This document shows, in pieces, positions 1-64,000 of a stretch of DNA of 64,000 nt (its first letter is position 1; each line of letters starts with the position of its first letter). This DNA is from Alphaproteobacteria bacterium (GTDB taxonomy: Bacteria > Pseudomonadota > Alphaproteobacteria > UBA828). The stretch spans positions 512,001 through 576,000 of the forward strand of contig CAXXVO010000004.1 of NCBI GenBank assembly GCA_963422645.2, written 5' to 3'. The notes below the pieces were generated by a model that saw only the letters and a program-made list of their open reading frames with translations, searched no databases and was not told where the DNA came from. The position numbers and the translations under genes were made by a program.

Positions 1-955
1 AGCACTCCACCATGCCAAGCGTGTGGTGCATCAGGTTGCGGCCCACCTGATCGGAGCGGTTGGCGAGCCCCTTCGGATGCGTCGTGCTTTCCGAGAGCAG
101 GAGCAGGCGCGGCGTGCCGACACCGTTGGCGGCGAGGACGATGACATCCGCCGTCTGGATATGACGCACGCCGGTGTTGCGCTCGACGTAGACGACGCCC
201 GTGGCGCGGCCCGACGCGTCGGTCTCGATGCGCTCGACCCGGCTGTCCGTGCGAAGCTCGACTCCCGCCGCAAGCGCCTTGGGCCAGTGAGTCACAGCCA
301 TGTCGTTGAGCGAGCCGCGCGGACAGCCGCTCTGGCAGGCGCCGCAGTTGTTGCAGGCGAGGCGGCCGTCGTATCCCTCCGCCAGAATGGCGCAGGGCAT
401 GGGCCACCAGTGCCAGCCCAGCTTGTCGAAGCCGCGCGTCACGACCTCGCCCATGGCCCCGCGCGGGCCGGGCCCGGTCTGGAAGGGGCCGCGCGGCGGC
501 ATCGCGGGATCGCCCGGCCAGCCGGAAACGCCGCAGGCTTCGTCCGCCATCTCGAAGTAGGGCGCGAGGTCCTCGTAGGAGATCGGCCAGTCCGGCGCGA
601 GGCCGTGCTCGGTGCCCTTGCGGAAATCGGATGGGCGGTAGCGCGGCCAGGTGGCCGTGTAGATGCCGGTGGAGCCGCCGACGCCGTTCCACATCAGCGT
701 CGTCTCGTCGGTGCTGTCCACCGGGTAGTCGTGCGGGTGCGCGCGCACGTTGACGGAGATCGACCAGTCGGTAGCGCGTCGCCATTCCCAGTCCCGGCCG
801 AAGTGCGGGCGTTGGTCTGGCGGGAACCACGGGCCCTGCTCCAGGCAGACCACCCTGATGCCTTTCCTGGCCAGCACGGTAGCGGGAATGACGCCGCCGG
901 GGCCGGAGCCGACGACAACCACGTCGGCATGATCGTGGGTCGTGCGCCCTGCCAT
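1..955 (-). CDS. GMC-family FAD oxidoreductase (runs off the window start)
   Basis: Not in the ORF track. Manual translation from ATG at 955 gives MAGRTTHDHADVVVVGSGPGG...VVCLEQGPW...NGVGGST (GxGxxG FAD motif and GMC GGST motif). Confidence 0.85.
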   Translation of the reverse strand, partial: MAGRTTHDHADVVVVGSGPGGVIPATVLARKGIRVVCLEQGPWFPPDQRPHFGRDWEWRRATDWSISVNVRAHPHDYPVDSTDETTLMWNGVGGSTGIYTATWPRYRPSDFRKGTEHGLAPDWPISYEDLAPYFEMADEACGVSGWPGDPAMPPRGPFQTGPGPRGAMGEVVTRGFDKLGWHWWPMPCAILAEGYDGRLACNNCGACQSGCPRGSLNDMAVTHWPKALAAGVELRTDSRVERIETDASGRATGVVYVERNTGVRHIQTADVIVLAANGVGTPRLLLLSESTTHPKGLANRSDQVGRNLMHHTLGMVEC

Positions 956-965
956 GGCGATTGCC

Positions 966-2045
<1,080 letters not shown>

Positions 2046-2054
2046 GGTTCGCCT

Positions 2055-2669
2055 CTATGTCCGGCCGTCTGCCGGGGCGGCGCCCGCCCGTCCGGCGGGC
2101 TTGCCGCCTGCGCCCCTGGCGATCGCACCACGGCCGCTCGCCACAGCGTCGTCCTGGGTGATCGTTTCCGACGCCAGCGGTTCGGACGGCAGGGGTGTGA
2201 GATCAAGGCGCATTACGTCCTCCGTCCGCACATAGCTCCCGCGCCGGTGCTGCGGCACCTGACGGGGATCGCTCTCGTCGAAGGGCGCCATGGCGTAGCC
2301 GGCGGGCTGCGGCGCATCGTTGTAGACATGGCCAAGCGAGCGGACGGCGCGCACTACGGCGGGGCTCTCGTAATAGGCGAGGTAGGCGATCATGCGCAGC
2401 GTCTCGAACTGCTCCGGGTGATCCGCCTCGAGGCGCCGCACGACGTCCTGCCCTTCCGCTGTGCTCAAAGCTGCTAGCGGCCCGCCACAGGCCTTGATTG
2501 TTTGCGCGAGATCGTCGAGCGCGGCCTCGCCCATTTGTGCCACCAGTCGATCCGCCACCACGCCGTGGGTGCCGGCATCGCTCGCGGCCGGGAAGCGCTC
2601 GTCCCCCGGCAGCAGCACGTCCACCAACTCTCTCAGCGTGGCTGCGATTTCAGCGGGCTTGGTCGCCAT
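2055..2669 (-). CDS. Gluconate 2-dehydrogenase subunit 3-like protein
   Basis: Real start probably MATKPAEIAATLRELVDVLLPGD at 2669; LP.D...P.AS.AG and F..LR...Y.AYY pattern; co-operonic with the GMC gene. Confidence 0.65.
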   Translation of the reverse strand: MATKPAEIAATLRELVDVLLPGDERFPAASDAGTHGVVADRLVAQMGEAALDDLAQTIKACGGPLAALSTAEGQDVVRRLEADHPEQFETLRMIAYLAYYESPAVVRAVRSLGHVYNDAPQPAGYAMAPFDESDPRQVPQHRRGSYVRTEDVMRLDLTPLPSEPLASETITQDDAVASGRGAIARGAGGKPAGRAGAAPADGRT

Positions 2670-2671
2670 CG

Positions 2672-3538
2672 CTATCTCGAGCTCCCTGCCGTCAAGCCGC
2701 GGATGAGCCAGCGTTGGAAGAACATCGCCAGCAGATAGACCGGCACGATGCCGATCAGAGACGCCACCGACATCTGGCCGTAGCGAAGTTGCCGGTCGCC
2801 CTGATAGAGCGAGAGGCCGACCGGCAGGGTCTGCGTGCTTTCGCTCCGGGTCAGGAATGAGGCGAGGAGGAACTCGTTGTAGGCCAGGATCAGGCAAATG
2901 ATGCCGGTGCTGATAATGCCCGGCATGAGCAACGGAACCGTGATGCGGAAGAGCACGGAGCCGTAGCCCGCGCCGTCGATCCGCGCGGCATCTTCCAACT
3001 CCTCCGGCAGGCGGCGGACGAAGCTCGAGAGCAGCCAGAACGCGACCGGCAGGTTCATGACGCCGTAGACCAAGGCCATGCCGAAGAGCGAGTTCAGCAG
3101 CCCGATCGAACGCAGAAGGAAGAAGAGGGGGAAGAGCGCCACGATGGGCGGCGCCACATAGGTCGCAAGGATGAAGGCCGGCAGAAACTTGCCGCCGATG
3201 CGGTAGCGCACGATGGCGTGCGTCGCAGGCACCGCGATGACCAGCGTCACCAACGCGCCCAGCGAAGCGGCGACGATCGAGTTGCGCAGGTAGGTGCCGA
3301 CGGCGACGGAGTCCCATGCGTCCGGGTAGTTCTGCCAGAACCACTGCTCCGGAATGAAGCCGCCGTTCGCAATATCCGGCTGCGTCTTAAACGAGACCAT
3401 AAACATGAAGATCATGGGGAAGATGAAGAAGAGCACCACCGCAGCGGTCCCGGTCCAGCGGGCGAGGGTCCAGAGATCGACCGGCGCCTCCGAGAGCCAG
3501 GTGCCGCCATCGAATTTTCTGACGCGGGCGGCTCTCAC
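2672..3538 (-). CDS. Carbohydrate ABC transporter permease (MalG type)
   Basis: EAA motif LEDAARIDGA and several TM helices; GTG start overlaps the upstream TGA. Confidence 0.9.
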   Translation of the reverse strand: MRAARVRKFDGGTWLSEAPVDLWTLARWTGTAAVVLFFIFPMIFMFMVSFKTQPDIANGGFIPEQWFWQNYPDAWDSVAVGTYLRNSIVAASLGALVTLVIAVPATHAIVRYRIGGKFLPAFILATYVAPPIVALFPLFFLLRSIGLLNSLFGMALVYGVMNLPVAFWLLSSFVRRLPEELEDAARIDGAGYGSVLFRITVPLLMPGIISTGIICLILAYNEFLLASFLTRSESTQTLPVGLSLYQGDRQLRYGQMSVASLIGIVPVYLLAMFFQRWLIRGLTAGSSR

Positions 3539-4491
3539 GAGAGCCTCTTCTCTGCGATGTCGTGCGCGGTGGTGAAGGGGATGGTGACGAGGCCGACCAC
3601 CACCGCGAACATGAGCGTCTGCGCCGCCGCGGCGCCGATGTCGAATTGCTGGATCGCGACCCGGTAGATGTAGAAGCTCGAAACGGTCGTCGCCTGGCCC
3701 GGCCCGCCGCCGGTCAGCACGAAGACGAGATCGAAGACCTTGAAGGCGATGACGAGCTTGAGAACTGCGATGGCGAGCAGCGCCGGCGCCAACATCGGCA
3801 GCGTGATGGACCAGAACATCGCGGGTCCTGACGCGCCGTCGAGCTTTGCCGCCTCGTAGATGTCTTCCGGCAGGGTCTGCAGCGCGGCGTAGGTCATCAG
3901 CGCGATGAAGGGTGTCCACTGCCACACGTCCGCGAGACACACGAAGGGGAACGCCATGGCGGGCGAGCCCAGGAAACTCACCGGCTGGCTGAAGATCGCC
4001 ATGTCCATGAGGAAGCTGTTGAGCCAGCCGCCCTTGGGCATCAGCAGCAGTTGCCACATGACGGCAACGGTGATCGGCGGTGTCATCAGCGGCAAAAGAA
4101 TCAGCGTGCGCAGGATCTGCCGGCCCTTCACGGCGCGGTCGATGAGAAGGGCCACGCAAACGCCGAGGATGACCGACGCCAGCGTCGTCATCAGCGCGAA
4201 TATGGCGGAGCGGAGCAGGGAGGAGGTGAACTTCGCTTGGTTGATGGCGTCCGTGTAGTGCTCGGCGCCGACCCATCCCCGGAACAGCGTGCCGAGATTG
4301 GAATCGGAGAAGGAGAGGAAGATCAGGTAGATGAAGGGATAGACGGCGAAGACGATCAAGCCGCCGATCAGCGGCATGACCACCGCCCAGCCGATCGTCT
4401 TCCGCCGGTCGAGGGTGAGCGCGCTGGCCCAGCGCCTGCCTGCCTGCGGCTCTTCGCGCGTGCGCTGCGGCGTGGTGTCCAGCTCAGTCAT
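3535..4491 (-). CDS. Carbohydrate ABC transporter permease (MalF type)
   Basis: YEAAKLDGA motif, DVWQWTPF, TGGGPG. Confidence 0.92.
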   Translation of the reverse strand: MTELDTTPQRTREEPQAGRRWASALTLDRRKTIGWAVVMPLIGGLIVFAVYPFIYLIFLSFSDSNLGTLFRGWVGAEHYTDAINQAKFTSSLLRSAIFALMTTLASVILGVCVALLIDRAVKGRQILRTLILLPLMTPPITVAVMWQLLLMPKGGWLNSFLMDMAIFSQPVSFLGSPAMAFPFVCLADVWQWTPFIALMTYAALQTLPEDIYEAAKLDGASGPAMFWSITLPMLAPALLAIAVLKLVIAFKVFDLVFVLTGGGPGQATTVSSFYIYRVAIQQFDIGAAAAQTLMFAVVVGLVTIPFTTAHDIAEKRLS

Positions 4492-4500
4492 AGCGGGGAG

Positions 4501-4548
4501 ACCGGGCGGCCGCAGCCAGGGTCGCCCCTGTGCATGCGGCCGCCCGGT
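4501..4548. repeat. 14-bp perfect inverted repeat between the binding-protein and permease genes (mRNA-stabilising hairpin or attenuator)
   Basis: ACCGGGCGGCCGCA (4501-4514) / TGCGGCCGCCCGGT (4535-4548). Confidence 0.6.
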
Positions 4549-4559
4549 TCATGGCTATG

Positions 4560-5891
4560 CTAGCCGAGAATGTCCTCCCAGCTGGCCTGGGCGTCGCCCA
4601 TGGCCTGCTCGACGGTCTTGTCGCCGGCCATCATCGAGCCAAGCTCGTCCGTGAGCGACTGCATGAGCTTGGGCGATTCCGGCTTCGTCGGCCAGGCGAA
4701 GGCGTCGTCGATGGCCTGCTCCACGGCGTCCGCCTGCAGCGGCGCGAAGTCACGGTAGGCGGGCATCGCCGAGCGCCGGGTCGGGTCGACGCCGGTCGTG
4801 TTGTCGGTGAGCACGCGCACGTGGAAGTCCTTGCTCGACGACATGCGCACGAACTCCCACGCCATCTCCGGATTGTGCGAGCCCGACGAGACGCCAAAGG
4901 ACCAGCCCGCGTTCATCGCCGGCCGGTTGACCGTGTTGCTGCCTGCGACAGGCATCGGCACGACGCCCCACTTGTCGACGATCTGGCTCTGGTTGGCGTC
5001 CTGCGCCCAGGTCCCGAGATCGGTCCAGAACTCGATCATGGCGGCGCCGCCGCTCAGGAATACCGGGATCGAGTTGCCGAACTCGGTCTCGAGCGGTGTC
5101 GGCACCGCGGAGGGGCCGGCATCCAGCATGGTCTGCGCGGCGCCGATCGCGGCATCGCTGGTCAGCGCCGGCGCGCCGTTGGCGTCGAGGAAGTTACCGC
5201 CGTAGCCGCCCAGCCGGTTCGCGTAGGTCGAGCAGAGGATGATCGGGAACTGCTTGCACATGAGGAGCGCGCCGTAGACGCCGTTGGCGGCCTCCGCATC
5301 CGTCACCGCCTTGGCAACGGCGTTGTACTCGTCCCAGGTCGCCGGCGGCTGTAGCCCGTTCCGGTCGAGAATCTCCCTGTTGTAGAAGAGGACGTGCGTA
5401 TCGCCGTCGTAGGGCAGGCCGTAGCGGCGGCCGTCCACCAGGGTATAGGCGTCGTAGAGCGCGCCCAGGAAGTCGGCGGGGTCGATGTCGGCTTCCTCCG
5501 CCGCAATGCGGTCGGTGATGTCGGCGAGCACGCCGTCACGCACCAACGCCTCCTTGTCGACGTACCAGTACTGGAAGACGTCGATCTCGTTGATGCCGGA
5601 CATGACGTCGAGCGTCGACTGCGCGGTGATCTGGTCGTAGGGGACCTTCACCCCTTCAACCGTGGCGCCGGTCAACTCGGTGAAGCCTTCCGAGAGCGGC
5701 TTGATCGAGCCTGCGTGCGGATTGATGATCATGAAGCGCAGGGTCTCGCCGGACCAGTCCGACGCCTGTGCGCGCGATGCAAACGCGCCTGAGCCTGCTG
5801 CGGTCAGCGCGGCCGCGCCTGCCGCCGTACCCTTAAGAAAAGACCGCCGGGAGAGCGGCGCTTTCGGCCAAGTCGTTCCGTGGTCGGCCAT
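4560..5891 (-). CDS. Sugar ABC substrate-binding protein with Tat signal
   Basis: SRRSFLK twin-arginine motif after Met at 5891; YGLPYDG..VLFYN and PPATWDE SBP family 1 motifs. Confidence 0.9.
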   Translation of the reverse strand: MADHGTTWPKAPLSRRSFLKGTAAGAAALTAAGSGAFASRAQASDWSGETLRFMIINPHAGSIKPLSEGFTELTGATVEGVKVPYDQITAQSTLDVMSGINEIDVFQYWYVDKEALVRDGVLADITDRIAAEEADIDPADFLGALYDAYTLVDGRRYGLPYDGDTHVLFYNREILDRNGLQPPATWDEYNAVAKAVTDAEAANGVYGALLMCKQFPIILCSTYANRLGGYGGNFLDANGAPALTSDAAIGAAQTMLDAGPSAVPTPLETEFGNSIPVFLSGGAAMIEFWTDLGTWAQDANQSQIVDKWGVVPMPVAGSNTVNRPAMNAGWSFGVSSGSHNPEMAWEFVRMSSSKDFHVRVLTDNTTGVDPTRRSAMPAYRDFAPLQADAVEQAIDDAFAWPTKPESPKLMQSLTDELGSMMAGDKTVEQAMGDAQASWEDILG

Positions 5892-6134
5892 CGATTGAAT
5901 CCTCCTCGTGAGCCGTGTTCGGATGTGCTGCCAACATGGAATCGCCTTGCTTCCCTGAATAGGGGATGCACGCGCGCCCATCAACTCTAAAGAGCGAAAC
6001 CACACATGCCCGAAGGCGCGGGACCGAATGACTGTGATAGTCTGCCTTGACGTATTTGCGAAAGTTTCGTGAATATCCCTTCCGACCGCGCAGAAGAATG
6101 CGGTGACAGCATCCATCACCGGGAACGGCAATCG

Positions 6135-7748
6135 ATGGGCGAGGGAGACGGTGGCGCGGGCTCGGCCGCCGCTGAGAGCGGCCCCTCGCTCGAGGTCGAG
6201 CTGACGCTTGGCGGCGATCCCGCTGCCCTTGATCGCGGCTGGCGCGCGGCAGTCTCCGCCAATGGAGGAGAAAGCGCGCAGCGGCTACGAAGCACCTACT
6301 TCGACACCGGCGATTTCCGCCTGCGTCGGCGCGGCTTCACGCTGCGCATCCGCGAAGACGGCGAAGGGCTGGTCCAGACCCTGAAGTCGGATGGGCCTTC
6401 TTCAGCCGCTGCCGTGCTCAAGCGCAACGAGTGGACGCGCACGGTCAAGCAGCCGGTGCCGAGCCTCCCAGTCGCGCCCGATCCGGCAATTCGCGATGCG
6501 GTGGGGCCCATAGGGCCAGCGGAGTTGGCGCCGGCGTTCTCCACCGATGTCATTCGGCGGACCGCCATGGTCGAGATTGCCGCGCCGGATGACGGAAGAG
6601 CTCTGATCGAACTCGCTCTCGACAGCGGGGAGATCAAGGCGCGTGACAAGTGCGACACCGTCTCCGAGCTGGAGCTGGAGCTGATTGAGGGGCCAACGAG
6701 TGCGCTCTATGAGCTCGCCATGAGGCTGCATGCCTCGGCGCCGCTCCGCATACAGACGGCGAGCAAGGCCAAGCGAGGCTATGTCCTTGCCGGCGGCGAG
6801 GGCTACGCCGGCTACAAGGCGCCGGCGCTCGCATTTGCGCAGGGCATCTCCGTAAACGAGGCCCTGGGCAAGATCTTTCGCGCGTGTGCCAATCAGTGTG
6901 CGGCGAATCACGATGCGGTGCTGGACCGCAGCGATCCGGAAGGAGTGCACCAGTTTCGCGTTGCATTGCGCCGGATGCGTTCGGCCCTCGTGGTCTTCAA
7001 GACAGTTCTTCCGCGCGGGCATACTGCCTGGCTGGAGCGGGACGCGAGCCGTCTCATCGACGTGCTAGGCCCGGCGCGCGATTGGGACGTATTCATTACC
7101 GAGACTCTCGTGACCGTTCGGGCTGCCCGGCCGGACGACGAGGCACTTGAGCGTCTTGTCGAAGCCGCCGAGGTGGAGCGCGCCCGGGCCTACGAGCAGG
7201 CAGAGGCGCTGCGCGCGCCCGACTACACGGAATTCCTGCTTCGCTTCGGCCGGTGGATAGAGACGGCGGGCTGGCGCGAAGAGGCGAACCACGCCGTGCT
7301 CGATCAGCCGCTCGCGAATCTTGGGGGATGCCTGCTCGACAAGCGCCACAAGCGCGTACTGAAGCGCGGTCGGGAATTCGAGCAGCTGTCGGACGCCGAC
7401 CTGCACCGGCTCAGAATCTCGCTGAAGAAGCTGCGTTACGCGGGCGAGTTCTTCGCGGCCCAGTTCCCCGACGGCAAGCCGCGTCCCTACATCAAGGCGT
7501 TGCGTCGGCTGCAGGACGACCTCGGCCAGCTCAACGACGCCGCCGTCGCCGAGAGCTGCTTGAAGACGCTGCTGGACACCCAGCGTGGAAGCAGCCATCT
7601 CGCTGCACTTGGTGTGGGCGCAGGGCAGGTGATCGGTTGGCACGCTCGAGCACGCGAGGAAACCCGAAGCCGGATCACCGAGGATTGGCACGAATTTTCT
7701 GCCACCGAGCCCTATTGGCGCGCTGGCGCGAGCGAGTTGCACGGCTGA
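6135..7748 (+). CDS. CYTH and CHAD domain protein (inorganic triphosphatase/polyphosphate-binding)
   Basis: EVELTL, STYFDT, LRIR, ELELEL (CYTH); VHQFRVALRRMRS and LHRLRISLKKLRY (CHAD). Confidence 0.9.
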   Translation: MGEGDGGAGSAAAESGPSLEVELTLGGDPAALDRGWRAAVSANGGESAQRLRSTYFDTGDFRLRRRGFTLRIREDGEGLVQTLKSDGPSSAAAVLKRNEWTRTVKQPVPSLPVAPDPAIRDAVGPIGPAELAPAFSTDVIRRTAMVEIAAPDDGRALIELALDSGEIKARDKCDTVSELELELIEGPTSALYELAMRLHASAPLRIQTASKAKRGYVLAGGEGYAGYKAPALAFAQGISVNEALGKIFRACANQCAANHDAVLDRSDPEGVHQFRVALRRMRSALVVFKTVLPRGHTAWLERDASRLIDVLGPARDWDVFITETLVTVRAARPDDEALERLVEAAEVERARAYEQAEALRAPDYTEFLLRFGRWIETAGWREEANHAVLDQPLANLGGCLLDKRHKRVLKRGREFEQLSDADLHRLRISLKKLRYAGEFFAAQFPDGKPRPYIKALRRLQDDLGQLNDAAVAESCLKTLLDTQRGSSHLAALGVGAGQVIGWHARAREETRSRITEDWHEFSATEPYWRAGASELHG

Positions 7749-7890
7749 CCCTGTCGGAATCCGAAGCATCCGCGTCGCATCAAGGCCGATATTCGCGAGC
7801 CCTCTAATGCTATGACCGGTGGGGAGGAGAGGTAGGGCGGCCCTTTAGGGATACCCACGCCGTCTCTCTCTAAACCGGGAGAGTTCCGTC

Positions 7891-10377
7891 ATGCCTGAGA
7901 TCATGAGGGACGAAGGCGGCGCGAGCGCCAGCAAGCCGCTCCCAAGCCACGCCAGGGTCGTCGTCATGGGCGGTGGCGTGGTGGGCTGTTCGATCCTCTT
8001 CCATCTCGCCAAGTTCGGCTGGAAGGACGTGATCCTGCTGGAGCGGGAAGAGCTCACCGCCGGATCGTCCTGGCACGCGGCCGGGATGATTCACACGCTT
8101 TCGTCGGACCCCAACATCTCCCGCCTGCAGGGCTACACGATCAATCTCTACAAGGAGATTGAGGAAACCTCGGGCCAGTCCGTCGGCATGCACAACACCG
8201 GCGGCTTTTACCTCGCCTCCACCAGGGATTGGTACGACTACCTCAAGCGCGAGCGCTCCAAGGCGCGCTACATGGGGCTCGACCAGGAGTTCATCTCGCC
8301 GAAGGAGGTCGCGGAGCGCCATCCGCTGATCGATCCCAAGCACTACTACGCCGCACTCTGGGACGAGCTCGACGGCGACGTCGACCCCTCCGGCGCGACC
8401 TACGCCTTCGCCAAGTCCGCGCGCGTCCACGGTGCGCAGTACTTCACCCGGACTCCGGTGGTGGAGACCAACCAACGGCCAGACGGCTCATGGGATGTGG
8501 TCACGCCGCGCGGCACGGTCAACGCCGAGCACATCGTGAACTGCGGCGGGCTCTGGGCGCGCGAAGTGGGCCATTTGGCAGGAGTCGCGCTGCCGGTTCA
8601 GCCGATGGAGCACCACTACCTCATTACCGACACGATCCCCGTGATTGCGGAGAGGATGGGGGAAGGTGGCGCCGGCCACTTGCCGGGGGGCATCGACTAC
8701 GAGGCCAACATCTACTTCCGGCAGGAGCGGCACGGTGTCCTGCTCGGCACCTACGAGCCCAAGTCGACGCCGTGGAACGTCTCCGGCACGCCGCTCGACT
8801 TCGGACAGGAGCTCTTGTCGCCTGACCTCGACCGCATCACCGACCGGCTGGAGATGTCGTTCGAGCGTATTCCGAAGCTCGGCGAGGCCGGGATCAAGGA
8901 CATCATCTGCGGCCCCTTCACCTTCGGTCCCGACGGCAACCCCATGATCGGCCCGGTGCCGGGGGTGCGGAATTACTGGGTGGCCGTGGGCGTCATGGCC
9001 GGCTTTTGCCAGGGCGGCGGGGTCGGCCGCAGCATGGCCGAGTGGATGATCGACGGCGAGCCATCGATCGACGTGTGGGCCATGGACATCGCCCGCTTCG
9101 GCGAGTTCGCGACGCCGGAGTGGGGCACGGTCAAGTCGGCGGAGAACTACGAGCGCCGTTTCGTGATGACCTTCCCCAACGAGACCCTGCCCAAGGGCCG
9201 GCGCCAAAAGACCACCGCGCTCTTCGACCGGCTTCTCGCCAAGGGCGCGGTGATGGACCAGGGTTTCGGGTTGGAGCACGCGCTGTGGTTCGCCAATGAG
9301 CCGGAGGATGCCCACGAGGACCCGTCCTTCCGTCGCTCCCGCGCGCACGACTACGTGGCGCGCGAGGTGAAGGCGGTGCGTGAGGCGGTGGGCTGCATCG
9401 AGATCGCCAACTATTCCAAGCACGGGTTCGAAGGTCCCGGCGCCCGCGCCTTCCTGGACCGCGTGCTGGCCGGCCGCGTGCCGAAGCCCGGCCGCATCGC
9501 GCTGACGCCGATGCTGACCGAGAAGGGAAAACTCTACGGCGATCTCACCGTCGCATGCCTGACGGAAGATCGCTTCATGCTGGTCGGCTCAGGTGTCATG
9601 CAGGAGGCGCATCGGCGCTGGTTCGAGCAGCGCCTCGGCACAGGCGTCGACTACCAGAACCTCTCGGACGCGCTGCACGGTATCGCGCTCTCGGGCCCGC
9701 ACGCCCGCGATCTGCTCGCCCGAATCTCCCGCGACGATGTCTCGGCGGAGGCGTTCCGCTTTCGCGATATTCGCCAGAGCTTCGTCGGTGGCGTGCCGGC
9801 GATCGTCTCGCGGCTCAGCTTTTCGGGCGAGCTCGGCTACGAGATCTTTGTCGCGCCGCAGTACCAGATCGCGCTTGCGGAGGCGATCGAGGACGCTGGC
9901 GTCGATCTCGGTCTGCGCTGGTACGGGGCGCGGGCGCTGATGTCGCTCCGGCTGGAGAAGGCTTGGGGCGTCTGGACGCTCGACTACCGCCCGGACTTCA
10001 CTGCGGCTGAGAGCGGGCTCGACGCCTTCATCCAGTGGGACAAGGAGTTCGTCGGCAAGGCGGCGGCGGAAGCCGAGCGGAGCACCGGGCCTGCCAGGCG
10101 CTTGGTGCCGCTGGTTATCGACTCCCCGGCAATCGACGGCAAACTCATCGACGTATCGAACGACGAGGCAATCCTGCGAGAGGGTAGGGCCGTCGGATAC
10201 GTGAGCTCGGGCGGCTACGCGCATCATGTCGGGCAATCCATGGCGATGGGCTATGTGCCGACGGAGATGGCGGCGACCGACGAGCGCTTCGACGTGGAGA
10301 TTTTGGGAGAGATGTTCCCCGCGCGCGTGCAGACCACGCCGCTCTACGATCCCAACGGTGGGAGAATGCGAAGCTGA
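7891..10377 (+). CDS. GcvT-family FAD-dependent oxidoreductase (dimethylglycine dehydrogenase-like)
   Basis: GGGVVG, LTAGSSWHAAG, DAO plus GcvT folate-binding domains (SFSGELGYEI, SLRLEK); 828 aa. Confidence 0.9.
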   Translation: MPEIMRDEGGASASKPLPSHARVVVMGGGVVGCSILFHLAKFGWKDVILLEREELTAGSSWHAAGMIHTLSSDPNISRLQGYTINLYKEIEETSGQSVGMHNTGGFYLASTRDWYDYLKRERSKARYMGLDQEFISPKEVAERHPLIDPKHYYAALWDELDGDVDPSGATYAFAKSARVHGAQYFTRTPVVETNQRPDGSWDVVTPRGTVNAEHIVNCGGLWAREVGHLAGVALPVQPMEHHYLITDTIPVIAERMGEGGAGHLPGGIDYEANIYFRQERHGVLLGTYEPKSTPWNVSGTPLDFGQELLSPDLDRITDRLEMSFERIPKLGEAGIKDIICGPFTFGPDGNPMIGPVPGVRNYWVAVGVMAGFCQGGGVGRSMAEWMIDGEPSIDVWAMDIARFGEFATPEWGTVKSAENYERRFVMTFPNETLPKGRRQKTTALFDRLLAKGAVMDQGFGLEHALWFANEPEDAHEDPSFRRSRAHDYVAREVKAVREAVGCIEIANYSKHGFEGPGARAFLDRVLAGRVPKPGRIALTPMLTEKGKLYGDLTVACLTEDRFMLVGSGVMQEAHRRWFEQRLGTGVDYQNLSDALHGIALSGPHARDLLARISRDDVSAEAFRFRDIRQSFVGGVPAIVSRLSFSGELGYEIFVAPQYQIALAEAIEDAGVDLGLRWYGARALMSLRLEKAWGVWTLDYRPDFTAAESGLDAFIQWDKEFVGKAAAEAERSTGPARRLVPLVIDSPAIDGKLIDVSNDEAILREGRAVGYVSSGGYAHHVGQSMAMGYVPTEMAATDERFDVEILGEMFPARVQTTPLYDPNGGRMRS

Positions 10378-10585
10378 ATTGTCTCAATGACCATCTTCGA
10401 ACACCGCTCACCAAGCCTCGGCGCGGCAAGACGCTCTCCCCCAATCGTGCCAGGGGCGACAGGGCTTCCGCTATGGGCTAGGTTGGGTGGGCCAGTTCGT
10501 TTCGGGCGGGGAGAATGGCGCCGCGTATCTCTTCCAAGAGCGGTGCAGCGGTGCCGGCAGAGAGCAACACTCGGAGGACAAGCAG

Positions 10586-12313
10586 ATGAAAGACCGAAAA
10601 GTGATAAGCCGTGACCCACGGCGTTACACGCTGCCGTCGGAGCGCGCGTTGGGCGCCGAGACGCATTCCTACATGCCCGAGCTCTGCGATCAGTTGCAGA
10701 CAGGCAAGATCAACCGGCGCGACTTCCTGCGCCAGGCGGCGCTGCTCGGTGTGGCGACGGGCACTGTCTACGCCATGGCCGACCAGCTCACCGGCCGTGG
10801 CGGCATTATCGGATCGGCGATGGCCGACGAGATGCCCAAGGCGGGCGGCACGCTCAGGGTCTCCATGCGCGTGCAGGAGATGACCGACCCGGCGACCTTC
10901 CCATGGACGGAGAGGTCGAACGTCTCGCGCTTCATGACGGAGTATCTGACCCGCACGGGGTCGGACAACGTCACAGTTCCCTACCTCGCCAAGAGTTGGG
11001 AGGCCTCCGACGACCTCTCGACCTGGGTGTTCCACCTGAACCAGGGCATTACCTGGTCGAATGGCGACGCCTTCACGTCCGCCGACGTGGCCCATACGGT
11101 CAACCGCTGGCTCGATCCGGCGGTCGGGTCGTCCAACCTCGGTCTCTTCGGCGCCATGGTCGAGGAGGGCGAGGACGGCCAGCCGCGCGGCATCCCCGGC
11201 GCGGTCGAAGTGATCGACGATCACACCATTCAGTTCAACTTGAAGCAAGCAGCTCTGGCCATGCCGGAGAACTTCTACAACTACCCGACTGCCATCGTGC
11301 ATCGGGGCTTCGGTGTGGATTACGAGGCCGATCTCTCGGCAAACCCCATCGGCACCGGCCCCTTCGAGCTGGCCGAGTACGCGCTGGGTGAGAGAGCCAT
11401 CTTGCGCAGGGCGCGGGACTGGTGGGCCGGGGACTTCTACCTCGACGAGATTCACTATTTCGACCACGGCGAGGACACGAACGCCTGGATCGCGGCGCTC
11501 GCATCTCAGCAGGTGGACATGGTCTTCCGCCTGCCGAACAACCTCATCGATGCGGCGCAGGCTTTGCCCTTCGTGGACATTCACCCGGTGACGACGGCGC
11601 AGACCGCCGTAATGCGCTTCCGTATCTCCCAGGAGCCCTTCGACAATCCCAAGCTTCGCCAGGCGGTCGTGGCGTGCATGGATCACCAGGAGATCCTGGA
11701 CAAGGCGTTCCAGGGCCGAGGGCAGATCGCCGAGAACCATCACGTCTGCCCGATCCATCCCGAGTATGCGGCGCTGCCGCCGCTCAAGCGGGACATCGAG
11801 AAGGCGAAGGCGCTCTTGGCCGAGGCCGGTTATCCCGACGGGATCACGCTCGAGATCGCCAACGGCGATACCGAGGGCCCGTGGATGACCGACGCCTGCG
11901 CGATCTTCAAGAACCAGGCAGCGCCGGCGGGCATCAACATCGACATCAACAAGATGCCGGCCAACCAGTACTGGGAGGTCTGGGACAAGGCGCCGTGGGG
12001 CTACACCGCGTGGACGCATCGCCCGCTCGGCACCATGGTGCTGGGGCTCGCCTACCGGAAGGGCGTGCCGTGGAACGAGGTCGCCTACGACAATCCGGCC
12101 TTCGATGCGGCGCTCGACGATGCCGAGGCCACACTCGACGTCAACGAGCGTAGGAAGAAGATGGAGGTCTGCCAGAAGCTCCTGCAGGACGACGCAATCA
12201 TCCCGCAGCCATTCTGGCGCTCTGTCTACAAGGCGTCGAACAAGCGGGTGAAGGGCCACGCGACCCACCCAACCTTGTACCACCAGTTCCACAACGTGTG
12301 GTTGGACGGTTGA
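10586..12313 (+). CDS. Peptide/nickel-type ABC substrate-binding protein (family 5), Tat signal
   Basis: NRRDFLR, LAKSWE, GTGPF motifs; start placed after GGAGGA. Confidence 0.9.
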   Translation: MKDRKVISRDPRRYTLPSERALGAETHSYMPELCDQLQTGKINRRDFLRQAALLGVATGTVYAMADQLTGRGGIIGSAMADEMPKAGGTLRVSMRVQEMTDPATFPWTERSNVSRFMTEYLTRTGSDNVTVPYLAKSWEASDDLSTWVFHLNQGITWSNGDAFTSADVAHTVNRWLDPAVGSSNLGLFGAMVEEGEDGQPRGIPGAVEVIDDHTIQFNLKQAALAMPENFYNYPTAIVHRGFGVDYEADLSANPIGTGPFELAEYALGERAILRRARDWWAGDFYLDEIHYFDHGEDTNAWIAALASQQVDMVFRLPNNLIDAAQALPFVDIHPVTTAQTAVMRFRISQEPFDNPKLRQAVVACMDHQEILDKAFQGRGQIAENHHVCPIHPEYAALPPLKRDIEKAKALLAEAGYPDGITLEIANGDTEGPWMTDACAIFKNQAAPAGINIDINKMPANQYWEVWDKAPWGYTAWTHRPLGTMVLGLAYRKGVPWNEVAYDNPAFDAALDDAEATLDVNERRKKMEVCQKLLQDDAIIPQPFWRSVYKASNKRVKGHATHPTLYHQFHNVWLDG

Positions 12314-12322
12314 CCGAAGCGC

Positions 12323-12350
12323 GGCACGGGGGTCTTCGGGCCCCCGTGCC
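12323..12350 (+). terminator. Stem-loop after the binding-protein gene
   Basis: GGCACGGGGG-TCTTCGGG-CCCCCGTGCC followed by a short ACTTT tail. Confidence 0.6.
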
Positions 12351-12417
12351 ACTTTCCCGGTGCGGCGGGTACGGGCTGCACGTCGCGCTGAGCCGTCTCT
12401 GAGGGTCGGGGGGCGGC

Positions 12418-13350
12418 ATGGTCCAACTCATCGTGCGGCGCATCGGCATGATGATCCTCGTCATGCTGGTCGTCGCATTACTGCTCTTCCTCATTAATGA
12501 GGGCGATCCCCGGCTCATCGCCCGCAGCATTCTCGGCCCCTATGCGCAGGACCAGCAGCTCGACGCCTGGGTGATCGCGAACGGCTATGACCGCTCGGTT
12601 ATCGTTCGCTATTTCGAATGGATCGGCCGGATATTTGCCGGCGATCTCGGTGAGTCCGTCATCTACAAGCGGCCGGTCAGCGAGATATTCTGGGACCGCC
12701 TCGGCAACACCGGCATCCTGGCAGGCGTCACCTTCGTCATCATGGTGCTGATCGCGCTGACCCTCGGCGTGCTGGCCGGCATGAAGGAAGGCTCCCTGCA
12801 GGATCGGGCGATCTCGGTCTTCTCGATCATCACCACCTCGATCCCGGAATATGCGAGCGCGGTCTTCCTCGTCGGCATCTTCGTCTTCTGGCTCGGCTGG
12901 CTACCGGGGACCTCGTCGATGACATCGGGGTTCGACCCGGTCCAGATGATCCTGCCGGTGCTGGTTCTGACCCTCTACGGCTTCGGCTACATCGCGCGGA
13001 TGACGCGCGCCTCTATGGCCGAGGTTATGACCACGCCCTACATCCGCACCGCGGTGCTCAAGGGGCTGCCCTACCGGCACATCATCCTCAGACACGCCCT
13101 GAGAAATGCGCTGATCGCGCCCTTCACCGTGATCATGCTGCAGATCAATTGGCTGTTGTCCGGCGTGGTCGTGACCGAGTTTGCCTTCGGCTACAAGGGG
13201 TTCGGTGCGCTACTGCTGGAGGCGGCACTCCGGCGCGACATCTTCGTAATCGAGGCCTGCGGCGTCGCGGCGGTCTTCGTCGCGGTCTTCACTCAGACCG
13301 TAGGCGATCTCGGCTACACCTATCTGAACCCGAGGATCAGGTTCAAGTGA
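12418..13350 (+). CDS. Peptide ABC transporter permease (DppB type)
   Basis: GDLGES, RMTRASMAEV, YIRTAVLKGL, HALRNAL, LNPRIR. Confidence 0.95.
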   Translation: MVQLIVRRIGMMILVMLVVALLLFLINEGDPRLIARSILGPYAQDQQLDAWVIANGYDRSVIVRYFEWIGRIFAGDLGESVIYKRPVSEIFWDRLGNTGILAGVTFVIMVLIALTLGVLAGMKEGSLQDRAISVFSIITTSIPEYASAVFLVGIFVFWLGWLPGTSSMTSGFDPVQMILPVLVLTLYGFGYIARMTRASMAEVMTTPYIRTAVLKGLPYRHIILRHALRNALIAPFTVIMLQINWLLSGVVVTEFAFGYKGFGALLLEAALRRDIFVIEACGVAAVFVAVFTQTVGDLGYTYLNPRIRFK

Positions 13351-14252
13351 GCGACCTGCCGCGCACGAGCGCCGCCAGCACGCCGCTCTCCCGGCTCGGC
13401 GCGAGCTTCGCGGCGTCGCTCAGGCCTGTCCTTCTGCTTCGGGAGAGCCCGGTCGGCATGATCGGGGGCGGAATCATCCTCGGTTTCGTGATTCTGGCAA
13501 TTTTCGCGGAGTTCATCGCGCCATACGGTCCCAATGCAACAATGGTGCCCTTCACCTTCCCCGGCGCGGAGGCGCCGGACGGGGGCATCTTCCTGCTCGG
13601 CACTGACCATCTTGGGCGCGACATTCTGTCGAGGATCATCTTCGGCGGTCAGCGGGTGCTCTTCTACGCCACCGCCGCTACGGTCTGCGCCTACGTTGTG
13701 GGCATCCTCATGGGCTTGGCCGCGGGCTATTTCCGCGGCTATCTCGACGAGATTCTCTCCTTCGTCGCCAACGTCATTCTTTCGTTCCCCATCATGGTGC
13801 TCTACGTGCTGATCATCGCGAAGGTCGGTGCATCGGGGATCAACATCGTCTTTGCCGTCGTCTTCGCGTCTTCGCCCGGCATCATGCGTATCGTGCGCGG
13901 CGTGACGATGGACATCGCGACCCGCGACTACATCGCGGCGGCGCAAACTCGCGGCGAGGGCCCTTGGTACATCATGCTGATGGAGATCCTGCCCAACGCG
14001 CGCGGGCCGCTGATCGTCGATTTCTGCCTGCGCATGGGCTACACGACAATCACCATCGGGGCGCTGGGCTTCCTCGGTCTCGGCCTGCCACCGCCCGACC
14101 CTGACTGGGGCGGCATGATCACCGAGACCCGGGCCTTCGTCTCCGGCGGTTTCCCCCACATGGCGATCCTGCCCGCCTGCGCCGTCTCCCTGCTGGTGCT
14201 CGGCTTCAACCTGCTGGCCGACGGGCTGCGCGAAGTGTCGCTCAGGGACTAG
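13347..14252 (+). CDS. Peptide ABC transporter permease (DppC type)
   Basis: LLGTDHLGRDILSR, EILPN, LGFLGLG, PDWG, FNLLADGLRE; GTGA overlap start. Confidence 0.93.
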   Translation: MSDLPRTSAASTPLSRLGASFAASLRPVLLLRESPVGMIGGGIILGFVILAIFAEFIAPYGPNATMVPFTFPGAEAPDGGIFLLGTDHLGRDILSRIIFGGQRVLFYATAATVCAYVVGILMGLAAGYFRGYLDEILSFVANVILSFPIMVLYVLIIAKVGASGINIVFAVVFASSPGIMRIVRGVTMDIATRDYIAAAQTRGEGPWYIMLMEILPNARGPLIVDFCLRMGYTTITIGALGFLGLGLPPPDPDWGGMITETRAFVSGGFPHMAILPACAVSLLVLGFNLLADGLREVSLRD

Positions 14253-14260
14253 GAGTCGGA

Positions 14261-16372
14261 ATGTCAGATCACTCTTCCGAACCGCCGGTCCTCGAGATCA
14301 CCGGCCTCTGCCTCAGCTACTACACGCGGGCCGGTGAGGTTCCCGCGGTCTACGACTTCGACCTCACCGTGGCGAAGGGGGAATCGGTCGGGCTCGTGGG
14401 CGAATCCGGCTGTGGCAAGTCCACCGTGGCCAACGGCGTCATGCGCTACATGGGGCAAAACGGCGACATCGTCGGCGGCACCATCAAGTTCAAGGGCCGT
14501 GACATGGCCGAGATGTCCGAGGAGGAGATCCGCCGCGTGCGCGGCAAGGACATCGCCATGATCTACCAGGAGCCCATGGCCTCGCTCAACCCGAGCCTGA
14601 CCATCGGCCAGCAGCTCATGGAAGTGCCGATAATCCATGAGGGCGTGAGTGGGAGTGAGGCTTTCCAGCGCGCCTATGACATGCTGGCATCGGTGCACAT
14701 CCCGGACCCCAAGCGCCTGATGATTTCCTATCCGCACCAAGTCTCGGGCGGCCAGCAACAGCGTGTGGTGATCGCCATGGCGCTGCTCTCAAGGCCGGCG
14801 CTGCTGCTGCTGGATGAGCCCACGACGGCGCTGGACGTGACGGTGGAGGCCGGGATCGTCGAGTTGATCGCCGAGCTAAGCCGCCAGACCGGCTCTTCGC
14901 TGCTCTACATCTCCCACAATCTCGGCCTGATGCTGGAGGTGTGCGACCGGATCTGCGTGATGTATTCGGGCGAGGTGGTGGAGGAGGGGACGATCGATTC
15001 CATCTTCTCCTGGCCCAAGCATCCCTACACGCAAGGCCTCTTCGGCTGCATCCCGCTTCCCCATGCCGACAAGAACGCGCGCCCCCTGGTCTCCATCAAG
15101 GGCCAGCTTCCGCTCCCCCACGAACGGCCGGAGGGCTGCAATTTCGGGCCCCGATGCCGCTTCTTCGAGGCTGGGCGGTGCGACAAGGGCCTGATTCCAA
15201 TGGAGGGGGTCCACACTGACGACGATCCGGCGCACCGGGTGCGCTGTACGCGCTGGGAAGGGATCGATGTCACGGAAGTGGTTCGCGCCGACGAAGTCCG
15301 TGAGCCTATCGCAGTTGGCGAGACTGTCCTCGAGGTCGCCGACATGCGCAAGTACTACAAGGTGCGCGAACGCTCGTTGGCGGCGTTCGTCTCCGGTGGC
15401 GCGGTGCGCGAGGTCAAGGCGAACGAGAGCATCAGCTTCCGCGCGGGGGAGGGAGAAACCGTAGCTATCGTCGGCGAATCAGGCTGCGGCAAGTCCACCT
15501 TCGCCAAGGTGCTGATGGGGCTGGAGACCGCGACCGACGGGGAGGTCGTGCTCGACGGGACCGACCTCGGAAGCATTCCGGTCAACAAGCGTACGGCGGC
15601 GCAGCTCTCCTCGCTGCAGATGGTGTTCCAGAACCCGAACGACACGCTCAACCCCTCCCACTCGGTCGGCTATCAGATCGGGCGCGTGATCAAGCGCTTC
15701 GGCATCGAGCGCGATTCGATCAAGCGGCGGGAGCTGGTGTACGAGCTGCTGGATACGGTGAAGCTGCCGCGCGAGTTCATGACGCGGAAGCCGCGCCAGC
15801 TCTCGGGTGGCCAGAAGCAAAGGGTGGGCATCGCCCGGGCCTTCGCCGGCAACCCGAAGACGGTGATCGCGGACGAGCCGATCTCGGCGCTGGACGTCTC
15901 GGTCGCCGCGGCGGTGACGGAACTGCTGATGGATATTCAGCGCGAGCACCGGACGACGCTGCTCTTCATCAGCCACGATCTCTCCGCGGTCCGCTATCTC
16001 TCCGACCGTGTTGTGGTGATGTATCTCGGCCAGATCATGGAGCGCGGCTCGACGGAGCAGATATTCTCACCTCCCTACCATCCCTACACCGAGGCACTGC
16101 TCTCCGCGGTGCCGATCGCGGATCCCGAGGTGCAGAGGCGCCGCATCGTGCTGGAGGGATCCTTGCCCAGTCCGCTCGACCCGCCCAAGGGGTGCCCCTT
16201 CTCGACCCGGTGCCCGCGCAAGCTTGGCGCGATCTGCGAGGACGAGCCGCCGCCGCTCCAAGCCAATGCCGACCGCCACGTGATCGCCTGCCATATCCCG
16301 CTTGAGGAGTTGCGCGAGGTCGCGCCGGTGATCTCCATTCCCGATCGCGACGAAGTCCACGTCACACAGTAA
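14261..16372 (+). CDS. Peptide ABC transporter fused double ATP-binding protein (DppD-DppF)
   Basis: Two GESGCGKS Walker A motifs and two Cys-containing C-terminal oligopeptide-ABC tails. Confidence 0.95.
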
Positions 16373-16376
16373 GACC

Positions 16377-17585
16377 ATGAATGAGATGCCGCCGGCGCCC
16401 GACGAGACGGCGCTTCGGCTCGGCCGGCTGGCGCGGCTACGCGCCGAGATGGCGCGGTTGGGTTTCGCGGCGTTGGTGCTGACCGATCCGCACAATGTGC
16501 GCTACGCGACCGGCGCCCGAAACATGATGCCCTTCGTCCTGCGCAATCCGGCGCGCTACGTGTTCGTGCCCCTGGAGGGGCCGGTTGTCTTGTTCGAGTT
16601 CGCGGGTTGCGAGCACCTGGAACGCGACAATCCGGCGGTTGACGATATCCGAGTCTCCACAACGGTCTCTTACGTTGCGCGGGGGCCGCTGCTCGATGAG
16701 ACGGCCAAGGTCTGGGCCGGAGAGATCGCTGCGCTGATGCGCCAGCACTGCCCGGGCGAAACGCGGATCGGGTTGGAGCGCATCGATGCGCGTGCCGTAG
16801 GCTATCTGGCGGAACAGGGGTTCGCGATCCTAGATGCTCAAGCGCCGGCGGAGAGGGCACGCTCCATCAAGACACCGGAGGAGATTGTTTGCTCTAAGCG
16901 CTCGATGGCGTGCGTTATGGCGGCAGAGAGAGCGTTGGAGGAGGCCATCAGGCCCGGGATCACTGAGAACGCGCTGTGGGCGGAGTTCCATCGTCACGTG
17001 ATCGCGAACGACGGGGACTACGTGGAGACGCGGTTGCTCAGCTCGGGCGAGAGAACCAACCCCTGGTTTCAGGAGACCGGCCCGCACGTAATCCGTGCCG
17101 GCGACTTGGTGGCCCACGATACCGACGTGATCGGACCGCACGGTTACTACGCAGATTTCTCACGCACCTTCCTTTGCGGCGAAGAGGGGCCGACGCCGGA
17201 ACAGCGAACGCTCTATCGTCTCGCCCACGACCAGATCCAGCACAATATGGCGCTGATCAAACCGGGGCGAACCTTTCGGGAAATTACGGAAGCGGCCTGG
17301 AAAATGCCCGCGCCATATTACGCAAGACGGTATTACCTCATGATTCACGGCATCGGGATGACCGGCGAGTATCCTTACATCGTGTACGAAGCCGATTACG
17401 ACGCCGGGCAGGACTACGACGGCATCGTCGAGCCCAACATGACGCTCTGCGTGGAAAGCTTCATCGGTCACGAGGATGGAGGCGAAGGGGTAAAGCTGGA
17501 GCAACAGGTTCTGGTTACCAAGACAGGCTTCGAACTGATGAGCACGTACCCTTTCGACGAAAGGTTGCTCGGCCGCGAGGTGTGA
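16377..17585 (+). CDS. M24-family metallopeptidase-fold protein, DddP (DMSP lyase)-like
   Basis: DPHNVRYATG, ETRLLSSGERTNPWFQE, DTD.IG..GY..D.SR, HGIG, CVES, KLEQQVL match recalled DddP-clade motifs. Confidence 0.75.
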   Translation: MNEMPPAPDETALRLGRLARLRAEMARLGFAALVLTDPHNVRYATGARNMMPFVLRNPARYVFVPLEGPVVLFEFAGCEHLERDNPAVDDIRVSTTVSYVARGPLLDETAKVWAGEIAALMRQHCPGETRIGLERIDARAVGYLAEQGFAILDAQAPAERARSIKTPEEIVCSKRSMACVMAAERALEEAIRPGITENALWAEFHRHVIANDGDYVETRLLSSGERTNPWFQETGPHVIRAGDLVAHDTDVIGPHGYYADFSRTFLCGEEGPTPEQRTLYRLAHDQIQHNMALIKPGRTFREITEAAWKMPAPYYARRYYLMIHGIGMTGEYPYIVYEADYDAGQDYDGIVEPNMTLCVESFIGHEDGGEGVKLEQQVLVTKTGFELMSTYPFDERLLGREV

Positions 17586-17587
17586 GG

Positions 17588-18208
17588 ATGGGGACGCTCT
17601 TTCCTCCGCTTCCGCCTGGCCCCTTCGACATCATCTACGTCGACCCTCCGTGGGACTATCGCGGGCAGCTCCAGCACGCCGGCGAGGGAACCCAGGATAC
17701 GGGCGGTGCGATCAGGCACTATCCAACGGTGACCCTGCACGACCTCAAGACCTTGAATGTCCCCGGTATTTGTGCGCAAGACTGCCTGCTATTCATGTGG
17801 GCGACCAACCCGCATCTTGATCAAGCCATTGACTTGGGAAAGGCGTGGGACTTTGCATGGGCGACGGTTGCGTTTGTGTGGGATAAAGTGAGGGTGAATC
17901 CCGGCTTTTATACCATGAGCCAATGCGAGTTGTGCCTCGTGTTCAAGAGGGGGAAGATCCCGTCCCCGCGTGGCGCGAGGAATGTTCGCCAACTCGTCAC
18001 CGCTAAGCGCGGGGCTCACTCGCAAAAGCCGGACGAGGTGTGGCTCCGCATCGAGAAAATGTTCCCACTCCTCCGCAAGATCGAACTGTTTGCTCGTGAA
18101 ACCGACGAAGAGAGTCTCGTCGATCACCAGTGGACGAGATGGGGGTTCGAAGCCCGTGATGCAGAAGCATCTGGAGTGGCGCGAGAGTTGGCAGGCGGAG
18201 GCCGCTGA
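17588..18208 (+). CDS. MT-A70 family adenine methyltransferase (M.MunI-like)
   Basis: FDIIYVDPPW, LFMWAT, FVWDK, HSQKPDE, KIELFAR; start at ATG 17588, just after the upstream stop. Confidence 0.9.
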   Translation: MGTLFPPLPPGPFDIIYVDPPWDYRGQLQHAGEGTQDTGGAIRHYPTVTLHDLKTLNVPGICAQDCLLFMWATNPHLDQAIDLGKAWDFAWATVAFVWDKVRVNPGFYTMSQCELCLVFKRGKIPSPRGARNVRQLVTAKRGAHSQKPDEVWLRIEKMFPLLRKIELFARETDEESLVDHQWTRWGFEARDAEASGVARELAGGGR

Positions 18209-18236
18209 GAGGGGGGGAGAAGCGTCGAGAAAATTC
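18159..18236 (+). pseudogene. N-terminal fragment of a MunI-like type II restriction endonuclease
   Basis: MQKHLEWRESWQAEAAERGGEA resembles the recalled R.MunI N-terminus (L..R.NWQ..A....A); cut by the IS66 left end. Confidence 0.55.
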
Positions 18237-18321
18237 GTAACTACCCAGGTACCCCAATCCTGAGTTGAGGACGGTGATTATGGCGGCGGCCGCGGTCTGG
18301 TTCTGCCACCGCGATTGGTTC

Positions 18322-18350
18322 TTGACCTCATAGAGTTGCGGGACTATGGA
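18322..18350 (+). promoter_or_regulatory. Candidate sigma70 promoter inside the IS66 left end
   Basis: TTGACC-17 bp-TATGGA upstream of the GGGAG RBS and ATG 18379. Confidence 0.4.
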
Positions 18351-18378
18351 CTGCTCTCTCGCGTGACGGGAGCGGTCC

Positions 18379-19044
18379 ATGGGGTATTTCGGCTCGAAGG
18401 CGACAGCAGGTCTGTGCCAAGCGCTGATTGCGCTGATGCCGCCGCACTCCGTCTACATCGAAAGCCACCTTGGGGGCGGGGCGCTGACGAAGCGCAAGCC
18501 GCCGGCCGTGCGTTCGATCGGCATCGACCGCGATGCGCAGGCGCTCGAGGCCTTCGTCTGCGACTACCCGGTCGATCTGGTTCACGGCTGTGCCCATGAC
18601 TTCCTGGCCTCGTTCCCGTTCCTGGGCCCGGAGCTGGTTTACAGCGATCCGCCCTATCTGCACGCGACCCGCCGCTCGGCGCAGCGCTACCGCTTCGAGT
18701 ACGAGGAGGCCGGCCACGTCGCGCTTCTCGCGCTGCTCAAGGCTCTGCCCTGCCAGGTCATGATCTCGGGCCATCCGTCGGCGCTCTATGACGAGGTGCT
18801 GGCGGGATGGCGCCGGCTGGCGCTGCAGGTCACGACCCAGGGTCTGGTGCGAACCGAGGTCGTCTGGTTCAACTACGCCCCCGACCGGATGCATTGGGCC
18901 AGCCACGCAGGCCGGAACTTCACCGACCGCCAGCGCATCAAGCGCAAGGCAGCCAACTGGGGCCGGCGCTACCAGGCCTTGCCGCCGGGCGAACGCCTCG
19001 CCGTGCTCGCCGCCATGATGGCCGTCGAGGCCGAAGACACGTGA
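18379..19044 (+). CDS. Compact DNA adenine methyltransferase (D12/Dam-like motif order)
   Basis: YFGSK, YIESHLGGG (SAM-binding motif I), IGIDRD, VYSDPPY catalytic motif, VMISG, TEVVWFNY. Confidence 0.88.
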   Translation: MGYFGSKATAGLCQALIALMPPHSVYIESHLGGGALTKRKPPAVRSIGIDRDAQALEAFVCDYPVDLVHGCAHDFLASFPFLGPELVYSDPPYLHATRRSAQRYRFEYEEAGHVALLALLKALPCQVMISGHPSALYDEVLAGWRRLALQVTTQGLVRTEVVWFNYAPDRMHWASHAGRNFTDRQRIKRKAANWGRRYQALPPGERLAVLAAMMAVEAEDT

Positions 19045-20311
19045 CGGTGTCGCACTGGCACGAAGACCTCGCCGCCCGTAACGAGGCCTTCTGCTGCCTG
19101 AAGGAGCTTCTCGAGCCATCATCCCTCGCAACCACTGTCGTCGTTGCCGTCCGGGAATGGGGGCAGGGGCTGCTGCGATCAGCCACCGCGCTCGCCCGGG
19201 AAAATGCCGCACTCGAGCAGGAGAACGCGGCCCTGCGCGAGCGCATCGCCGAACTCGAGCGCAGCGCGGCCCTCAACAGCACCACAAGCAGCAAGCCCCC
19301 CGCCAGCGACGGGCTCAAGAAGAAAAGCGGAGCCCAGAGGCGCACCCAAAGCCAGCGCGGAAAGTCCGGCGGGCCCAGTGGCGGCCAGCCCGGCCACAAG
19401 GGAACCACCCTCGCGCGGAGCGACAGCCCGGACCGTGTCGTCGATCACCACCCCTCCACCTGTTCCGGCTGTGGCGTCGAGCTCTCGGACGCCGACCGGC
19501 AAGGCGCGCCCGCCTGTCGGCAGGTCTTCGACGTACCCGAGCCGCAGCCTCTCGAGGTCACCGAACACCGCGCTCATCGCTGCCTCTGCGGCGCATGCGG
19601 CACGCTGACACGAGCCGCCTTCCCGCCGGGCGTCACCGCCCCGGTCCAGTACGGCCCTCGCATCACCGCTTGGGTGAGTTACCTGCTGTACGCCCAGTTC
19701 GTGCCCGAGAAGCGTCTGGCCGAACTCATGAGCGACATCTTCGCGGTGTCCATCTCCACTGCCACGATCGCCGCCATGGGCCGGCGCACAGCGCAGCGCT
19801 TCGAGGGCTTCCTCGACCATGTCGCCGATCTGATCCGCACGCAGGCGCCGGTCAAGCACCTCGACGAGACCGGCCTGCGTATCGCCGCCCGTACCCGCTG
19901 GCTCCATGTGCTGTGCACCCCGTTGCTCACCGTCCTGCGCATCGGCGAGGGACGCGGCGATGTCGAAAAGAACCTGAAAGGCATCCTCGTCCACGACGAC
20001 TTCGCCCCCTACTTCACCATCAAGGGCGTCCGCCACGGCGCCTGCAACGCACATCACCTGCGCGAACTCCAGGCCCTGATCGACATCGAGAAGGAGGAAT
20101 GGGCGGCGAGCATGCACCGCCTGCTTCAGCGCGCGCGCAGGGCCGCCCGCTTCGCCCGTGAGAAAGACCGTCAAGTCCCCGCCTCCCTGGTGGCCCGCAT
20201 CTCAAGGGCATGGGACCGTATCCTCGAAGAAGCCATCGCCTTCCATGAGGCCCAACCGCCGCTCCAGATCGCAAAGCGAGGGCGAAAGAAACGCCGCATC
20301 GGCCACAACCT
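19041..20311 (+). pseudogene. IS66 transposase, 5' part (interrupted by ISX)
   Basis: Coiled coil, NSTTSSKPPASD, GGQPGHKG, Cys zinc finger, HLDETG, LVHDDF, CNAHHLREL; GTG start overlaps the MTase TGA. Confidence 0.9.
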
Positions 20312-21248
20312 CAGACTTCCTGACCTCTGCTGATTTTAGGTGACACGAGCCGCGCGGATTCCGAGGCCCCGTCGATGTCGTAGACTATGCGCAGACGGGT
20401 GCCGGGGAAGACCGTTTCGGTGGCGTTCAGGTCGCTCAGAACCGCATCGATCCAACGGTCGCAGGCGTCGTTTGCGAGGCCAAGAATGTGGACCCGCAGG
20501 AGGCCATTGCCAGGATCCGGCAGGATGTCGGCATCGGCGGTGAGCAGCGCTTGAAGCAGTTTCCGGGGATGGGGCTTGTGGCCCTGCGCCTGCATGACGG
20601 GAAGCATCATGCGGGTTTCGGCGCGGTAGGCGATCATCCGGATGACGTCGAGGAGGAGGCGCTCGCGCGCGGGCAAGGCATCGAGCTGCTCGGCTTCGTC
20701 GAGGTCGCCGGCCCGGCAGTGCTTGGGCGTCTCCCTGCGGCTGGCCCTGACGATGTCGCGGACATCCTGGAGGTCCCTGACTTCCCTCCTGAGTTCCGCC
20801 GTCGGCTGCTTCTTCCGGGCCGTGTCGGCGATGCGGTTGCGCAGGCGGCCAAGCTGGCGGTCGAGGCGATGGATTGCCTTGTCATAGGCCCGCCGCAGCG
20901 GGTTGACGACCATGGCGGCGGGATCGAGAGGCTCGAGCTCGTGGGTCGGCAGGGCGTCGAGATTGAACTCGTCACGCATGTACTTGAAGAAGTTCTCCTG
21001 CGACCAGCGCGAGAACATGGCGCCCGCAACCTCAGCCATCGGCTTGTGCGGATCGGTGGTGATCAGCGGCACCTGACGGCCGTTGTCGAGCAGGCGGCGG
21101 ATCTGGCGCACCCTGAAGCCGTTCGGCAACGTCACCGGCTTCTCAGCCAGCCGCATGGTGGCGCTGCCGTCCGCCGCCGGTCCGTGAATGGGAACGGTCA
21201 TCGCGCCGAAGTCCTCGGCCGGCCAGTCCTCGCCCCTGAAGTTCTTGT

Positions 21249-23407
21249 CCCAAGTTGGCACTTTTTCCGTTTGTTCGGGGCCGAATTGGCCAGGTTTTTC
21301 CGGCTGACACACCAGATATAGCGTTGACGAGAAGGGCACGCCCCTACATTTGCGATTGCCGTCTCGAACTCCCTTTGTAGTGCCAGGGAATGGTGGGTTT
21401 GCAGGATTTCCCTTGACCCCACCACCAAAGCCGACATATCTGAACCCGCCACGACCAAAACGTGCCGGGCGACATGTTCATCAGGGCAACCAAGACCCAC
21501 ACTACCGAAGGCAAGCCGGTCCGCAGCCATCGCCTCGTGCTCTCGCAGCGCATCGGCGACAAGGTCAGGCAGCGCACGCTTCTCAACCTCGGCACCGACT
21601 ATCCGGTGCCGAAGGAGAAATGGCGCGAAGTTGCCGGACTCGCCGAGGCGCTGCTCAACGGCCGCCCGCCGCTGCTCGAAGCCGCGCCGGACGTGCAGGC
21701 CGCAGCCGAGGACATCGTCGCCAAGCTCAGGGCCAGGGGGTTCCGCCCCGAGGCGATACAGGAAGAGGCGCGCAAGCCCGACATCGCCACCGTCGACCTC
21801 GATACCCTGGAGCACGAGAACCCGCGCACGGTCGGCTGCGAGCGCCTGTGCCTCAAGGCCCTCGACGACCTCGGCTTCGCCGACATCCTCCACGGCCTCG
21901 ATATCAAGGGCCGCGACGGGCGCATCGCCAGCGCGCTGATCGTCGCCAGGATGGTCCATCCCGCCAGCGAGCGTGACACCAGCCGCTGGCTGCGCCGCGA
22001 CAGCGCGACCGCCGAGCTCCTGGGGCTGGAGGGCGACCGCAAGGCGCTGCGGCGCAAGACGCTCTACCGCATCGGCGACCTGCTCTGGCGCCACCGGGAC
22101 GCCATTCAGCGGGAGCTGTTCAACCGCGAGCGCGCGCTGCTCGACCTGCCCGAAACGATCGCCTTTTACGATCTCACCAATGTCCACTACCACGGCCACA
22201 CCCACGGCCAGCTTCCCAGGTTCGGGCGCTCCAAGCAGAAGCGCGACGACTGTCCGCTGATCACGCTGGCGCTGGCGCTCGACGGCGCAGGCTTCCCGCG
22301 CAGTTGCGAGATCCTGCCGGGCAACGTGAGCGAGCCGGGCACGCTGGAGGACGCGCTGGTCAGGCTCGAGGCGGTGTGCGGCGGCACGGCGCCGAAGCCC
22401 ACGGTGGTCATGGACGCGGGCATCGCCACCGAGGAGAACGTCGCGTGGCTGGGCGAGCAGGGCTACGACTGGATCGCGGTCAGCCGCGGCGCCAGGCCGC
22501 CGCTGCCCGAGGGCGGGCCCGAGGCTCTGCTGATCACCAGCGCGCGGCACGAGGTGCGCGCCTGGCGGCTTGCCAGCGAGGACGGCGAGGCGCGGCTCTA
22601 CGTCGTCAGCGAGGGCAAGAAGAAGGCCGAGAACGCGATCATCGGCCTCAGGCGGAACCGCTTCGAGGCGGCGCTGGAAAGGCTCCATAGCGGCCTGCCG
22701 GTCAAGGGCCGCCTCAAGCGCTACGACAGGGTGCTGGAGAGCATTGGCCGTCTCAAGCAGCGCTTCTCCACCGTCGCCAGACACTACGAGGTCACGGTCG
22801 AGAAGGCGAAAACCGGCCCCAACGCCGCCGCCGTGCGCTTCAAGCGCAGGCCGCAATACGACGAGGCCGACGAGGGCGCCGGCGCCTATGTGCTGCGCAC
22901 CAGCCACGTCGACTGGGATATCGAGACGATCCTGCGGACCTACTGGCGCATCACCGACATCGAGGCCACCTTCCGCAGCCTGAAATCCGAGCTCGGCCTT
23001 CGCCCGATCTGGCACCAGCTCGACCGTCGCATCGCGGCCCACCTGCTGATCGCCGTGCTGGCCTATCACGCCGTGCATCTGATCCGTACCCGACTGGCCG
23101 CGCGGGGCATCCACAAGTGCTGGGCATCGATCCGCGAGGGCATGCGGACCTGGGTGCGGATCACCACGCGACTGCGCCAGACCGACGGCACCTTGATCGT
23201 CAACCGCCAGGACACGCGCCCGGCCGCCGAGGTCGCCCAAATCTCCTCGGCGGCGGGTGTTGACCCCGCCATCCACCGCACGAGGACCCGCCTGACGAGC
23301 TGACAGAATCTCACAAAATGTAGTGCCATGTTGGAATCGGCAGAGAAAAATATTGCGCCATATCAAAGCGATAAACGACAGCAGAACACAAAAAGTGCCA
23401 ACCTGGG
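21249..23407 (+). mobile_element. IS1634-family element, copy 1 (2159 bp)
   Basis: IR CCCAAGTTGGCACTTTTT / AAAAAGTGCCAACCTGGG; TTGT duplicated at 21245-21248 and 23408-23411. Confidence 0.92.
21474..23303 (+). CDS. IS1634-family DDE transposase
   Basis: MFIR..K, RLV.S.R.G.KVRQRTLLNLG, FYDLTN, FGRSKQKR.D, VVMDAG, IEATFRSLKSELGLRPIWHQ. Confidence 0.9.
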   Translation: MFIRATKTHTTEGKPVRSHRLVLSQRIGDKVRQRTLLNLGTDYPVPKEKWREVAGLAEALLNGRPPLLEAAPDVQAAAEDIVAKLRARGFRPEAIQEEARKPDIATVDLDTLEHENPRTVGCERLCLKALDDLGFADILHGLDIKGRDGRIASALIVARMVHPASERDTSRWLRRDSATAELLGLEGDRKALRRKTLYRIGDLLWRHRDAIQRELFNRERALLDLPETIAFYDLTNVHYHGHTHGQLPRFGRSKQKRDDCPLITLALALDGAGFPRSCEILPGNVSEPGTLEDALVRLEAVCGGTAPKPTVVMDAGIATEENVAWLGEQGYDWIAVSRGARPPLPEGGPEALLITSARHEVRAWRLASEDGEARLYVVSEGKKKAENAIIGLRRNRFEAALERLHSGLPVKGRLKRYDRVLESIGRLKQRFSTVARHYEVTVEKAKTGPNAAAVRFKRRPQYDEADEGAGAYVLRTSHVDWDIETILRTYWRITDIEATFRSLKSELGLRPIWHQLDRRIAAHLLIAVLAYHAVHLIRTRLAARGIHKCWASIREGMRTWVRITTRLRQTDGTLIVNRQDTRPAAEVAQISSAAGVDPAIHRTRTRLTS

Positions 23408-24993
23408 TTGTGCCAGGTCAGGCAGGCGACGCCGCGCCTCGCCAGCCGGCGGAACAGATCCGGGCTCCAGCCCTCGCGGTCGAAGACCAGGGTGAGCGCC
23501 GGCTGGCCGGGATGCTCGGCGGTCAGGTCCGGCGCCCCGGCGCCAACGATCCCAAGCTCCTGCAGCGCCGGCACCACGTCGGCTTCGATGGCCGCGACCA
23601 TCTTCGGGTCCAGCGGCTTGTGCAGACAGAGCAGCGGCTTGCCGCCCAGAGCGTTGATCCAGTAGCTGGCGCTCGCCGGCAGGCACAGCTTCTCGCGCGA
23701 GACGAAGTGCTTGGGCAAGCGCCCCTTGCGGCCGGAGTAGACCTTGACGTGCCCGTCGATGGCCAGCGTCGCCCAGAGCTCCGGCTCGTCGGCCTTGCCA
23801 GCGCCTGGCAAGGGCGAGCTGCCACGCCCGCACGCCGGCCTCGTCGTCGGCGATGAGAGCGATCTTGCGGCGCAGCGTCTTGACCTCGGGGCAGCGATCG
23901 AGGCCGAGAATGGCGCCCCATTCGCCCGGCGCCTGGTAGCGCAGGCTCTCGGGGTTGCGCACCCGCGCCAAGGTCATGAAGGCCAGGAAGAGCAGGATCG
24001 TAGGCAAGCCGTAATAGCCCTTCGGCAGCAATGGCAGGAGACCGGTCTCGGAGAGAAGACCTTCCTTCAGCAGGGCCGGCAGGGCGGCGAGCACGCCGCC
24101 GAAGCGGACACCGCGGGCGGCGGCGGCGAACTGCGGTTCGACCGGCCCCGCCTGTCCACAACTGGCCAGAACCCGAGCCGGAACATCGCAAGTCGCACGC
24201 CCCATCGGCGCCTGCCGGTCCCGCCGATCGCGCGCGCTGCGATCCGTTTGCGGCTGCGCTTCCAGCCCCGGCGCCGTCTCCGGCCCCGGGGCACCGGTAC
24301 TCTCTTCATCGACACGGCCTTCAGGAGCCGCACCCGCGTCAGGCGGCGCAGCCAGCGCTGAGCGTCCGGGCTCCCCATCCGCCTCCGTGTTGCCGATCAG
24401 TCCCTGACGGCGCCACTTGTTGACCGATGGCGCTGACACGCCGAGAACCCGGGCCGCCGCAGAGCCGCTCAGGCCCGATGCCAGCAACGCCGTCGCCTTC
24501 TCCGCCAACTCCGGAGTGAACACCGACGGCCCGCGACCGCGCCGGGGCTTCATGAACCCCGCTTCGCCCTCGGCCAGGTAGCGCCGTCGTGCGCGCTGCA
24601 CCGTCGCGCGCGAGACAGCGAAAGCGTCAGCCAGTTCCTGCGGCGAGACCGCGCTGATCGCCGCGAGGCGGCCGATCCGCAAGAGCATGGCCGTGCGGTC
24701 ATCGGCGGCGTGGCTGTCAAAGGGAATGAGGTTGGAAAAGTAGGTGAAGGTGTCGTCCGAGATCAGGACGGCGAAGCAGCTGTTGCCGATCGAGACCGCC
24801 TCTGGAGGGCACATTGGGAGGGTACTGGGCATGGTTGAGACCCCGTGCAATTGGTATCAAATTATAATATCAGACCTCGGGCGCGACACCCAGCGAAAAA
24901 CCGCCTGAAACAACCGAAATGTATCAGAATTCAAGGAGTTCCCGGCACGCTGCCCAGAACAGCCAGCATCACGAGGTCAGGAAGTCTGAACCT

Positions 24994-25261
24994 CGCGCGC
25001 CGCCTTCAAAAGCATAAGGAGGGCTGCCTGCGCTTCCTCACCGACCTGCGCACGCCGTTCACGAATAACGAGGCGGAGCGTGACATCCGTATGAACAAAG
25101 TGCATGAGAAGATCTCAGGCGGCTTCCGCTCCCTGCAAGGCGCCTGCAACTTCGCCGGAATGCGCAGCGTCATCGTCACCGCTCGAAAGCAAGGCTGGAA
25201 CATCCTGCAAATCCTGGCGCACCCGGAACCGATGCAGCTGATCCCTATACTGCGCTCCTGA
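24994..25261 (+). pseudogene. IS66 transposase, 3' part
   Basis: PFTNNEAERDIR.K...KISGGFRS; joins in frame with 19041-20311 to give 512 aa. Confidence 0.9.
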
Positions 25262-25426
25262 ACTTCTCCGGCTCATCCTGAGTATCGCTGTCCTCTCATC
25301 TTGTTCGCGACGCGGCGTTCATCATCCTCTCGCGCTCAAGAGAGTAGGCACCCCCGCGGCGTGGGGGCGTTGACGCAAAAGGAACTGGCTTGTTCCATAA
25401 GAGAGAGGGGGTACCTGGGCAGTTAC

Positions 25427-25672
25427 GAAAATACTCGATCCAATAATGCTGCGGAATACCAGAGTCGATTAGAGTGATCGGAATTCAGCCTCAAAATGTC
25501 TTTCCAGATTGGTGAATTTTCGCAGATGAAGTTGCTCCCAATCCTTGCTACAGGAAAGAGATTATTAATTGGTATCAGAGGATCCAACCACTGTCCTGTT
25601 ATGGGGGAATATCATTGATTACGGACCAATCATCGATCACGTTGAAGAGTACGTGCGCCCCTCCTGTCGTAA
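25427..25672 (+). pseudogene. Decayed C-terminal part of a MunI-like restriction endonuclease
   Basis: Low-GC stretch. Frame from 25498 reads VFPDW*IFADEVAPNPCYRKEIINWY, an ungapped match to recalled R.MunI ILPFWVVFEGDITRDPKRVREITFWY; after a frameshift it reads VLLWGNIIDYGPIIDHVEEYVRP. Confidence 0.65.
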
Positions 25673-25769
25673 ATCGAAAAGCGGAAAACATCGCATTGCT
25701 TGACCGAAAAAATTGGATCAGTCTTACATCGCTGGCGAGTAGGAGAGAGCTGAACGTGCGAGGCGGTCT

Positions 25770-26381
25770 ATGAGGAAGGGGGTGCCGGGTAGCAAGGGAG
25801 GCTCAGTTGCCGTGAAGCGTCTCTGCTTCTTGGTTCCGCTGATCGTCCTGCTCTTCATCCCCGGAGCAAGCTGGGCTTTCTACAAGCCGGTGCGTGTCCT
25901 TGCGCCCGAACTCAATGGCGTGACGTGCGTCACCGATGCGATCTGCGTGGAAGATTTGGCGCGCTACGAGGAGGCGTCGGTCCTCTATGAGGAGGGCTTC
26001 ACGTTCGTGAATAAGGTGGTGGGTGCAATTGAGGAACCGCCGCGCGTCATTTTCTGCTCCACGCAAGGCTGCTTCGAGTCCTTTGGATTCGACCGGGCGG
26101 CCGCACATACAGTGGGCGTGTCGGGCATCGTTGTGGGTCCTCGGGGATGGAAGCGCTACTACATGCGCCACGAGATGATCCACCATCTGCAAGCGGAGCG
26201 TCTCGGTGTTTTCGAGCAGTGGCGCAGTCCCGATTGGCTCAAGGAGGGAATGGCTTACGCGATGAGCCGGGACCCTCGACCCGTTCTGTCCGAGCCCTGG
26301 CAAGGATACCGTTCGCAGTTCGAGGCATGGTCGCAATCGGTGGGAAGGGAGCGTCTATGGATAGAAGCGGCAAGGCTGTGA
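25770..26381 (+). CDS. Exported or membrane-anchored protein with HExxH zinc-metallopeptidase motif
   Basis: Hydrophobic N-terminus, RHEMIHH, then WLKEGMA (gluzincin-like). True start may be GTG 25812. Confidence 0.6.
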   Translation: MRKGVPGSKGGSVAVKRLCFLVPLIVLLFIPGASWAFYKPVRVLAPELNGVTCVTDAICVEDLARYEEASVLYEEGFTFVNKVVGAIEEPPRVIFCSTQGCFESFGFDRAAAHTVGVSGIVVGPRGWKRYYMRHEMIHHLQAERLGVFEQWRSPDWLKEGMAYAMSRDPRPVLSEPWQGYRSQFEAWSQSVGRERLWIEAARL

Positions 26382-26428
26382 AGCGCCAATCTGGCGGCCG
26401 TGCCAGTGTTTCGCGCCAACACGGTGCG

Positions 26429-27619
26429 ATGGAGCACAGCACCCCGCCCTGCGATCTCGACGCGGTAAGTCTCTATCGGCTCGGGCGCGTGCGCGAGGCC
26501 CTGGCGGCGCGGGACCTCGCCGGCATCATCCTCTACGACCCGGTGAACATCCGCTACGCGACCGATTCGCCGAACATGCAGGTCTGGTGCACCCACAACG
26601 AGGCGCGCTACCTCTACGTGTCGGCCGAAGGCCTGGTCACGCTCTTCGAATTCGGCGGGGGCAGTGACCTGCTCACTTCGGGACTTCCCACAATCGACGA
26701 GGTCCGCGCCGCGACCTTCGTGCTCTACTTCATCGCTGGCGGGCGACAGGCGGACAACGCGCGGGCCTGGGCGGCCGAGCTGGATTCGGTGATCCGCGAG
26801 CAAGGCGGCGGCAACAAGCGTATCGCCATCGACCGCGTCGGACCGGTGGGCTTCATGGAGATGCAGCGCCTCGGGTATGAAATCCACGACGGCTTCGAGG
26901 TGATGGAGAACGCCCGGACGATCAAGTCGGCGGGCGAGATCACCCTGATGCGCCATGCCATCGCCGTCTGCGAGCAGGCCATTCAGGGGATGCGGGAGGC
27001 GCTCAGGCCCGGCATCACGGAGAATGCGCTCTGGGCCGAGCTCCACCGCGGCAACATCGCGGGCGGCGGCGAGTGGATCGAGTGCCGCCTGCTGGCCTCC
27101 GGGCCGCGCACCAACCCGTGGTTCCGCGAGTCCTCGATGCGGGTCATCGAGCGCGGCGACATCGTGGCCTTCGACACCGACCTTGTGGGCCCCTACGGCT
27201 ACTGCTGCGACATCTCGCGCACCTGGGTGTGCGACGCGCGTCCCAGCGACGAACAGCGGCGCATCTACGCCGAGGCCCACGCTCACATTCAGCACGACAA
27301 GGCGCTGCTGAAGCCCGGTGTGAACTTCCGCGAGCTGACCGAGCTGCTCCGCCCCCTAGGCGACGAATTCGTCGAGGGCCGCTATTCGGTGTCGATGCAC
27401 GGGGTGGGGCTTTGCGACGAATACCCGGCGATTCCCTACCCGCAAGACTATGAGCCCGGAGACGACGGCGTACTGCAGGCGGGGATGGTAATGTGCGTCG
27501 AAGGCCTCGCCGCACCCGCTGGCGGTCGCGAGGCGGTCAAGCTGGAGGAACAGGTGCTGATCACTGAAGATGGCTGCGAGCAACTCTCATCCTACCCGTT
27601 GGAGGAGGACTGGCTGTAG
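26429..27619 (+). CDS. dddP: DddP-like M24-family protein (candidate DMSP lyase)
   Basis: DPVNIRYATDSPNMQVW..HN, GGEWIECRLLASGPRTNPWF.E, FDTDLVG.YG...DISR, MHGVGLCDEYP closely match recalled DddP motifs. Confidence 0.7.
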   Translation: MEHSTPPCDLDAVSLYRLGRVREALAARDLAGIILYDPVNIRYATDSPNMQVWCTHNEARYLYVSAEGLVTLFEFGGGSDLLTSGLPTIDEVRAATFVLYFIAGGRQADNARAWAAELDSVIREQGGGNKRIAIDRVGPVGFMEMQRLGYEIHDGFEVMENARTIKSAGEITLMRHAIAVCEQAIQGMREALRPGITENALWAELHRGNIAGGGEWIECRLLASGPRTNPWFRESSMRVIERGDIVAFDTDLVGPYGYCCDISRTWVCDARPSDEQRRIYAEAHAHIQHDKALLKPGVNFRELTELLRPLGDEFVEGRYSVSMHGVGLCDEYPAIPYPQDYEPGDDGVLQAGMVMCVEGLAAPAGGREAVKLEEQVLITEDGCEQLSSYPLEEDWL

Positions 27620-27655
27620 CGGGGCAGGCAGCAATCCGCCTCGTTAGGCATTCGC

Positions 27656-28462
27656 ATGAGATCGATCCTCGACCTCGATCGTTGGCCCGTGACTGCGCTG
27701 GATGGCGCGCTTGGTCGTGCCTTGGTCTCCCGCTGCCGGGATGAGTTGCGCGAGACAGGCATGTTCAATCTCGAAGGGCTGATTCGATCCGAGGCGCTCC
27801 CGGCTTGCGTCGCAGAGGTCGAGCCGCTCTTCGACGCGGCTTCCTTCACCCACGCCCGCGATCACAACATCTACTTCGACGACGAGATCGCGGACCTGAA
27901 GGCGGACCACCCTGCACTAAGCCGACTCAGGACCGTGAATCACACGATTTGCGGCGATCAGATCCCGGTCAGCACGATTGCGCGGATATACGAGTGGCAG
28001 CCGCTCATCGACTTCCTGGCGGCGGCGATGGAGAAGCCCCGGCTCTACCCCATGGCCGATCCCCTCGGCCGGCTCAATGTCATGGCTTATCTGGAAAGGG
28101 AACGGCTCAACTGGCACTTCGACCGGGCCGAGTTCACCATCACCGTGCTCTTGCAGGCGCCGCTCGGGGGCGGGGACTTTCAGTACCGAAGCGGGCTGAG
28201 GAGCGAGGCGGACCCCAACTACGAAGGCGTCGCCCGCCTGCTCGCCGGCGACGACGATCATGTGAAAACCCTGCCGCTCGCGCCCGGCACGCTCAACGTC
28301 TTCAAGGGCAAGAACACGGCGCACCGGGTGACACCGATTGAAGGCGATCGCGACAGGATTATCGCCGTGTTCTCCTACTACGAGACACCGGACGTGACCT
28401 TCAGCGATACAGAGCGTTTGGGCTTCTACGGTCGAACCGACCCAGTCGTTGCCGAGGCGTAA
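27656..28462 (+). CDS. 2OG-Fe(II) oxygenase (BesD/HalD-like fold, hydroxylase-type HxD)
   Basis: LNWHFD, LLQAP..GG.F, HRVTP...R motifs. Confidence 0.75.
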   Translation: MRSILDLDRWPVTALDGALGRALVSRCRDELRETGMFNLEGLIRSEALPACVAEVEPLFDAASFTHARDHNIYFDDEIADLKADHPALSRLRTVNHTICGDQIPVSTIARIYEWQPLIDFLAAAMEKPRLYPMADPLGRLNVMAYLERERLNWHFDRAEFTITVLLQAPLGGGDFQYRSGLRSEADPNYEGVARLLAGDDDHVKTLPLAPGTLNVFKGKNTAHRVTPIEGDRDRIIAVFSYYETPDVTFSDTERLGFYGRTDPVVAEA

Positions 28463-28471
28463 GGCCGCGAG

Positions 28472-28786
28472 ATGACCGTGTCTCTCTTCTACAACGCGCG
28501 TTGCCCCGACTGTGTGCATCAAGCCAAGCTGACGGAACGCATGGACTGGCTGGGGCGGGTCGAGCTCAGAACTGACGCCTCGCCGCTGGGCGAAGTCCCG
28601 GTCGGTGAGATCGTCGTGGTGGAGAAAGAGAGCAGTAAGGCGTTCACGAGCATCTACGCGACCCGCAAGGTGTGCCTGCAGGTTCCGTTGCTCTTCCTCT
28701 ACGGGCTCGCGCTCTACCTTCCACCGATCCGCATCCTGCTCGGGCGCGACAAGCAGGGTTGCAACGGCGACACCTGCGAAATCTGA
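28472..28786 (+). CDS. DCC1/DUF393-like thiol-disulfide oxidoreductase
   Basis: LFYNARCPDC near the N-terminus, D.LGR pattern, C-terminal CNGDTC. Confidence 0.55.
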   Translation: MTVSLFYNARCPDCVHQAKLTERMDWLGRVELRTDASPLGEVPVGEIVVVEKESSKAFTSIYATRKVCLQVPLLFLYGLALYLPPIRILLGRDKQGCNGDTCEI

Positions 28787-28802
28787 CCGAGAGCACTGCC
28801 GC

Positions 28803-28888
28803 TCACGCGGCGCTTTCAGTCCCGTTCGCCTCCAGCAGCTTCCGCGCCACCCAGCGGTAGAAGCAGTGGGTGGTGCGCTCCAGCGCTG
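28803..28888 (-). pseudogene. Orphan C-terminal gene remnant, possibly a Rieske oxygenase alpha-subunit tail
   Basis: PALERTTHCFYRWVARKLL...; ends at the junction with the plasmid-like segment. Confidence 0.25.
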
Positions 28889-29107
28889 GCGGGCAAGACC
28901 GTGTCGCGCTATGTGATGGAGCTTGCGCTCGCCGACGATCCGGACCGTCATCCCCTGGTGCTGACGGAAGAGGAACAGGCTGAGTTGCGGGATGGGGCGC
29001 GGGAGTTGCAGGCATTCGTGCTGGCTCTCCGGCGCGAGCTTCCGGGCGGCAGCGGGCTGAGCCTGCTGAGCGCGGTCTCTGTGATTGCACGGGAGCGGGC
29101 GCCGTGA
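28881..29107 (+). pseudogene. 5'-truncated ribbon-helix-helix/MobC-like protein
   Basis: ALAGKTVSRYVMELAL is an RHH second helix; no upstream strand or first helix; its TGA overlaps the next GTG. Confidence 0.5.
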
Positions 29108-29257
29108 GCCGAAAGCGGCGCCGCCGGAAGGTGGGCAAGCACATTTCGCTCTCGGCGACGGACGCGGATTGGGAGATCGTTCGCAGCAACGCAAAGCGGC
29201 GTGGCCTGTCGATCGCGCGCTACCTGGTGGAGCGGGACGCTTCGGAAGAGGACGCCG

Positions 29258-29290
29258 GTCTCCGGCACGAGTGTCTCCGGCACGAGTGTC
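29258..29290 (+). repeat. 15-bp tandem repeat (about 2.2 copies)
   Basis: GTCTCCGGCACGAGT GTCTCCGGCACGAGT GTC, directly left of the IS1634 target. Confidence 0.85.
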
Positions 29291-29294
29291 CTGA

Positions 29295-31453
29295 CCCAAG
29301 TTGGCACTTTTTCCGTTTGTTCGGGGCCGAATTGGCCAGGTTTTTCCGGCTGACACACCAGATATAGCGTTGACGAGAAGGGCACGCCCCTACATTTGCG
29401 ATTGCCGTCTCGAACTCCCTTTGTAGTGCCAGGGAATGGTGGGTTTGCAGGATTTCCCTTGACCCCACCACCAAAGCCGACATATCTGAACCCGCCACGA
29501 CCAAAACGTGCCGGGCGACATGTTCATCAGGGCAACCAAGACCCACACTACCGAAGGCAAGCCGGTCCGCAGCCATCGCCTCGTGCTCTCGCAGCGCATC
29601 GGCGACAAGGTCAGGCAGCGCACGCTTCTCAACCTCGGCACCGACTATCCGGTGCCGAAGGAGAAATGGCGCGAAGTTGCCGGACTCGCCGAGGCGCTGC
29701 TCAACGGCCGCCCGCCGCTGCTCGAAGCCGCGCCGGACGTGCAGGCCGCAGCCGAGGACATCGTCGCCAAGCTCAGGGCCAGGGGGTTCCGCCCCGAGGC
29801 GATACAGGAAGAGGCGCGCAAGCCCGACATCGCCACCGTCGACCTCGATACCCTGGAGCACGAGAACCCGCGCACGGTCGGCTGCGAGCGCCTGTGCCTC
29901 AAGGCCCTCGACGACCTCGGCTTCGCCGACATCCTCCACGGCCTCGATATCAAGGGCCGCGACGGGCGCATCGCCAGCGCGCTGATCGTCGCCAGGATGG
30001 TCCATCCCGCCAGCGAGCGTGACACCAGCCGCTGGCTGCGCCGCGACAGCGCGACCGCCGAGCTCCTGGGGCTGGAGGGCGACCGCAAGGCGCTGCGGCG
30101 CAAGACGCTCTACCGCATCGGCGACCTGCTCTGGCGCCACCGGGCCGCCATTCAGCGGGAGCTGTTCAACCGCGAGCGCGCGCTGCTCGACCTGCCCGAA
30201 ACGATCGCCTTTTACGATCTCACCAATGTCCACTACCACGGCCACACCCACGGCCAGCTTCCCAGGTTCGGGCGCTCCAAGCAGAAGCGCGACGACTGTC
30301 CGCTGATCACGCTGGCGCTGGCGCTCGACGGCGCAGGCTTCCCGCGCAGTTGCGAGATCCTGCCGGGCAACGTGAGCGAGCCGGGCACGCTGGAGGACGC
30401 GCTGGTCAGGCTCGAGGCGGTGTGCGGCGGCACGGCGCCGAAGCCCACGGTGGTCATGGACGCGGGCATCGCCACCGAGGAGAACGTCGCGTGGCTGGGC
30501 GAGCAGGGCTACGACTGGATCGCGGTCAGCCGCGGCGCCAGGCCGCCGCTGCCCGAGGGCGGGCCCGAGGCTCTGCTGATCACCAGCGCGCGGCACGAGG
30601 TGCGCGCCTGGCGGCTTGCCAGCGAGGACGGCGAGGCGCGGCTCTACGTCGTCAGCGAGGGCAAGAAGAAGGCCGAGAACGCGATCATCGGCCTCAGGCG
30701 GAACCGCTTCGAGGCGGCGCTGGAAAGGCTCCATAGCGGCCTGCCGGTCAAGGGCCGCCTCAAGCGCTACGACAGGGTGCTGGAGAGCATTGGCCGTCTC
30801 AAGCAGCGCTTCTCCACCGTCGCCAGACACTACGAGGTCACGGTCGAGAAGGCGAAAACCGGCCCCAACGCCGCCGCCGTGCGCTTCAAGCGCAGGCCGC
30901 AATACGACGAGGCCGACGAGGGCGCCGGCGCCTATGTGCTGCGCACCAGCCACGTCGACTGGGATATCGAGACGATCCTGCGGACCTACTGGCGCATCAC
31001 CGACATCGAGGCCACCTTCCGCAGCCTGAAATCCGAGCTCGGCCTTCGCCCGATCTGGCACCAGCTCGACCGTCGCATCGCGGCCCACCTGCTGATCGCC
31101 GTGCTGGCCTATCACGCCGTGCATCTGATCCGTACCCGACTGGCCGCGCGGGGCATCCACAAGTGCTGGGCATCGATCCGCGAGGGCATGCGGACCTGGG
31201 TGCGGATCACCACGCGACTGCGCCAGACCGACGGCACCTTGATCGTCAACCGCCAGGACACGCGCCCGGCCGCCGAGGTCGCCCAAATCTCCTCGGCGGC
31301 GGGTGTTGACCCCGCCATCCACCGCACGAGGACCCGCCTGACGAGCTGACAGAATCTCACAAAATGTAGTGCCATGTTGGAATCGGCAGAGAAAAATATT
31401 GCGCCATATCAAAGCGATAAACGACAGCAGAACACAAAAAGTGCCAACCTGGG
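29295..31453 (+). mobile_element. IS1634-family element, copy 2 (2159 bp)
   Basis: Same IRs as copy 1; CTGA duplicated at 29291-29294 and 31454-31457. Confidence 0.92.
29520..31349 (+). CDS. IS1634-family DDE transposase
   Basis: Protein identical to copy 1 except one Asp-to-Ala change (22099 A vs 30145 C). Confidence 0.9.
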   Translation: MFIRATKTHTTEGKPVRSHRLVLSQRIGDKVRQRTLLNLGTDYPVPKEKWREVAGLAEALLNGRPPLLEAAPDVQAAAEDIVAKLRARGFRPEAIQEEARKPDIATVDLDTLEHENPRTVGCERLCLKALDDLGFADILHGLDIKGRDGRIASALIVARMVHPASERDTSRWLRRDSATAELLGLEGDRKALRRKTLYRIGDLLWRHRAAIQRELFNRERALLDLPETIAFYDLTNVHYHGHTHGQLPRFGRSKQKRDDCPLITLALALDGAGFPRSCEILPGNVSEPGTLEDALVRLEAVCGGTAPKPTVVMDAGIATEENVAWLGEQGYDWIAVSRGARPPLPEGGPEALLITSARHEVRAWRLASEDGEARLYVVSEGKKKAENAIIGLRRNRFEAALERLHSGLPVKGRLKRYDRVLESIGRLKQRFSTVARHYEVTVEKAKTGPNAAAVRFKRRPQYDEADEGAGAYVLRTSHVDWDIETILRTYWRITDIEATFRSLKSELGLRPIWHQLDRRIAAHLLIAVLAYHAVHLIRTRLAARGIHKCWASIREGMRTWVRITTRLRQTDGTLIVNRQDTRPAAEVAQISSAAGVDPAIHRTRTRLTS

Positions 31454-31780
31454 CTGAGCTGGCGCTCGCCAAGGAAGAGCAGCGGGAGCTTCTGGAGGCG
31501 GTGCGGGAGGTTCGCGCGCTGATGCTGGAGGGGGAGGATGCGGGTCCCCTGGTGTGCGACATGCAGGAGCGGATCGCGGTGCAGTTCGACGCCTGGGCGT
31601 CTGCGATGGCCGGATCGGGCCGCTCGGAAGAGCTGTGCGCGGCGCTCGCCTCGGTGGTGTGTCAACGGCGGCGCGATTATGTACCGGTGCGGCGGCGTAA
31701 AATTGTCCCACGTGCATCGGCGGTAGCTTGTCCGCGTAGTCCATGGGAGGGGCCTGTGGGCCCACGCGGTCAAGCGGGGG

Positions 31781-32545
31781 TTATTCGGACGGAGGCGGGC
31801 GTCGGGACCTGCTCTGCTTGAGCCTGTAGCTGTCTGCGTTCATCTCGAGGATGTGGACATGGTGAGTGATGCGGTCGAGCAGTGCGCCGGTGAGGCGCTC
31901 GCTGGCGAACACCGAGGTCCATTCCTGGAAGGGCAGGTTCGAAGTGACGATGGTGGCGCCGTTTTCGTAGCGTCGGCTAAAGATGTCGAAGAGGAGCTCG
32001 CTTCCGGTCTGCGAGAGGGGCACGTAGCCGAGTTCGTCGACGATCAGCAGGCTGGCCCTGGCGAGCTGGTCCTGGAGGCGGAGCAGCCTCTTCTCGTCAC
32101 GCGCCTCGATCATCTCGTGGACCAGATGGGAGGCAGTGGTGAAGCGGACGGAGAGGCCCCTCTGGCAGGCGGCGAGGCCGAGGGCCAGAGCGATGTGCGT
32201 CTTGCCCACGCCGCTCGGTCCGAGCAGGATCGCGTTCTCGCGGCGCTCGATGTAATCGCCGCGCGCGAGGTCCAGCACCAGCATCTTGTTGAGACTGGGG
32301 ATGGCCTTGAAGTCGAAGCTCTCGAGCTGTTTGACGACGGGGAAGCGGGCCTGCCGGATGCGGCGCTCGACCAGGCGGCGCTCGCGGTCGATCATCTCCA
32401 TCTCCACCAGCCGGGCGAGGAACTGCACATGATCCAGGTCCTCGGCCGCGCACTGTTGCGCGACCTTTTCGTATTCGCGCAGGAAGGTCGGCAGCTTCAG
32501 CTTCTTCAGATGATGCTCGAGCAGGAGGCGGGGCGGCTCAGCCAT
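31781..32545 (-). CDS. istB: IS21 helper ATPase IstB
   Basis: LKLP, GPSGVGKTH, LLIVDELGY, TSNLPF, LLDRITHH. Confidence 0.92.
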   Translation of the reverse strand: MAEPPRLLLEHHLKKLKLPTFLREYEKVAQQCAAEDLDHVQFLARLVEMEMIDRERRLVERRIRQARFPVVKQLESFDFKAIPSLNKMLVLDLARGDYIERRENAILLGPSGVGKTHIALALGLAACQRGLSVRFTTASHLVHEMIEARDEKRLLRLQDQLARASLLIVDELGYVPLSQTGSELLFDIFSRRYENGATIVTSNLPFQEWTSVFASERLTGALLDRITHHVHILEMNADSYRLKQSRSRRPPPSE

Positions 32546-33919
32546 GGCCGACCCCTCCGGCGAGCAGGGAGGCATAGTCGCCGGCCCGGGTGGCGGCGAC
32601 GAAGGGCTGGCAGGTGGGGATAGCGCGACAGGTCGAGACGAACCGGGCGCTTCTCGATGCGCGCCAGCAGCAGGTGCTTGACGGCATCGAAGCCGATCAG
32701 GCGGCGCTTCACCGCGTCCTGCACCGCGGCCGTCACCTGGCGTTCCGGGAAGTCCTCCAGCAGGCGCAGGGTCTGGATGTATTCCCGCTTGCCGCGTGGC
32801 CCGAAGCGCGCCTCGAGCAGGCGGCGCAGCGTGTCGAAGGTCGGATCGAGCTTCCAACCCCGCAGCGGCGCCGCCTGATCCAGCGCGCCCGGCTTCTTCT
32901 CCAGAAGCGAGAGATAGTGCAGCGGGTCGTAGACCACGTCGCCGCGGACATAGCTCCGTCGATGGCGGGCGACGATCTCGGCGCCGAGCGCGATCTCGAC
33001 CCGGTCGACATAGCCCTTGACCGTCACCTTCTTGTGGGCGTGCACCGCCGGCGCCAGCGTCGTCCACCAGCCGGTAGCGCACCAGCGCCGTCGAGGAGAC
33101 CCAGCCCGGCACATGCTCGCACGCCTCGAAGGGAACCGCCGGCAGATCGCGCAGGGCGTCGAGATCGGCGAGTAGCGCCGCCGCCCGCTCGCCCTGCTCC
33201 AGCGCGTCGAGCCGCTCCAGGCAGTGCGCCAGCAGCCGATCGTTCAGGGCGTCCAGATCGGGCACCTTAGGGATCGGCACCATGAACTTGCGCCGCGCCG
33301 TCTTCACCAGGGCCTCGACCTTGCCCTTGTCGTTGCCCTTGCCGGGCCGGCCGAAGCGGTCGCGGAACAGGTAGTGCGACTGCAGATGCGTGAACGCCCG
33401 CGTGCGCTGACGCGTGCCGTCGCCCAGGATCCGCGCCACCGCAAGCGTCGTGTTGTCATAGAGGATCGAGCGGGGAACCCCGCCGAGAAAGGCGAAGGCG
33501 CTGACATGGCCGTCGAGAAAGGCTTCCGTCGTCTCCCTCGGATATGCCTTCACGAACCACAGATCGGAATGCGGCAGGATCAGGCAGAAGAAGGCGACCT
33601 GGGCATGGCCCGGCGGGTGATGGAGCGGAACGAAAGCCTCGCGCGTCGACTGCCCACGGGCCCGGACATAATCCTTCACGATCGTATACCCGCCCGTGAA
33701 CCCGTGCTCGTCGCGCAGCCGCTCGAAAATCCGGTGCGCCGTGTGCCGCTGCTTGCCCGGCACCTCCGGATCGGCGTCCGCCTCCAGGATCGCGTCGACG
33801 ATGCCGGTGAACCCGTCCAGCTTGGGACGCCGCACCGGCTTCCTCCGCCGGTAGCCAGGCGGCGCCGAATAGCTCAGCATCTTCTTCACCGTCCGGCGGT
33901 CGATCCCGAACCGCCGACC
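32542..33919 (-). pseudogene. istA: IS21 transposase IstA, truncated, frameshifted and internally deleted
   Basis: QRHTAHRIFERL, ILYDN, GNDKGKVE; the C-terminal half lies in another frame (YDPLHYL..LEKKPGALDQAAPL). Confidence 0.88.
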
Positions 33920-34069
33920 TGAGCGCGCGCGGTCTTTCAGCGGGGATCGGGGCCTGATCCGCTCGGATTTGTTGAGGTTTTGGGGCGGGTGCCCCTCGGC
34001 GAACTTGCAAGAAGTTCGCCGGGGGGCTTTGTCTCGTGGTGACGGTCACAATCGCCAGAGACGGCCCCA

Positions 34070-34687
34070 ATGTCGCACAACATTTTCCGCCACTCCATGC
34101 TTTGCAACGCCCTGGTCTGGGCCTGGCTGCGCGAGGTCGATGAGGCCGAGGCGGCGCGCTGCCGCGAGGCGGGCTGCCGACACTGCCCCGGCAAGCTGCA
34201 CAGCGCGACGTATCCGCGCAAGCCGTACGGTCTGGCAGCCGAGTTGAGGGAAGAGGGCACGCGGCGGTTCAGCTTCTGCTGCGCGGATTGCCGCCTGCGA
34301 GCGACCCCACCATCGGTACGATTCTTCGGGCGCCGCTTTTATCTGGGCGCCCTGTTCGTTCTGTTGAGTGCACTGGTTCTGAGAGGCGGGGTGCGGTTGC
34401 AGACGATCAAGCGGAAGTGGGGGGTCTCGGTCGCCACACTGCGCCGCTGGCGGAAGTGGTGGCTGGAGGCGTTCCCGGCGACGGAGCCCTGGGGAGCGAA
34501 GCGTGGCGAACTGGTGATGCCACCCGAGGAGGTGCCGCTGCTCTTCGTGCTGCGGCAGATGCGGGGCGGACGCTTCGGTGAGCGTCTGTTCCTGAGCCTG
34601 ATCTGGTTCAAGCCGTGGACGGGCTATTGCGGGCTCGGCGATGGCTCGGCGCCGCCCGCAGAAAGTGTTCCTGTCACGCCCGGATAG
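34070..34687 (+). CDS. Transposon accessory protein with zinc ribbon and C-terminal HTH
   Basis: GCRHC...YPRKP.G...RFSFCCADC.R.TPPSVRF.GRR.Y; WGVSVATLRRWR.WW. Confidence 0.75.
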   Translation: MSHNIFRHSMLCNALVWAWLREVDEAEAARCREAGCRHCPGKLHSATYPRKPYGLAAELREEGTRRFSFCCADCRLRATPPSVRFFGRRFYLGALFVLLSALVLRGGVRLQTIKRKWGVSVATLRRWRKWWLEAFPATEPWGAKRGELVMPPEEVPLLFVLRQMRGGRFGERLFLSLIWFKPWTGYCGLGDGSAPPAESVPVTPG

Positions 34688-34736
34688 GGCGTTCTACATG
34701 GGCATCTCTCCGATGCGGCGAGGGAGGGATGCCGGA

Positions 34737-36215
34737 ATGGACAAGGACGACGCAGGCGCCAGGCGCGAGAAGTGGGCCCGGCTGCGCTTTGCGGTGGTGG
34801 GGCCGCTTCTGGCTTCACCGCCGCCTGCAGGCCAGCTGGGGGCCGAGTTCGAGCGTCTGTCGCAGCGCGACTGGGAGCACCCGTCGGGCAAGGGGCCGGT
34901 GCGCTTTGCGGCCTCGACGATCGAGCGCTGGTACTACCGGGCGCGGGCAGAGGAGCAGGACCCGGTCAAGGCGCTGCGCCGGAAGCCTCGGACCGACGTC
35001 GGCCGCGAGCGGTCCATGTCGGCGGGGCTGATCGCGGCGCTGCGCGAGCAGTACCGGGTCCATCCCTCGTGGGCGGCGCAGCTCCACTACGAGACCCTCA
35101 AGGCTCATGTTGCGACCCATCCCGAGCTCGGCCCGATGCCGTCCTACGCGACGCTGACGCGGGCGATGCGCAATCGCGGCCTGGTGCGCGAGCGCCCCAG
35201 GAAGTGGCACGAGGGTGAGGACAAGCCGGCGGTCGAAGCCCGCGAGGTCCTTAGCTACGAGGTGTCTCGCAGTCACGCGCTGTGGCACGGGGACTTCCAC
35301 CACGGCAAGCGCCGCGTGCTGACGGCGTCGGGCGAATGGCAGACGCCCATCCTGCTCGGCTTCCTCGACGACCACTCCAGGCTTGGCTGCCACCTGCAGT
35401 GGTACCTGGAGGAGACCGCCGAGGTCTTCGTCCACGGGCTCTGTCAGGCCTTCATGAAGAGGGACTTGCCCAGGTCCCTGCTGACCGACAACGGCGGGCC
35501 GATGACGGCGGGCGAGGTCGAGGAGGGCTTGCACCGCCTCATCGGCATCGTGGGGGCCACGACACTCGCTTACAGCCCCCATCAAAATGGAAAAATCGAG
35601 TCGTTCTGGGGCACGGTCGAGGGCCGCCTGATGGCTCAGCTCGAAGGCGTCGACGCGCTCACCCTGAAGATGCTCAACGACGCCACCATAGCCTGGCTGG
35701 AGCAGGACTACCATCGGCGGGTGCACCGCGAGCTCGGCATGACGCCGCATGAACGCCTCGCCGGGAGCGTCAAGGCATCGAGGCCCTGCCCCGCCTCGGA
35801 CGAGCTCAAGGCGGCCTTCCGCATCGCCAGGAAGCGCACGCTCAGGCGCTCGGACGGCACCGTCTCGGTCGAGGGCATCCGCTACCAGGTGCCACAGCCG
35901 TGGCGCCACCTGAGGACGCTCTGGGTCCGCTATGCGCGCTGGGACCTCAGCGGCGTCGATCTGGTGGAAGGCCGAAGCGGCGAGCGGCTGTGCACGCTGT
36001 ACCCCCTCGACAAGCGCGGCAACGCCGATGGCGTCCGCCGTCCTGCGAGACCCGGCAGCGACCATGGCGGCGCCAGCGCGGGCGTCGGCGAACTTCCGCC
36101 GCTGCTCAAGGGCGTGCTCGACGCCCAGGCCGCAACAGGCCTGCCGCCGGCCTGGGTACCCCATAACAAGACGCCCGGTCCGGGCGAGGACGACGATCAG
36201 GGAGATCCGTCATGA
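34737..36215 (+). CDS. DDE/rve integrase-transposase (IS481/Mu-like)
   Basis: STIERWYY HTH, LWHGDF, LLTDNG, NGKIESFW triad, Mu-like C-terminal DGTVSVEG; GGGAGG RBS. Confidence 0.88.
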   Translation: MDKDDAGARREKWARLRFAVVGPLLASPPPAGQLGAEFERLSQRDWEHPSGKGPVRFAASTIERWYYRARAEEQDPVKALRRKPRTDVGRERSMSAGLIAALREQYRVHPSWAAQLHYETLKAHVATHPELGPMPSYATLTRAMRNRGLVRERPRKWHEGEDKPAVEAREVLSYEVSRSHALWHGDFHHGKRRVLTASGEWQTPILLGFLDDHSRLGCHLQWYLEETAEVFVHGLCQAFMKRDLPRSLLTDNGGPMTAGEVEEGLHRLIGIVGATTLAYSPHQNGKIESFWGTVEGRLMAQLEGVDALTLKMLNDATIAWLEQDYHRRVHRELGMTPHERLAGSVKASRPCPASDELKAAFRIARKRTLRRSDGTVSVEGIRYQVPQPWRHLRTLWVRYARWDLSGVDLVEGRSGERLCTLYPLDKRGNADGVRRPARPGSDHGGASAGVGELPPLLKGVLDAQAATGLPPAWVPHNKTPGPGEDDDQGDPS

Positions 36216-36240
36216 ACCGCGAGCTGCTCACCTTCTACGG
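36212..36240 (+). pseudogene. First 10 codons of a probable ExeA-like AAA+ ATPase
   Basis: ATGA overlap with the transposase stop; MNRELLTFYG resembles recalled ExeA-like starts (..L..YGL..NPF). Confidence 0.45.
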
Positions 36241-36442
36241 TGTCAATCGGCTTTCAATACTGACCCCCGATCGGCGTGCAAAATTGACCCCCCTGAGTGG
36301 CACGGCGGAGGTTGTCCCGGTAGCCAATAGGGGGGACCCGCGCGGCTTCGTGTGGCGCCCTGCGCTACGCGGAGCGAAGCCGCGTGGGGGGTCCCTGTTG
36401 GCCCACCGGGGCAACCGGGCCGCAAGGGAGGCCGGCGGCGGG

Positions 36443-37171
36443 TCAGGAGCGGTTCTTGAAGCGCCAGCTCTCGTTGCCGGTCTCGATGATCTCGCAATGA
36501 TGGGTGAGGCGATCGAGCAGCGCTGTGGTCATCTTGGGGTCACCGAAGACGGATGGCCATTCGCCGAAGGCGAGGTTTGTGGTGATGACGATCGAGGTGC
36601 GCTCGTAGAGCCGGCTCATCAGATGGAAGAGCAGCTGCCCACCGGCCTGGGCGAAGGGCAGGTAGCCGAGCTCGTCGAGGATGACGAAGTCGCGGCGGAC
36701 GAGCTGGTCTGCAGTGCGGCCCTGGCGTCCGGCGCGAAGCTCGGCCTCGAGGAGGTTGACCAGGTCGACGACGTTGTAGCACCGGCCGCGCGCGCCCTTG
36801 CGGATGCAGGACCGCGCGATGGCGACGGCGAGATGGGTCTTGCCGGTACCGGTGCCGCCGACCAGCACGATGTTGCGTTTGCCCTCGAGGAAGCCGCCGC
36901 CGGCGAGCTCCTGGATCAGGGGCTCGTTGACCGGCGAGGCGGCGAAGTCGAAGTCGGCCAGCTCCTTGACCGTCGGCAGCTTGGCGGAGGCCATCTGGTA
37001 CTTGATCGAGCGGGCCCTCTTGTCGGCGATCTCGACCTGCAGCAGCGTACCGATGATCTGTTGCACCGGATGGCGGCGCTTGAGCCCGTCGGCAAGGATG
37101 TCGTCGTAAGCGGCGCGCATACCTGCGAGCTTCAGCTGGGTCATCATCTCCAGCACATCATGACGCTCCAT
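36443..37171 (-). CDS. istB: IS21 helper ATPase IstB
   Basis: [28 protein letters not shown]. Confidence 0.95.
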
Positions 37172-38684
37172 GACCGGCCTCCCTCAGGCTGTCGTAGCGC
37201 TGACAGTCGGCTACCGGCTTGTGGCGAAGCTGCAGGCCCTCGGGCGTCGGGATGATTGCCGGCGGTGCCGGCTGGCGCTGCCGGGCGAGGATGTTGAGCA
37301 CCACGTCGGCGCTGCAGGCACCGCAGTCGAGCGTCTCGGCACAGGCCGCCTCAACCGCCTCCAGTCCGTCCTCCAGCACCGCCGCGAGCACCTTGACGAA
37401 CTGCCGGTCGCCGTCGTCGTGGCCCGCGAGCCGGGTTCGCAGGCGGCCGAGCGCGTTGGGCAACTGCCAGTCCTTGAAGGGCGCGCCATTGCGTAGCGCG
37501 CCGGGCTTCCGCGTCAGGATCGGCACGTAATGCCACGGATCGTAGACGAACCGGCCGCGCCCGAAGCTGCGGGGGTGCTCGGCAACGGTCTCGCCGTCCT
37601 GGCGGATGACGATCCGATCGGCATAGGCCCGCACGTCCACCGGCCGGCCGACGGCGCGGGCCGCGACGCTGTACTGGTTGTTGTCGAAGCGCACCAGACA
37701 GGTCTTCGAGACCGACACCTCGCTGGCATGGAAGCCGTCGAAGGGGCCGCGATACGCCATCAGGAAGGGCTGCTCCTCCTCGAACACCTGCCACACCGTC
37801 TTGCCCGGGATTGTCGGATGCGGATGCTTCTTGGCGTCCTCGATGCACCGATCCATCAGCCACTCGTTGATCTCGGCGTAGGAGCGGCCCCGCGGGATGG
37901 GCACGAACAGGCGGCCGCGAAGGTCACCCACCTGCTTCTCGACCTGCCCCTTCTCCCAGCCAGCCCCTGGCGTGCACGCCACAGGCTCCACCAGATGGTG
38001 CGAGCACAGCTCCTGGAAGCGGCGGTTGTAGTCCCGCTTCTTGCCCACGAAGATCGTGCTCACCGCCGTCTTCATGTTGTCGTAGATGCCCCGCCGGCAG
38101 ACCCCGCCGAAGAAGCGGAAGGCACGCTCGTGCGCCTCGAAGACCATCTCCTGGCTCTCGCGGGGAAAGATCTGGACCAGATACATCCGGCTGTGGCACA
38201 GCCGCATGTGCGCCGCCTTCACCCTGGTCGTCGCGCCCGACAGACGCGCGTACTCGTGGCTCCAGTCGAACTGGTAGGCCTCGCCGGGATCGAAGATCAG
38301 CGGCACATAGGCCTGCGCCGGCGACAACAGCCGCCACCGGCGCCGCCAGGCCCTGGCATAGCGGCGAACCGCGTCATAGCCGCCCTTGTAGCCCAGCGAC
38401 ACAAGGTCTTCATGAATCCGCAGAAGAGACAGCCGATCCTTGCGTGCCTTCTTCTCGTTGGCCTTCAGCTGGCGCTCAAGCTCCTCCACCCACAGCCCAA
38501 GCTTCGGCATCGGCTGGATCTTGCGCTCGTAGCTGTGCGAGGTCGCATCGCCCCGCACCACCTTGCGTATCGTGTTCTTGGAAACCCTCAAATCCCGGGC
38601 GAGCTTCTTGATCGGAACGCCCTTCACCAGATGATCCCGACGGATCTTCGCGATCGTTTCCACAACCAGCATCTCCCCCACCAC
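37158..38684 (-). CDS. istA: IS21 transposase IstA
   Basis: [31 protein letters not shown]. Confidence 0.95.
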
Positions 38685-38792
38685 CCCGTCCGTCCAAACG
38701 ACGAGGTGTGTTCATGGACACAAATCCAAGGGGGTCAATTTTGGACGCCGATCACCCCCAATAGGGGGTCACTTTTCCACGCTTAACAACAG

Positions 38793-39851
38793 TCAGTGGG
38801 TGAAGCGCGATTCCGTATCTGCGGTGCCGAATTTGCGGCTGTCTTCGTCGCTCCACTCCTCGCCGGACGCCTGGCTCGCAAATTTCTCGATCATGTAGTC
38901 ACCGGCGACGATCGGCGGGTATTTAGCCGGCTGATCGGGCCCGTGGCAGGTCGGCAGGCACTCGATCAGCGCATCGTGGTTGGGCATGATGAAGTGGCAG
39001 GCGGAGAGGCGCTCCCCCGCCGCTTGCGGCGGGTTGACCACACGATGCCGTGTGGACTTCCAGCGGTCGTTCGTCCAGCGCATCAGGAAGTCGCCGATAT
39101 TGACCACGAACGACCCGGCGACGAAGGGTACGTCCACCCAGTTGCCGTCCGGGCCGCGCGCCTGCAGGCCGCCCGGCTTGTCCTCGATCAGGCAGATGGT
39201 GAGATTGTCATAGTCCGAATGCTCGCCGGCGCGGAGCTGACCCTCCTCGGGTTCCTCCCGCTGATCCGGATAGTTGAGCACGCGCAGGATGCTGAATCCC
39301 CGGTCGATTTTGTCCTCGAAATGGTCTTCGGGCAGATCGAAGGCGATCGCCGCGAGCCGGTGCAGGTGCTGGCTCAGCCGGTCCAGGGCCCTGATGTACG
39401 CCTCGCACGTGGGGCGGAGTGTCGCCGGGTTCTCAGGCCACATGTTGGACCTGTAGAGGGGTGCGGCCTCCTCGGTGCGGCAGGAGGGATGGTCCGGGAC
39501 CTCGAGCGGCCCGATCGAGAGGGATTCCTTCAGGTCGGGCGGCGTCTCCACACCGATCGTCGCCGAGAGCTGCTCCGTGCCGACCGGCTCGTAACCCCGG
39601 CTTCCCTTTTGCTCCTTCCGCTGCCTGATGGCGAGTTTCTCCTCGAGCGGCAGAGCGAAGAACGCCTTCGATTCACGTTGAACGCCCTTGACCAGCGCCG
39701 GTGCCACCCCGTGGCCGGAAATCAGGAAGAAACCGATACGCTCGCAGGCACGGCTCATCTCGTCCGCGACGCGCTTCTTGTCGGCGCGGCCGCCCGCGAA
39801 ATAGGGGCCTATGTCGATTAAGGGAATTTGGGAGAGGGGATTGGCCGGCAT
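38793..39851 (-). CDS. Isopenicillin N synthase-family 2OG-Fe(II) oxygenase
   Basis: IPLIDI, GFFLISGHG, LRVLNYP, HSDY, VNIGD, HRVV, R.S. Confidence 0.92.
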   Translation of the reverse strand: MPANPLSQIPLIDIGPYFAGGRADKKRVADEMSRACERIGFFLISGHGVAPALVKGVQRESKAFFALPLEEKLAIRQRKEQKGSRGYEPVGTEQLSATIGVETPPDLKESLSIGPLEVPDHPSCRTEEAAPLYRSNMWPENPATLRPTCEAYIRALDRLSQHLHRLAAIAFDLPEDHFEDKIDRGFSILRVLNYPDQREEPEEGQLRAGEHSDYDNLTICLIEDKPGGLQARGPDGNWVDVPFVAGSFVVNIGDFLMRWTNDRWKSTRHRVVNPPQAAGERLSACHFIMPNHDALIECLPTCHGPDQPAKYPPIVAGDYMIEKFASQASGEEWSDEDSRKFGTADTESRFTH

Positions 39852-40005
39852 GGGAACTCCTCGCGCCGTGCTTCAAGCCTTCTACCGCACGTCCCGTCGC
39901 GTCCCTGCTGCCAAGGTGCGACCCGCGGGCGGCGTGGCGGCCATGGCAATACTACGCAGCCTAGCCCGGAATTCTCGCCACTGTCACGGCCTGCCTCCGG
40001 TTCCG

Positions 40006-42072
40006 CTACACGCCGATGTCGATCTCAAAGTCGCCGTAACGGTTGACGGTGAGCCGCTGATCCTTCCAGACGACCAGGGTCGAGCCCTCGGTCTCGACGA
40101 CCGCGGTGCCGGCAATGCGGTTACCGGGCTCGAGCCTCTCGCCGTCGAAGGTCTCGACCGGCTCGAACCGCCCTTCGTCTGGCAGGTAGGCGAGGCGGGA
40201 TCCCTTCGCCGCCGCCGAGGGATCCGGCCCGGCCGCCGGCAGCTCCTCCGGCATCACCGCATCGACCCGCCCGACCGCCTCCACCCGGCAGGACACGAAC
40301 TCCGCCGGATATCCCTCCATGCGGTAGTGGTAGAGCGCATCGTGGGCGTCCTCGAAGGCGGAGACGACGGTCGCGAGATGGGCCGCCGCCAAGGTCTCTG
40401 CCGAGGGCACCGGCGTCTCGATCTCGTAGACCTGACCGGAGTAGCGGACATCGATGAAGCGGCTCAGCGTCATGTCCTCAGGCGCGATTCTCTCGCCCTC
40501 CAGCGTGCGCGTGAGCGCGCGCTCCATCTCGTCATAGAGGGCGGAAAGCCTGGCGAGATCCGCCGCCTCGGCGGTGGTGTTGAAGGAGCGCACCAGATTG
40601 TGCGTCACGTCGGCCCGCATCAGGCCCGAGGCGCAGAGCACGCCGGGCCAGCGCGGCACGATGACGCGAGAAATGCCGAGCCTGCTCGCGAGCGTGCCGG
40701 CCTGCAGCGGCCCGGCGCCGCCGCCCACCAGCAGCGTGTAGGGGCGCGGGTCGATGCCGCGCTCGACCGAGAGGAGCCGCATGGCGCCCGCGAGCCGGCT
40801 GTTCATGATCTCGACGATGCGCGCGGCGGCACCGGTAAGATCGAGCCCGAGAGGCTCGGCAATCCGCTCCTGAATGGCCCGGTCGGCCAGCGCCGGCTGG
40901 AGGGCGGTGCGCCCGCCCAGGAAATAGTCCGGGTTGATGTAGCCGAGATGCACGAACGCATCGGTGAGCGTGGGCTCCGTTCCGCCCCGCCCGTAGCAGG
41001 CGGGACCAGGATTGGCGCCCGCGCTCTGCGGGCCGACGCGGAGCGCACCGCCCCCGTCCAGCCAGGCGATCGATCCGCCGCCGGCGCCGATGGTGTGAAC
41101 ATCGACCGAGGGAATGGCGATCGGTTCGTTCTCGAGGCGCTTTCCCCTGGTGATCGGGATCGAGCGGCCCGGCAGCACGCACACATCGAAGCTGGTGCCG
41201 CCGGTGTCGATCGTCATGACGTCCCGGCTGTCGGTCAGCTCGCCGTAATAGACACCGGCGAGGGCGCCGCCGGCCGGGCCGCTCGCCACCAGGGGGAGCG
41301 GGTTTCTCAAGATGGCGTCGATTGTCGCGTGACCGCCGTTGCACTGCATCACCAGCGGCTCGCCCTTGAGGCCGAGCTCGCTCATGCGGTCACGGAAGCT
41401 CTCCAGATGCTCGCGGGTCTCCACCATGATCCCGGCGCTGAGCACAGTGCAGAAAGTGCGCTCCCACTCGCGGATCACGGGCAGAATGTCGACGCTCGCG
41501 ACCACCGGAATGTCCTCGCCCAGTTCCTCGCGCGCGATTTCCTGGGCCCGCCGCTCGTGCTCGGGGTTGAGGAACGACCAGAGGAAGGCGATGGCGACCG
41601 CCTCGACCCCCTCATCGCGCAGCTGCCCGGCCGCCTGGCGGACGTCCTCCTCCTCCAGCGGAACGATCACGTCGCCGGCCTGATCGATCCGCTCGCGTAC
41701 GGGCCGCCGGAGATGGCGGTCCAGCAGCGACCAGGGCGGCGGCGTGCGAAGGTTCCAGCGGTCGGGCTTGTTGCCCTCGCGGAACCACAGGATGTCGCGA
41801 TGCCCGTGGGTGCAGAGCAATCCGGTCTTCGGCAGGCGACGCTGCACGAAGATGTTGGTGGCGGTCGTGGAGCCGTACACGAAGCGGTCGCAGGCGCCGA
41901 GCATTGCGGCGAGATCGGTTTCTAACTTGCCGGCCAGCATCTCGAGGCCGTGGATCACGCCGTCGGTCGGGTCCTCAGTGGTCGGCACCTTGGCCGATCT
42001 GACCGCGCGCCCGTCGGAAGCGACGCAATCCGTGTGGGTTCCGCCGATGTCGATGGCGGCGACATAGGCCAT
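40006..42072 (-). CDS. Hydantoinase/oxoprolinase family protein, subunit A (ATP-dependent)
   Basis: IDIGGTHTD, SGPAGG, DTGGTSFDV, IGAGGGS, GPQSAGA.PGPACYGRGG. Confidence 0.93.
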   Translation of the reverse strand: MAYVAAIDIGGTHTDCVASDGRAVRSAKVPTTEDPTDGVIHGLEMLAGKLETDLAAMLGACDRFVYGSTTATNIFVQRRLPKTGLLCTHGHRDILWFREGNKPDRWNLRTPPPWSLLDRHLRRPVRERIDQAGDVIVPLEEEDVRQAAGQLRDEGVEAVAIAFLWSFLNPEHERRAQEIAREELGEDIPVVASVDILPVIREWERTFCTVLSAGIMVETREHLESFRDRMSELGLKGEPLVMQCNGGHATIDAILRNPLPLVASGPAGGALAGVYYGELTDSRDVMTIDTGGTSFDVCVLPGRSIPITRGKRLENEPIAIPSVDVHTIGAGGGSIAWLDGGGALRVGPQSAGANPGPACYGRGGTEPTLTDAFVHLGYINPDYFLGGRTALQPALADRAIQERIAEPLGLDLTGAAARIVEIMNSRLAGAMRLLSVERGIDPRPYTLLVGGGAGPLQAGTLASRLGISRVIVPRWPGVLCASGLMRADVTHNLVRSFNTTAEAADLARLSALYDEMERALTRTLEGERIAPEDMTLSRFIDVRYSGQVYEIETPVPSAETLAAAHLATVVSAFEDAHDALYHYRMEGYPAEFVSCRVEAVGRVDAVMPEELPAAGPDPSAAAKGSRLAYLPDEGRFEPVETFDGERLEPGNRIAGTAVVETEGSTLVVWKDQRLTVNRYGDFEIDIGV

Positions 42073-42126
42073 GGACGACTCCTGGTTCGTCGTGTGTGGC
42101 GGCGCGGGTCTAGTGGTGTGGATTCG

Positions 42127-44061
42127 CTAACGGCCGTAGAGGTCGGGCGAGGAATCCTCGGCGGGATCGCGGTCGAGATCGGTGAACGTGTCGCCGTTGG
42201 TCATCAGGCTCTGGCGCAGCGTAGAGGTGCCCGGCTCCATCGGCGAGTTGAGCGGCGCCGTGCCGCGTTCGGCCTTGCGCCCGGCGCGGCGCGCCGCCGT
42301 CGCCGCCTCGTCCACAGCCAGGGTCTCGGCATCGAGCACCACCCCATAATCGCGCCGCGCGGCCTCGATACTCACGACCTCGTCGCGCACGTCCGCTGCG
42401 ACGGCGGCAGGGTCGCGGTCGTAAGGGTCGCCATAGCCGCCGCCGCCGCTCGCGATCACGACATACTCCCAGCCCTTCGGCAGCTGGAACTTACCGAGGC
42501 CGGAATAAAAGTGCCGCTCGTCGGGCTTCGCCGGATCGAATGCGTAGATGGTGCCGCCGATGCCGCCGGCGCCGCCCACGGTCCCGTGGCTCAGATTGTT
42601 GTGCCCCCAGCACGCGGTGTAGACATCCATCGCGCTGGAGCCGTGCCCGGTGACGTGGGTTGTCACGCCGGGCCCGCCGCGCCACTCGCCCGCGCCCTGG
42701 GAATCGGTTTTGATCTCCTGCTCCTTGACCAGGACCGGATAGAGCCACTCTTCCATCTCGGTGCTCATGAAGGTCATGGCGCCAGCGACGCCCATCTCCA
42801 TCATGCAGGGGCTGCCGTCGACGCCGTTGGCCGCGCCGCCGCCGCCGCATTCGTTGAAGTTCGCATAGGCCCAGAGCCTGTTGTCGCCGCCGCGTTCGTC
42901 GACGCCGATATAGGTGCTCCACTGAATTAGCGTGCTGCCGGCGGCCACCATCTCCGGAGTCGCCCCAGCGGCGGCACGAAAGAGCGCGCGATAGACAACC
43001 TCGGCCGCGCCCGTGGTGGAGTGCTGGGTCGAGAAGGGCGCCGTCGCGCTGCAGATCGTGCCTTCGGGGCAGATGATCTCGACGTGACGGTGAAAGCCCT
43101 CGTTCTTCGGAATGCTCGGATCGACGCAGAAGGCAAGCGTGCCGACCACGGCGGCCTCCGTGGCACCATGGAGCGAGGCGTTGAGGGTGCCGATCATCTG
43201 CGGCGGACACTCCGAGAGGTCGACGATCCACATGTCGTCTTCGACGGTCAGCTTGGTGCGCACCGGCACGTTCTTGGTGCCATAGCCGTTGCTGTCCATC
43301 CAGTCTTCGCCGTAGTAGGTGCCCGGCCTCATCGTGCGGATATCGGCGCCGACGCGGCGCGAGGTGTAGTCGAGCAGCGCGGCGGTATAGCGCCGGACGG
43401 TCTCCGGCCCATAGCGCTCGATCAGGGACGTAAGCTGCTCCTTTCCGCGCCAGGTGCAGGCCACGTGCGCCATCAGGTCGCCGTGGCTGTTAGTGCGCGC
43501 GCGCAGGTTGCCGAGATAGAGCTCCAGCACGTCTTTGCGCAGCTTGCCGCGCTCGAACAGCTTGATCGGCGGGATCTTGAGCCCCTCGCTGTAGAGGTCC
43601 TTCGAATAGGGGTAGGTGGGCACGTAGGCCGGCGTGCCCATGTCCGCCAGATGGCCGCGCGCCATCGACCAGAACATCAGCTCGCCTTCGTGGAACACCG
43701 GGCTCGCCAGCAGCGGCTCGCCCATATGGGTGTTGCCGAGGTAGGCGAGGTTGCACATCAGCACGTCGCCGTCCTCGATCTCGCCTTCGAAGAACTCGGC
43801 GGTGCTCTTCATGATCCGCTGCATGGTCATGGCCTGGACCGGCAGCGCCGTATCCGGCACCGAGACCAGATTGCAGGCGTCGTCGGCGATGCCGACGGAG
43901 AAGTCGCGGCAGAGATTGATGATCGACGTCCAGGCCGAGCGCTCGAGCGTGATCATCATCTCGCGCCCGATATTCTCGTACATGCCCATGATGACGCTGA
44001 AGGTCCCGGGATCAATTTCGCCGGGAGCCTCCCACGCCTCGACCTCGGCTAGGTTGGCCAT
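42127..44061 (-). CDS. Hydantoinase B/oxoprolinase family protein
   Basis: DFS, GNTH, GHLADMG, EGL.IPPIKL, DS.GAG.WRGG.G, SGGGGYGDP. Confidence 0.92.
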   Translation of the reverse strand: MANLAEVEAWEAPGEIDPGTFSVIMGMYENIGREMMITLERSAWTSIINLCRDFSVGIADDACNLVSVPDTALPVQAMTMQRIMKSTAEFFEGEIEDGDVLMCNLAYLGNTHMGEPLLASPVFHEGELMFWSMARGHLADMGTPAYVPTYPYSKDLYSEGLKIPPIKLFERGKLRKDVLELYLGNLRARTNSHGDLMAHVACTWRGKEQLTSLIERYGPETVRRYTAALLDYTSRRVGADIRTMRPGTYYGEDWMDSNGYGTKNVPVRTKLTVEDDMWIVDLSECPPQMIGTLNASLHGATEAAVVGTLAFCVDPSIPKNEGFHRHVEIICPEGTICSATAPFSTQHSTTGAAEVVYRALFRAAAGATPEMVAAGSTLIQWSTYIGVDERGGDNRLWAYANFNECGGGGAANGVDGSPCMMEMGVAGAMTFMSTEMEEWLYPVLVKEQEIKTDSQGAGEWRGGPGVTTHVTGHGSSAMDVYTACWGHNNLSHGTVGGAGGIGGTIYAFDPAKPDERHFYSGLGKFQLPKGWEYVVIASGGGGYGDPYDRDPAAVAADVRDEVVSIEAARRDYGVVLDAETLAVDEAATAARRAGRKAERGTAPLNSPMEPGTSTLRQSLMTNGDTFTDLDRDPAEDSSPDLYGR

Positions 44062-44281
44062 CGTCTGCTCCCTCTCGCAAGGCACGGCCGCGCGGGCCGC
44101 AGCGCCAGATTAGCACGAGAGGCCCGGCGCGGAAGGGGCCGCATCGCTTCGACACGTTGCGGGCGGGGTTGGGGCCGCACGCATCATCGCCCCCACTCTT
44201 GCGCCCAGCCTTGTCAAGCGGTGCCCGAAGTCCTTAGCATTGCCGGACACAGAGAAAGCTTAGACAGGGGAGGCTCACAAG

Positions 44282-45457
44282 ATGCGGCGATTCCTCATGG
44301 CGGCGGCGGCGGTGCTCGCGATTTCATTCACTGGCGCGGCGGCGCAGGCCGAAGACACCCTCAAGATCGGGCTCCAGTCTGCGATGACAGGATGGGGCGC
44401 CGCATGGGGGCAACCCTTCCGAGCAACCTCGGAGATGTACGTCGACGAGGTCAACGCCCAGGGCGGGCTGGAGGTCGGTGGCAAGACGTACATGATCGAG
44501 CTCTTCGTCGACGACCACAAGGCGGACACCAAGCTCGCCAAGGCCGGCCTGGAGCGCTTCATCCATCAGGAAGGCATCAGTATTCTGATGATCCACTTCG
44601 ATAATGGTCCAGACGCCTGGCTCGGCATGCCGGACGACGTGCGGGCAGGACTCGTTCACGTCTCGCCGGTGTGGCGGCCGGACGTGTTCTCGCCGCCACA
44701 CAACGGCTTCGGCACGCTCAATCTGCCGCCGAATTTCGCGCCGGTCCTGTTCGGGCGGGTTCTCTCCGACCACCCGGACCTCAAGACGGTCGTCGAGCTC
44801 TCCCCGCGCGGACAGTTCCCGGAGATGGCTGTGGCGAACGACAAGATCGCGGTGGAGTCCCTCGGTCTCGAGTGGCTCGGCGTCGAGTACTTCGACCCCG
44901 ACCTTGCGGACCCGCTGCCGATCGTGACCAAGGTGCTGGCGCAGAACCCCGACATGCTCAACCTGGGTTGCGTGGGCCAGACCGGGCCGCAACTCCTGAA
45001 GCTTGCCCGCCAGCTCGGTTATGAGGGCGTGATGAGTTGCAGCTGCGAGGACGATATCAACCTCTACCTCAATCACGCCGGCCCCGCGGCCGCCGAGGGC
45101 TTCTATATCATAGGCTCCCACGGCTTCCCCGAGGGCCCGGAGCTCATGGCGTTCCGCGAGAAATACACGGAGCGGGAAGGCGAATGGACCGCCGTTGCGC
45201 TCGCCTTCTACCAGGGGATCAGGGTGCTTCTCGGCGGCATCCAGAAGGCCGGAACGATCGATGACATTCCCGCAATCGTGAAGGGTATCCAGGAGACCAC
45301 AGTGGTCCAGGAGCTGCTGCCCGGCAAGCCGGTCATCACCTGGGGTGGCGCCAAGACGTGGGGCCAGCCGCACCAGATGCAGGTGCCCGTCGTGCTCAAT
45401 ACGATCAAGGACGGGAAGGCGACCACCGTCGACGTGGTGCCGCCGACGGTGCCCTGA
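44282..45457 (+). CDS. Branched-chain amino acid-type ABC substrate-binding protein
   Basis: Signal peptide, LKIG..SAMTG.GA.WG, VN..GG, DD..D. Confidence 0.85.
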   Translation: MRRFLMAAAAVLAISFTGAAAQAEDTLKIGLQSAMTGWGAAWGQPFRATSEMYVDEVNAQGGLEVGGKTYMIELFVDDHKADTKLAKAGLERFIHQEGISILMIHFDNGPDAWLGMPDDVRAGLVHVSPVWRPDVFSPPHNGFGTLNLPPNFAPVLFGRVLSDHPDLKTVVELSPRGQFPEMAVANDKIAVESLGLEWLGVEYFDPDLADPLPIVTKVLAQNPDMLNLGCVGQTGPQLLKLARQLGYEGVMSCSCEDDINLYLNHAGPAAAEGFYIIGSHGFPEGPELMAFREKYTEREGEWTAVALAFYQGIRVLLGGIQKAGTIDDIPAIVKGIQETTVVQELLPGKPVITWGGAKTWGQPHQMQVPVVLNTIKDGKATTVDVVPPTVP

Positions 45458-45555
45458 GCCGCAGGCGTGTGAGGGCGGACCGGTACGGGGGCGGATAAGG
45501 CATTCGCCCCCGGCCGGCCCACGCCCGCCAGTACCCGGGACGGATACCGTCGGTC

Positions 45556-46284
45556 ATGCTGCTCGAGGTCAAGGATCTGTGGGTTCATCATGGGCGGGCG
45601 CCGGCGCTCAAGGGTGTTACCCTCGCTGTGCCAGAGGGCAGCCTCGTGGCGCTGGTCGGGCCCAACGGGGCCGGCAAGTCCACCCTCGTGCGCACGATCT
45701 CCGGCCTCAAGCGGGCCAGCGCCGGCGAAATCCTGTTCGACGGCAAGTGCATCGACCGCGTGCCCGCCCACAAGATCGTCGGCCTGGGAATCGCGCACGT
45801 ACCGGAGGGGCGGCGCGTCTTCCCGGACATGACCGTGTTCGAGAATCTGCGGATGGGCGCCTATCGAAGGCTCCGCCGGGGCAAGTTGACGCTCCGGGAT
45901 TCCGCTTTCGACGACGACCTCGCCCTGACCTACGAGCACTTCCCGCGGCTCGAGGAGCGTTCTCGCCAGCGCGCTGGCAGCCTCAGCGGCGGCGAGCAGC
46001 AGATGCTGGCGATCGGGCGGGCACTCATGGCCCGCCCCCGCCTTCTCCTGCTGGATGAGCCCTCGATCGGCCTCGCCCCCAGGATGGTTCAGGAGATCGC
46101 CCAGGTCATCGCGGCGATCACGCGGCGCTGGCGTGTCGGCATCCTGCTCATCGAGCAGAATGCGCGCATGGCCTTCCGTATCGCACAGCACGCATACGTC
46201 CTCGAAACCGGGCAGGTGGTGATTGCCGGCGCGACCGACGCGCTGGCCCGGAACGAGGAAGTCAAGCGCGTGTACCTGGGCTAG
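45556..46284 (+). CDS. livF: Liv-type ABC ATP-binding protein (LivF)
   Basis: GPNGAGKS, VPEGRRVF, LSGGEQQM, LDEPS.GLAP, EQN. Confidence 0.9.
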   Translation: MLLEVKDLWVHHGRAPALKGVTLAVPEGSLVALVGPNGAGKSTLVRTISGLKRASAGEILFDGKCIDRVPAHKIVGLGIAHVPEGRRVFPDMTVFENLRMGAYRRLRRGKLTLRDSAFDDDLALTYEHFPRLEERSRQRAGSLSGGEQQMLAIGRALMARPRLLLLDEPSIGLAPRMVQEIAQVIAAITRRWRVGILLIEQNARMAFRIAQHAYVLETGQVVIAGATDALARNEEVKRVYLG

Positions 46285-46316
46285 CGCGGCGCTCCGCACC
46301 AGCCGCCGCTCAGGCC

Positions 46317-47087
46317 ATGGCACTCCTCGAACTCACGGGAATCGGCAAGAACTTCGGCGGCCTTGCAGCGCTCGGCGGCGTCGACCTCACCGTCGAGCCG
46401 GGCGAGATTCTCGGCCTGATCGGGCCCAACGGTGCCGGCAAGACCACGCTCTTCAACGTCATCAGCGGTGTCCTGCCGCCGAGCACCGGGCGCATCGTCT
46501 ATGACGGCACCGACATCACGCGATGGTCCCTGCACCGCATCGCACGGCACGGCCTGGTGCGCACCTTCCAGCAGACCGAGCTCTTCATGGAAATGACGGT
46601 GCTCGAGAACGTCCGGGTGAGCGCGCGCGCCCACAGCGGTCTCAGCTTCCGACGCATGAGTGGCCGCGAGGCAGCGGGGCGGATGTCAGTGCACGAGATC
46701 ATCGAGCTCTTGGGCCTGAGCGATCTCACCGATGAACGTGCCGAGAACCTGCCGCACGGCCACCGCCGGGCGCTCGGCATTGCGCTCGCGTTGGCAGCCG
46801 CGCCGTCGCTTCTCCTGCTCGACGAGCCGCTGACCGGCATGGACGCCGGCGAAACGGAGGCGATGGTCTCGACCATCGAGCGGATTCGCGTGCAGGCCAC
46901 GGCCGTCATGCTGGTCGAGCACAACATGCGCGCCGTCATGCGCTGCTGCGACCGTATCGCGGTTCTCGATTTCGGCAAGCTGATCGCCGAAGGGCCGCCG
47001 CAGCGGATACAGAACGATCCTCGCGTCATCGACGCCTACCTCGGCGCCGACGAGGAAATCCATGGCATCGACCGTGCGCCGGCCTGA
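46317..47087 (+). CDS. livG: Liv-type ABC ATP-binding protein (LivG)
   Basis: FGGL.A, GPNGAGKTT, RTFQ, VEHNM, VIDAYLG. Confidence 0.9.
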   Translation: MALLELTGIGKNFGGLAALGGVDLTVEPGEILGLIGPNGAGKTTLFNVISGVLPPSTGRIVYDGTDITRWSLHRIARHGLVRTFQQTELFMEMTVLENVRVSARAHSGLSFRRMSGREAAGRMSVHEIIELLGLSDLTDERAENLPHGHRRALGIALALAAAPSLLLLDEPLTGMDAGETEAMVSTIERIRVQATAVMLVEHNMRAVMRCCDRIAVLDFGKLIAEGPPQRIQNDPRVIDAYLGADEEIHGIDRAPA

Positions 47088-47147
47088 GCGGCCGGGCCGG
47101 CCTAGCGCAGCCGGCGCCGGGCGCCGGCAGCCGAGAGTCGTCCGCCC

Positions 47148-48008
47148 ATGACGGCCATGCTCTACGGCCAGAGTGCGGTCAACGCGCTCATGCTGGGCGC
47201 CACTTACGCACTCATCGCCGTCGGGCTCAGTCTGGTCTTCAGCATCATGCGAGTGATCCAGTTCGCCCACGGCCATCTCTACATGCTGGGCGCCTACTGC
47301 GTGTTCTATTTGGCGACCGAATTCGGCGTGAACTACTTCGCCGCGCTCTTCATCGCGGCCATTGCCGTGGGTGTGCTCGGCATGGTTCTCGACCGAGTCT
47401 TTCTGCGGCCGCTGCGCGGGCAGGACCTGCCGAGCATGATCGTCACGCTCGGCCTTCTCCTCCTCATCGAAGGCAGTGCGCTTCTCGCGTTCGGCGAGCG
47501 CGACAAGCGCTTCCACAGCCCGGTGGACGGCGCCGTCTGGTTTTTCGACACCATCGTCATTCCCAGCGAGCGGCTGATGATCTTGGGCGTCGCAGCACCT
47601 CTCATCGCGCTCCTCTTCCTCTTCGTCTGGCGGAGCAAGGAGGGCCAGGCAATGCGCGCCGTCGCACAGGACCGGGAGGCGGCGATGCTGCAGGGCATCA
47701 ACGTCGACTGGATCAGCGCGCTCGGCATGTTCATCGGCAGCGCGCTGGCGGCGGCGGCCGCGGGCCTCCTGCTGCCGATCCAGGTGCTGACGCCCGCCGT
47801 TGGCGGCCCCGTCGTCATCAAGGCCTTCATGGTGGTGATCCTGGGCGGTCTCGGCAGCATACCGGGGGCCGTGGTGGGCTCCCTCGCCTTCGGCGCGCTG
47901 GAAAGCTTCGGCACCACCTTCTTCGGCGGATACTCGTCGCTGGCCGCGTTCAGCGCGGTGATGCTGATTCTGATCTTCCGGCCGAGCGGGTTGCTGGGCC
48001 GTGCTTAG
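47148..48008 (+). CDS. livH: Liv-type ABC permease (LivH)
   Basis: YALIAVGLSL, FAHG, G..MRAV, LGGLGSIPG, RPSGLLG. Confidence 0.9.
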   Translation: MTAMLYGQSAVNALMLGATYALIAVGLSLVFSIMRVIQFAHGHLYMLGAYCVFYLATEFGVNYFAALFIAAIAVGVLGMVLDRVFLRPLRGQDLPSMIVTLGLLLLIEGSALLAFGERDKRFHSPVDGAVWFFDTIVIPSERLMILGVAAPLIALLFLFVWRSKEGQAMRAVAQDREAAMLQGINVDWISALGMFIGSALAAAAAGLLLPIQVLTPAVGGPVVIKAFMVVILGGLGSIPGAVVGSLAFGALESFGTTFFGGYSSLAAFSAVMLILIFRPSGLLGRA

Positions 48009-49026
48009 GCTCGGTGCAATCGTCGCGCTGATCGCGCTGACCGGGTTGATCCCGGTGATCACTCAACACCCCTACTACCTGCACGTCGCCATCACCATCG
48101 CGGTGTTCACGATCGTCTCGCTCGGTGTCCGGCTGCTCCTGATGATCGGCCAGTGGACCTTTGGCCAGGCGGCGTTCATGACCATCGGTTCTTACGCCTC
48201 GGCCATGCTGGCGGGCCATCTGGGCTGGTCGTTCTGGGCGGCGATGCCCATGGCCGGGCTGATCGCTGCGGCTGCAGCGGCGCTTTTCGGCTATCCGGCG
48301 CTTCGGCTTACCGGCGCCTACTTCGCGATGGTAACGCTTATTCTCAACATCGTGATCCGGCAGATCATCCTGGTGACGCCGGACTTCACCGGCGGCAGCA
48401 TGGGGGTCAGGCTCGAGATTCATCCACCCGACCCGATCGCGCTGCCCTTCGGCGGCGGGGTGATCGCGTTCTCGGACAAGGTGTCCTACTACTACCTGAT
48501 CTGGCTGCTCGGGCTTGCCGCCGTCGGAATTGCCTATTGGATCGACCGCTCGCCCATGGGCGCGGTCCTGCGCGCGGTCCGCCAAAGCGAGATTCTGGCG
48601 CGGAGCGTCGGCATAGACAGCGCCATCTACAAGCTGCTCGCCTTCGTCATCGCCTGCTTCTTCGCCGGGATCGCGGGCAGTTTCTATGCGCATTACCTGA
48701 TTCTGGCCCATCCCGATGCGTTCTCGCTCTGGGACTCGATCTACGCAGTCGCCTATGTGGTGATCGGTGGCACGAGCACCGTGCTCGGCCCGATATTGGG
48801 AACCGTTCTGCTGATCGGCGGTTTCGAGCTGCTGCGCGAGGCGTCCGCATACCAGACCGTGGGCTATGCGCTCATTCTGCTCCTGGTCACGCGCTTCCTC
48901 CCCGGCGGGCTGATCAGTCTCGGACCGATGTCGGCTGACTTCCTGACCCGCCCCCGGCGCGGGGCGCGGGATCAGGAGAACGAGGCGAGCATGCGGCCCT
49001 GGTTTCGTTCATACCTGCGCCGCTGA
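48001..49026 (+). CDS. livM: Liv-type ABC permease (LivM)
   Basis: GQ..FGQAAF, LRLTGAYFAMVTL, TGG..G, PGGL. Confidence 0.9.
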   Translation: MLRLGAIVALIALTGLIPVITQHPYYLHVAITIAVFTIVSLGVRLLLMIGQWTFGQAAFMTIGSYASAMLAGHLGWSFWAAMPMAGLIAAAAAALFGYPALRLTGAYFAMVTLILNIVIRQIILVTPDFTGGSMGVRLEIHPPDPIALPFGGGVIAFSDKVSYYYLIWLLGLAAVGIAYWIDRSPMGAVLRAVRQSEILARSVGIDSAIYKLLAFVIACFFAGIAGSFYAHYLILAHPDAFSLWDSIYAVAYVVIGGTSTVLGPILGTVLLIGGFELLREASAYQTVGYALILLLVTRFLPGGLISLGPMSADFLTRPRRGARDQENEASMRPWFRSYLRR

Positions 49027-49252
49027 CGACCCGCGCATCGCCCGTCGGCGTGCGGGCATGGCTCCCACCGGCGCCTCGCCCATGTTGCGGGTACTGAGCC
49101 CCATCCGCTTCGAGGAGAGACAGCCCCGCAAGCCGGTCAATTCGGCCGCCCAAATCTGTCCGATCTCGGGGACCCAGTCCACACATGACTACTTGCGTCG
49201 CCAATATTGAAGGCCGATTGACACCAAGCATCGGAACTGATCGTATGGCTCA

Positions 49253-50437
49253 ATGTCTACGAGTTTTGATGTTGTCGTGGTCGGCGGTGGCCTGGTCGGC
49301 GCGTCGACGGCTTTTCATCTCGCAGAATTGAGTAACCGGACGGTCGCGCTGGTGGAGCGTGGCCAGATTTGCAGTGGTGGCACGGCGAGTTCCTGCGCCA
49401 TCGTGCGCACCCATTACTCTGTGCCGAGCAACGTCGCGCTCACTGTCCAGAGTCTCAAGATTTTCGACGACTTCCCAACCTATCTGGACGACCCGGAAGC
49501 CGAGAGTGGCTTCGTTCGGTCCGGTTATCTCATCCTGGCGGACGAAGGGACGACGAGCGACAAGCTCATCGTGAATATGCGGATGCAGGGGGCGTTCGCG
49601 GAAACCCGCGCCGTTTCGCACAGGGAAGCTCTGGAACTCCACCCGCTGCTTGACCTGACAGGCATCGACGCGGTCGGCTACGAGCCGCACTCCGGCTACG
49701 CCGATCCCTATCTCACCACAAGCGGTTTCGAGCGGGCCGCGCGCCGACGCGGCGTGACCGTGATGGTCGACCGGCAGGTCGAAGGGCTTCGCACGGACGG
49801 GATGCGGGTAACCGGCGTCGAGACGAAGCAGGGTGTGATCCATGCCGGATCCGTCGTTTGCGCGATCGGCCCATGGACGCGCATGCTCACCGACCCCCTT
49901 GGTATCGAGACCCACCTAGAGGTCTCTCGCCACACGGTTCTCACATTGCGCACCGACGACACCTACGGTCGTCTGCTGCCGGTGATCAAGGACCTTTCGA
50001 CCGAGAACAAGATGTACTTCCGCCCGTCCACCGGCGGCGTGGTGCTTGTCGGCACCGGCGACTACGGCGATCCGAATGTCGATCCGGACGCCATGAGCGA
50101 AGCGCTCGACGAAGACTTCGTCTTGCTCCAAGGCGGTCAGATCGCTCGGCGCATGCCGAGTTTCGCCGATGCTGCACTCGCTGACAGCTGGGTGGGCGCA
50201 TACGATATCACACCGGACTGGAACCCGGTTCTCGGCGCGCCCGCGGGTTGGGAGCAGCTCGTACTCGCCTACGGCTTCTCCGGCCATGGGTTCAAGCTGG
50301 CCCCGGCGGTTGGCAAGGTACTCGCTCAAACCGTGCTTGGAGAGACGCCGGATGTCGACATCGCCGCCTACCACCACGGGCGCTTTGAAGACGGCACCCT
50401 ACTCACGGGAACCTACGGGATCGGATCGATTTCCTAA
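49253..50437 (+). CDS. FAD-dependent DAO-family oxidoreductase (sarcosine oxidase beta-like)
   Basis: VVGGGLVG, TPDWNP, GFSGHGFKLAPAVG. Confidence 0.9.
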   Translation: MSTSFDVVVVGGGLVGASTAFHLAELSNRTVALVERGQICSGGTASSCAIVRTHYSVPSNVALTVQSLKIFDDFPTYLDDPEAESGFVRSGYLILADEGTTSDKLIVNMRMQGAFAETRAVSHREALELHPLLDLTGIDAVGYEPHSGYADPYLTTSGFERAARRRGVTVMVDRQVEGLRTDGMRVTGVETKQGVIHAGSVVCAIGPWTRMLTDPLGIETHLEVSRHTVLTLRTDDTYGRLLPVIKDLSTENKMYFRPSTGGVVLVGTGDYGDPNVDPDAMSEALDEDFVLLQGGQIARRMPSFADAALADSWVGAYDITPDWNPVLGAPAGWEQLVLAYGFSGHGFKLAPAVGKVLAQTVLGETPDVDIAAYHHGRFEDGTLLTGTYGIGSIS

Positions 50438-50590
50438 CCCTGTGCGCTTTGGCACTTCGGAATACCGAGTGCACCCGACAAAACAGTCATGGTCCCCGCG
50501 GTTCTGAGCCACCCCGTGGCATGAAACAGGAGCGGTTCGGCTGACGTTTTCCTTGCGCTTGCACCCATTTGCCGTGTCAGGATGGGTATT

Positions 50591-50773
50591 GGCGGAGGTG
50601 GGGACGTGTGAGCGTCGTTATATCGGTGACGTAGTTCCCGATGACAAAACTGCTTCCGGCGGCCGGCTCCGCACCCCGTATTGTACCCGGCCCGTGGCCG
50701 TGGACGCGCGGCAAATTGCACCGCACCCGCTCGTCGGATGCGTGTTCTTCCGACCGCTGTCCCCGCCTCCACC
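50591..50773 (+). ncRNA. Candidate IS110 bridge RNA in the left non-coding end
   Basis: About 310-bp non-coding end; GGCGGAGGTGGGGAC (50591-50605) can pair with GTCCCCGCCTCCACC (50759-50773) around several internal hairpins. Confidence 0.45.
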
Positions 50774-50835
50774 GTGGCGATGCCACGGCGTGATCGTACG
50801 CCGCCGTGGCGAGAGCGCAAATGAGGAGGAAGGCG

Positions 50836-52086
50836 ATGAAGACGGAAGGCTTGCACGTCGTCCGGCCGCGCGCGGCGGGTCTGGACGTGCACAAGATGGA
50901 GATCACCGCGACGGTTCGCCTCTGTGAGGGCGAGGGTGAGCCGGTGGTGGAGACGCGCTGCTTCGGCACGCTGCCGAGCGGTCTGGAGGAGATGGTCGCG
51001 TGGCTGACCGGTCACGGCGTCGAGGCTGCGGTGATGGAAGGGACCGGGGTCTACTGGCAGGCGCCCTTCGCGGCCCTGGAGGCGGCCGGGCTCGAGGCGA
51101 TCCTGGTGCATGCGCGTCAGGTGAAGCAGTTGAAGGGGCGCAAGACCGACGTGGCGGACAGCGTGTGGCTGGCCTGCGTGTGCCAGTTCGGGCTCTGCAC
51201 GCCTTCCCACGTTCCGCCTGAGCCGTTCCGGGAGCTGCGCGCACTGAGCCGCCAGCGCCGCGTCCTGGTCAGGCAGCGCTCCGCCGTGCGCAACCGCGTG
51301 CAGAAGATCATCGACCGCGCCGGTGCGCGCATCGGCGGCATCCTCTCCGACGTCTTCGGCGTCAACGGCCGGAAGATCCTCGACGGCCTGGCGCAGGGGA
51401 CGGCGCGCGAGGTCATCCTCGCCTCGCTCACCAGCCACGTTGCGAACAAGCTGGAGGGGCTCGGCGAGGCGCTCACCCTGAGCCTGGGCGACAACGACCG
51501 CTTCATGCTCAACGACCTGCTGGAGGAGCATGACGCGCTTGAGGCGCGCATCGCGTCCTACACCAGGAAGATCGACGGGCAGATGACACCGTGGGAGGAG
51601 CAGCTCCGTCTGCTGACCACCATCCCCGGCATCGACCGCACCGCCGCCTCGACCATCCTCATCGAGATCGGCCCCGACATCGGCGTGTTCGCCTCCAAGG
51701 AGCACTTCGCCGCCTGGGCCGGGCTCTGCCCCGGCAACAACGAGAGCGGGGGCAAGCGCCGCAACGCACGCACCCGCATGGGCTCCAAGACCCTGCGCGC
51801 CTGCCTCGTCGAGTGTGCCCACGGCGCGGCCCGAACCAAGGGGTGCCAGTTCGAGGCTCATCACCGCGCCCTCGCCGCCCGGCGCGGCTACAAGCGCGCC
51901 ATCGTCGCCGGCGCTCACAAGATGCTGCGCATCATCTATGTGGTGCTCAAGACCGGCAGGCCCTACTACGACCGCACGGCCGACTACGACGCTCTGATGG
52001 TCAAGCGCAACGCTCCTCGGTGGATCCGCATGCTCCGCCGCTACGGCTACATCGAGCCCGTAGGCGCGGAACTCAAGGCCGCCTGA
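50836..52086 (+). CDS. IS110-family recombinase (DEDD RuvC + Tnp20 domains)
   Basis: GLDVHK, MEGTGVYW, KTDVADS, TIPGI, WAGLCPGNNESGG; GAGGAGG RBS. Confidence 0.95.
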   Translation: MKTEGLHVVRPRAAGLDVHKMEITATVRLCEGEGEPVVETRCFGTLPSGLEEMVAWLTGHGVEAAVMEGTGVYWQAPFAALEAAGLEAILVHARQVKQLKGRKTDVADSVWLACVCQFGLCTPSHVPPEPFRELRALSRQRRVLVRQRSAVRNRVQKIIDRAGARIGGILSDVFGVNGRKILDGLAQGTAREVILASLTSHVANKLEGLGEALTLSLGDNDRFMLNDLLEEHDALEARIASYTRKIDGQMTPWEEQLRLLTTIPGIDRTAASTILIEIGPDIGVFASKEHFAAWAGLCPGNNESGGKRRNARTRMGSKTLRACLVECAHGAARTKGCQFEAHHRALAARRGYKRAIVAGAHKMLRIIYVVLKTGRPYYDRTADYDALMVKRNAPRWIRMLRRYGYIEPVGAELKAA

Positions 52087-52678
52087 GCGGCCCGCATCTC
52101 GTCAGCCGGCTACGCGGGACCGCTTCGGACCACATCGGGGAAGTCCACCGCTCGTCTCCGCCGCGCCGACCCTGGCGGTCTCAGCCAACGCCGTGACCTC
52201 GGGGTTGGAGCGTCACCGCGCGTCCCTCGCCAGAATCTGTTTCACGGCAAGCACGGCTGGTTGCGCCAATTCAGTCCGCCTAGCAGAACTCTTTCCATGC
52301 ACGCCCCCAGGGACCCACTCCACGTGTAGCAGGGCACGCTGGCGATCCCGCGCGGCGACTATCTGCTCATCCGCTCGACGAAATGCTCTTCGAAGCCGTT
52401 GCCGGGACCGTGTCCCGGCACTGCACCGGATTTGGAAGAGCCGGACCCTATATGTCGACCGCGGTCATTTCCCGACCGGCTTCCGCCTCGTTTCGCAGGA
52501 CGGCCGGTCGGGCAAGGACGACTGGCCCGGATTTCTCATTACGGTCATGGTCGGCGCGGTGCTGTCGGACCGGCAGGGCAGGAAAGCCGCGCCGCTTGAC
52601 ATCGAACGGATCGGGCCGGAGCCTCCTTACGGACCCGAACTGACTGTCCCCTTGTCGTGGACGACGGACACCCTGCAC

Positions 52679-53473
52679 ATGCCCCTGGCGCAGATCGAAG
52701 GCGGCGACATCCACTACGAGGAGGTCGGCGGCGGCGCGATGCTGGCGATGCTGCTGCCGCTAAGTGGTGGGCCGGTCGGCGTGCGCCTGTTCCACGACCG
52801 GTTGGCGGAACGCTTCCGGGTGGTCCGCTACGACCAGCGCGGCACCGGCCGAAGCGCACCCGTGACCGTGCCCGAGGGCATGACCATGGCGGGCCGCACG
52901 GCGGAGCTTGCGGAGCTTTTCGACGCGCTGGGGATCGACAGAGCGCACCTCTTTTGCCACTCCACCGGCTGCGGCATCGGCCTGTCGCTGTCCGCGGCCT
53001 GCCCGGACCGGGTCGCCGGGTTGGTTCTGGTTAATCCATGGAGCCATGGCGATGCGCATCTGAGGGCGATGCAAGGTCTGCGCGTGGCCGCGGCGCGGGC
53101 GCTTGACCCCTACCGCTACGCCTGGTTCAACGCCAGCCTGCTCTTCCCGCCCGACTACCGCCGCGCGCACGCCGAGGCATTCGAGAAGCTGGCCAAGAAC
53201 GCGGCGCCGCAGGATGCCGACCGGATCGAGGGCAGGCTGGAGGCGATCCTGGCTTTCGACGCTCGCCCGCTGGCGCCGGTCCTGACCTGCCCTACCCTGG
53301 TCGCGACCGCGGCCGATGACCAGCTGATGCCGCCCTGGTTCGGCGCGGAACTAGCGGCGCTGATCCCCGGTGCGACCCACCGCGCGCTGGACGGCGGCGG
53401 CCACATGCTGCCGGAGACGCGCGGCGACGCGCTGGCCAACGCGGTTGCGGACTTTCTCGACACGGTCGCTTGA
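52679..53473 (+). CDS. Alpha/beta hydrolase (RutD-like)
   Basis: YDQRGTGRS, CHSTG nucleophile elbow, A.DDQL, GGGH. Confidence 0.8.
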   Translation: MPLAQIEGGDIHYEEVGGGAMLAMLLPLSGGPVGVRLFHDRLAERFRVVRYDQRGTGRSAPVTVPEGMTMAGRTAELAELFDALGIDRAHLFCHSTGCGIGLSLSAACPDRVAGLVLVNPWSHGDAHLRAMQGLRVAAARALDPYRYAWFNASLLFPPDYRRAHAEAFEKLAKNAAPQDADRIEGRLEAILAFDARPLAPVLTCPTLVATAADDQLMPPWFGAELAALIPGATHRALDGGGHMLPETRGDALANAVADFLDTVA

Positions 53474-53534
53474 ACCCTTCGGCCTCGTCGGAGTAGCGGC
53501 GCGCCCGCATGTTTTCGGTGGGCCATTGCTACCG

Positions 53535-53625
53535 CGGCAGGCGCAGCACCTGGATTTACTCGCGCTTGCCGCGCGGGCCAAAGCGGGCTTTGCGGAGATG
53601 GCGCAGGGCGTCGAGGTCGGCGAAC
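53535..53625 (-). pseudogene. Degenerate istA fragment
   Basis: Reads ..ALRHLRKARFGPRGKRE*IQVLRL, homologous to 32761-32840. Confidence 0.6.
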
Positions 53626-53730
53626 AGTGCCGCTGTCGCCGTTCGTCGCGCGCTGGAACACGCAGACGCAACTTTCAGATGGAATAGTTGAACGTCATGA
53701 CTCCGATTTAAAGCCCACTGATTGTTGTTA

Positions 53731-54168
53731 GTAACTGCCCAGGTACCCCCTCTCTCTTATGGAACAAGCCAGTTCCTTTTGCGTCAACGCCCCCACGCCG
53801 CGGGGGTGCCTACTCTCTTGAGCGCGAGAGGATGATGAACGCCGCGTCGCGAACAAGATGAGAGGACAGCGATACTCAGGATGAGCCGGAGAAGTTCAGG
53901 AGCGCAGTATAGGGATCAGCTGCATCGGTTCCGGGTGCGCCAGGATTTGCAGGATGTTCCAGCCTTGCTTTCGAGCGGTGACGATGACGCTGCGCATTCC
54001 GGCGAAGTTGCAGGCGCCTTGCAGGGAGCGGAAGCCGCCTGAGATCTTCTCATGCACTTTGTTCATACGGATGTCACGCTCCGCCTCGTTATTCGTGAAC
54101 GGCGTGCGCAGGTCGGTGAGGAAGCGCAGGCAGCCCTCCTTATGCTTTTGAAGGCGGCGCGCGAGGTT
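53731..54168 (-). mobile_element. IS66 right-end segment (438 bp), copy 2
   Basis: Reverse complement of 24989-25426, starting exactly at the IRR GTAACTGCCCAGGTACCCC; includes the transposase 3' fragment ending at 53896. Confidence 0.92.
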
Positions 54169-56683
54169 CAGACTTCCTGACCTCGTGATGCTGGCTGTTC
54201 TGGGCAGCGTGCCGGGAACTCCTTGAATTCTGATACATTTCGGTTGTTTCAGGCGGTTTTTCGCTGGGTGTCGCGCCCGAGGTCTGATATTATAATTTGA
54301 TACCAATTGCACGGTCTCAACCATGCCCAGTACCCTCCCAATGTGCCCTCCAGAGGCGGTCTCGATCGGCAACAGCTGCTTCGCCGTCCTGATCTCGGAC
54401 GACACCTTCACCTACTTTTCCAACCTCATTCCCTTTGACAGCCACGCCGCCGATGACCGCACGGCCATGCTCTTGCGGATCGGCCGCCTCGCGGCGATCA
54501 GCGCGGTCTCGCCGCAGGAACTGGCTGACGCTTTCGCTGTCTCGCGCGCGACGGTGCAGCGCGCACGACGGCGCTACCTGGCCGAGGGCGAAGCGGGGTT
54601 CATGAAGCCCCGGCGCGGTCGCGGGCCGTCGGTGTTCACTCCGGAGTTGGCGGAGAAGGCGACGGCGTTGCTGGCATCGGGCCTGAGCGGCTCTGCGGCG
54701 GCCCGGGTTCTCGGCGTGTCAGCGCCATCGGTCAACAAGTGGCGCCGTCAGGGACTGATCGGCAACACGGAGGCGGATGGGGAGCCCGGACGCTCAGCGC
54801 TGGCTGCGCCGCCTGACGCGGGTGCGGCTCCTGAAGGCCGTGTCGATGAAGAGAGTACCGGTGCCCCGGGGCCGGAGACGGCGCCGGGGCTGGAAGCGCA
54901 GCCGCAAACGGATCGCAGCGCGCGCGATCGGCGGGACCGGCAGGCGCCGATGGGGCGTGCGACTTGCGATGTTCCGGCTCGGGTTCTGGCCAGTTGTGGA
55001 CAGGCGGGGCCGGTCGAACCGCAGTTCGCCGCCGCCGCCCGCGGTGTCCGCTTCGGCGGCGTGCTCGCCGCCCTGCCGGCCCTGCTGAAGGAAGGTCTTC
55101 TCTCCGAGACCGGTCTCCTGCCATTGCTGCCGAAGGGCTATTACGGCTTGCCTACGATCCTGCTCTTCCTGGCCTTCATGACCTTGGCGCGGGTGCGCAA
55201 CCCCGAGAGCCTGCGCTACCAGGCGCCGGGCGAATGGGGCGCCATTCTCGGCCTCGATCGCTGCCCCGAGGTCAAGACGCTGCGCCGCAAGATCGCTCTC
55301 ATCGCCGACGACGAGGCCGGCGTGCGGGCGTGGCAGCTCGCCCTTGCCAGGCGCTGGCAGGCGCCGACGAGCCGGAGCTCTGGGCGACGCTGGCCATCGA
55401 CGGGCACGTCAAGGTCTACTCCGGCCGCAAGGGGCGCTTGCCCAAGCACTTCGTCTCGCGCGAGAAGCTGTGCCTGCCGGCGAGCGCCAGCTACTGGATC
55501 AACGCTCTGGGCGGCAAGCCGCTGCTCTGTCTGCACAAGCCGCTGGACCCGAAGATGGTCGCGGCCATCGAAGCCGACGTGGTGCCGGCGCTGCAGGAGC
55601 TTGGGATCGTTGGCGCCGGGGCGCCGGACCTGACCGCCGAGCATCCCGGCCAGCCGGCGCTCACCCTGGTCTTCGACCGCGAGGGCTGGAGCCCGGATCT
55701 GTTCCGCCGGCTGGCGAGGCGCGGCGTCGCCTGCCTGACCTGGCACAAGAACTTCAGGGGCGAGGACTGGCCGGCCGAGGACTTCGGCGCGATGACCGTT
55801 CCCATTCACGGACCGGCGGCGGACGGCAGCGCCACCATGCGGCTGGCTGAGAAGCCGGTGACGTTGCCGAACGGCTTCAGGGTGCGCCAGATCCGCCGCC
55901 TGCTCGACAACGGCCGTCAGGTGCCGCTGATCACCACCGATCCGCACAAGCCGATGGCTGAGGTTGCGGGCGCCATGTTCTCGCGCTGGTCGCAGGAGAA
56001 CTTCTTCAAGTACATGCGTGACGAGTTCAATCTCGACGCCCTGCCGACCCACGAGCTCGAGCCTCTCGATCCCGCCGCCATGGTCGTCAACCCGCTGCGG
56101 CGGGCCTATGACAAGGCAATCCATCGCCTCGACCGCCAGCTTGGCCGCCTGCGCAACCGCATCGCCGACACGGCCCGGAAGAAGCAGCCGACGGCGGAAC
56201 TCAGGAGGGAAGTCAGGGACCTCCAGGATGTCCGCGACATCGTCAGGGCCAGCCGCAGGGAGACGCCCAAGCACTGCCGGGCCGGCGCGACCTCGACGAA
56301 GCCGAGCAGCTCGATGCCTTGCCCGCGCGCGAGCGCCTCCTCCTCGACGTCATCCGGATGATCGCCTACCGCGCCGAAACCCGCATGATGCTTCCCGTCA
56401 TGCAGGCGCAGGGCCACAAGCCCCATCCCCGGAAACTGCTTCAAGCGCTGCTCACCGCCGATGCCGACATCCTGCCGGATCCTGGCAATGGCCTCCTGCG
56501 GGTCCACATTCTTGGCCTCGCAAACGACGCCTGCGACCGTTGGATCGATGCGGTTCTGAGCGACCTGAACGCCACCGAAACGGTCTTCCCCGGCACCCGT
56601 CTGCGCATAGTCTATGACATCGACGGGGCCTCGGAATCCGCGCGGCTCGTGTCACCTAAAATCAGCAGAGGTCAGGAAGTCTG
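54169..56683 (+). mobile_element. ISX copy 2 (2515 bp); transposase 54323-56684 with two frameshifts
   Basis: Both 16-bp IRs; left flank AGGTT, right flank AGTCT (no duplication). Confidence 0.92.
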
Positions 56684-56741
56684 AGTCTACGTGGTACGGA
56701 GCGGTCCCGGATCGTATGGGGCCGTTTCCGGCCGTTCGATT

Positions 56742-56757
56742 TTGGCGCACATTTTGC
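56742..56757 (+). promoter_or_regulatory. Possible sigma54 -24/-12 promoter in an orphan spacer
   Basis: TTGGCGCACATTTTGC has GG-N10-GC spacing. Confidence 0.3.
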
Positions 56758-56983
56758 GGCTGCTCCGAGTGGCCGACTAGCCCACTCCCCACATCTTGCT
56801 GGCCGGCGGTCGCGCACGTCACCCCAAACGCCCAAGCCAACATTTGGCCACCGCTTCGGCGCAAGTGGATGATTGGATGTGGAAAATTTCAATTGTCCAC
56901 TCTGCCACGCGAGGTGGCAAGAGTGCCATGACCGCGCGCTGGGTGCGCCGGGTACCACCTGCGGGCACCACATTGGATATTTC

Positions 56984-57421
56984 GTAACTGCCCAGGTACC
57001 CCCTCTCTCTTATGGAACAAGCCAGTTCCTTTTGCGTCAACGCCCCCACGCCGCGGGGGTGCCTACTCTCTTGAGCGCGAGAGGATGATGAACGCCGCGT
57101 CGCGAACAAGATGAGAGGACAGCGATACTCAGGATGAGCCGGAGAAGTTCAGGAGCGCAGTATAGGGATCAGCTGCATCGGTTCCGGGTGCGCCAGGATT
57201 TGCAGGATGTTCCAGCCTTGCTTTCGAGCGGTGACGATGACGCTGCGCATTCCGGCGAAGTTGCAGGCGCCTTGCAGGGAGCGGAAGCCGCCTGAGATCT
57301 TCTCATGCACTTTGTTCATACGGATGTCACGCTCCGCCTCGTTATTCGTGAACGGCGTGCGCAGGTCGGTGAGGAAGCGCAGGCAGCCCTCCTTATGCTT
57401 TTGAAGGCGGCGCGCGAGGTT
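56984..57421 (-). mobile_element. IS66 right-end segment (438 bp), copy 3
   Basis: Matches 53731-54168 and starts exactly at the IRR. Confidence 0.92.
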
Positions 57422-59934
57422 CAGACTTCCTGACCTCGTGATGCTGGCTGTTCTGGGCAGCGTGCCGGGAACTCCTTGAATTCTGATACATTTCGGTTGT
57501 TTCAGGCGGTTTTTCGCTGGGTGTCGCGCCCGAGGTCTGATATTATAATTTGATACCAATTGCACGGTCTCAACCATGCCCAGTACCCTCCCAATGTGCC
57601 CTCCAGAGGCGGTCTCGATCGGCAACAGCTGCTTCGCCGTCCTGATCTCGGACGACACCTTCACCTACTTTTCCAACCTCATTCCCTTTGACAGCCACGC
57701 CGCCGATGACCGCACGGCCATGCTCTTGCGGATCGGCCGCCTCGCGGCGATCAGCGCGGTCTCGCCGCAGGAACTGGCTGACGCTTTCGCTGTCTCGCGC
57801 GCGACGGTGCAGCGCGCACGACGGCGCTACCTGGCCGAGGGCGAAGCGGGGTTCATGAAGCCCCGGCGCGGTCGCGGGCCGTCGGTGTTCACTCCGGAGT
57901 TGGCGGAGAAGGCGACGGCGTTGCTGGCATCGGGCCTGAGCGGCTCTGCGGCGGCCCGGGTTCTCGGCGTGTCAGCGCCATCGGTCAACAAGTGGCGCCG
58001 TCAGGGACTGATCGGCAACACGGAGGCGGATGGGGAGCCCGGACGCTCAGCGCTGGCTGCGCCGCCTGACGCGGGTGCGGCTCCTGAAGGCCGTGTCGAT
58101 GAAGAGAGTACCGGTGCCCCGGGGCCGGAGACGGCGCCGGGGCTGGAAGCGCAGCCGCAAACGGATCGCAGCGCGCGCGATCGGCGGGACCGGCAGGCGC
58201 CGATGGGGCGTGCGACTTGCGATGTTCCGGCTCGGGTTCTGGCCAGTTGTGGACAGGCGGGGCCGGTCGAACCGCAGTTCGCCGCCGCCGCCCGCGGTGT
58301 CCGCTTCGGCGGCGTGCTCGCCGCCCTGCCGGCCCTGCTGAAGGAAGGTCTTCTCTCCGAGACCGGTCTCCTGCCATTGCTGCCGAAGGGCTATTACGGC
58401 TTGCCTACGATCCTGCTCTTCCTGGCCTTCATGACCTTGGCGCGGGTGCGCAACCCCGAGAGCCTGCGCTACCAGGCGCCGGGCGAATGGGGCGCCATTC
58501 TCGGCCTCGATCGCTGCCCCGAGGTCAAGACGCTGCGCCGCAAGATCGCTCTCATCGCCGACGACGAGGCCGGCGTGCGGGCGTGGCAGCTCGCCCTTGC
58601 CAGGCGCTGGCAGGCGCCGACGAGCCGGAGCTCTGGGCGACGCTGGCCATCGACGGGCACGTCAAGGTCTACTCCGGCCGCAAGGGGCGCTTGCCCAAGC
58701 ACTTCGTCTCGCGCGAGAAGCTGTGCCTGCCGGCACGCGCCAGCTACTGGATCAACGCTCTGGGCGGCAAGCCGCTGCTCTGTCTGCACAAGCCGCTGGA
58801 CCCGAAGATGGTCGCGGCCATCGAAGCCGACGTGGTGCCGGCGCTGCAGGAGCTTGGGATCGTTGGCGCCGGGGCGCCGGACCTGACCGCCGAGCATCCC
58901 GGCCAGCCGGCGCTCACCCTGGTCTTCGACCGCGAGGGCTGGAGCCCGGATCTGTTCCGCCGGCTGGCGAGGCGCGGCGTCGCCTGCCTGACCTGGCACA
59001 AGAACTTCAGGGGCGAGGACTGGCCGGCCGAGGACTTCGGCGCGATGACCGTTCCCATTCACGGACCGGCGGCGGACGGCAGCGCCACCATGCGGCTGGC
59101 TGAGAAGCCGGTGACGTTGCCGAACGGCTTCAGGGTGCGCCAGATCCGCCGCCTGCTCGACAACGGCCGTCAGGTGCCGCTGATCACCACCGATCCGCAC
59201 AAGCCGATGGCTGAGGTTGCGGGCGCCATGTTCTCGCGCTGGTCGCAGGAGAACTTCTTCAAGTACATGCGTGACGAGTTCAATCTCGACGCCCTGCCGA
59301 CCCACGAGCTCGAGCCTCTCGATCCCGCCGCCATGGTCGTCAACCCGCTGCGGCGGGCCTATGACAAGGCAATCCATCGCCTCGACCGCCAGCTTGGCCG
59401 CCTGCGCAACCGCATCGCCGACACGGCCCGGAAGAAGCAGCCGACGGCGGAACTCAGGAGGGAAGTCAGGGACCTCCAGGATGTCCGCGACATCGTCAGG
59501 GCCAGCCGCAGGGAGACGCCCAAGCACTGCCGGGCCGGCGACCTCGACGAAGCCGAGCAGCTCGATGCCTTGCCCGCGCGCGAGCGCCTCCTCCTCGACG
59601 TCATCCGGATGATCGCCTACCGCGCCGAAACCCGCATGATGATTCCCGTCATGCAGGCGCAGGGCCACAAGCCCCATCCCCGGAAACTGCTTCAAGCGCT
59701 GCTCACCGCCGATGCCGACATCCTGCCGGATCCTGGCAATGGCCTCCTGCGGGTCCACATTCTTGGCCTCGCAAACGACGCCTGCGACCGTTGGATCGAT
59801 GCGGTTCTGAGCGACCTGAACGCCACCGAAACGGTCTTCCCCGGCACCCGTCTGCGCATAGTCTACGACATCGACGGGGCCTCGGAATCCGCGCGGCTCG
59901 TGTCACCTAAAATCAGCAGAGGTCAGGAAGTCTG
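57422..59934 (+). mobile_element. ISX copy 3 (2513 bp); transposase 57576-59935 with one frameshift
   Basis: Both IRs; left flank AGGTT, right flank AACCT. Confidence 0.92.
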
Positions 59935-60044
59935 AACCTATACAGTCAAGCGGAGATCAACGACGCGCCGACGGCGAAACGGCACCGACGGCAAGCAACA
60001 TCAGCACGCACTCAGAACTGGCGGCGGGGTACCTGGGTAGTTAC
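59935..60044 (-). mobile_element. Left end of a related IS66 isoform
   Basis: GGGGTACCTGGGTAGTTAC (60026-60044) is the exact reverse complement of the IRL at 18237; the internal 90 bp are only patchily similar to 18256-18340. Confidence 0.8.
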
Positions 60045-60341
60045 CATCTTTGTTGGCATAAGTCTCCAATTGGATTGAGCAAATGTGAAAATAAATTCGT
60101 ATTCTGGCGAAGTATGGCAGTCCTGCTTTGGCGTCCTATACCGGATAGATGGTGCCTTGAGCACAGGCCCGCATAGACACACACTGACGGGCAAGACACG
60201 GTACGACGGTGAAGTAGCCTCGCGCCGTGCATCCTGCGACAGTGCCAGGAAATTCGGCCTTTGTGCCGCAGCGCATGCTGCAACGTTGACGGCGCCACCC
60301 GCCTCGCAGCACGATCTTTGTCAACGGTTAGGGTGAGGACA

Positions 60342-61544
60342 ATGGAGCAACTCAAAAGGATCCAGAACGGCGAGAAGGTCAGGCCGACATTCTCCGCGCA
60401 AGAAATGAACCGGCGGCTCAAGGCCTTGCGCGCCTACATGGCCGAGAAGCAGATCGATGCTTGTCTGTTCACCTCGCATCACAACATCCACTACTTCAGT
60501 GACTTCCTCTACTGCTCCTTCGGCCGCAACTACGGCCTGGTGGTCACGCAGGGGAGCCAGACCACGATCTCGGCCAACATCGACGCAGGTCAGCCATGGC
60601 GGCGCACCTTCGGCGACAACCTCGTCTATACCGACTGGCACCGGGACAACTACTTCGTTGCCGTCAAGCAACTGATTCAGGACGGTGGACGTGTCGGCAT
60701 CGAGTTCGACCGCATCAATGTTGAGAACCTGCGCAAGCTGCAAGGTGCGTTGCCGACAGCGGAACTGGTCGACGTGAGCAAGCCCACCATGCGTATGCGC
60801 ATGGTCAAGTCCGACGAAGAGATTGCCTGGGTCCGAGAGAGCGCCCGCATCGCCGACATCGGCGGCGCGGCCTGCGTGGAGGCAATCGGGGTCGGCGTGC
60901 CGGAATTCGAAGTGGCGCTCCACGCGACTCAAGCCATGGTGCGCGAGATCGGCCAAAGCCAGCCCCATGTGGAGCTGATGGACACCTGGACCTGGTTCCA
61001 GTCCGGCATCAACACCGACGGCGCCCATAACCCCGTGACCTCACGCCGGATCGAGCGCGGCGACATCCTGAGCCTCAATTGCTTCCCCATGCCATCGGGC
61101 TACTACACGGCGCTGGAGCGGACACTCTTCGCCGAGGAATGCTCCGACGAGTACCTGCGGCTCTGGAACATCAATGTCGAAGTGCACGAGGCCGGGATTG
61201 CGCTGATCAAACCGGGCACCCGCTGCTGCGACATCGCCGCCGAGCTCAACACGATTTACGAGCGCTATGGCCTGCTAAAGAACCGCACCTTCGGCTACGG
61301 CCACAGCTTCGGCGTGCTTTGCCACTATTACGGCCGCGAGGCGGGACTTGAGCTTCGCGAGGATGTGCCGACCGTATTGGAGCCCAATATGGTGGTGTCC
61401 ATGGAGCCGATGATCATGATTCCCGAAGGCGAGCCCGGGGCAGGCGGTTACCGCGAGCACGACATCCTGGTAGTGACTAAGGACGGCGCCGAAGACATCA
61501 CCGGCTTCCCCTACGGGCCGGCGCACAACATCGTGTGCGCGTGA
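60342..61544 (+). CDS. Creatinase (creatine amidinohydrolase)
   Basis: NGEKV.PTFS..EM, FLYCSFGR.YG, ELMDTWTWFQSGINTDGAHNPVT, HYYGREAGLELRED, GAGGYREHDIL. Confidence 0.92.
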   Translation: MEQLKRIQNGEKVRPTFSAQEMNRRLKALRAYMAEKQIDACLFTSHHNIHYFSDFLYCSFGRNYGLVVTQGSQTTISANIDAGQPWRRTFGDNLVYTDWHRDNYFVAVKQLIQDGGRVGIEFDRINVENLRKLQGALPTAELVDVSKPTMRMRMVKSDEEIAWVRESARIADIGGAACVEAIGVGVPEFEVALHATQAMVREIGQSQPHVELMDTWTWFQSGINTDGAHNPVTSRRIERGDILSLNCFPMPSGYYTALERTLFAEECSDEYLRLWNINVEVHEAGIALIKPGTRCCDIAAELNTIYERYGLLKNRTFGYGHSFGVLCHYYGREAGLELREDVPTVLEPNMVVSMEPMIMIPEGEPGAGGYREHDILVVTKDGAEDITGFPYGPAHNIVCA

Positions 61545-61657
61545 CGAACCGGCCTTACGAAAGCGCCCGTGAGGCCGGCTGGTCGCCCCACCGGGAGGTT
61601 TCATGCTAAGACCAAGCGGCGGCGGGGCAATTCCAAGCGTCACCGGGAAGGGAGGCG

Positions 61658-63190
61658 ATGGACGACATCCTGCGCACGCTTGAAGAGCGCCGTACCCGCG
61701 CCCGGTTGGGCGGCGGCGAAGCGCGGATCGAGCGGCAGCATGCCAAGGGCAAGCTCACTGCCCGCGAGCGTCTGGAACTGCTGCTCGACGACGGCTCGTT
61801 CGAGGAATACGACGTGTTCGTCGAGCACCGCTCCTCGGACTTCGGCATGGCCGAGCAGCGCGTGCCGGGCGATGGCGTCGTTACCGGACGCGGCACGATC
61901 AACGGGCGGCTTGTCTTCGTCTTCAGCCAGGACTTCACCGTCTTCGGCGGCTCGCTTAGCGAGGCGCACGCGGAAAAGATCTGCAAGATCATGGATCACG
62001 CCATGCGGGTGGGCGCGCCGGTAGTGGGGCTCAACGATTCCGGCGGCGCGCGCATTCATGAGGGTGTGGCCTCGCTCGCGGGGTACGCGGAAGTGTTCCA
62101 GCGCAACGTCCTGGCCTCCGGCGTCGTTCCCCAGGTCTCGGTGATTATGGGCCCCTGCGCCGGCGGTGCGGTCTATTCGCCCGCCATGACCGATGCGATC
62201 TTCATGGTTGCGGACAGCGCCTACATGTTCGTGACCGGGCCGGACGTGGTGAAGACCGTCACCCACGAGGTGGTGACCCACGAGGAACTGGGCGGCGCGG
62301 GCACCCACACGGGCCGCTCGGGCGTCGCCGACCAGTCCTTCGACAACGATGTCGAGGCGCTGGCCGAGACCCGGCGCTTCATCGACTTTCTGCCTGCTAA
62401 CAATCGTGAGCAGCCGCCCGCGTGGCCGACCACGGATCCCCTAACCCGCGCGGAGCCCTCCCTCGACAGGCTGGTGCCGGCCAATCCCAATCAGCCCTAC
62501 GACATGAAGGAACTGATTGCGAAGGTGGTCGACGAGGGCGACTTCTTCGAGCTGAAGCCGGCATTCGCGCAGAACATCATCACAGGCTTCGGCCGCATCG
62601 CAGGCAGCACCATCGGCATCGTCGCAAACGAGCCGACCGTGCTAGCCGGCTGCCTCGATATCGCATCCTCGCGCAAGGCGGGGCGCTTCGTCCGGTTCTG
62701 CGACTGCTTCAACATTCCGCTGCTTACCTTCGTCGATGTGCCCGGCTTCCTGCCCGGCACCGACCAAGAATACGGCGCTATCATCACCCACGGCTCCAAG
62801 CTGCTTTACGCTTACGCCGAAGCGACAGTGCCCAAGGTCACCGTCATCACGCGCAAGGCCTATGGCGGCGCCTACGACGTGATGGCGTCCAAGCACCTGC
62901 GCGGCGATCTCAATTATGCGTGGCCGACTGCCGAGATTGCGGTCATGGGACCGAAAGGCGCGGTGGAGATCATCTTCCGCGGCTCGCTGGACGATCCCAC
63001 CGCCGTGGATGCCAAGACCGAGGAGTACCGCCGCACCTTCGCCAACCCCTTCGTTGCGGCAAGCCGCGGCTTCATCGACGACGTGATCCGCCCGCAGGAC
63101 ACCCGTGCCCGCGTCGCGCGCGCCTTCGAGACTCTGCGCACCAAGCGGCTCGAGAACCCGTGGAAGAAGCACGGGAATATCCCGTTGTAG
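61658..63190 (+). CDS. pccB: Propionyl-CoA carboxylase beta chain
   Basis: [53 protein letters not shown]. Confidence 0.93.
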
Positions 63191-63206
63191 GGCGCGAGGG
63201 GCGGCG

Positions 63207-64000
<794 letters not shown>

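What the first reader, a model, noticed from the sequence alone, without database searches (positions are those of the whole stretch)
18237..25426. IS66 element with a DNA adenine methyltransferase translationally coupled to its transposase
Seen: between the 19-bp IRs, and ignoring the nested ISs, there are only a candidate promoter, an intact 221-aa DPPY methyltransferase and a 512-aa IS66 transposase whose GTG overlaps the methylase TGA (GTGA, 19041-19044). The methylase occupies the slot where classical IS66 has tnpA/tnpB. Inference: a roughly 2.5-kb methylase-carrying IS that could shield its DNA from restriction, control its own ends epigenetically, or alter the host methylome. Its position inside a restriction gene is suggestive but is a single event. 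I do not recall this architecture as a described IS66 type; this is the best candidate for a new system here.
Basis: partly seen in the sequence, partly recalled or inferred. Interest (0 to 1): 0.85.

Follow-up and report, generated by a model that had tools for sequence, protein, structure and literature searches.

The report
Insertion sequence carrying its own methylase
This is a real, very active jumping gene whose first gene is a small DNA adenine methylase with its own conserved promoter, and the same promoter-plus-methylase cassette turns up in unrelated jumping-gene families, which suggests it helps these elements control or protect themselves.

Summary
Window 18237-20311 plus 24994-25426 is one 2508-bp IS66-family insertion sequence, split by a nested IS. 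It has 19-bp inverted repeats and an 8-bp target duplication.

The same genome holds 36 full-length copies at 99.7% identity or more, 22 of them with perfect 8-bp duplications. The 221-aa methylase gene is intact in 36 of 36 copies. A second, 82%-identical methylase-carrying family and a methylase-less sibling with the same ends are also present.

The methylase has a compact Dam-like fold with motif I and DPPY but lacks the Dam target-recognition insert.

Methylases at least 65% identical form one clade. They sit ahead of transposases of at least two very divergent IS66 lineages and of IS701-family elements. Homologues at 56% identity or less are backbone genes of conjugative plasmids.

The cassette has a conserved promoter, CTTGAC-NN-CATAG-N10-CTATG.

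My best reading, which is inferred, is a self-regulated methylase operon that gates transposase synthesis.

The "inside a restriction gene" claim is not supported.

I found no published description. Earlier notes of this scan report the same cassette on other DNA.

The parts
18229..18236 (.). Left copy of the 8-bp target duplication (GAAAATTC)
   Evidence: It matches the right copy at 7 of 8 positions. Of the 36 other full copies in the genome, 22 have perfect 8-bp duplications.
18237..18255 (+). Left terminal inverted repeat, GTAACTACCCAGGTACCCC
   Evidence: repeat pair I2; the ends of 36 copies.
18322..18350 (+). Cassette promoter: -35 TTGACC (18322-18327), dyad CATAG (18329-18333), 10-nt spacer, CTATG (18344-18348), and -10-like TATGGA (18345-18350)
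   Evidence: Conserved in 90 of 105 distinct upstream regions of IS-borne methylases, always with a 10-nt dyad spacing. The strict consensus scan did not call it.
18368..18372 (+). Shine-Dalgarno-like GGGAG, 6 nt before the methylase ATG
   Evidence: Read from the sequence.
18379..19044 (+). DNA adenine methylase gene: 221 aa, compact Dam-like, with motif I and DPPY and no Dam-type target-recognition insert
   Evidence: The gene is intact in 36 of 36 copies.
19041..20311 (+). IS66-family transposase gene, first part (residues 1-423). Its GTG start overlaps the methylase stop as GTGA.
   Evidence: PF03050, DUF6444, zf-IS66, NF033517. The same 4-nt overlap occurs in 51 of 65 IS66A-type loci.
20312..24988 (-). 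Nested 2518-bp IS (PF21804-type transposase), itself split by a 2159-bp IS1634-family IS at 21249-23407. Its 5-bp duplication AACCT lies at 20307-20311 and 24989-24993.
24994..25261 (+). IS66-family transposase gene, last part (C-terminal 89 residues and the stop codon)
   Evidence: It is identical to intact copies.
25408..25426 (-). Right terminal inverted repeat (GTAACTGCCCAGGTACCCC on the minus strand)
25427..25434 (.). Right copy of the target duplication (GAAAATAC)

Best explanation
**Shown.**
- This is an active insertion sequence of the IS66 family, on the single-ORF branch without tnpA/tnpB.
- It carries, as its first gene, a compact Dam-like DNA N6-adenine methylase.
- Methylase and transposase form one tightly packed unit. 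The methylase has its own conserved promoter, and the transposase start overlaps the methylase stop.
- The promoter-plus-methylase unit is a portable cassette. The same clade of methylases heads very divergent IS66 lineages and IS701-family elements.

**Inferred.**
- The transposase has no promoter of its own, so it is made only when the cassette promoter fires.
- That promoter carries an invariant-spacing dyad (CATAG-N10-CTATG) between its -35 and -10 elements. Through this dyad the methylase shuts its own promoter down, either by binding it or by methylating it.
- On arrival in a cell whose DNA lacks this methylation, or just after replication, the operon would fire, methylate the DNA and allow a burst of transposition. 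It would then silence itself.
- The methylation of host DNA may in addition blunt restriction.
For: **It is an active IS.**
- The genome holds 36 full copies, 22 of 36 with perfect 8-bp duplications.
- Elsewhere, 40 of 56 IS66A-type loci with both ends have perfect duplications.

**The methylase belongs to the element.**
- It is intact in 36 of 36 copies.
- The genome holds 75 full-length methylase genes.
- dN/dS is 0.08-0.33.

**The enzyme.**
- G5, K7, E28, G32 and G34 are nearly invariant, and D90, P91 and P92 are invariant.
- A family profile hits DpnM at E 1.1e-9 and E. coli Dam in two segments that skip DpnM residues ~78-184.
- The structure model has pLDDT 92.3.
- The top fold matches are E. 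coli Dam, Mcbe1, DpnM and T4 Dam.

**Coupling to the transposase.**
- The 4-nt overlap occurs in 51 of 65 IS66A-type loci and 4 of 10 IS701-type loci. IS66B-type loci have short gaps instead.

**A portable cassette.**
- The IS-borne methylases form one clade of 96 rows with SH-aLRT 99.
- Their IS66 transposases split into clades separated by methylase-less relatives, which needs at least 2-3 changes of state.
- Methylase identity between the A and B groups is 69%, against 30% for the transposases.
- The IS701-type units have their own inverted repeats and target duplications.

**The promoter dyad.**
- 90 of 105 distinct upstream regions carry the full motif.
- The dyad spacing is 10 nt in 92 of 92 cases.
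- CTTGAC is 91-100% conserved, whereas spacer positions are 36-67% conserved.
- Three plasmid homologues have TTGACA followed by CATCG-N10-CGATG, a change on both arms that keeps the palindrome.
- All 59 exact dyads in the genome lie in copies of this element.
Against: - No experiment or RNA data bears on expression, methylation or repression.
- The strict sigma-70 scan found no promoter.
- A methylase-less sibling with the same 14-bp termini has more copies in the same genome: 84 against 36. The methylase is therefore not needed in cis for proliferation, although it could act in trans.
- The element ends of the IS66 and IS701 carriers share no obvious motif.
- The sequences compared are relatives, so counts of conserved motifs are not independent.
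- 13 of 105 upstream regions lack the dyad.
- 5 of 9 plasmid homologues have no such dyad.
Confidence: 0.5

Rival explanations
1. The methylase is a plain passenger gene. It is an orphan, anti-restriction or methylome-altering enzyme taken from conjugative plasmids. It benefits the host or the replicon that carries the IS and plays no part in controlling transposition. The dyad only regulates the methylase itself, as it does on plasmids.
For: - Homologues at 45-56% identity are backbone genes of 196 plasmid records, 134 of them conjugative, with no transposase beside them.
- Some of these homologues carry the same promoter-dyad layout.
- Methyltransferases are named as a class of IS passenger genes in a passage of PMC7232470.
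- The methylase-less sibling IS thrives in the same genome.
Against: - A mere passenger would not be expected always to sit upstream of the transposase, overlap its start, and be recruited in that same position by IS66 lineages and IS701.
- It is kept intact in 36 of 36 copies, although one copy per cell would be enough for a host benefit.
Confidence: 0.3
2. Control acts at the element ends, as host Dam does on IS10 and IS50. The methylase marks the element's ends or its transposition intermediate. Transposase then acts only on hemimethylated (just-replicated) or unmethylated ends, or the excised or incoming DNA is shielded from restriction.
For: - Dam control of IS10 and IS50 is established knowledge, recalled here rather than taken from a call.
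- The enzyme lacks the Dam recognition insert, so it may have short or relaxed specificity able to reach any end sequence.
- A passage of PMC3299994 describes Dam-related phage enzymes that methylate nearly all adenines.
Against: - IS66-type ends (GTAACTAC...) and IS701-type ends (AGCTCGACTTTGT...) share no common motif.
- The CATAG/CTATG half-sites occur only at element positions 93, 108 and 550, not at the ends.
Confidence: 0.12
3. The protein no longer methylates DNA. It acts only as a DNA-binding repressor or as an accessory subunit of the transposase.
For: - The canonical target-recognition domain is missing.
- The C-terminal basic helical hairpin, residues 181-220, is conserved.
Against: - The catalytic DPPY and the SAM-binding motif I are invariant or nearly so across 62 diverse homologues.
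- The same protein serves unrelated transposases (IS66 and IS701), which argues against a specific protein partner.
Confidence: 0.05

Closest known systems
IS66 family, single-ORF (ISBst12-type) subgroup. The subgroup is named in a table of PMC8024623; its definition is recalled from ISfinder.
   Same: - The transposase has DDE_Tnp_IS66, a DUF6444 N-terminal region and zf-IS66.
- Its termini begin with GTAA, and it makes 8-bp target duplications.
- It has no tnpA/tnpB.
- Its nearest relatives are single-ORF elements.
   Different: - It has an extra first gene, the methylase, with its own promoter.
- The transposase carries a roughly 50-residue N-terminal extension that the methylase-less sibling lacks.
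Canonical IS66 / IS679-type elements (tnpA, tnpB, tnpC)
   Same: They share the transposase family and the 8-bp duplications.
   Different: - This element has no TnpB_IS66 (PF05717). The genome's only 3 TnpB genes lie elsewhere.
- Its transposase is far from those next to TnpB.
upf31.0 of IncP-1 plasmids and related orphan "DNA adenine methylases" of conjugative plasmids
   Same: - They belong to the same protein family, at 45-56% identity over 93% of the length.
- Some share the TTGACA-plus-dyad promoter layout.
   Different: - They are backbone genes with no linked transposase.
- They fall outside the IS-borne clade.
- The IncP type uses the dyad CATCG/CGATG.
Insertion sequences with passenger genes ("tIS"), a class said to include methyltransferases
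   Same: An IS bounded by inverted repeats that carries a gene other than its transposase. The general class is mentioned in a passage of PMC7232470. The specific examples I know are recalled, not checked.
   Different: Here the extra gene is upstream of and translationally coupled to the transposase, comes with its own promoter, and recurs across IS families.
Dam-dependent control of IS10, IS50 and IS903 (recalled)
   Same: Adenine methylation overlapping a transposase promoter gates transposition.
   Different: In those cases the methylase is the host's and the site is GATC. Here the element brings its own enzyme, whose site is unknown.
Dam / DpnM / T4 Dam methylases, and the Hia5-type non-specific phage enzymes (PMC3299994; abstract and one section read)
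   Same: The same fold, motif order and DPPY.
   Different: - The roughly 100-residue recognition insert is absent.
- Pfam PF02086 gives no hit, and TIGR00571 scores 21 bits against a cut-off of 114.85.
- Hia5 keeps a divergent region at the insert's position.

Membership tests
IS66 family insertion sequence | Transposase matches the curated IS66 DDE models above their cut-offs | tested here: met
   - PF03050 scores 92 bits (cut-off 23.1) on the first 423 residues and 43.8 bits on the C-terminal piece.
- NF033517 scores 194.8 bits against a cut-off of 180.
IS66 family insertion sequence | Terminal inverted repeats and 8-bp target duplications in several copies | tested here: met
   - The 19-bp inverted repeats match at 18 of 19 positions.
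- 22 of 36 copies have perfect 8-bp duplications.
Canonical three-gene IS66 group | tnpA and tnpB (TnpB_IS66, PF05717) lie upstream of the transposase gene | tested here: not met
   - Between the left repeat and the transposase there is only the methylase.
- PF05717 has 3 matches in the genome, none of them in this element.
Single-ORF ISBst12-type subgroup of IS66 | Only the transposase gene lies between the ends (definition recalled) | tested here: not met
   - Two genes are present.
- The transposase itself clusters with single-ORF relatives.
Dam family / MethyltransfD12 (PF02086, TIGR00571) | Scores above the curated model cut-offs | tested here: not met
   - There is no Pfam hit at E 0.01.
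- TIGR00571 scores 21.1 bits against a cut-off of 114.85.
- A few close homologues do carry a precomputed PF02086 label.
Dam family / MethyltransfD12 (PF02086, TIGR00571) | SAM-binding motif I and catalytic DPPY, in the Dam order | tested here: met
   - E28, G32 and G34 are nearly invariant, and D90, P91 and P92 are invariant, with Y93 nearly so.
- The protein aligns to DpnM and E. coli Dam in that order.
Dam family / MethyltransfD12 (PF02086, TIGR00571) | Helical target-recognition domain inserted between motif I-III and motif IV | tested here: not met
   - Only about 55 residues separate motif I from DPPY.
- The profile alignment skips DpnM residues ~78-184.
- The model shows no such domain.
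DNA N6-adenine methyltransferase (as an activity) | Transfers a methyl group to adenine in DNA | not testable with these tools
   It needs expression followed by m6A mapping.
IS with a passenger gene (tIS) | A non-transposition gene lies inside the inverted repeats and moves with the element | tested here: met
   The methylase is inside the repeats in all 36 copies. Whether it really has no role in transposition is open.

The most novel reading that the evidence does not exclude
The promoter-plus-methylase unit may be a self-contained epigenetic switch that DDE insertion sequences of unrelated families capture. Its purpose would be to sense "new, unmethylated DNA". The switch fires the transposase on arrival in a naive cell or just after replication. 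It turns itself off once the cell's DNA carries the element's own methyl mark. If so, it would be an element-encoded immigration sensor and copy-number brake.
Probability: 0.25. Interest if true: 0.85.

Novelty: new variant of a known kind. Interest (0 to 1): 0.66.

Why it matters
How insertion sequences limit their own spread is known for only a few model elements, and in those that use DNA methylation the methylase belongs to the host.

Here the element carries the methylase itself, in a cassette that several transposase lineages have recruited independently. One genome holds 75 full-length copies of the gene.

If the cassette gates transposition, it would be a general, portable control device for mobile DNA. 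It would also be a source of heavy, element-driven adenine methylation in IS-rich symbiont and sediment bacteria.

The enzyme is also of interest as a minimal Dam-like methylase that has no recognisable target-recognition domain.

Tried and rejected
**Expression.**
- No RNA holder was listed among the 24 runs found.
- I laid three runs guessed to be RNA and one DNA run. This gave a single 166-nt contig in one guessed-RNA run, which says nothing about expression.

**Dimer test.** The methylase homodimer job returned no verdict.

**Promoter scan.** The strict consensus scan found 0 promoters and 0 terminators in 18200-19200.

**Sequence and family look-ups.**
- The single sequence against solved structures gave no hit. 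Only the family profile did.
- Pfam gave nothing for the methylase.

**Restriction gene at the insertion site.**
- I looked for an interrupted gene by listing ORFs in the right flank.
- I scanned the pre-insertion junction in a script.
- I ran a Pfam scan of the 62-aa flank piece.
- None of these turned one up.

**IS1380 link.** One Sphingobium plasmid has ISSp1 just after its methylase. Sister plasmids have other genes there, so I dropped this as a chance insertion.

**IS1634, IS630 and IS91 neighbours** (loci L173, L174, L177, L066, L080).
- L066 and L069 are IS66 left ends with the methylase, cut off after it.
- The others I could not tell apart from nested insertions.

**Shared motif.** I looked for a site common to IS66-type and IS701-type ends as a candidate methylation site and found none.

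**Literature.** Nine searches found no description of this architecture.
Full report
**1.

The stretch 18237-25426 is bounded by 19-bp inverted repeats, GTAACTACCCAGGTACCCC at 18237-18255 and its partner at 25408-25426, which match at 18 of 19 positions. It is flanked by GAAAATTC and GAAAATAC.

Inside lie a 221-aa ORF (18379-19044) with DPPY, and an IS66-type transposase gene. The transposase GTG at 19041 overlaps the methylase TGA.

The transposase gene is cut at 20311/20312 by a nested IS (20312-24988, with the 5-bp duplication AACCT) and resumes at 24994. That nested IS is itself split by an IS1634-family element at 21249-23407.

An intact copy elsewhere in the genome equals the two window pieces except for one base.

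**2. It is a real and very active insertion sequence.**

| Measure in the 5.9-Mb genome | Result |
|---|---|
| Full-length copies (2507-2511 bp, 99.7% identity or more) | 36 |
| Copies with perfect 8-bp target duplications | 22 of 36 |
| GC content of the duplicated 8-mers | 37.5% |
| GC content of the genome | 67.2% |
| Copies with an intact methylase ORF | 36 of 36 (two protein variants, 27 and 9) |
| Copies with a 512- or 513-aa transposase | 34 of 36 |

The low GC of the duplicated 8-mers shows that the element prefers AT-rich targets.

Two related families share the genome:
- **A second family.** It is 2461 bp, about 82% identical, and has the same 19-bp left repeat. 7 of the 10 copies examined have 8-bp duplications, and it also carries the methylase.
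- **A third family.** It is 1888 bp and has the same 14-bp termini and an 8-bp duplication. Its single 501-aa transposase is 59% identical to ours. It has no methylase.

Near-full-length counts are 36, 19 and 84 for the three families. By tblastn the genome holds 75 full-length methylase genes, 51 at 95% identity or more and 24 at 85-90%.

**3. What the methylase is.**

- Pfam gives no hit. TIGR00571 (dam) scores only 21 bits, against a cut-off of 114.85.
- A search of 1.84 billion representatives finds 5554 relatives at E 0.001 or better and 553 at 1e-30 or better.
- An alignment of 62 diverse members shows nearly invariant G5, K7, E28, G32 and G34, and invariant D90, P91 and P92. It also shows a conserved basic C-terminal segment.
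- The family profile matches DpnM (E 1.1e-9) and E. coli Dam in two pieces that leave out the Dam recognition domain, DpnM residues ~78-184.
- The predicted structure is confident (pLDDT 92.3): a Rossmann core followed by a two-helix C-terminal hairpin.
- Its best fold matches are E. coli Dam, Mcbe1, DpnM and T4 Dam, at TM about 0.5.
- PHROGs and PADLOC models call it a DNA / Type II methyltransferase.

I read it as a minimal Dam-like N6-adenine methylase. Its way of recognising DNA is unknown, and its activity is inferred.

**4. Where the methylase occurs.**

Homologues at 45-56% identity occur in 196 plasmid records, 134 of them conjugative. In the 12 records I opened they are backbone genes, such as upf31.0 of IncP-1. 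None has a transposase as a constant neighbour.

Closer homologues tell a different story:
- The 120 best of 3704 hits in the large protein collection are 69-99% identical and about 220 aa. They often come from 1-3 kb contigs and from clusters with many members.
- I fetched 80 loci from species genomes and 80 from metagenomes, plus loci from a survey of the same class.
- Of the 165 loci where the methylase was placed, 138 had a downstream ORF of 240 aa or more.

| Downstream ORF resembles | Loci (of 138) |
|---|---|
| Our transposase ("IS66A") | 65 |
| A second IS66 group only about 30% identical to ours ("IS66B") | 57 |
| An IS701-family transposase | 10 |
| An IS1634-family transposase | 3 |
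| Singletons | 3 |

Many of the loci come from the same genomes, so they are not independent.

Of 46 representatives clustered at 90% identity, 39 match Pfam's IS66 model. NCBIfam confirms IS66 for the B group and IS701 for the third group.

The units are bounded as follows:
- **IS66B units** are about 2.25 kb, with ends GTAACTACTC(A/G)CCCC. 6 of the 25 with both ends in view have perfect 8-bp duplications.
- **IS66A units** in other genomes have perfect duplications in 40 of 56.
- **IS701-type units** are bounded by their own repeats (AGCTCGACTTTGTACATTT). Three copies in one genome sit at different sites with TTA, TCA and TCA duplications.

In the window's own class only 5 of 401 sampled genomes, this one included, have the methylase at E 1e-20 or better, and 0 of 3 in its family do. 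Such a patchy spread is what a mobile element gives.

**5. The cassette has moved between transposase lineages.**

- In a tree of 117 methylases, the IS-borne ones form one clade of 96 rows (SH-aLRT 99). It is set apart from the three plasmid homologues and from 18 of the 19 added 50%-identity cluster representatives (unknown context); one of those, P0146, falls inside the clade.
- Within that clade, one subclade holds IS66A and IS701 carriers and another holds IS66B carriers.
- In a tree of 39 IS66 transposases, the methylase-bearing A clade (8 rows, support 100) sits among methylase-less single-ORF relatives. These are the third family of this genome and elements on Bradyrhizobium, Fischerella and Octadecabacter plasmids.
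- The B clade (22 rows, support 100) sits on a long stem next to a methylase-less Bacillus element.
- The methylase state needs at least 3 changes on that tree, and at least 2 are forced by well-supported branches.
- Between the A and B groups the methylases are about 69% identical and the transposases about 30%. Within each group the two genes diverge at similar rates.

Together with the IS701 carriers, this shows that the cassette was recruited or exchanged several times.

Purifying selection on the methylase (dN/dS 0.08-0.33) is as strong as on the transposases.

**6. A conserved promoter with a dyad.**

Lining up the DNA ahead of the methylase start shows the same element in IS66A, IS66B and IS701 carriers: CTTGAC, two bases, CATAG, ten bases, CTATG. 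The right arm overlaps a -10-like TATNNN, 17 nt after the -35.

- Of 105 distinct upstream regions, 90 carry the full motif and 92 carry the dyad. The spacing is 10 nt in all 92.
- CTTGAC, which my pattern did not force among those 92, is 91-100% conserved. The ten spacer positions are 36-67% conserved.
- All 59 exact dyads in the genome lie in copies of this element.
- Among 9 plasmid homologues, one has CATAG-N10-CTATG. Three have TTGACA followed by CATCG-N10-CGATG, a change in both arms that keeps the palindrome. Five have no such dyad.

In the window the promoter lies at 18322-18350, 28 nt ahead of the ATG, with GGGAG at 18368-18372. The strict consensus scan did not call it. The evidence for it is comparative.

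**7. How it most likely works.**

Shown:
- The element is an IS.
- It carries a methylase-family gene with conserved catalytic motifs.
- The two genes are packed as one unit.
- The promoter-plus-methylase cassette is conserved and portable.

Inferred:
- The transposase is expressed only from the cassette promoter.
- The dyad makes that promoter sensitive to the methylase, by binding or by methylation of the half-sites.
- The operon therefore fires on unmethylated or freshly replicated DNA and then shuts down.

I give this about even odds.

The main rival is that the methylase is a plain passenger inherited from plasmids, where it probably counters restriction. The thriving methylase-less sibling in the same genome fits that rival, or else fits the methylase acting in trans.

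**8. The flanks.**

The element sits 28 nt after the stop of an MT-A70-family methylase gene (17588-18208; PF05063, E 1.5e-18). It lies in a lower-GC patch between two M24 peptidase paralogues.

I found no interrupted restriction gene.

**9. Prior knowledge.**

- Nine full-text searches found no description of an IS66 or IS701 element with this methylase.
- One paper mentions methyltransferases among IS passenger genes in general (a passage of PMC7232470).
- I could not query ISfinder.
- Earlier notes of this scan, which I read only after the analyses above, describe the same cassette on other DNA. They cover IS66-type elements, and one note adds an ISKra4-family element. These are unchecked AI notes and not independent support.

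**Verdict.**

The finding is real. The most interesting points are the cassette's portability and its dyad promoter.

Noticed in passing
window 20312-21248 + 23408-24988; also 54169-56683 and 57422-59934: - The nested 2518-bp IS (PF21804-type transposase, 5-bp duplication AACCT) has about 80 near-full copies in the genome.
- Ten right-hand fragments of the methylase IS start at the same element position, 2071. Only four left-hand fragments end at 2076.
- This suggests either a hot spot in the IS66 transposase gene or recombination between copies.
   Followed up: partly
window 53731-60044: - Two 438-bp right ends of the methylase IS each abut a copy of the 2518-bp IS.
- One of those copies is followed by the first 111 bp of the second methylase-IS family.
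- These chimeric flanks look like IS-mediated rearrangement.
   Followed up: no
window 21249-23407 and 29295-31453: Two copies of a 2159-bp IS1634-family IS (613-aa transposase) lie in the window. The genome has 13 near-full copies.
   Followed up: partly
own genome, e.g. C23:29460-30812 (outside the window): - A methylase-less 1888-bp sibling IS has the same 14-bp termini and 84 near-full copies.
- Several copies of the methylase IS sit inside its AT-rich subterminal regions. This explains many of the copies that lack matching target duplications.
   Followed up: partly
L074:3475-4002 (-), L087:3614-3898 (-): - The IS701-type carriers hold a third conserved gene of about 95 aa, read away from the methylase toward the left end.
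- It gives weak, below-cut-off matches to DUF3024.
   Followed up: partly
window 17588-18208: An MT-A70-family (DPPW) methylase gene lies in a lower-GC patch. Two M24 peptidase paralogues flank the patch, at 16377-17585 and 26147-27619.
   Followed up: partly
L191, L196, L197 (IncP-type plasmids), upstream of upf31.0-like genes: TTGACA is followed by CATCG-N10-CGATG, and L191 has a second copy of the dyad further upstream. This may be an unrecognised operator of these plasmid methylase genes.
   Followed up: partly
methylase versus transposase genes of IS66A-type elements: - Synonymous divergence of the methylase is consistently lower than that of the linked transposase. For example, it is 0.31 against 0.62 between the two families of this genome.
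- This hints at exchange or homogenisation of the cassette between co-resident elements.
   Followed up: no
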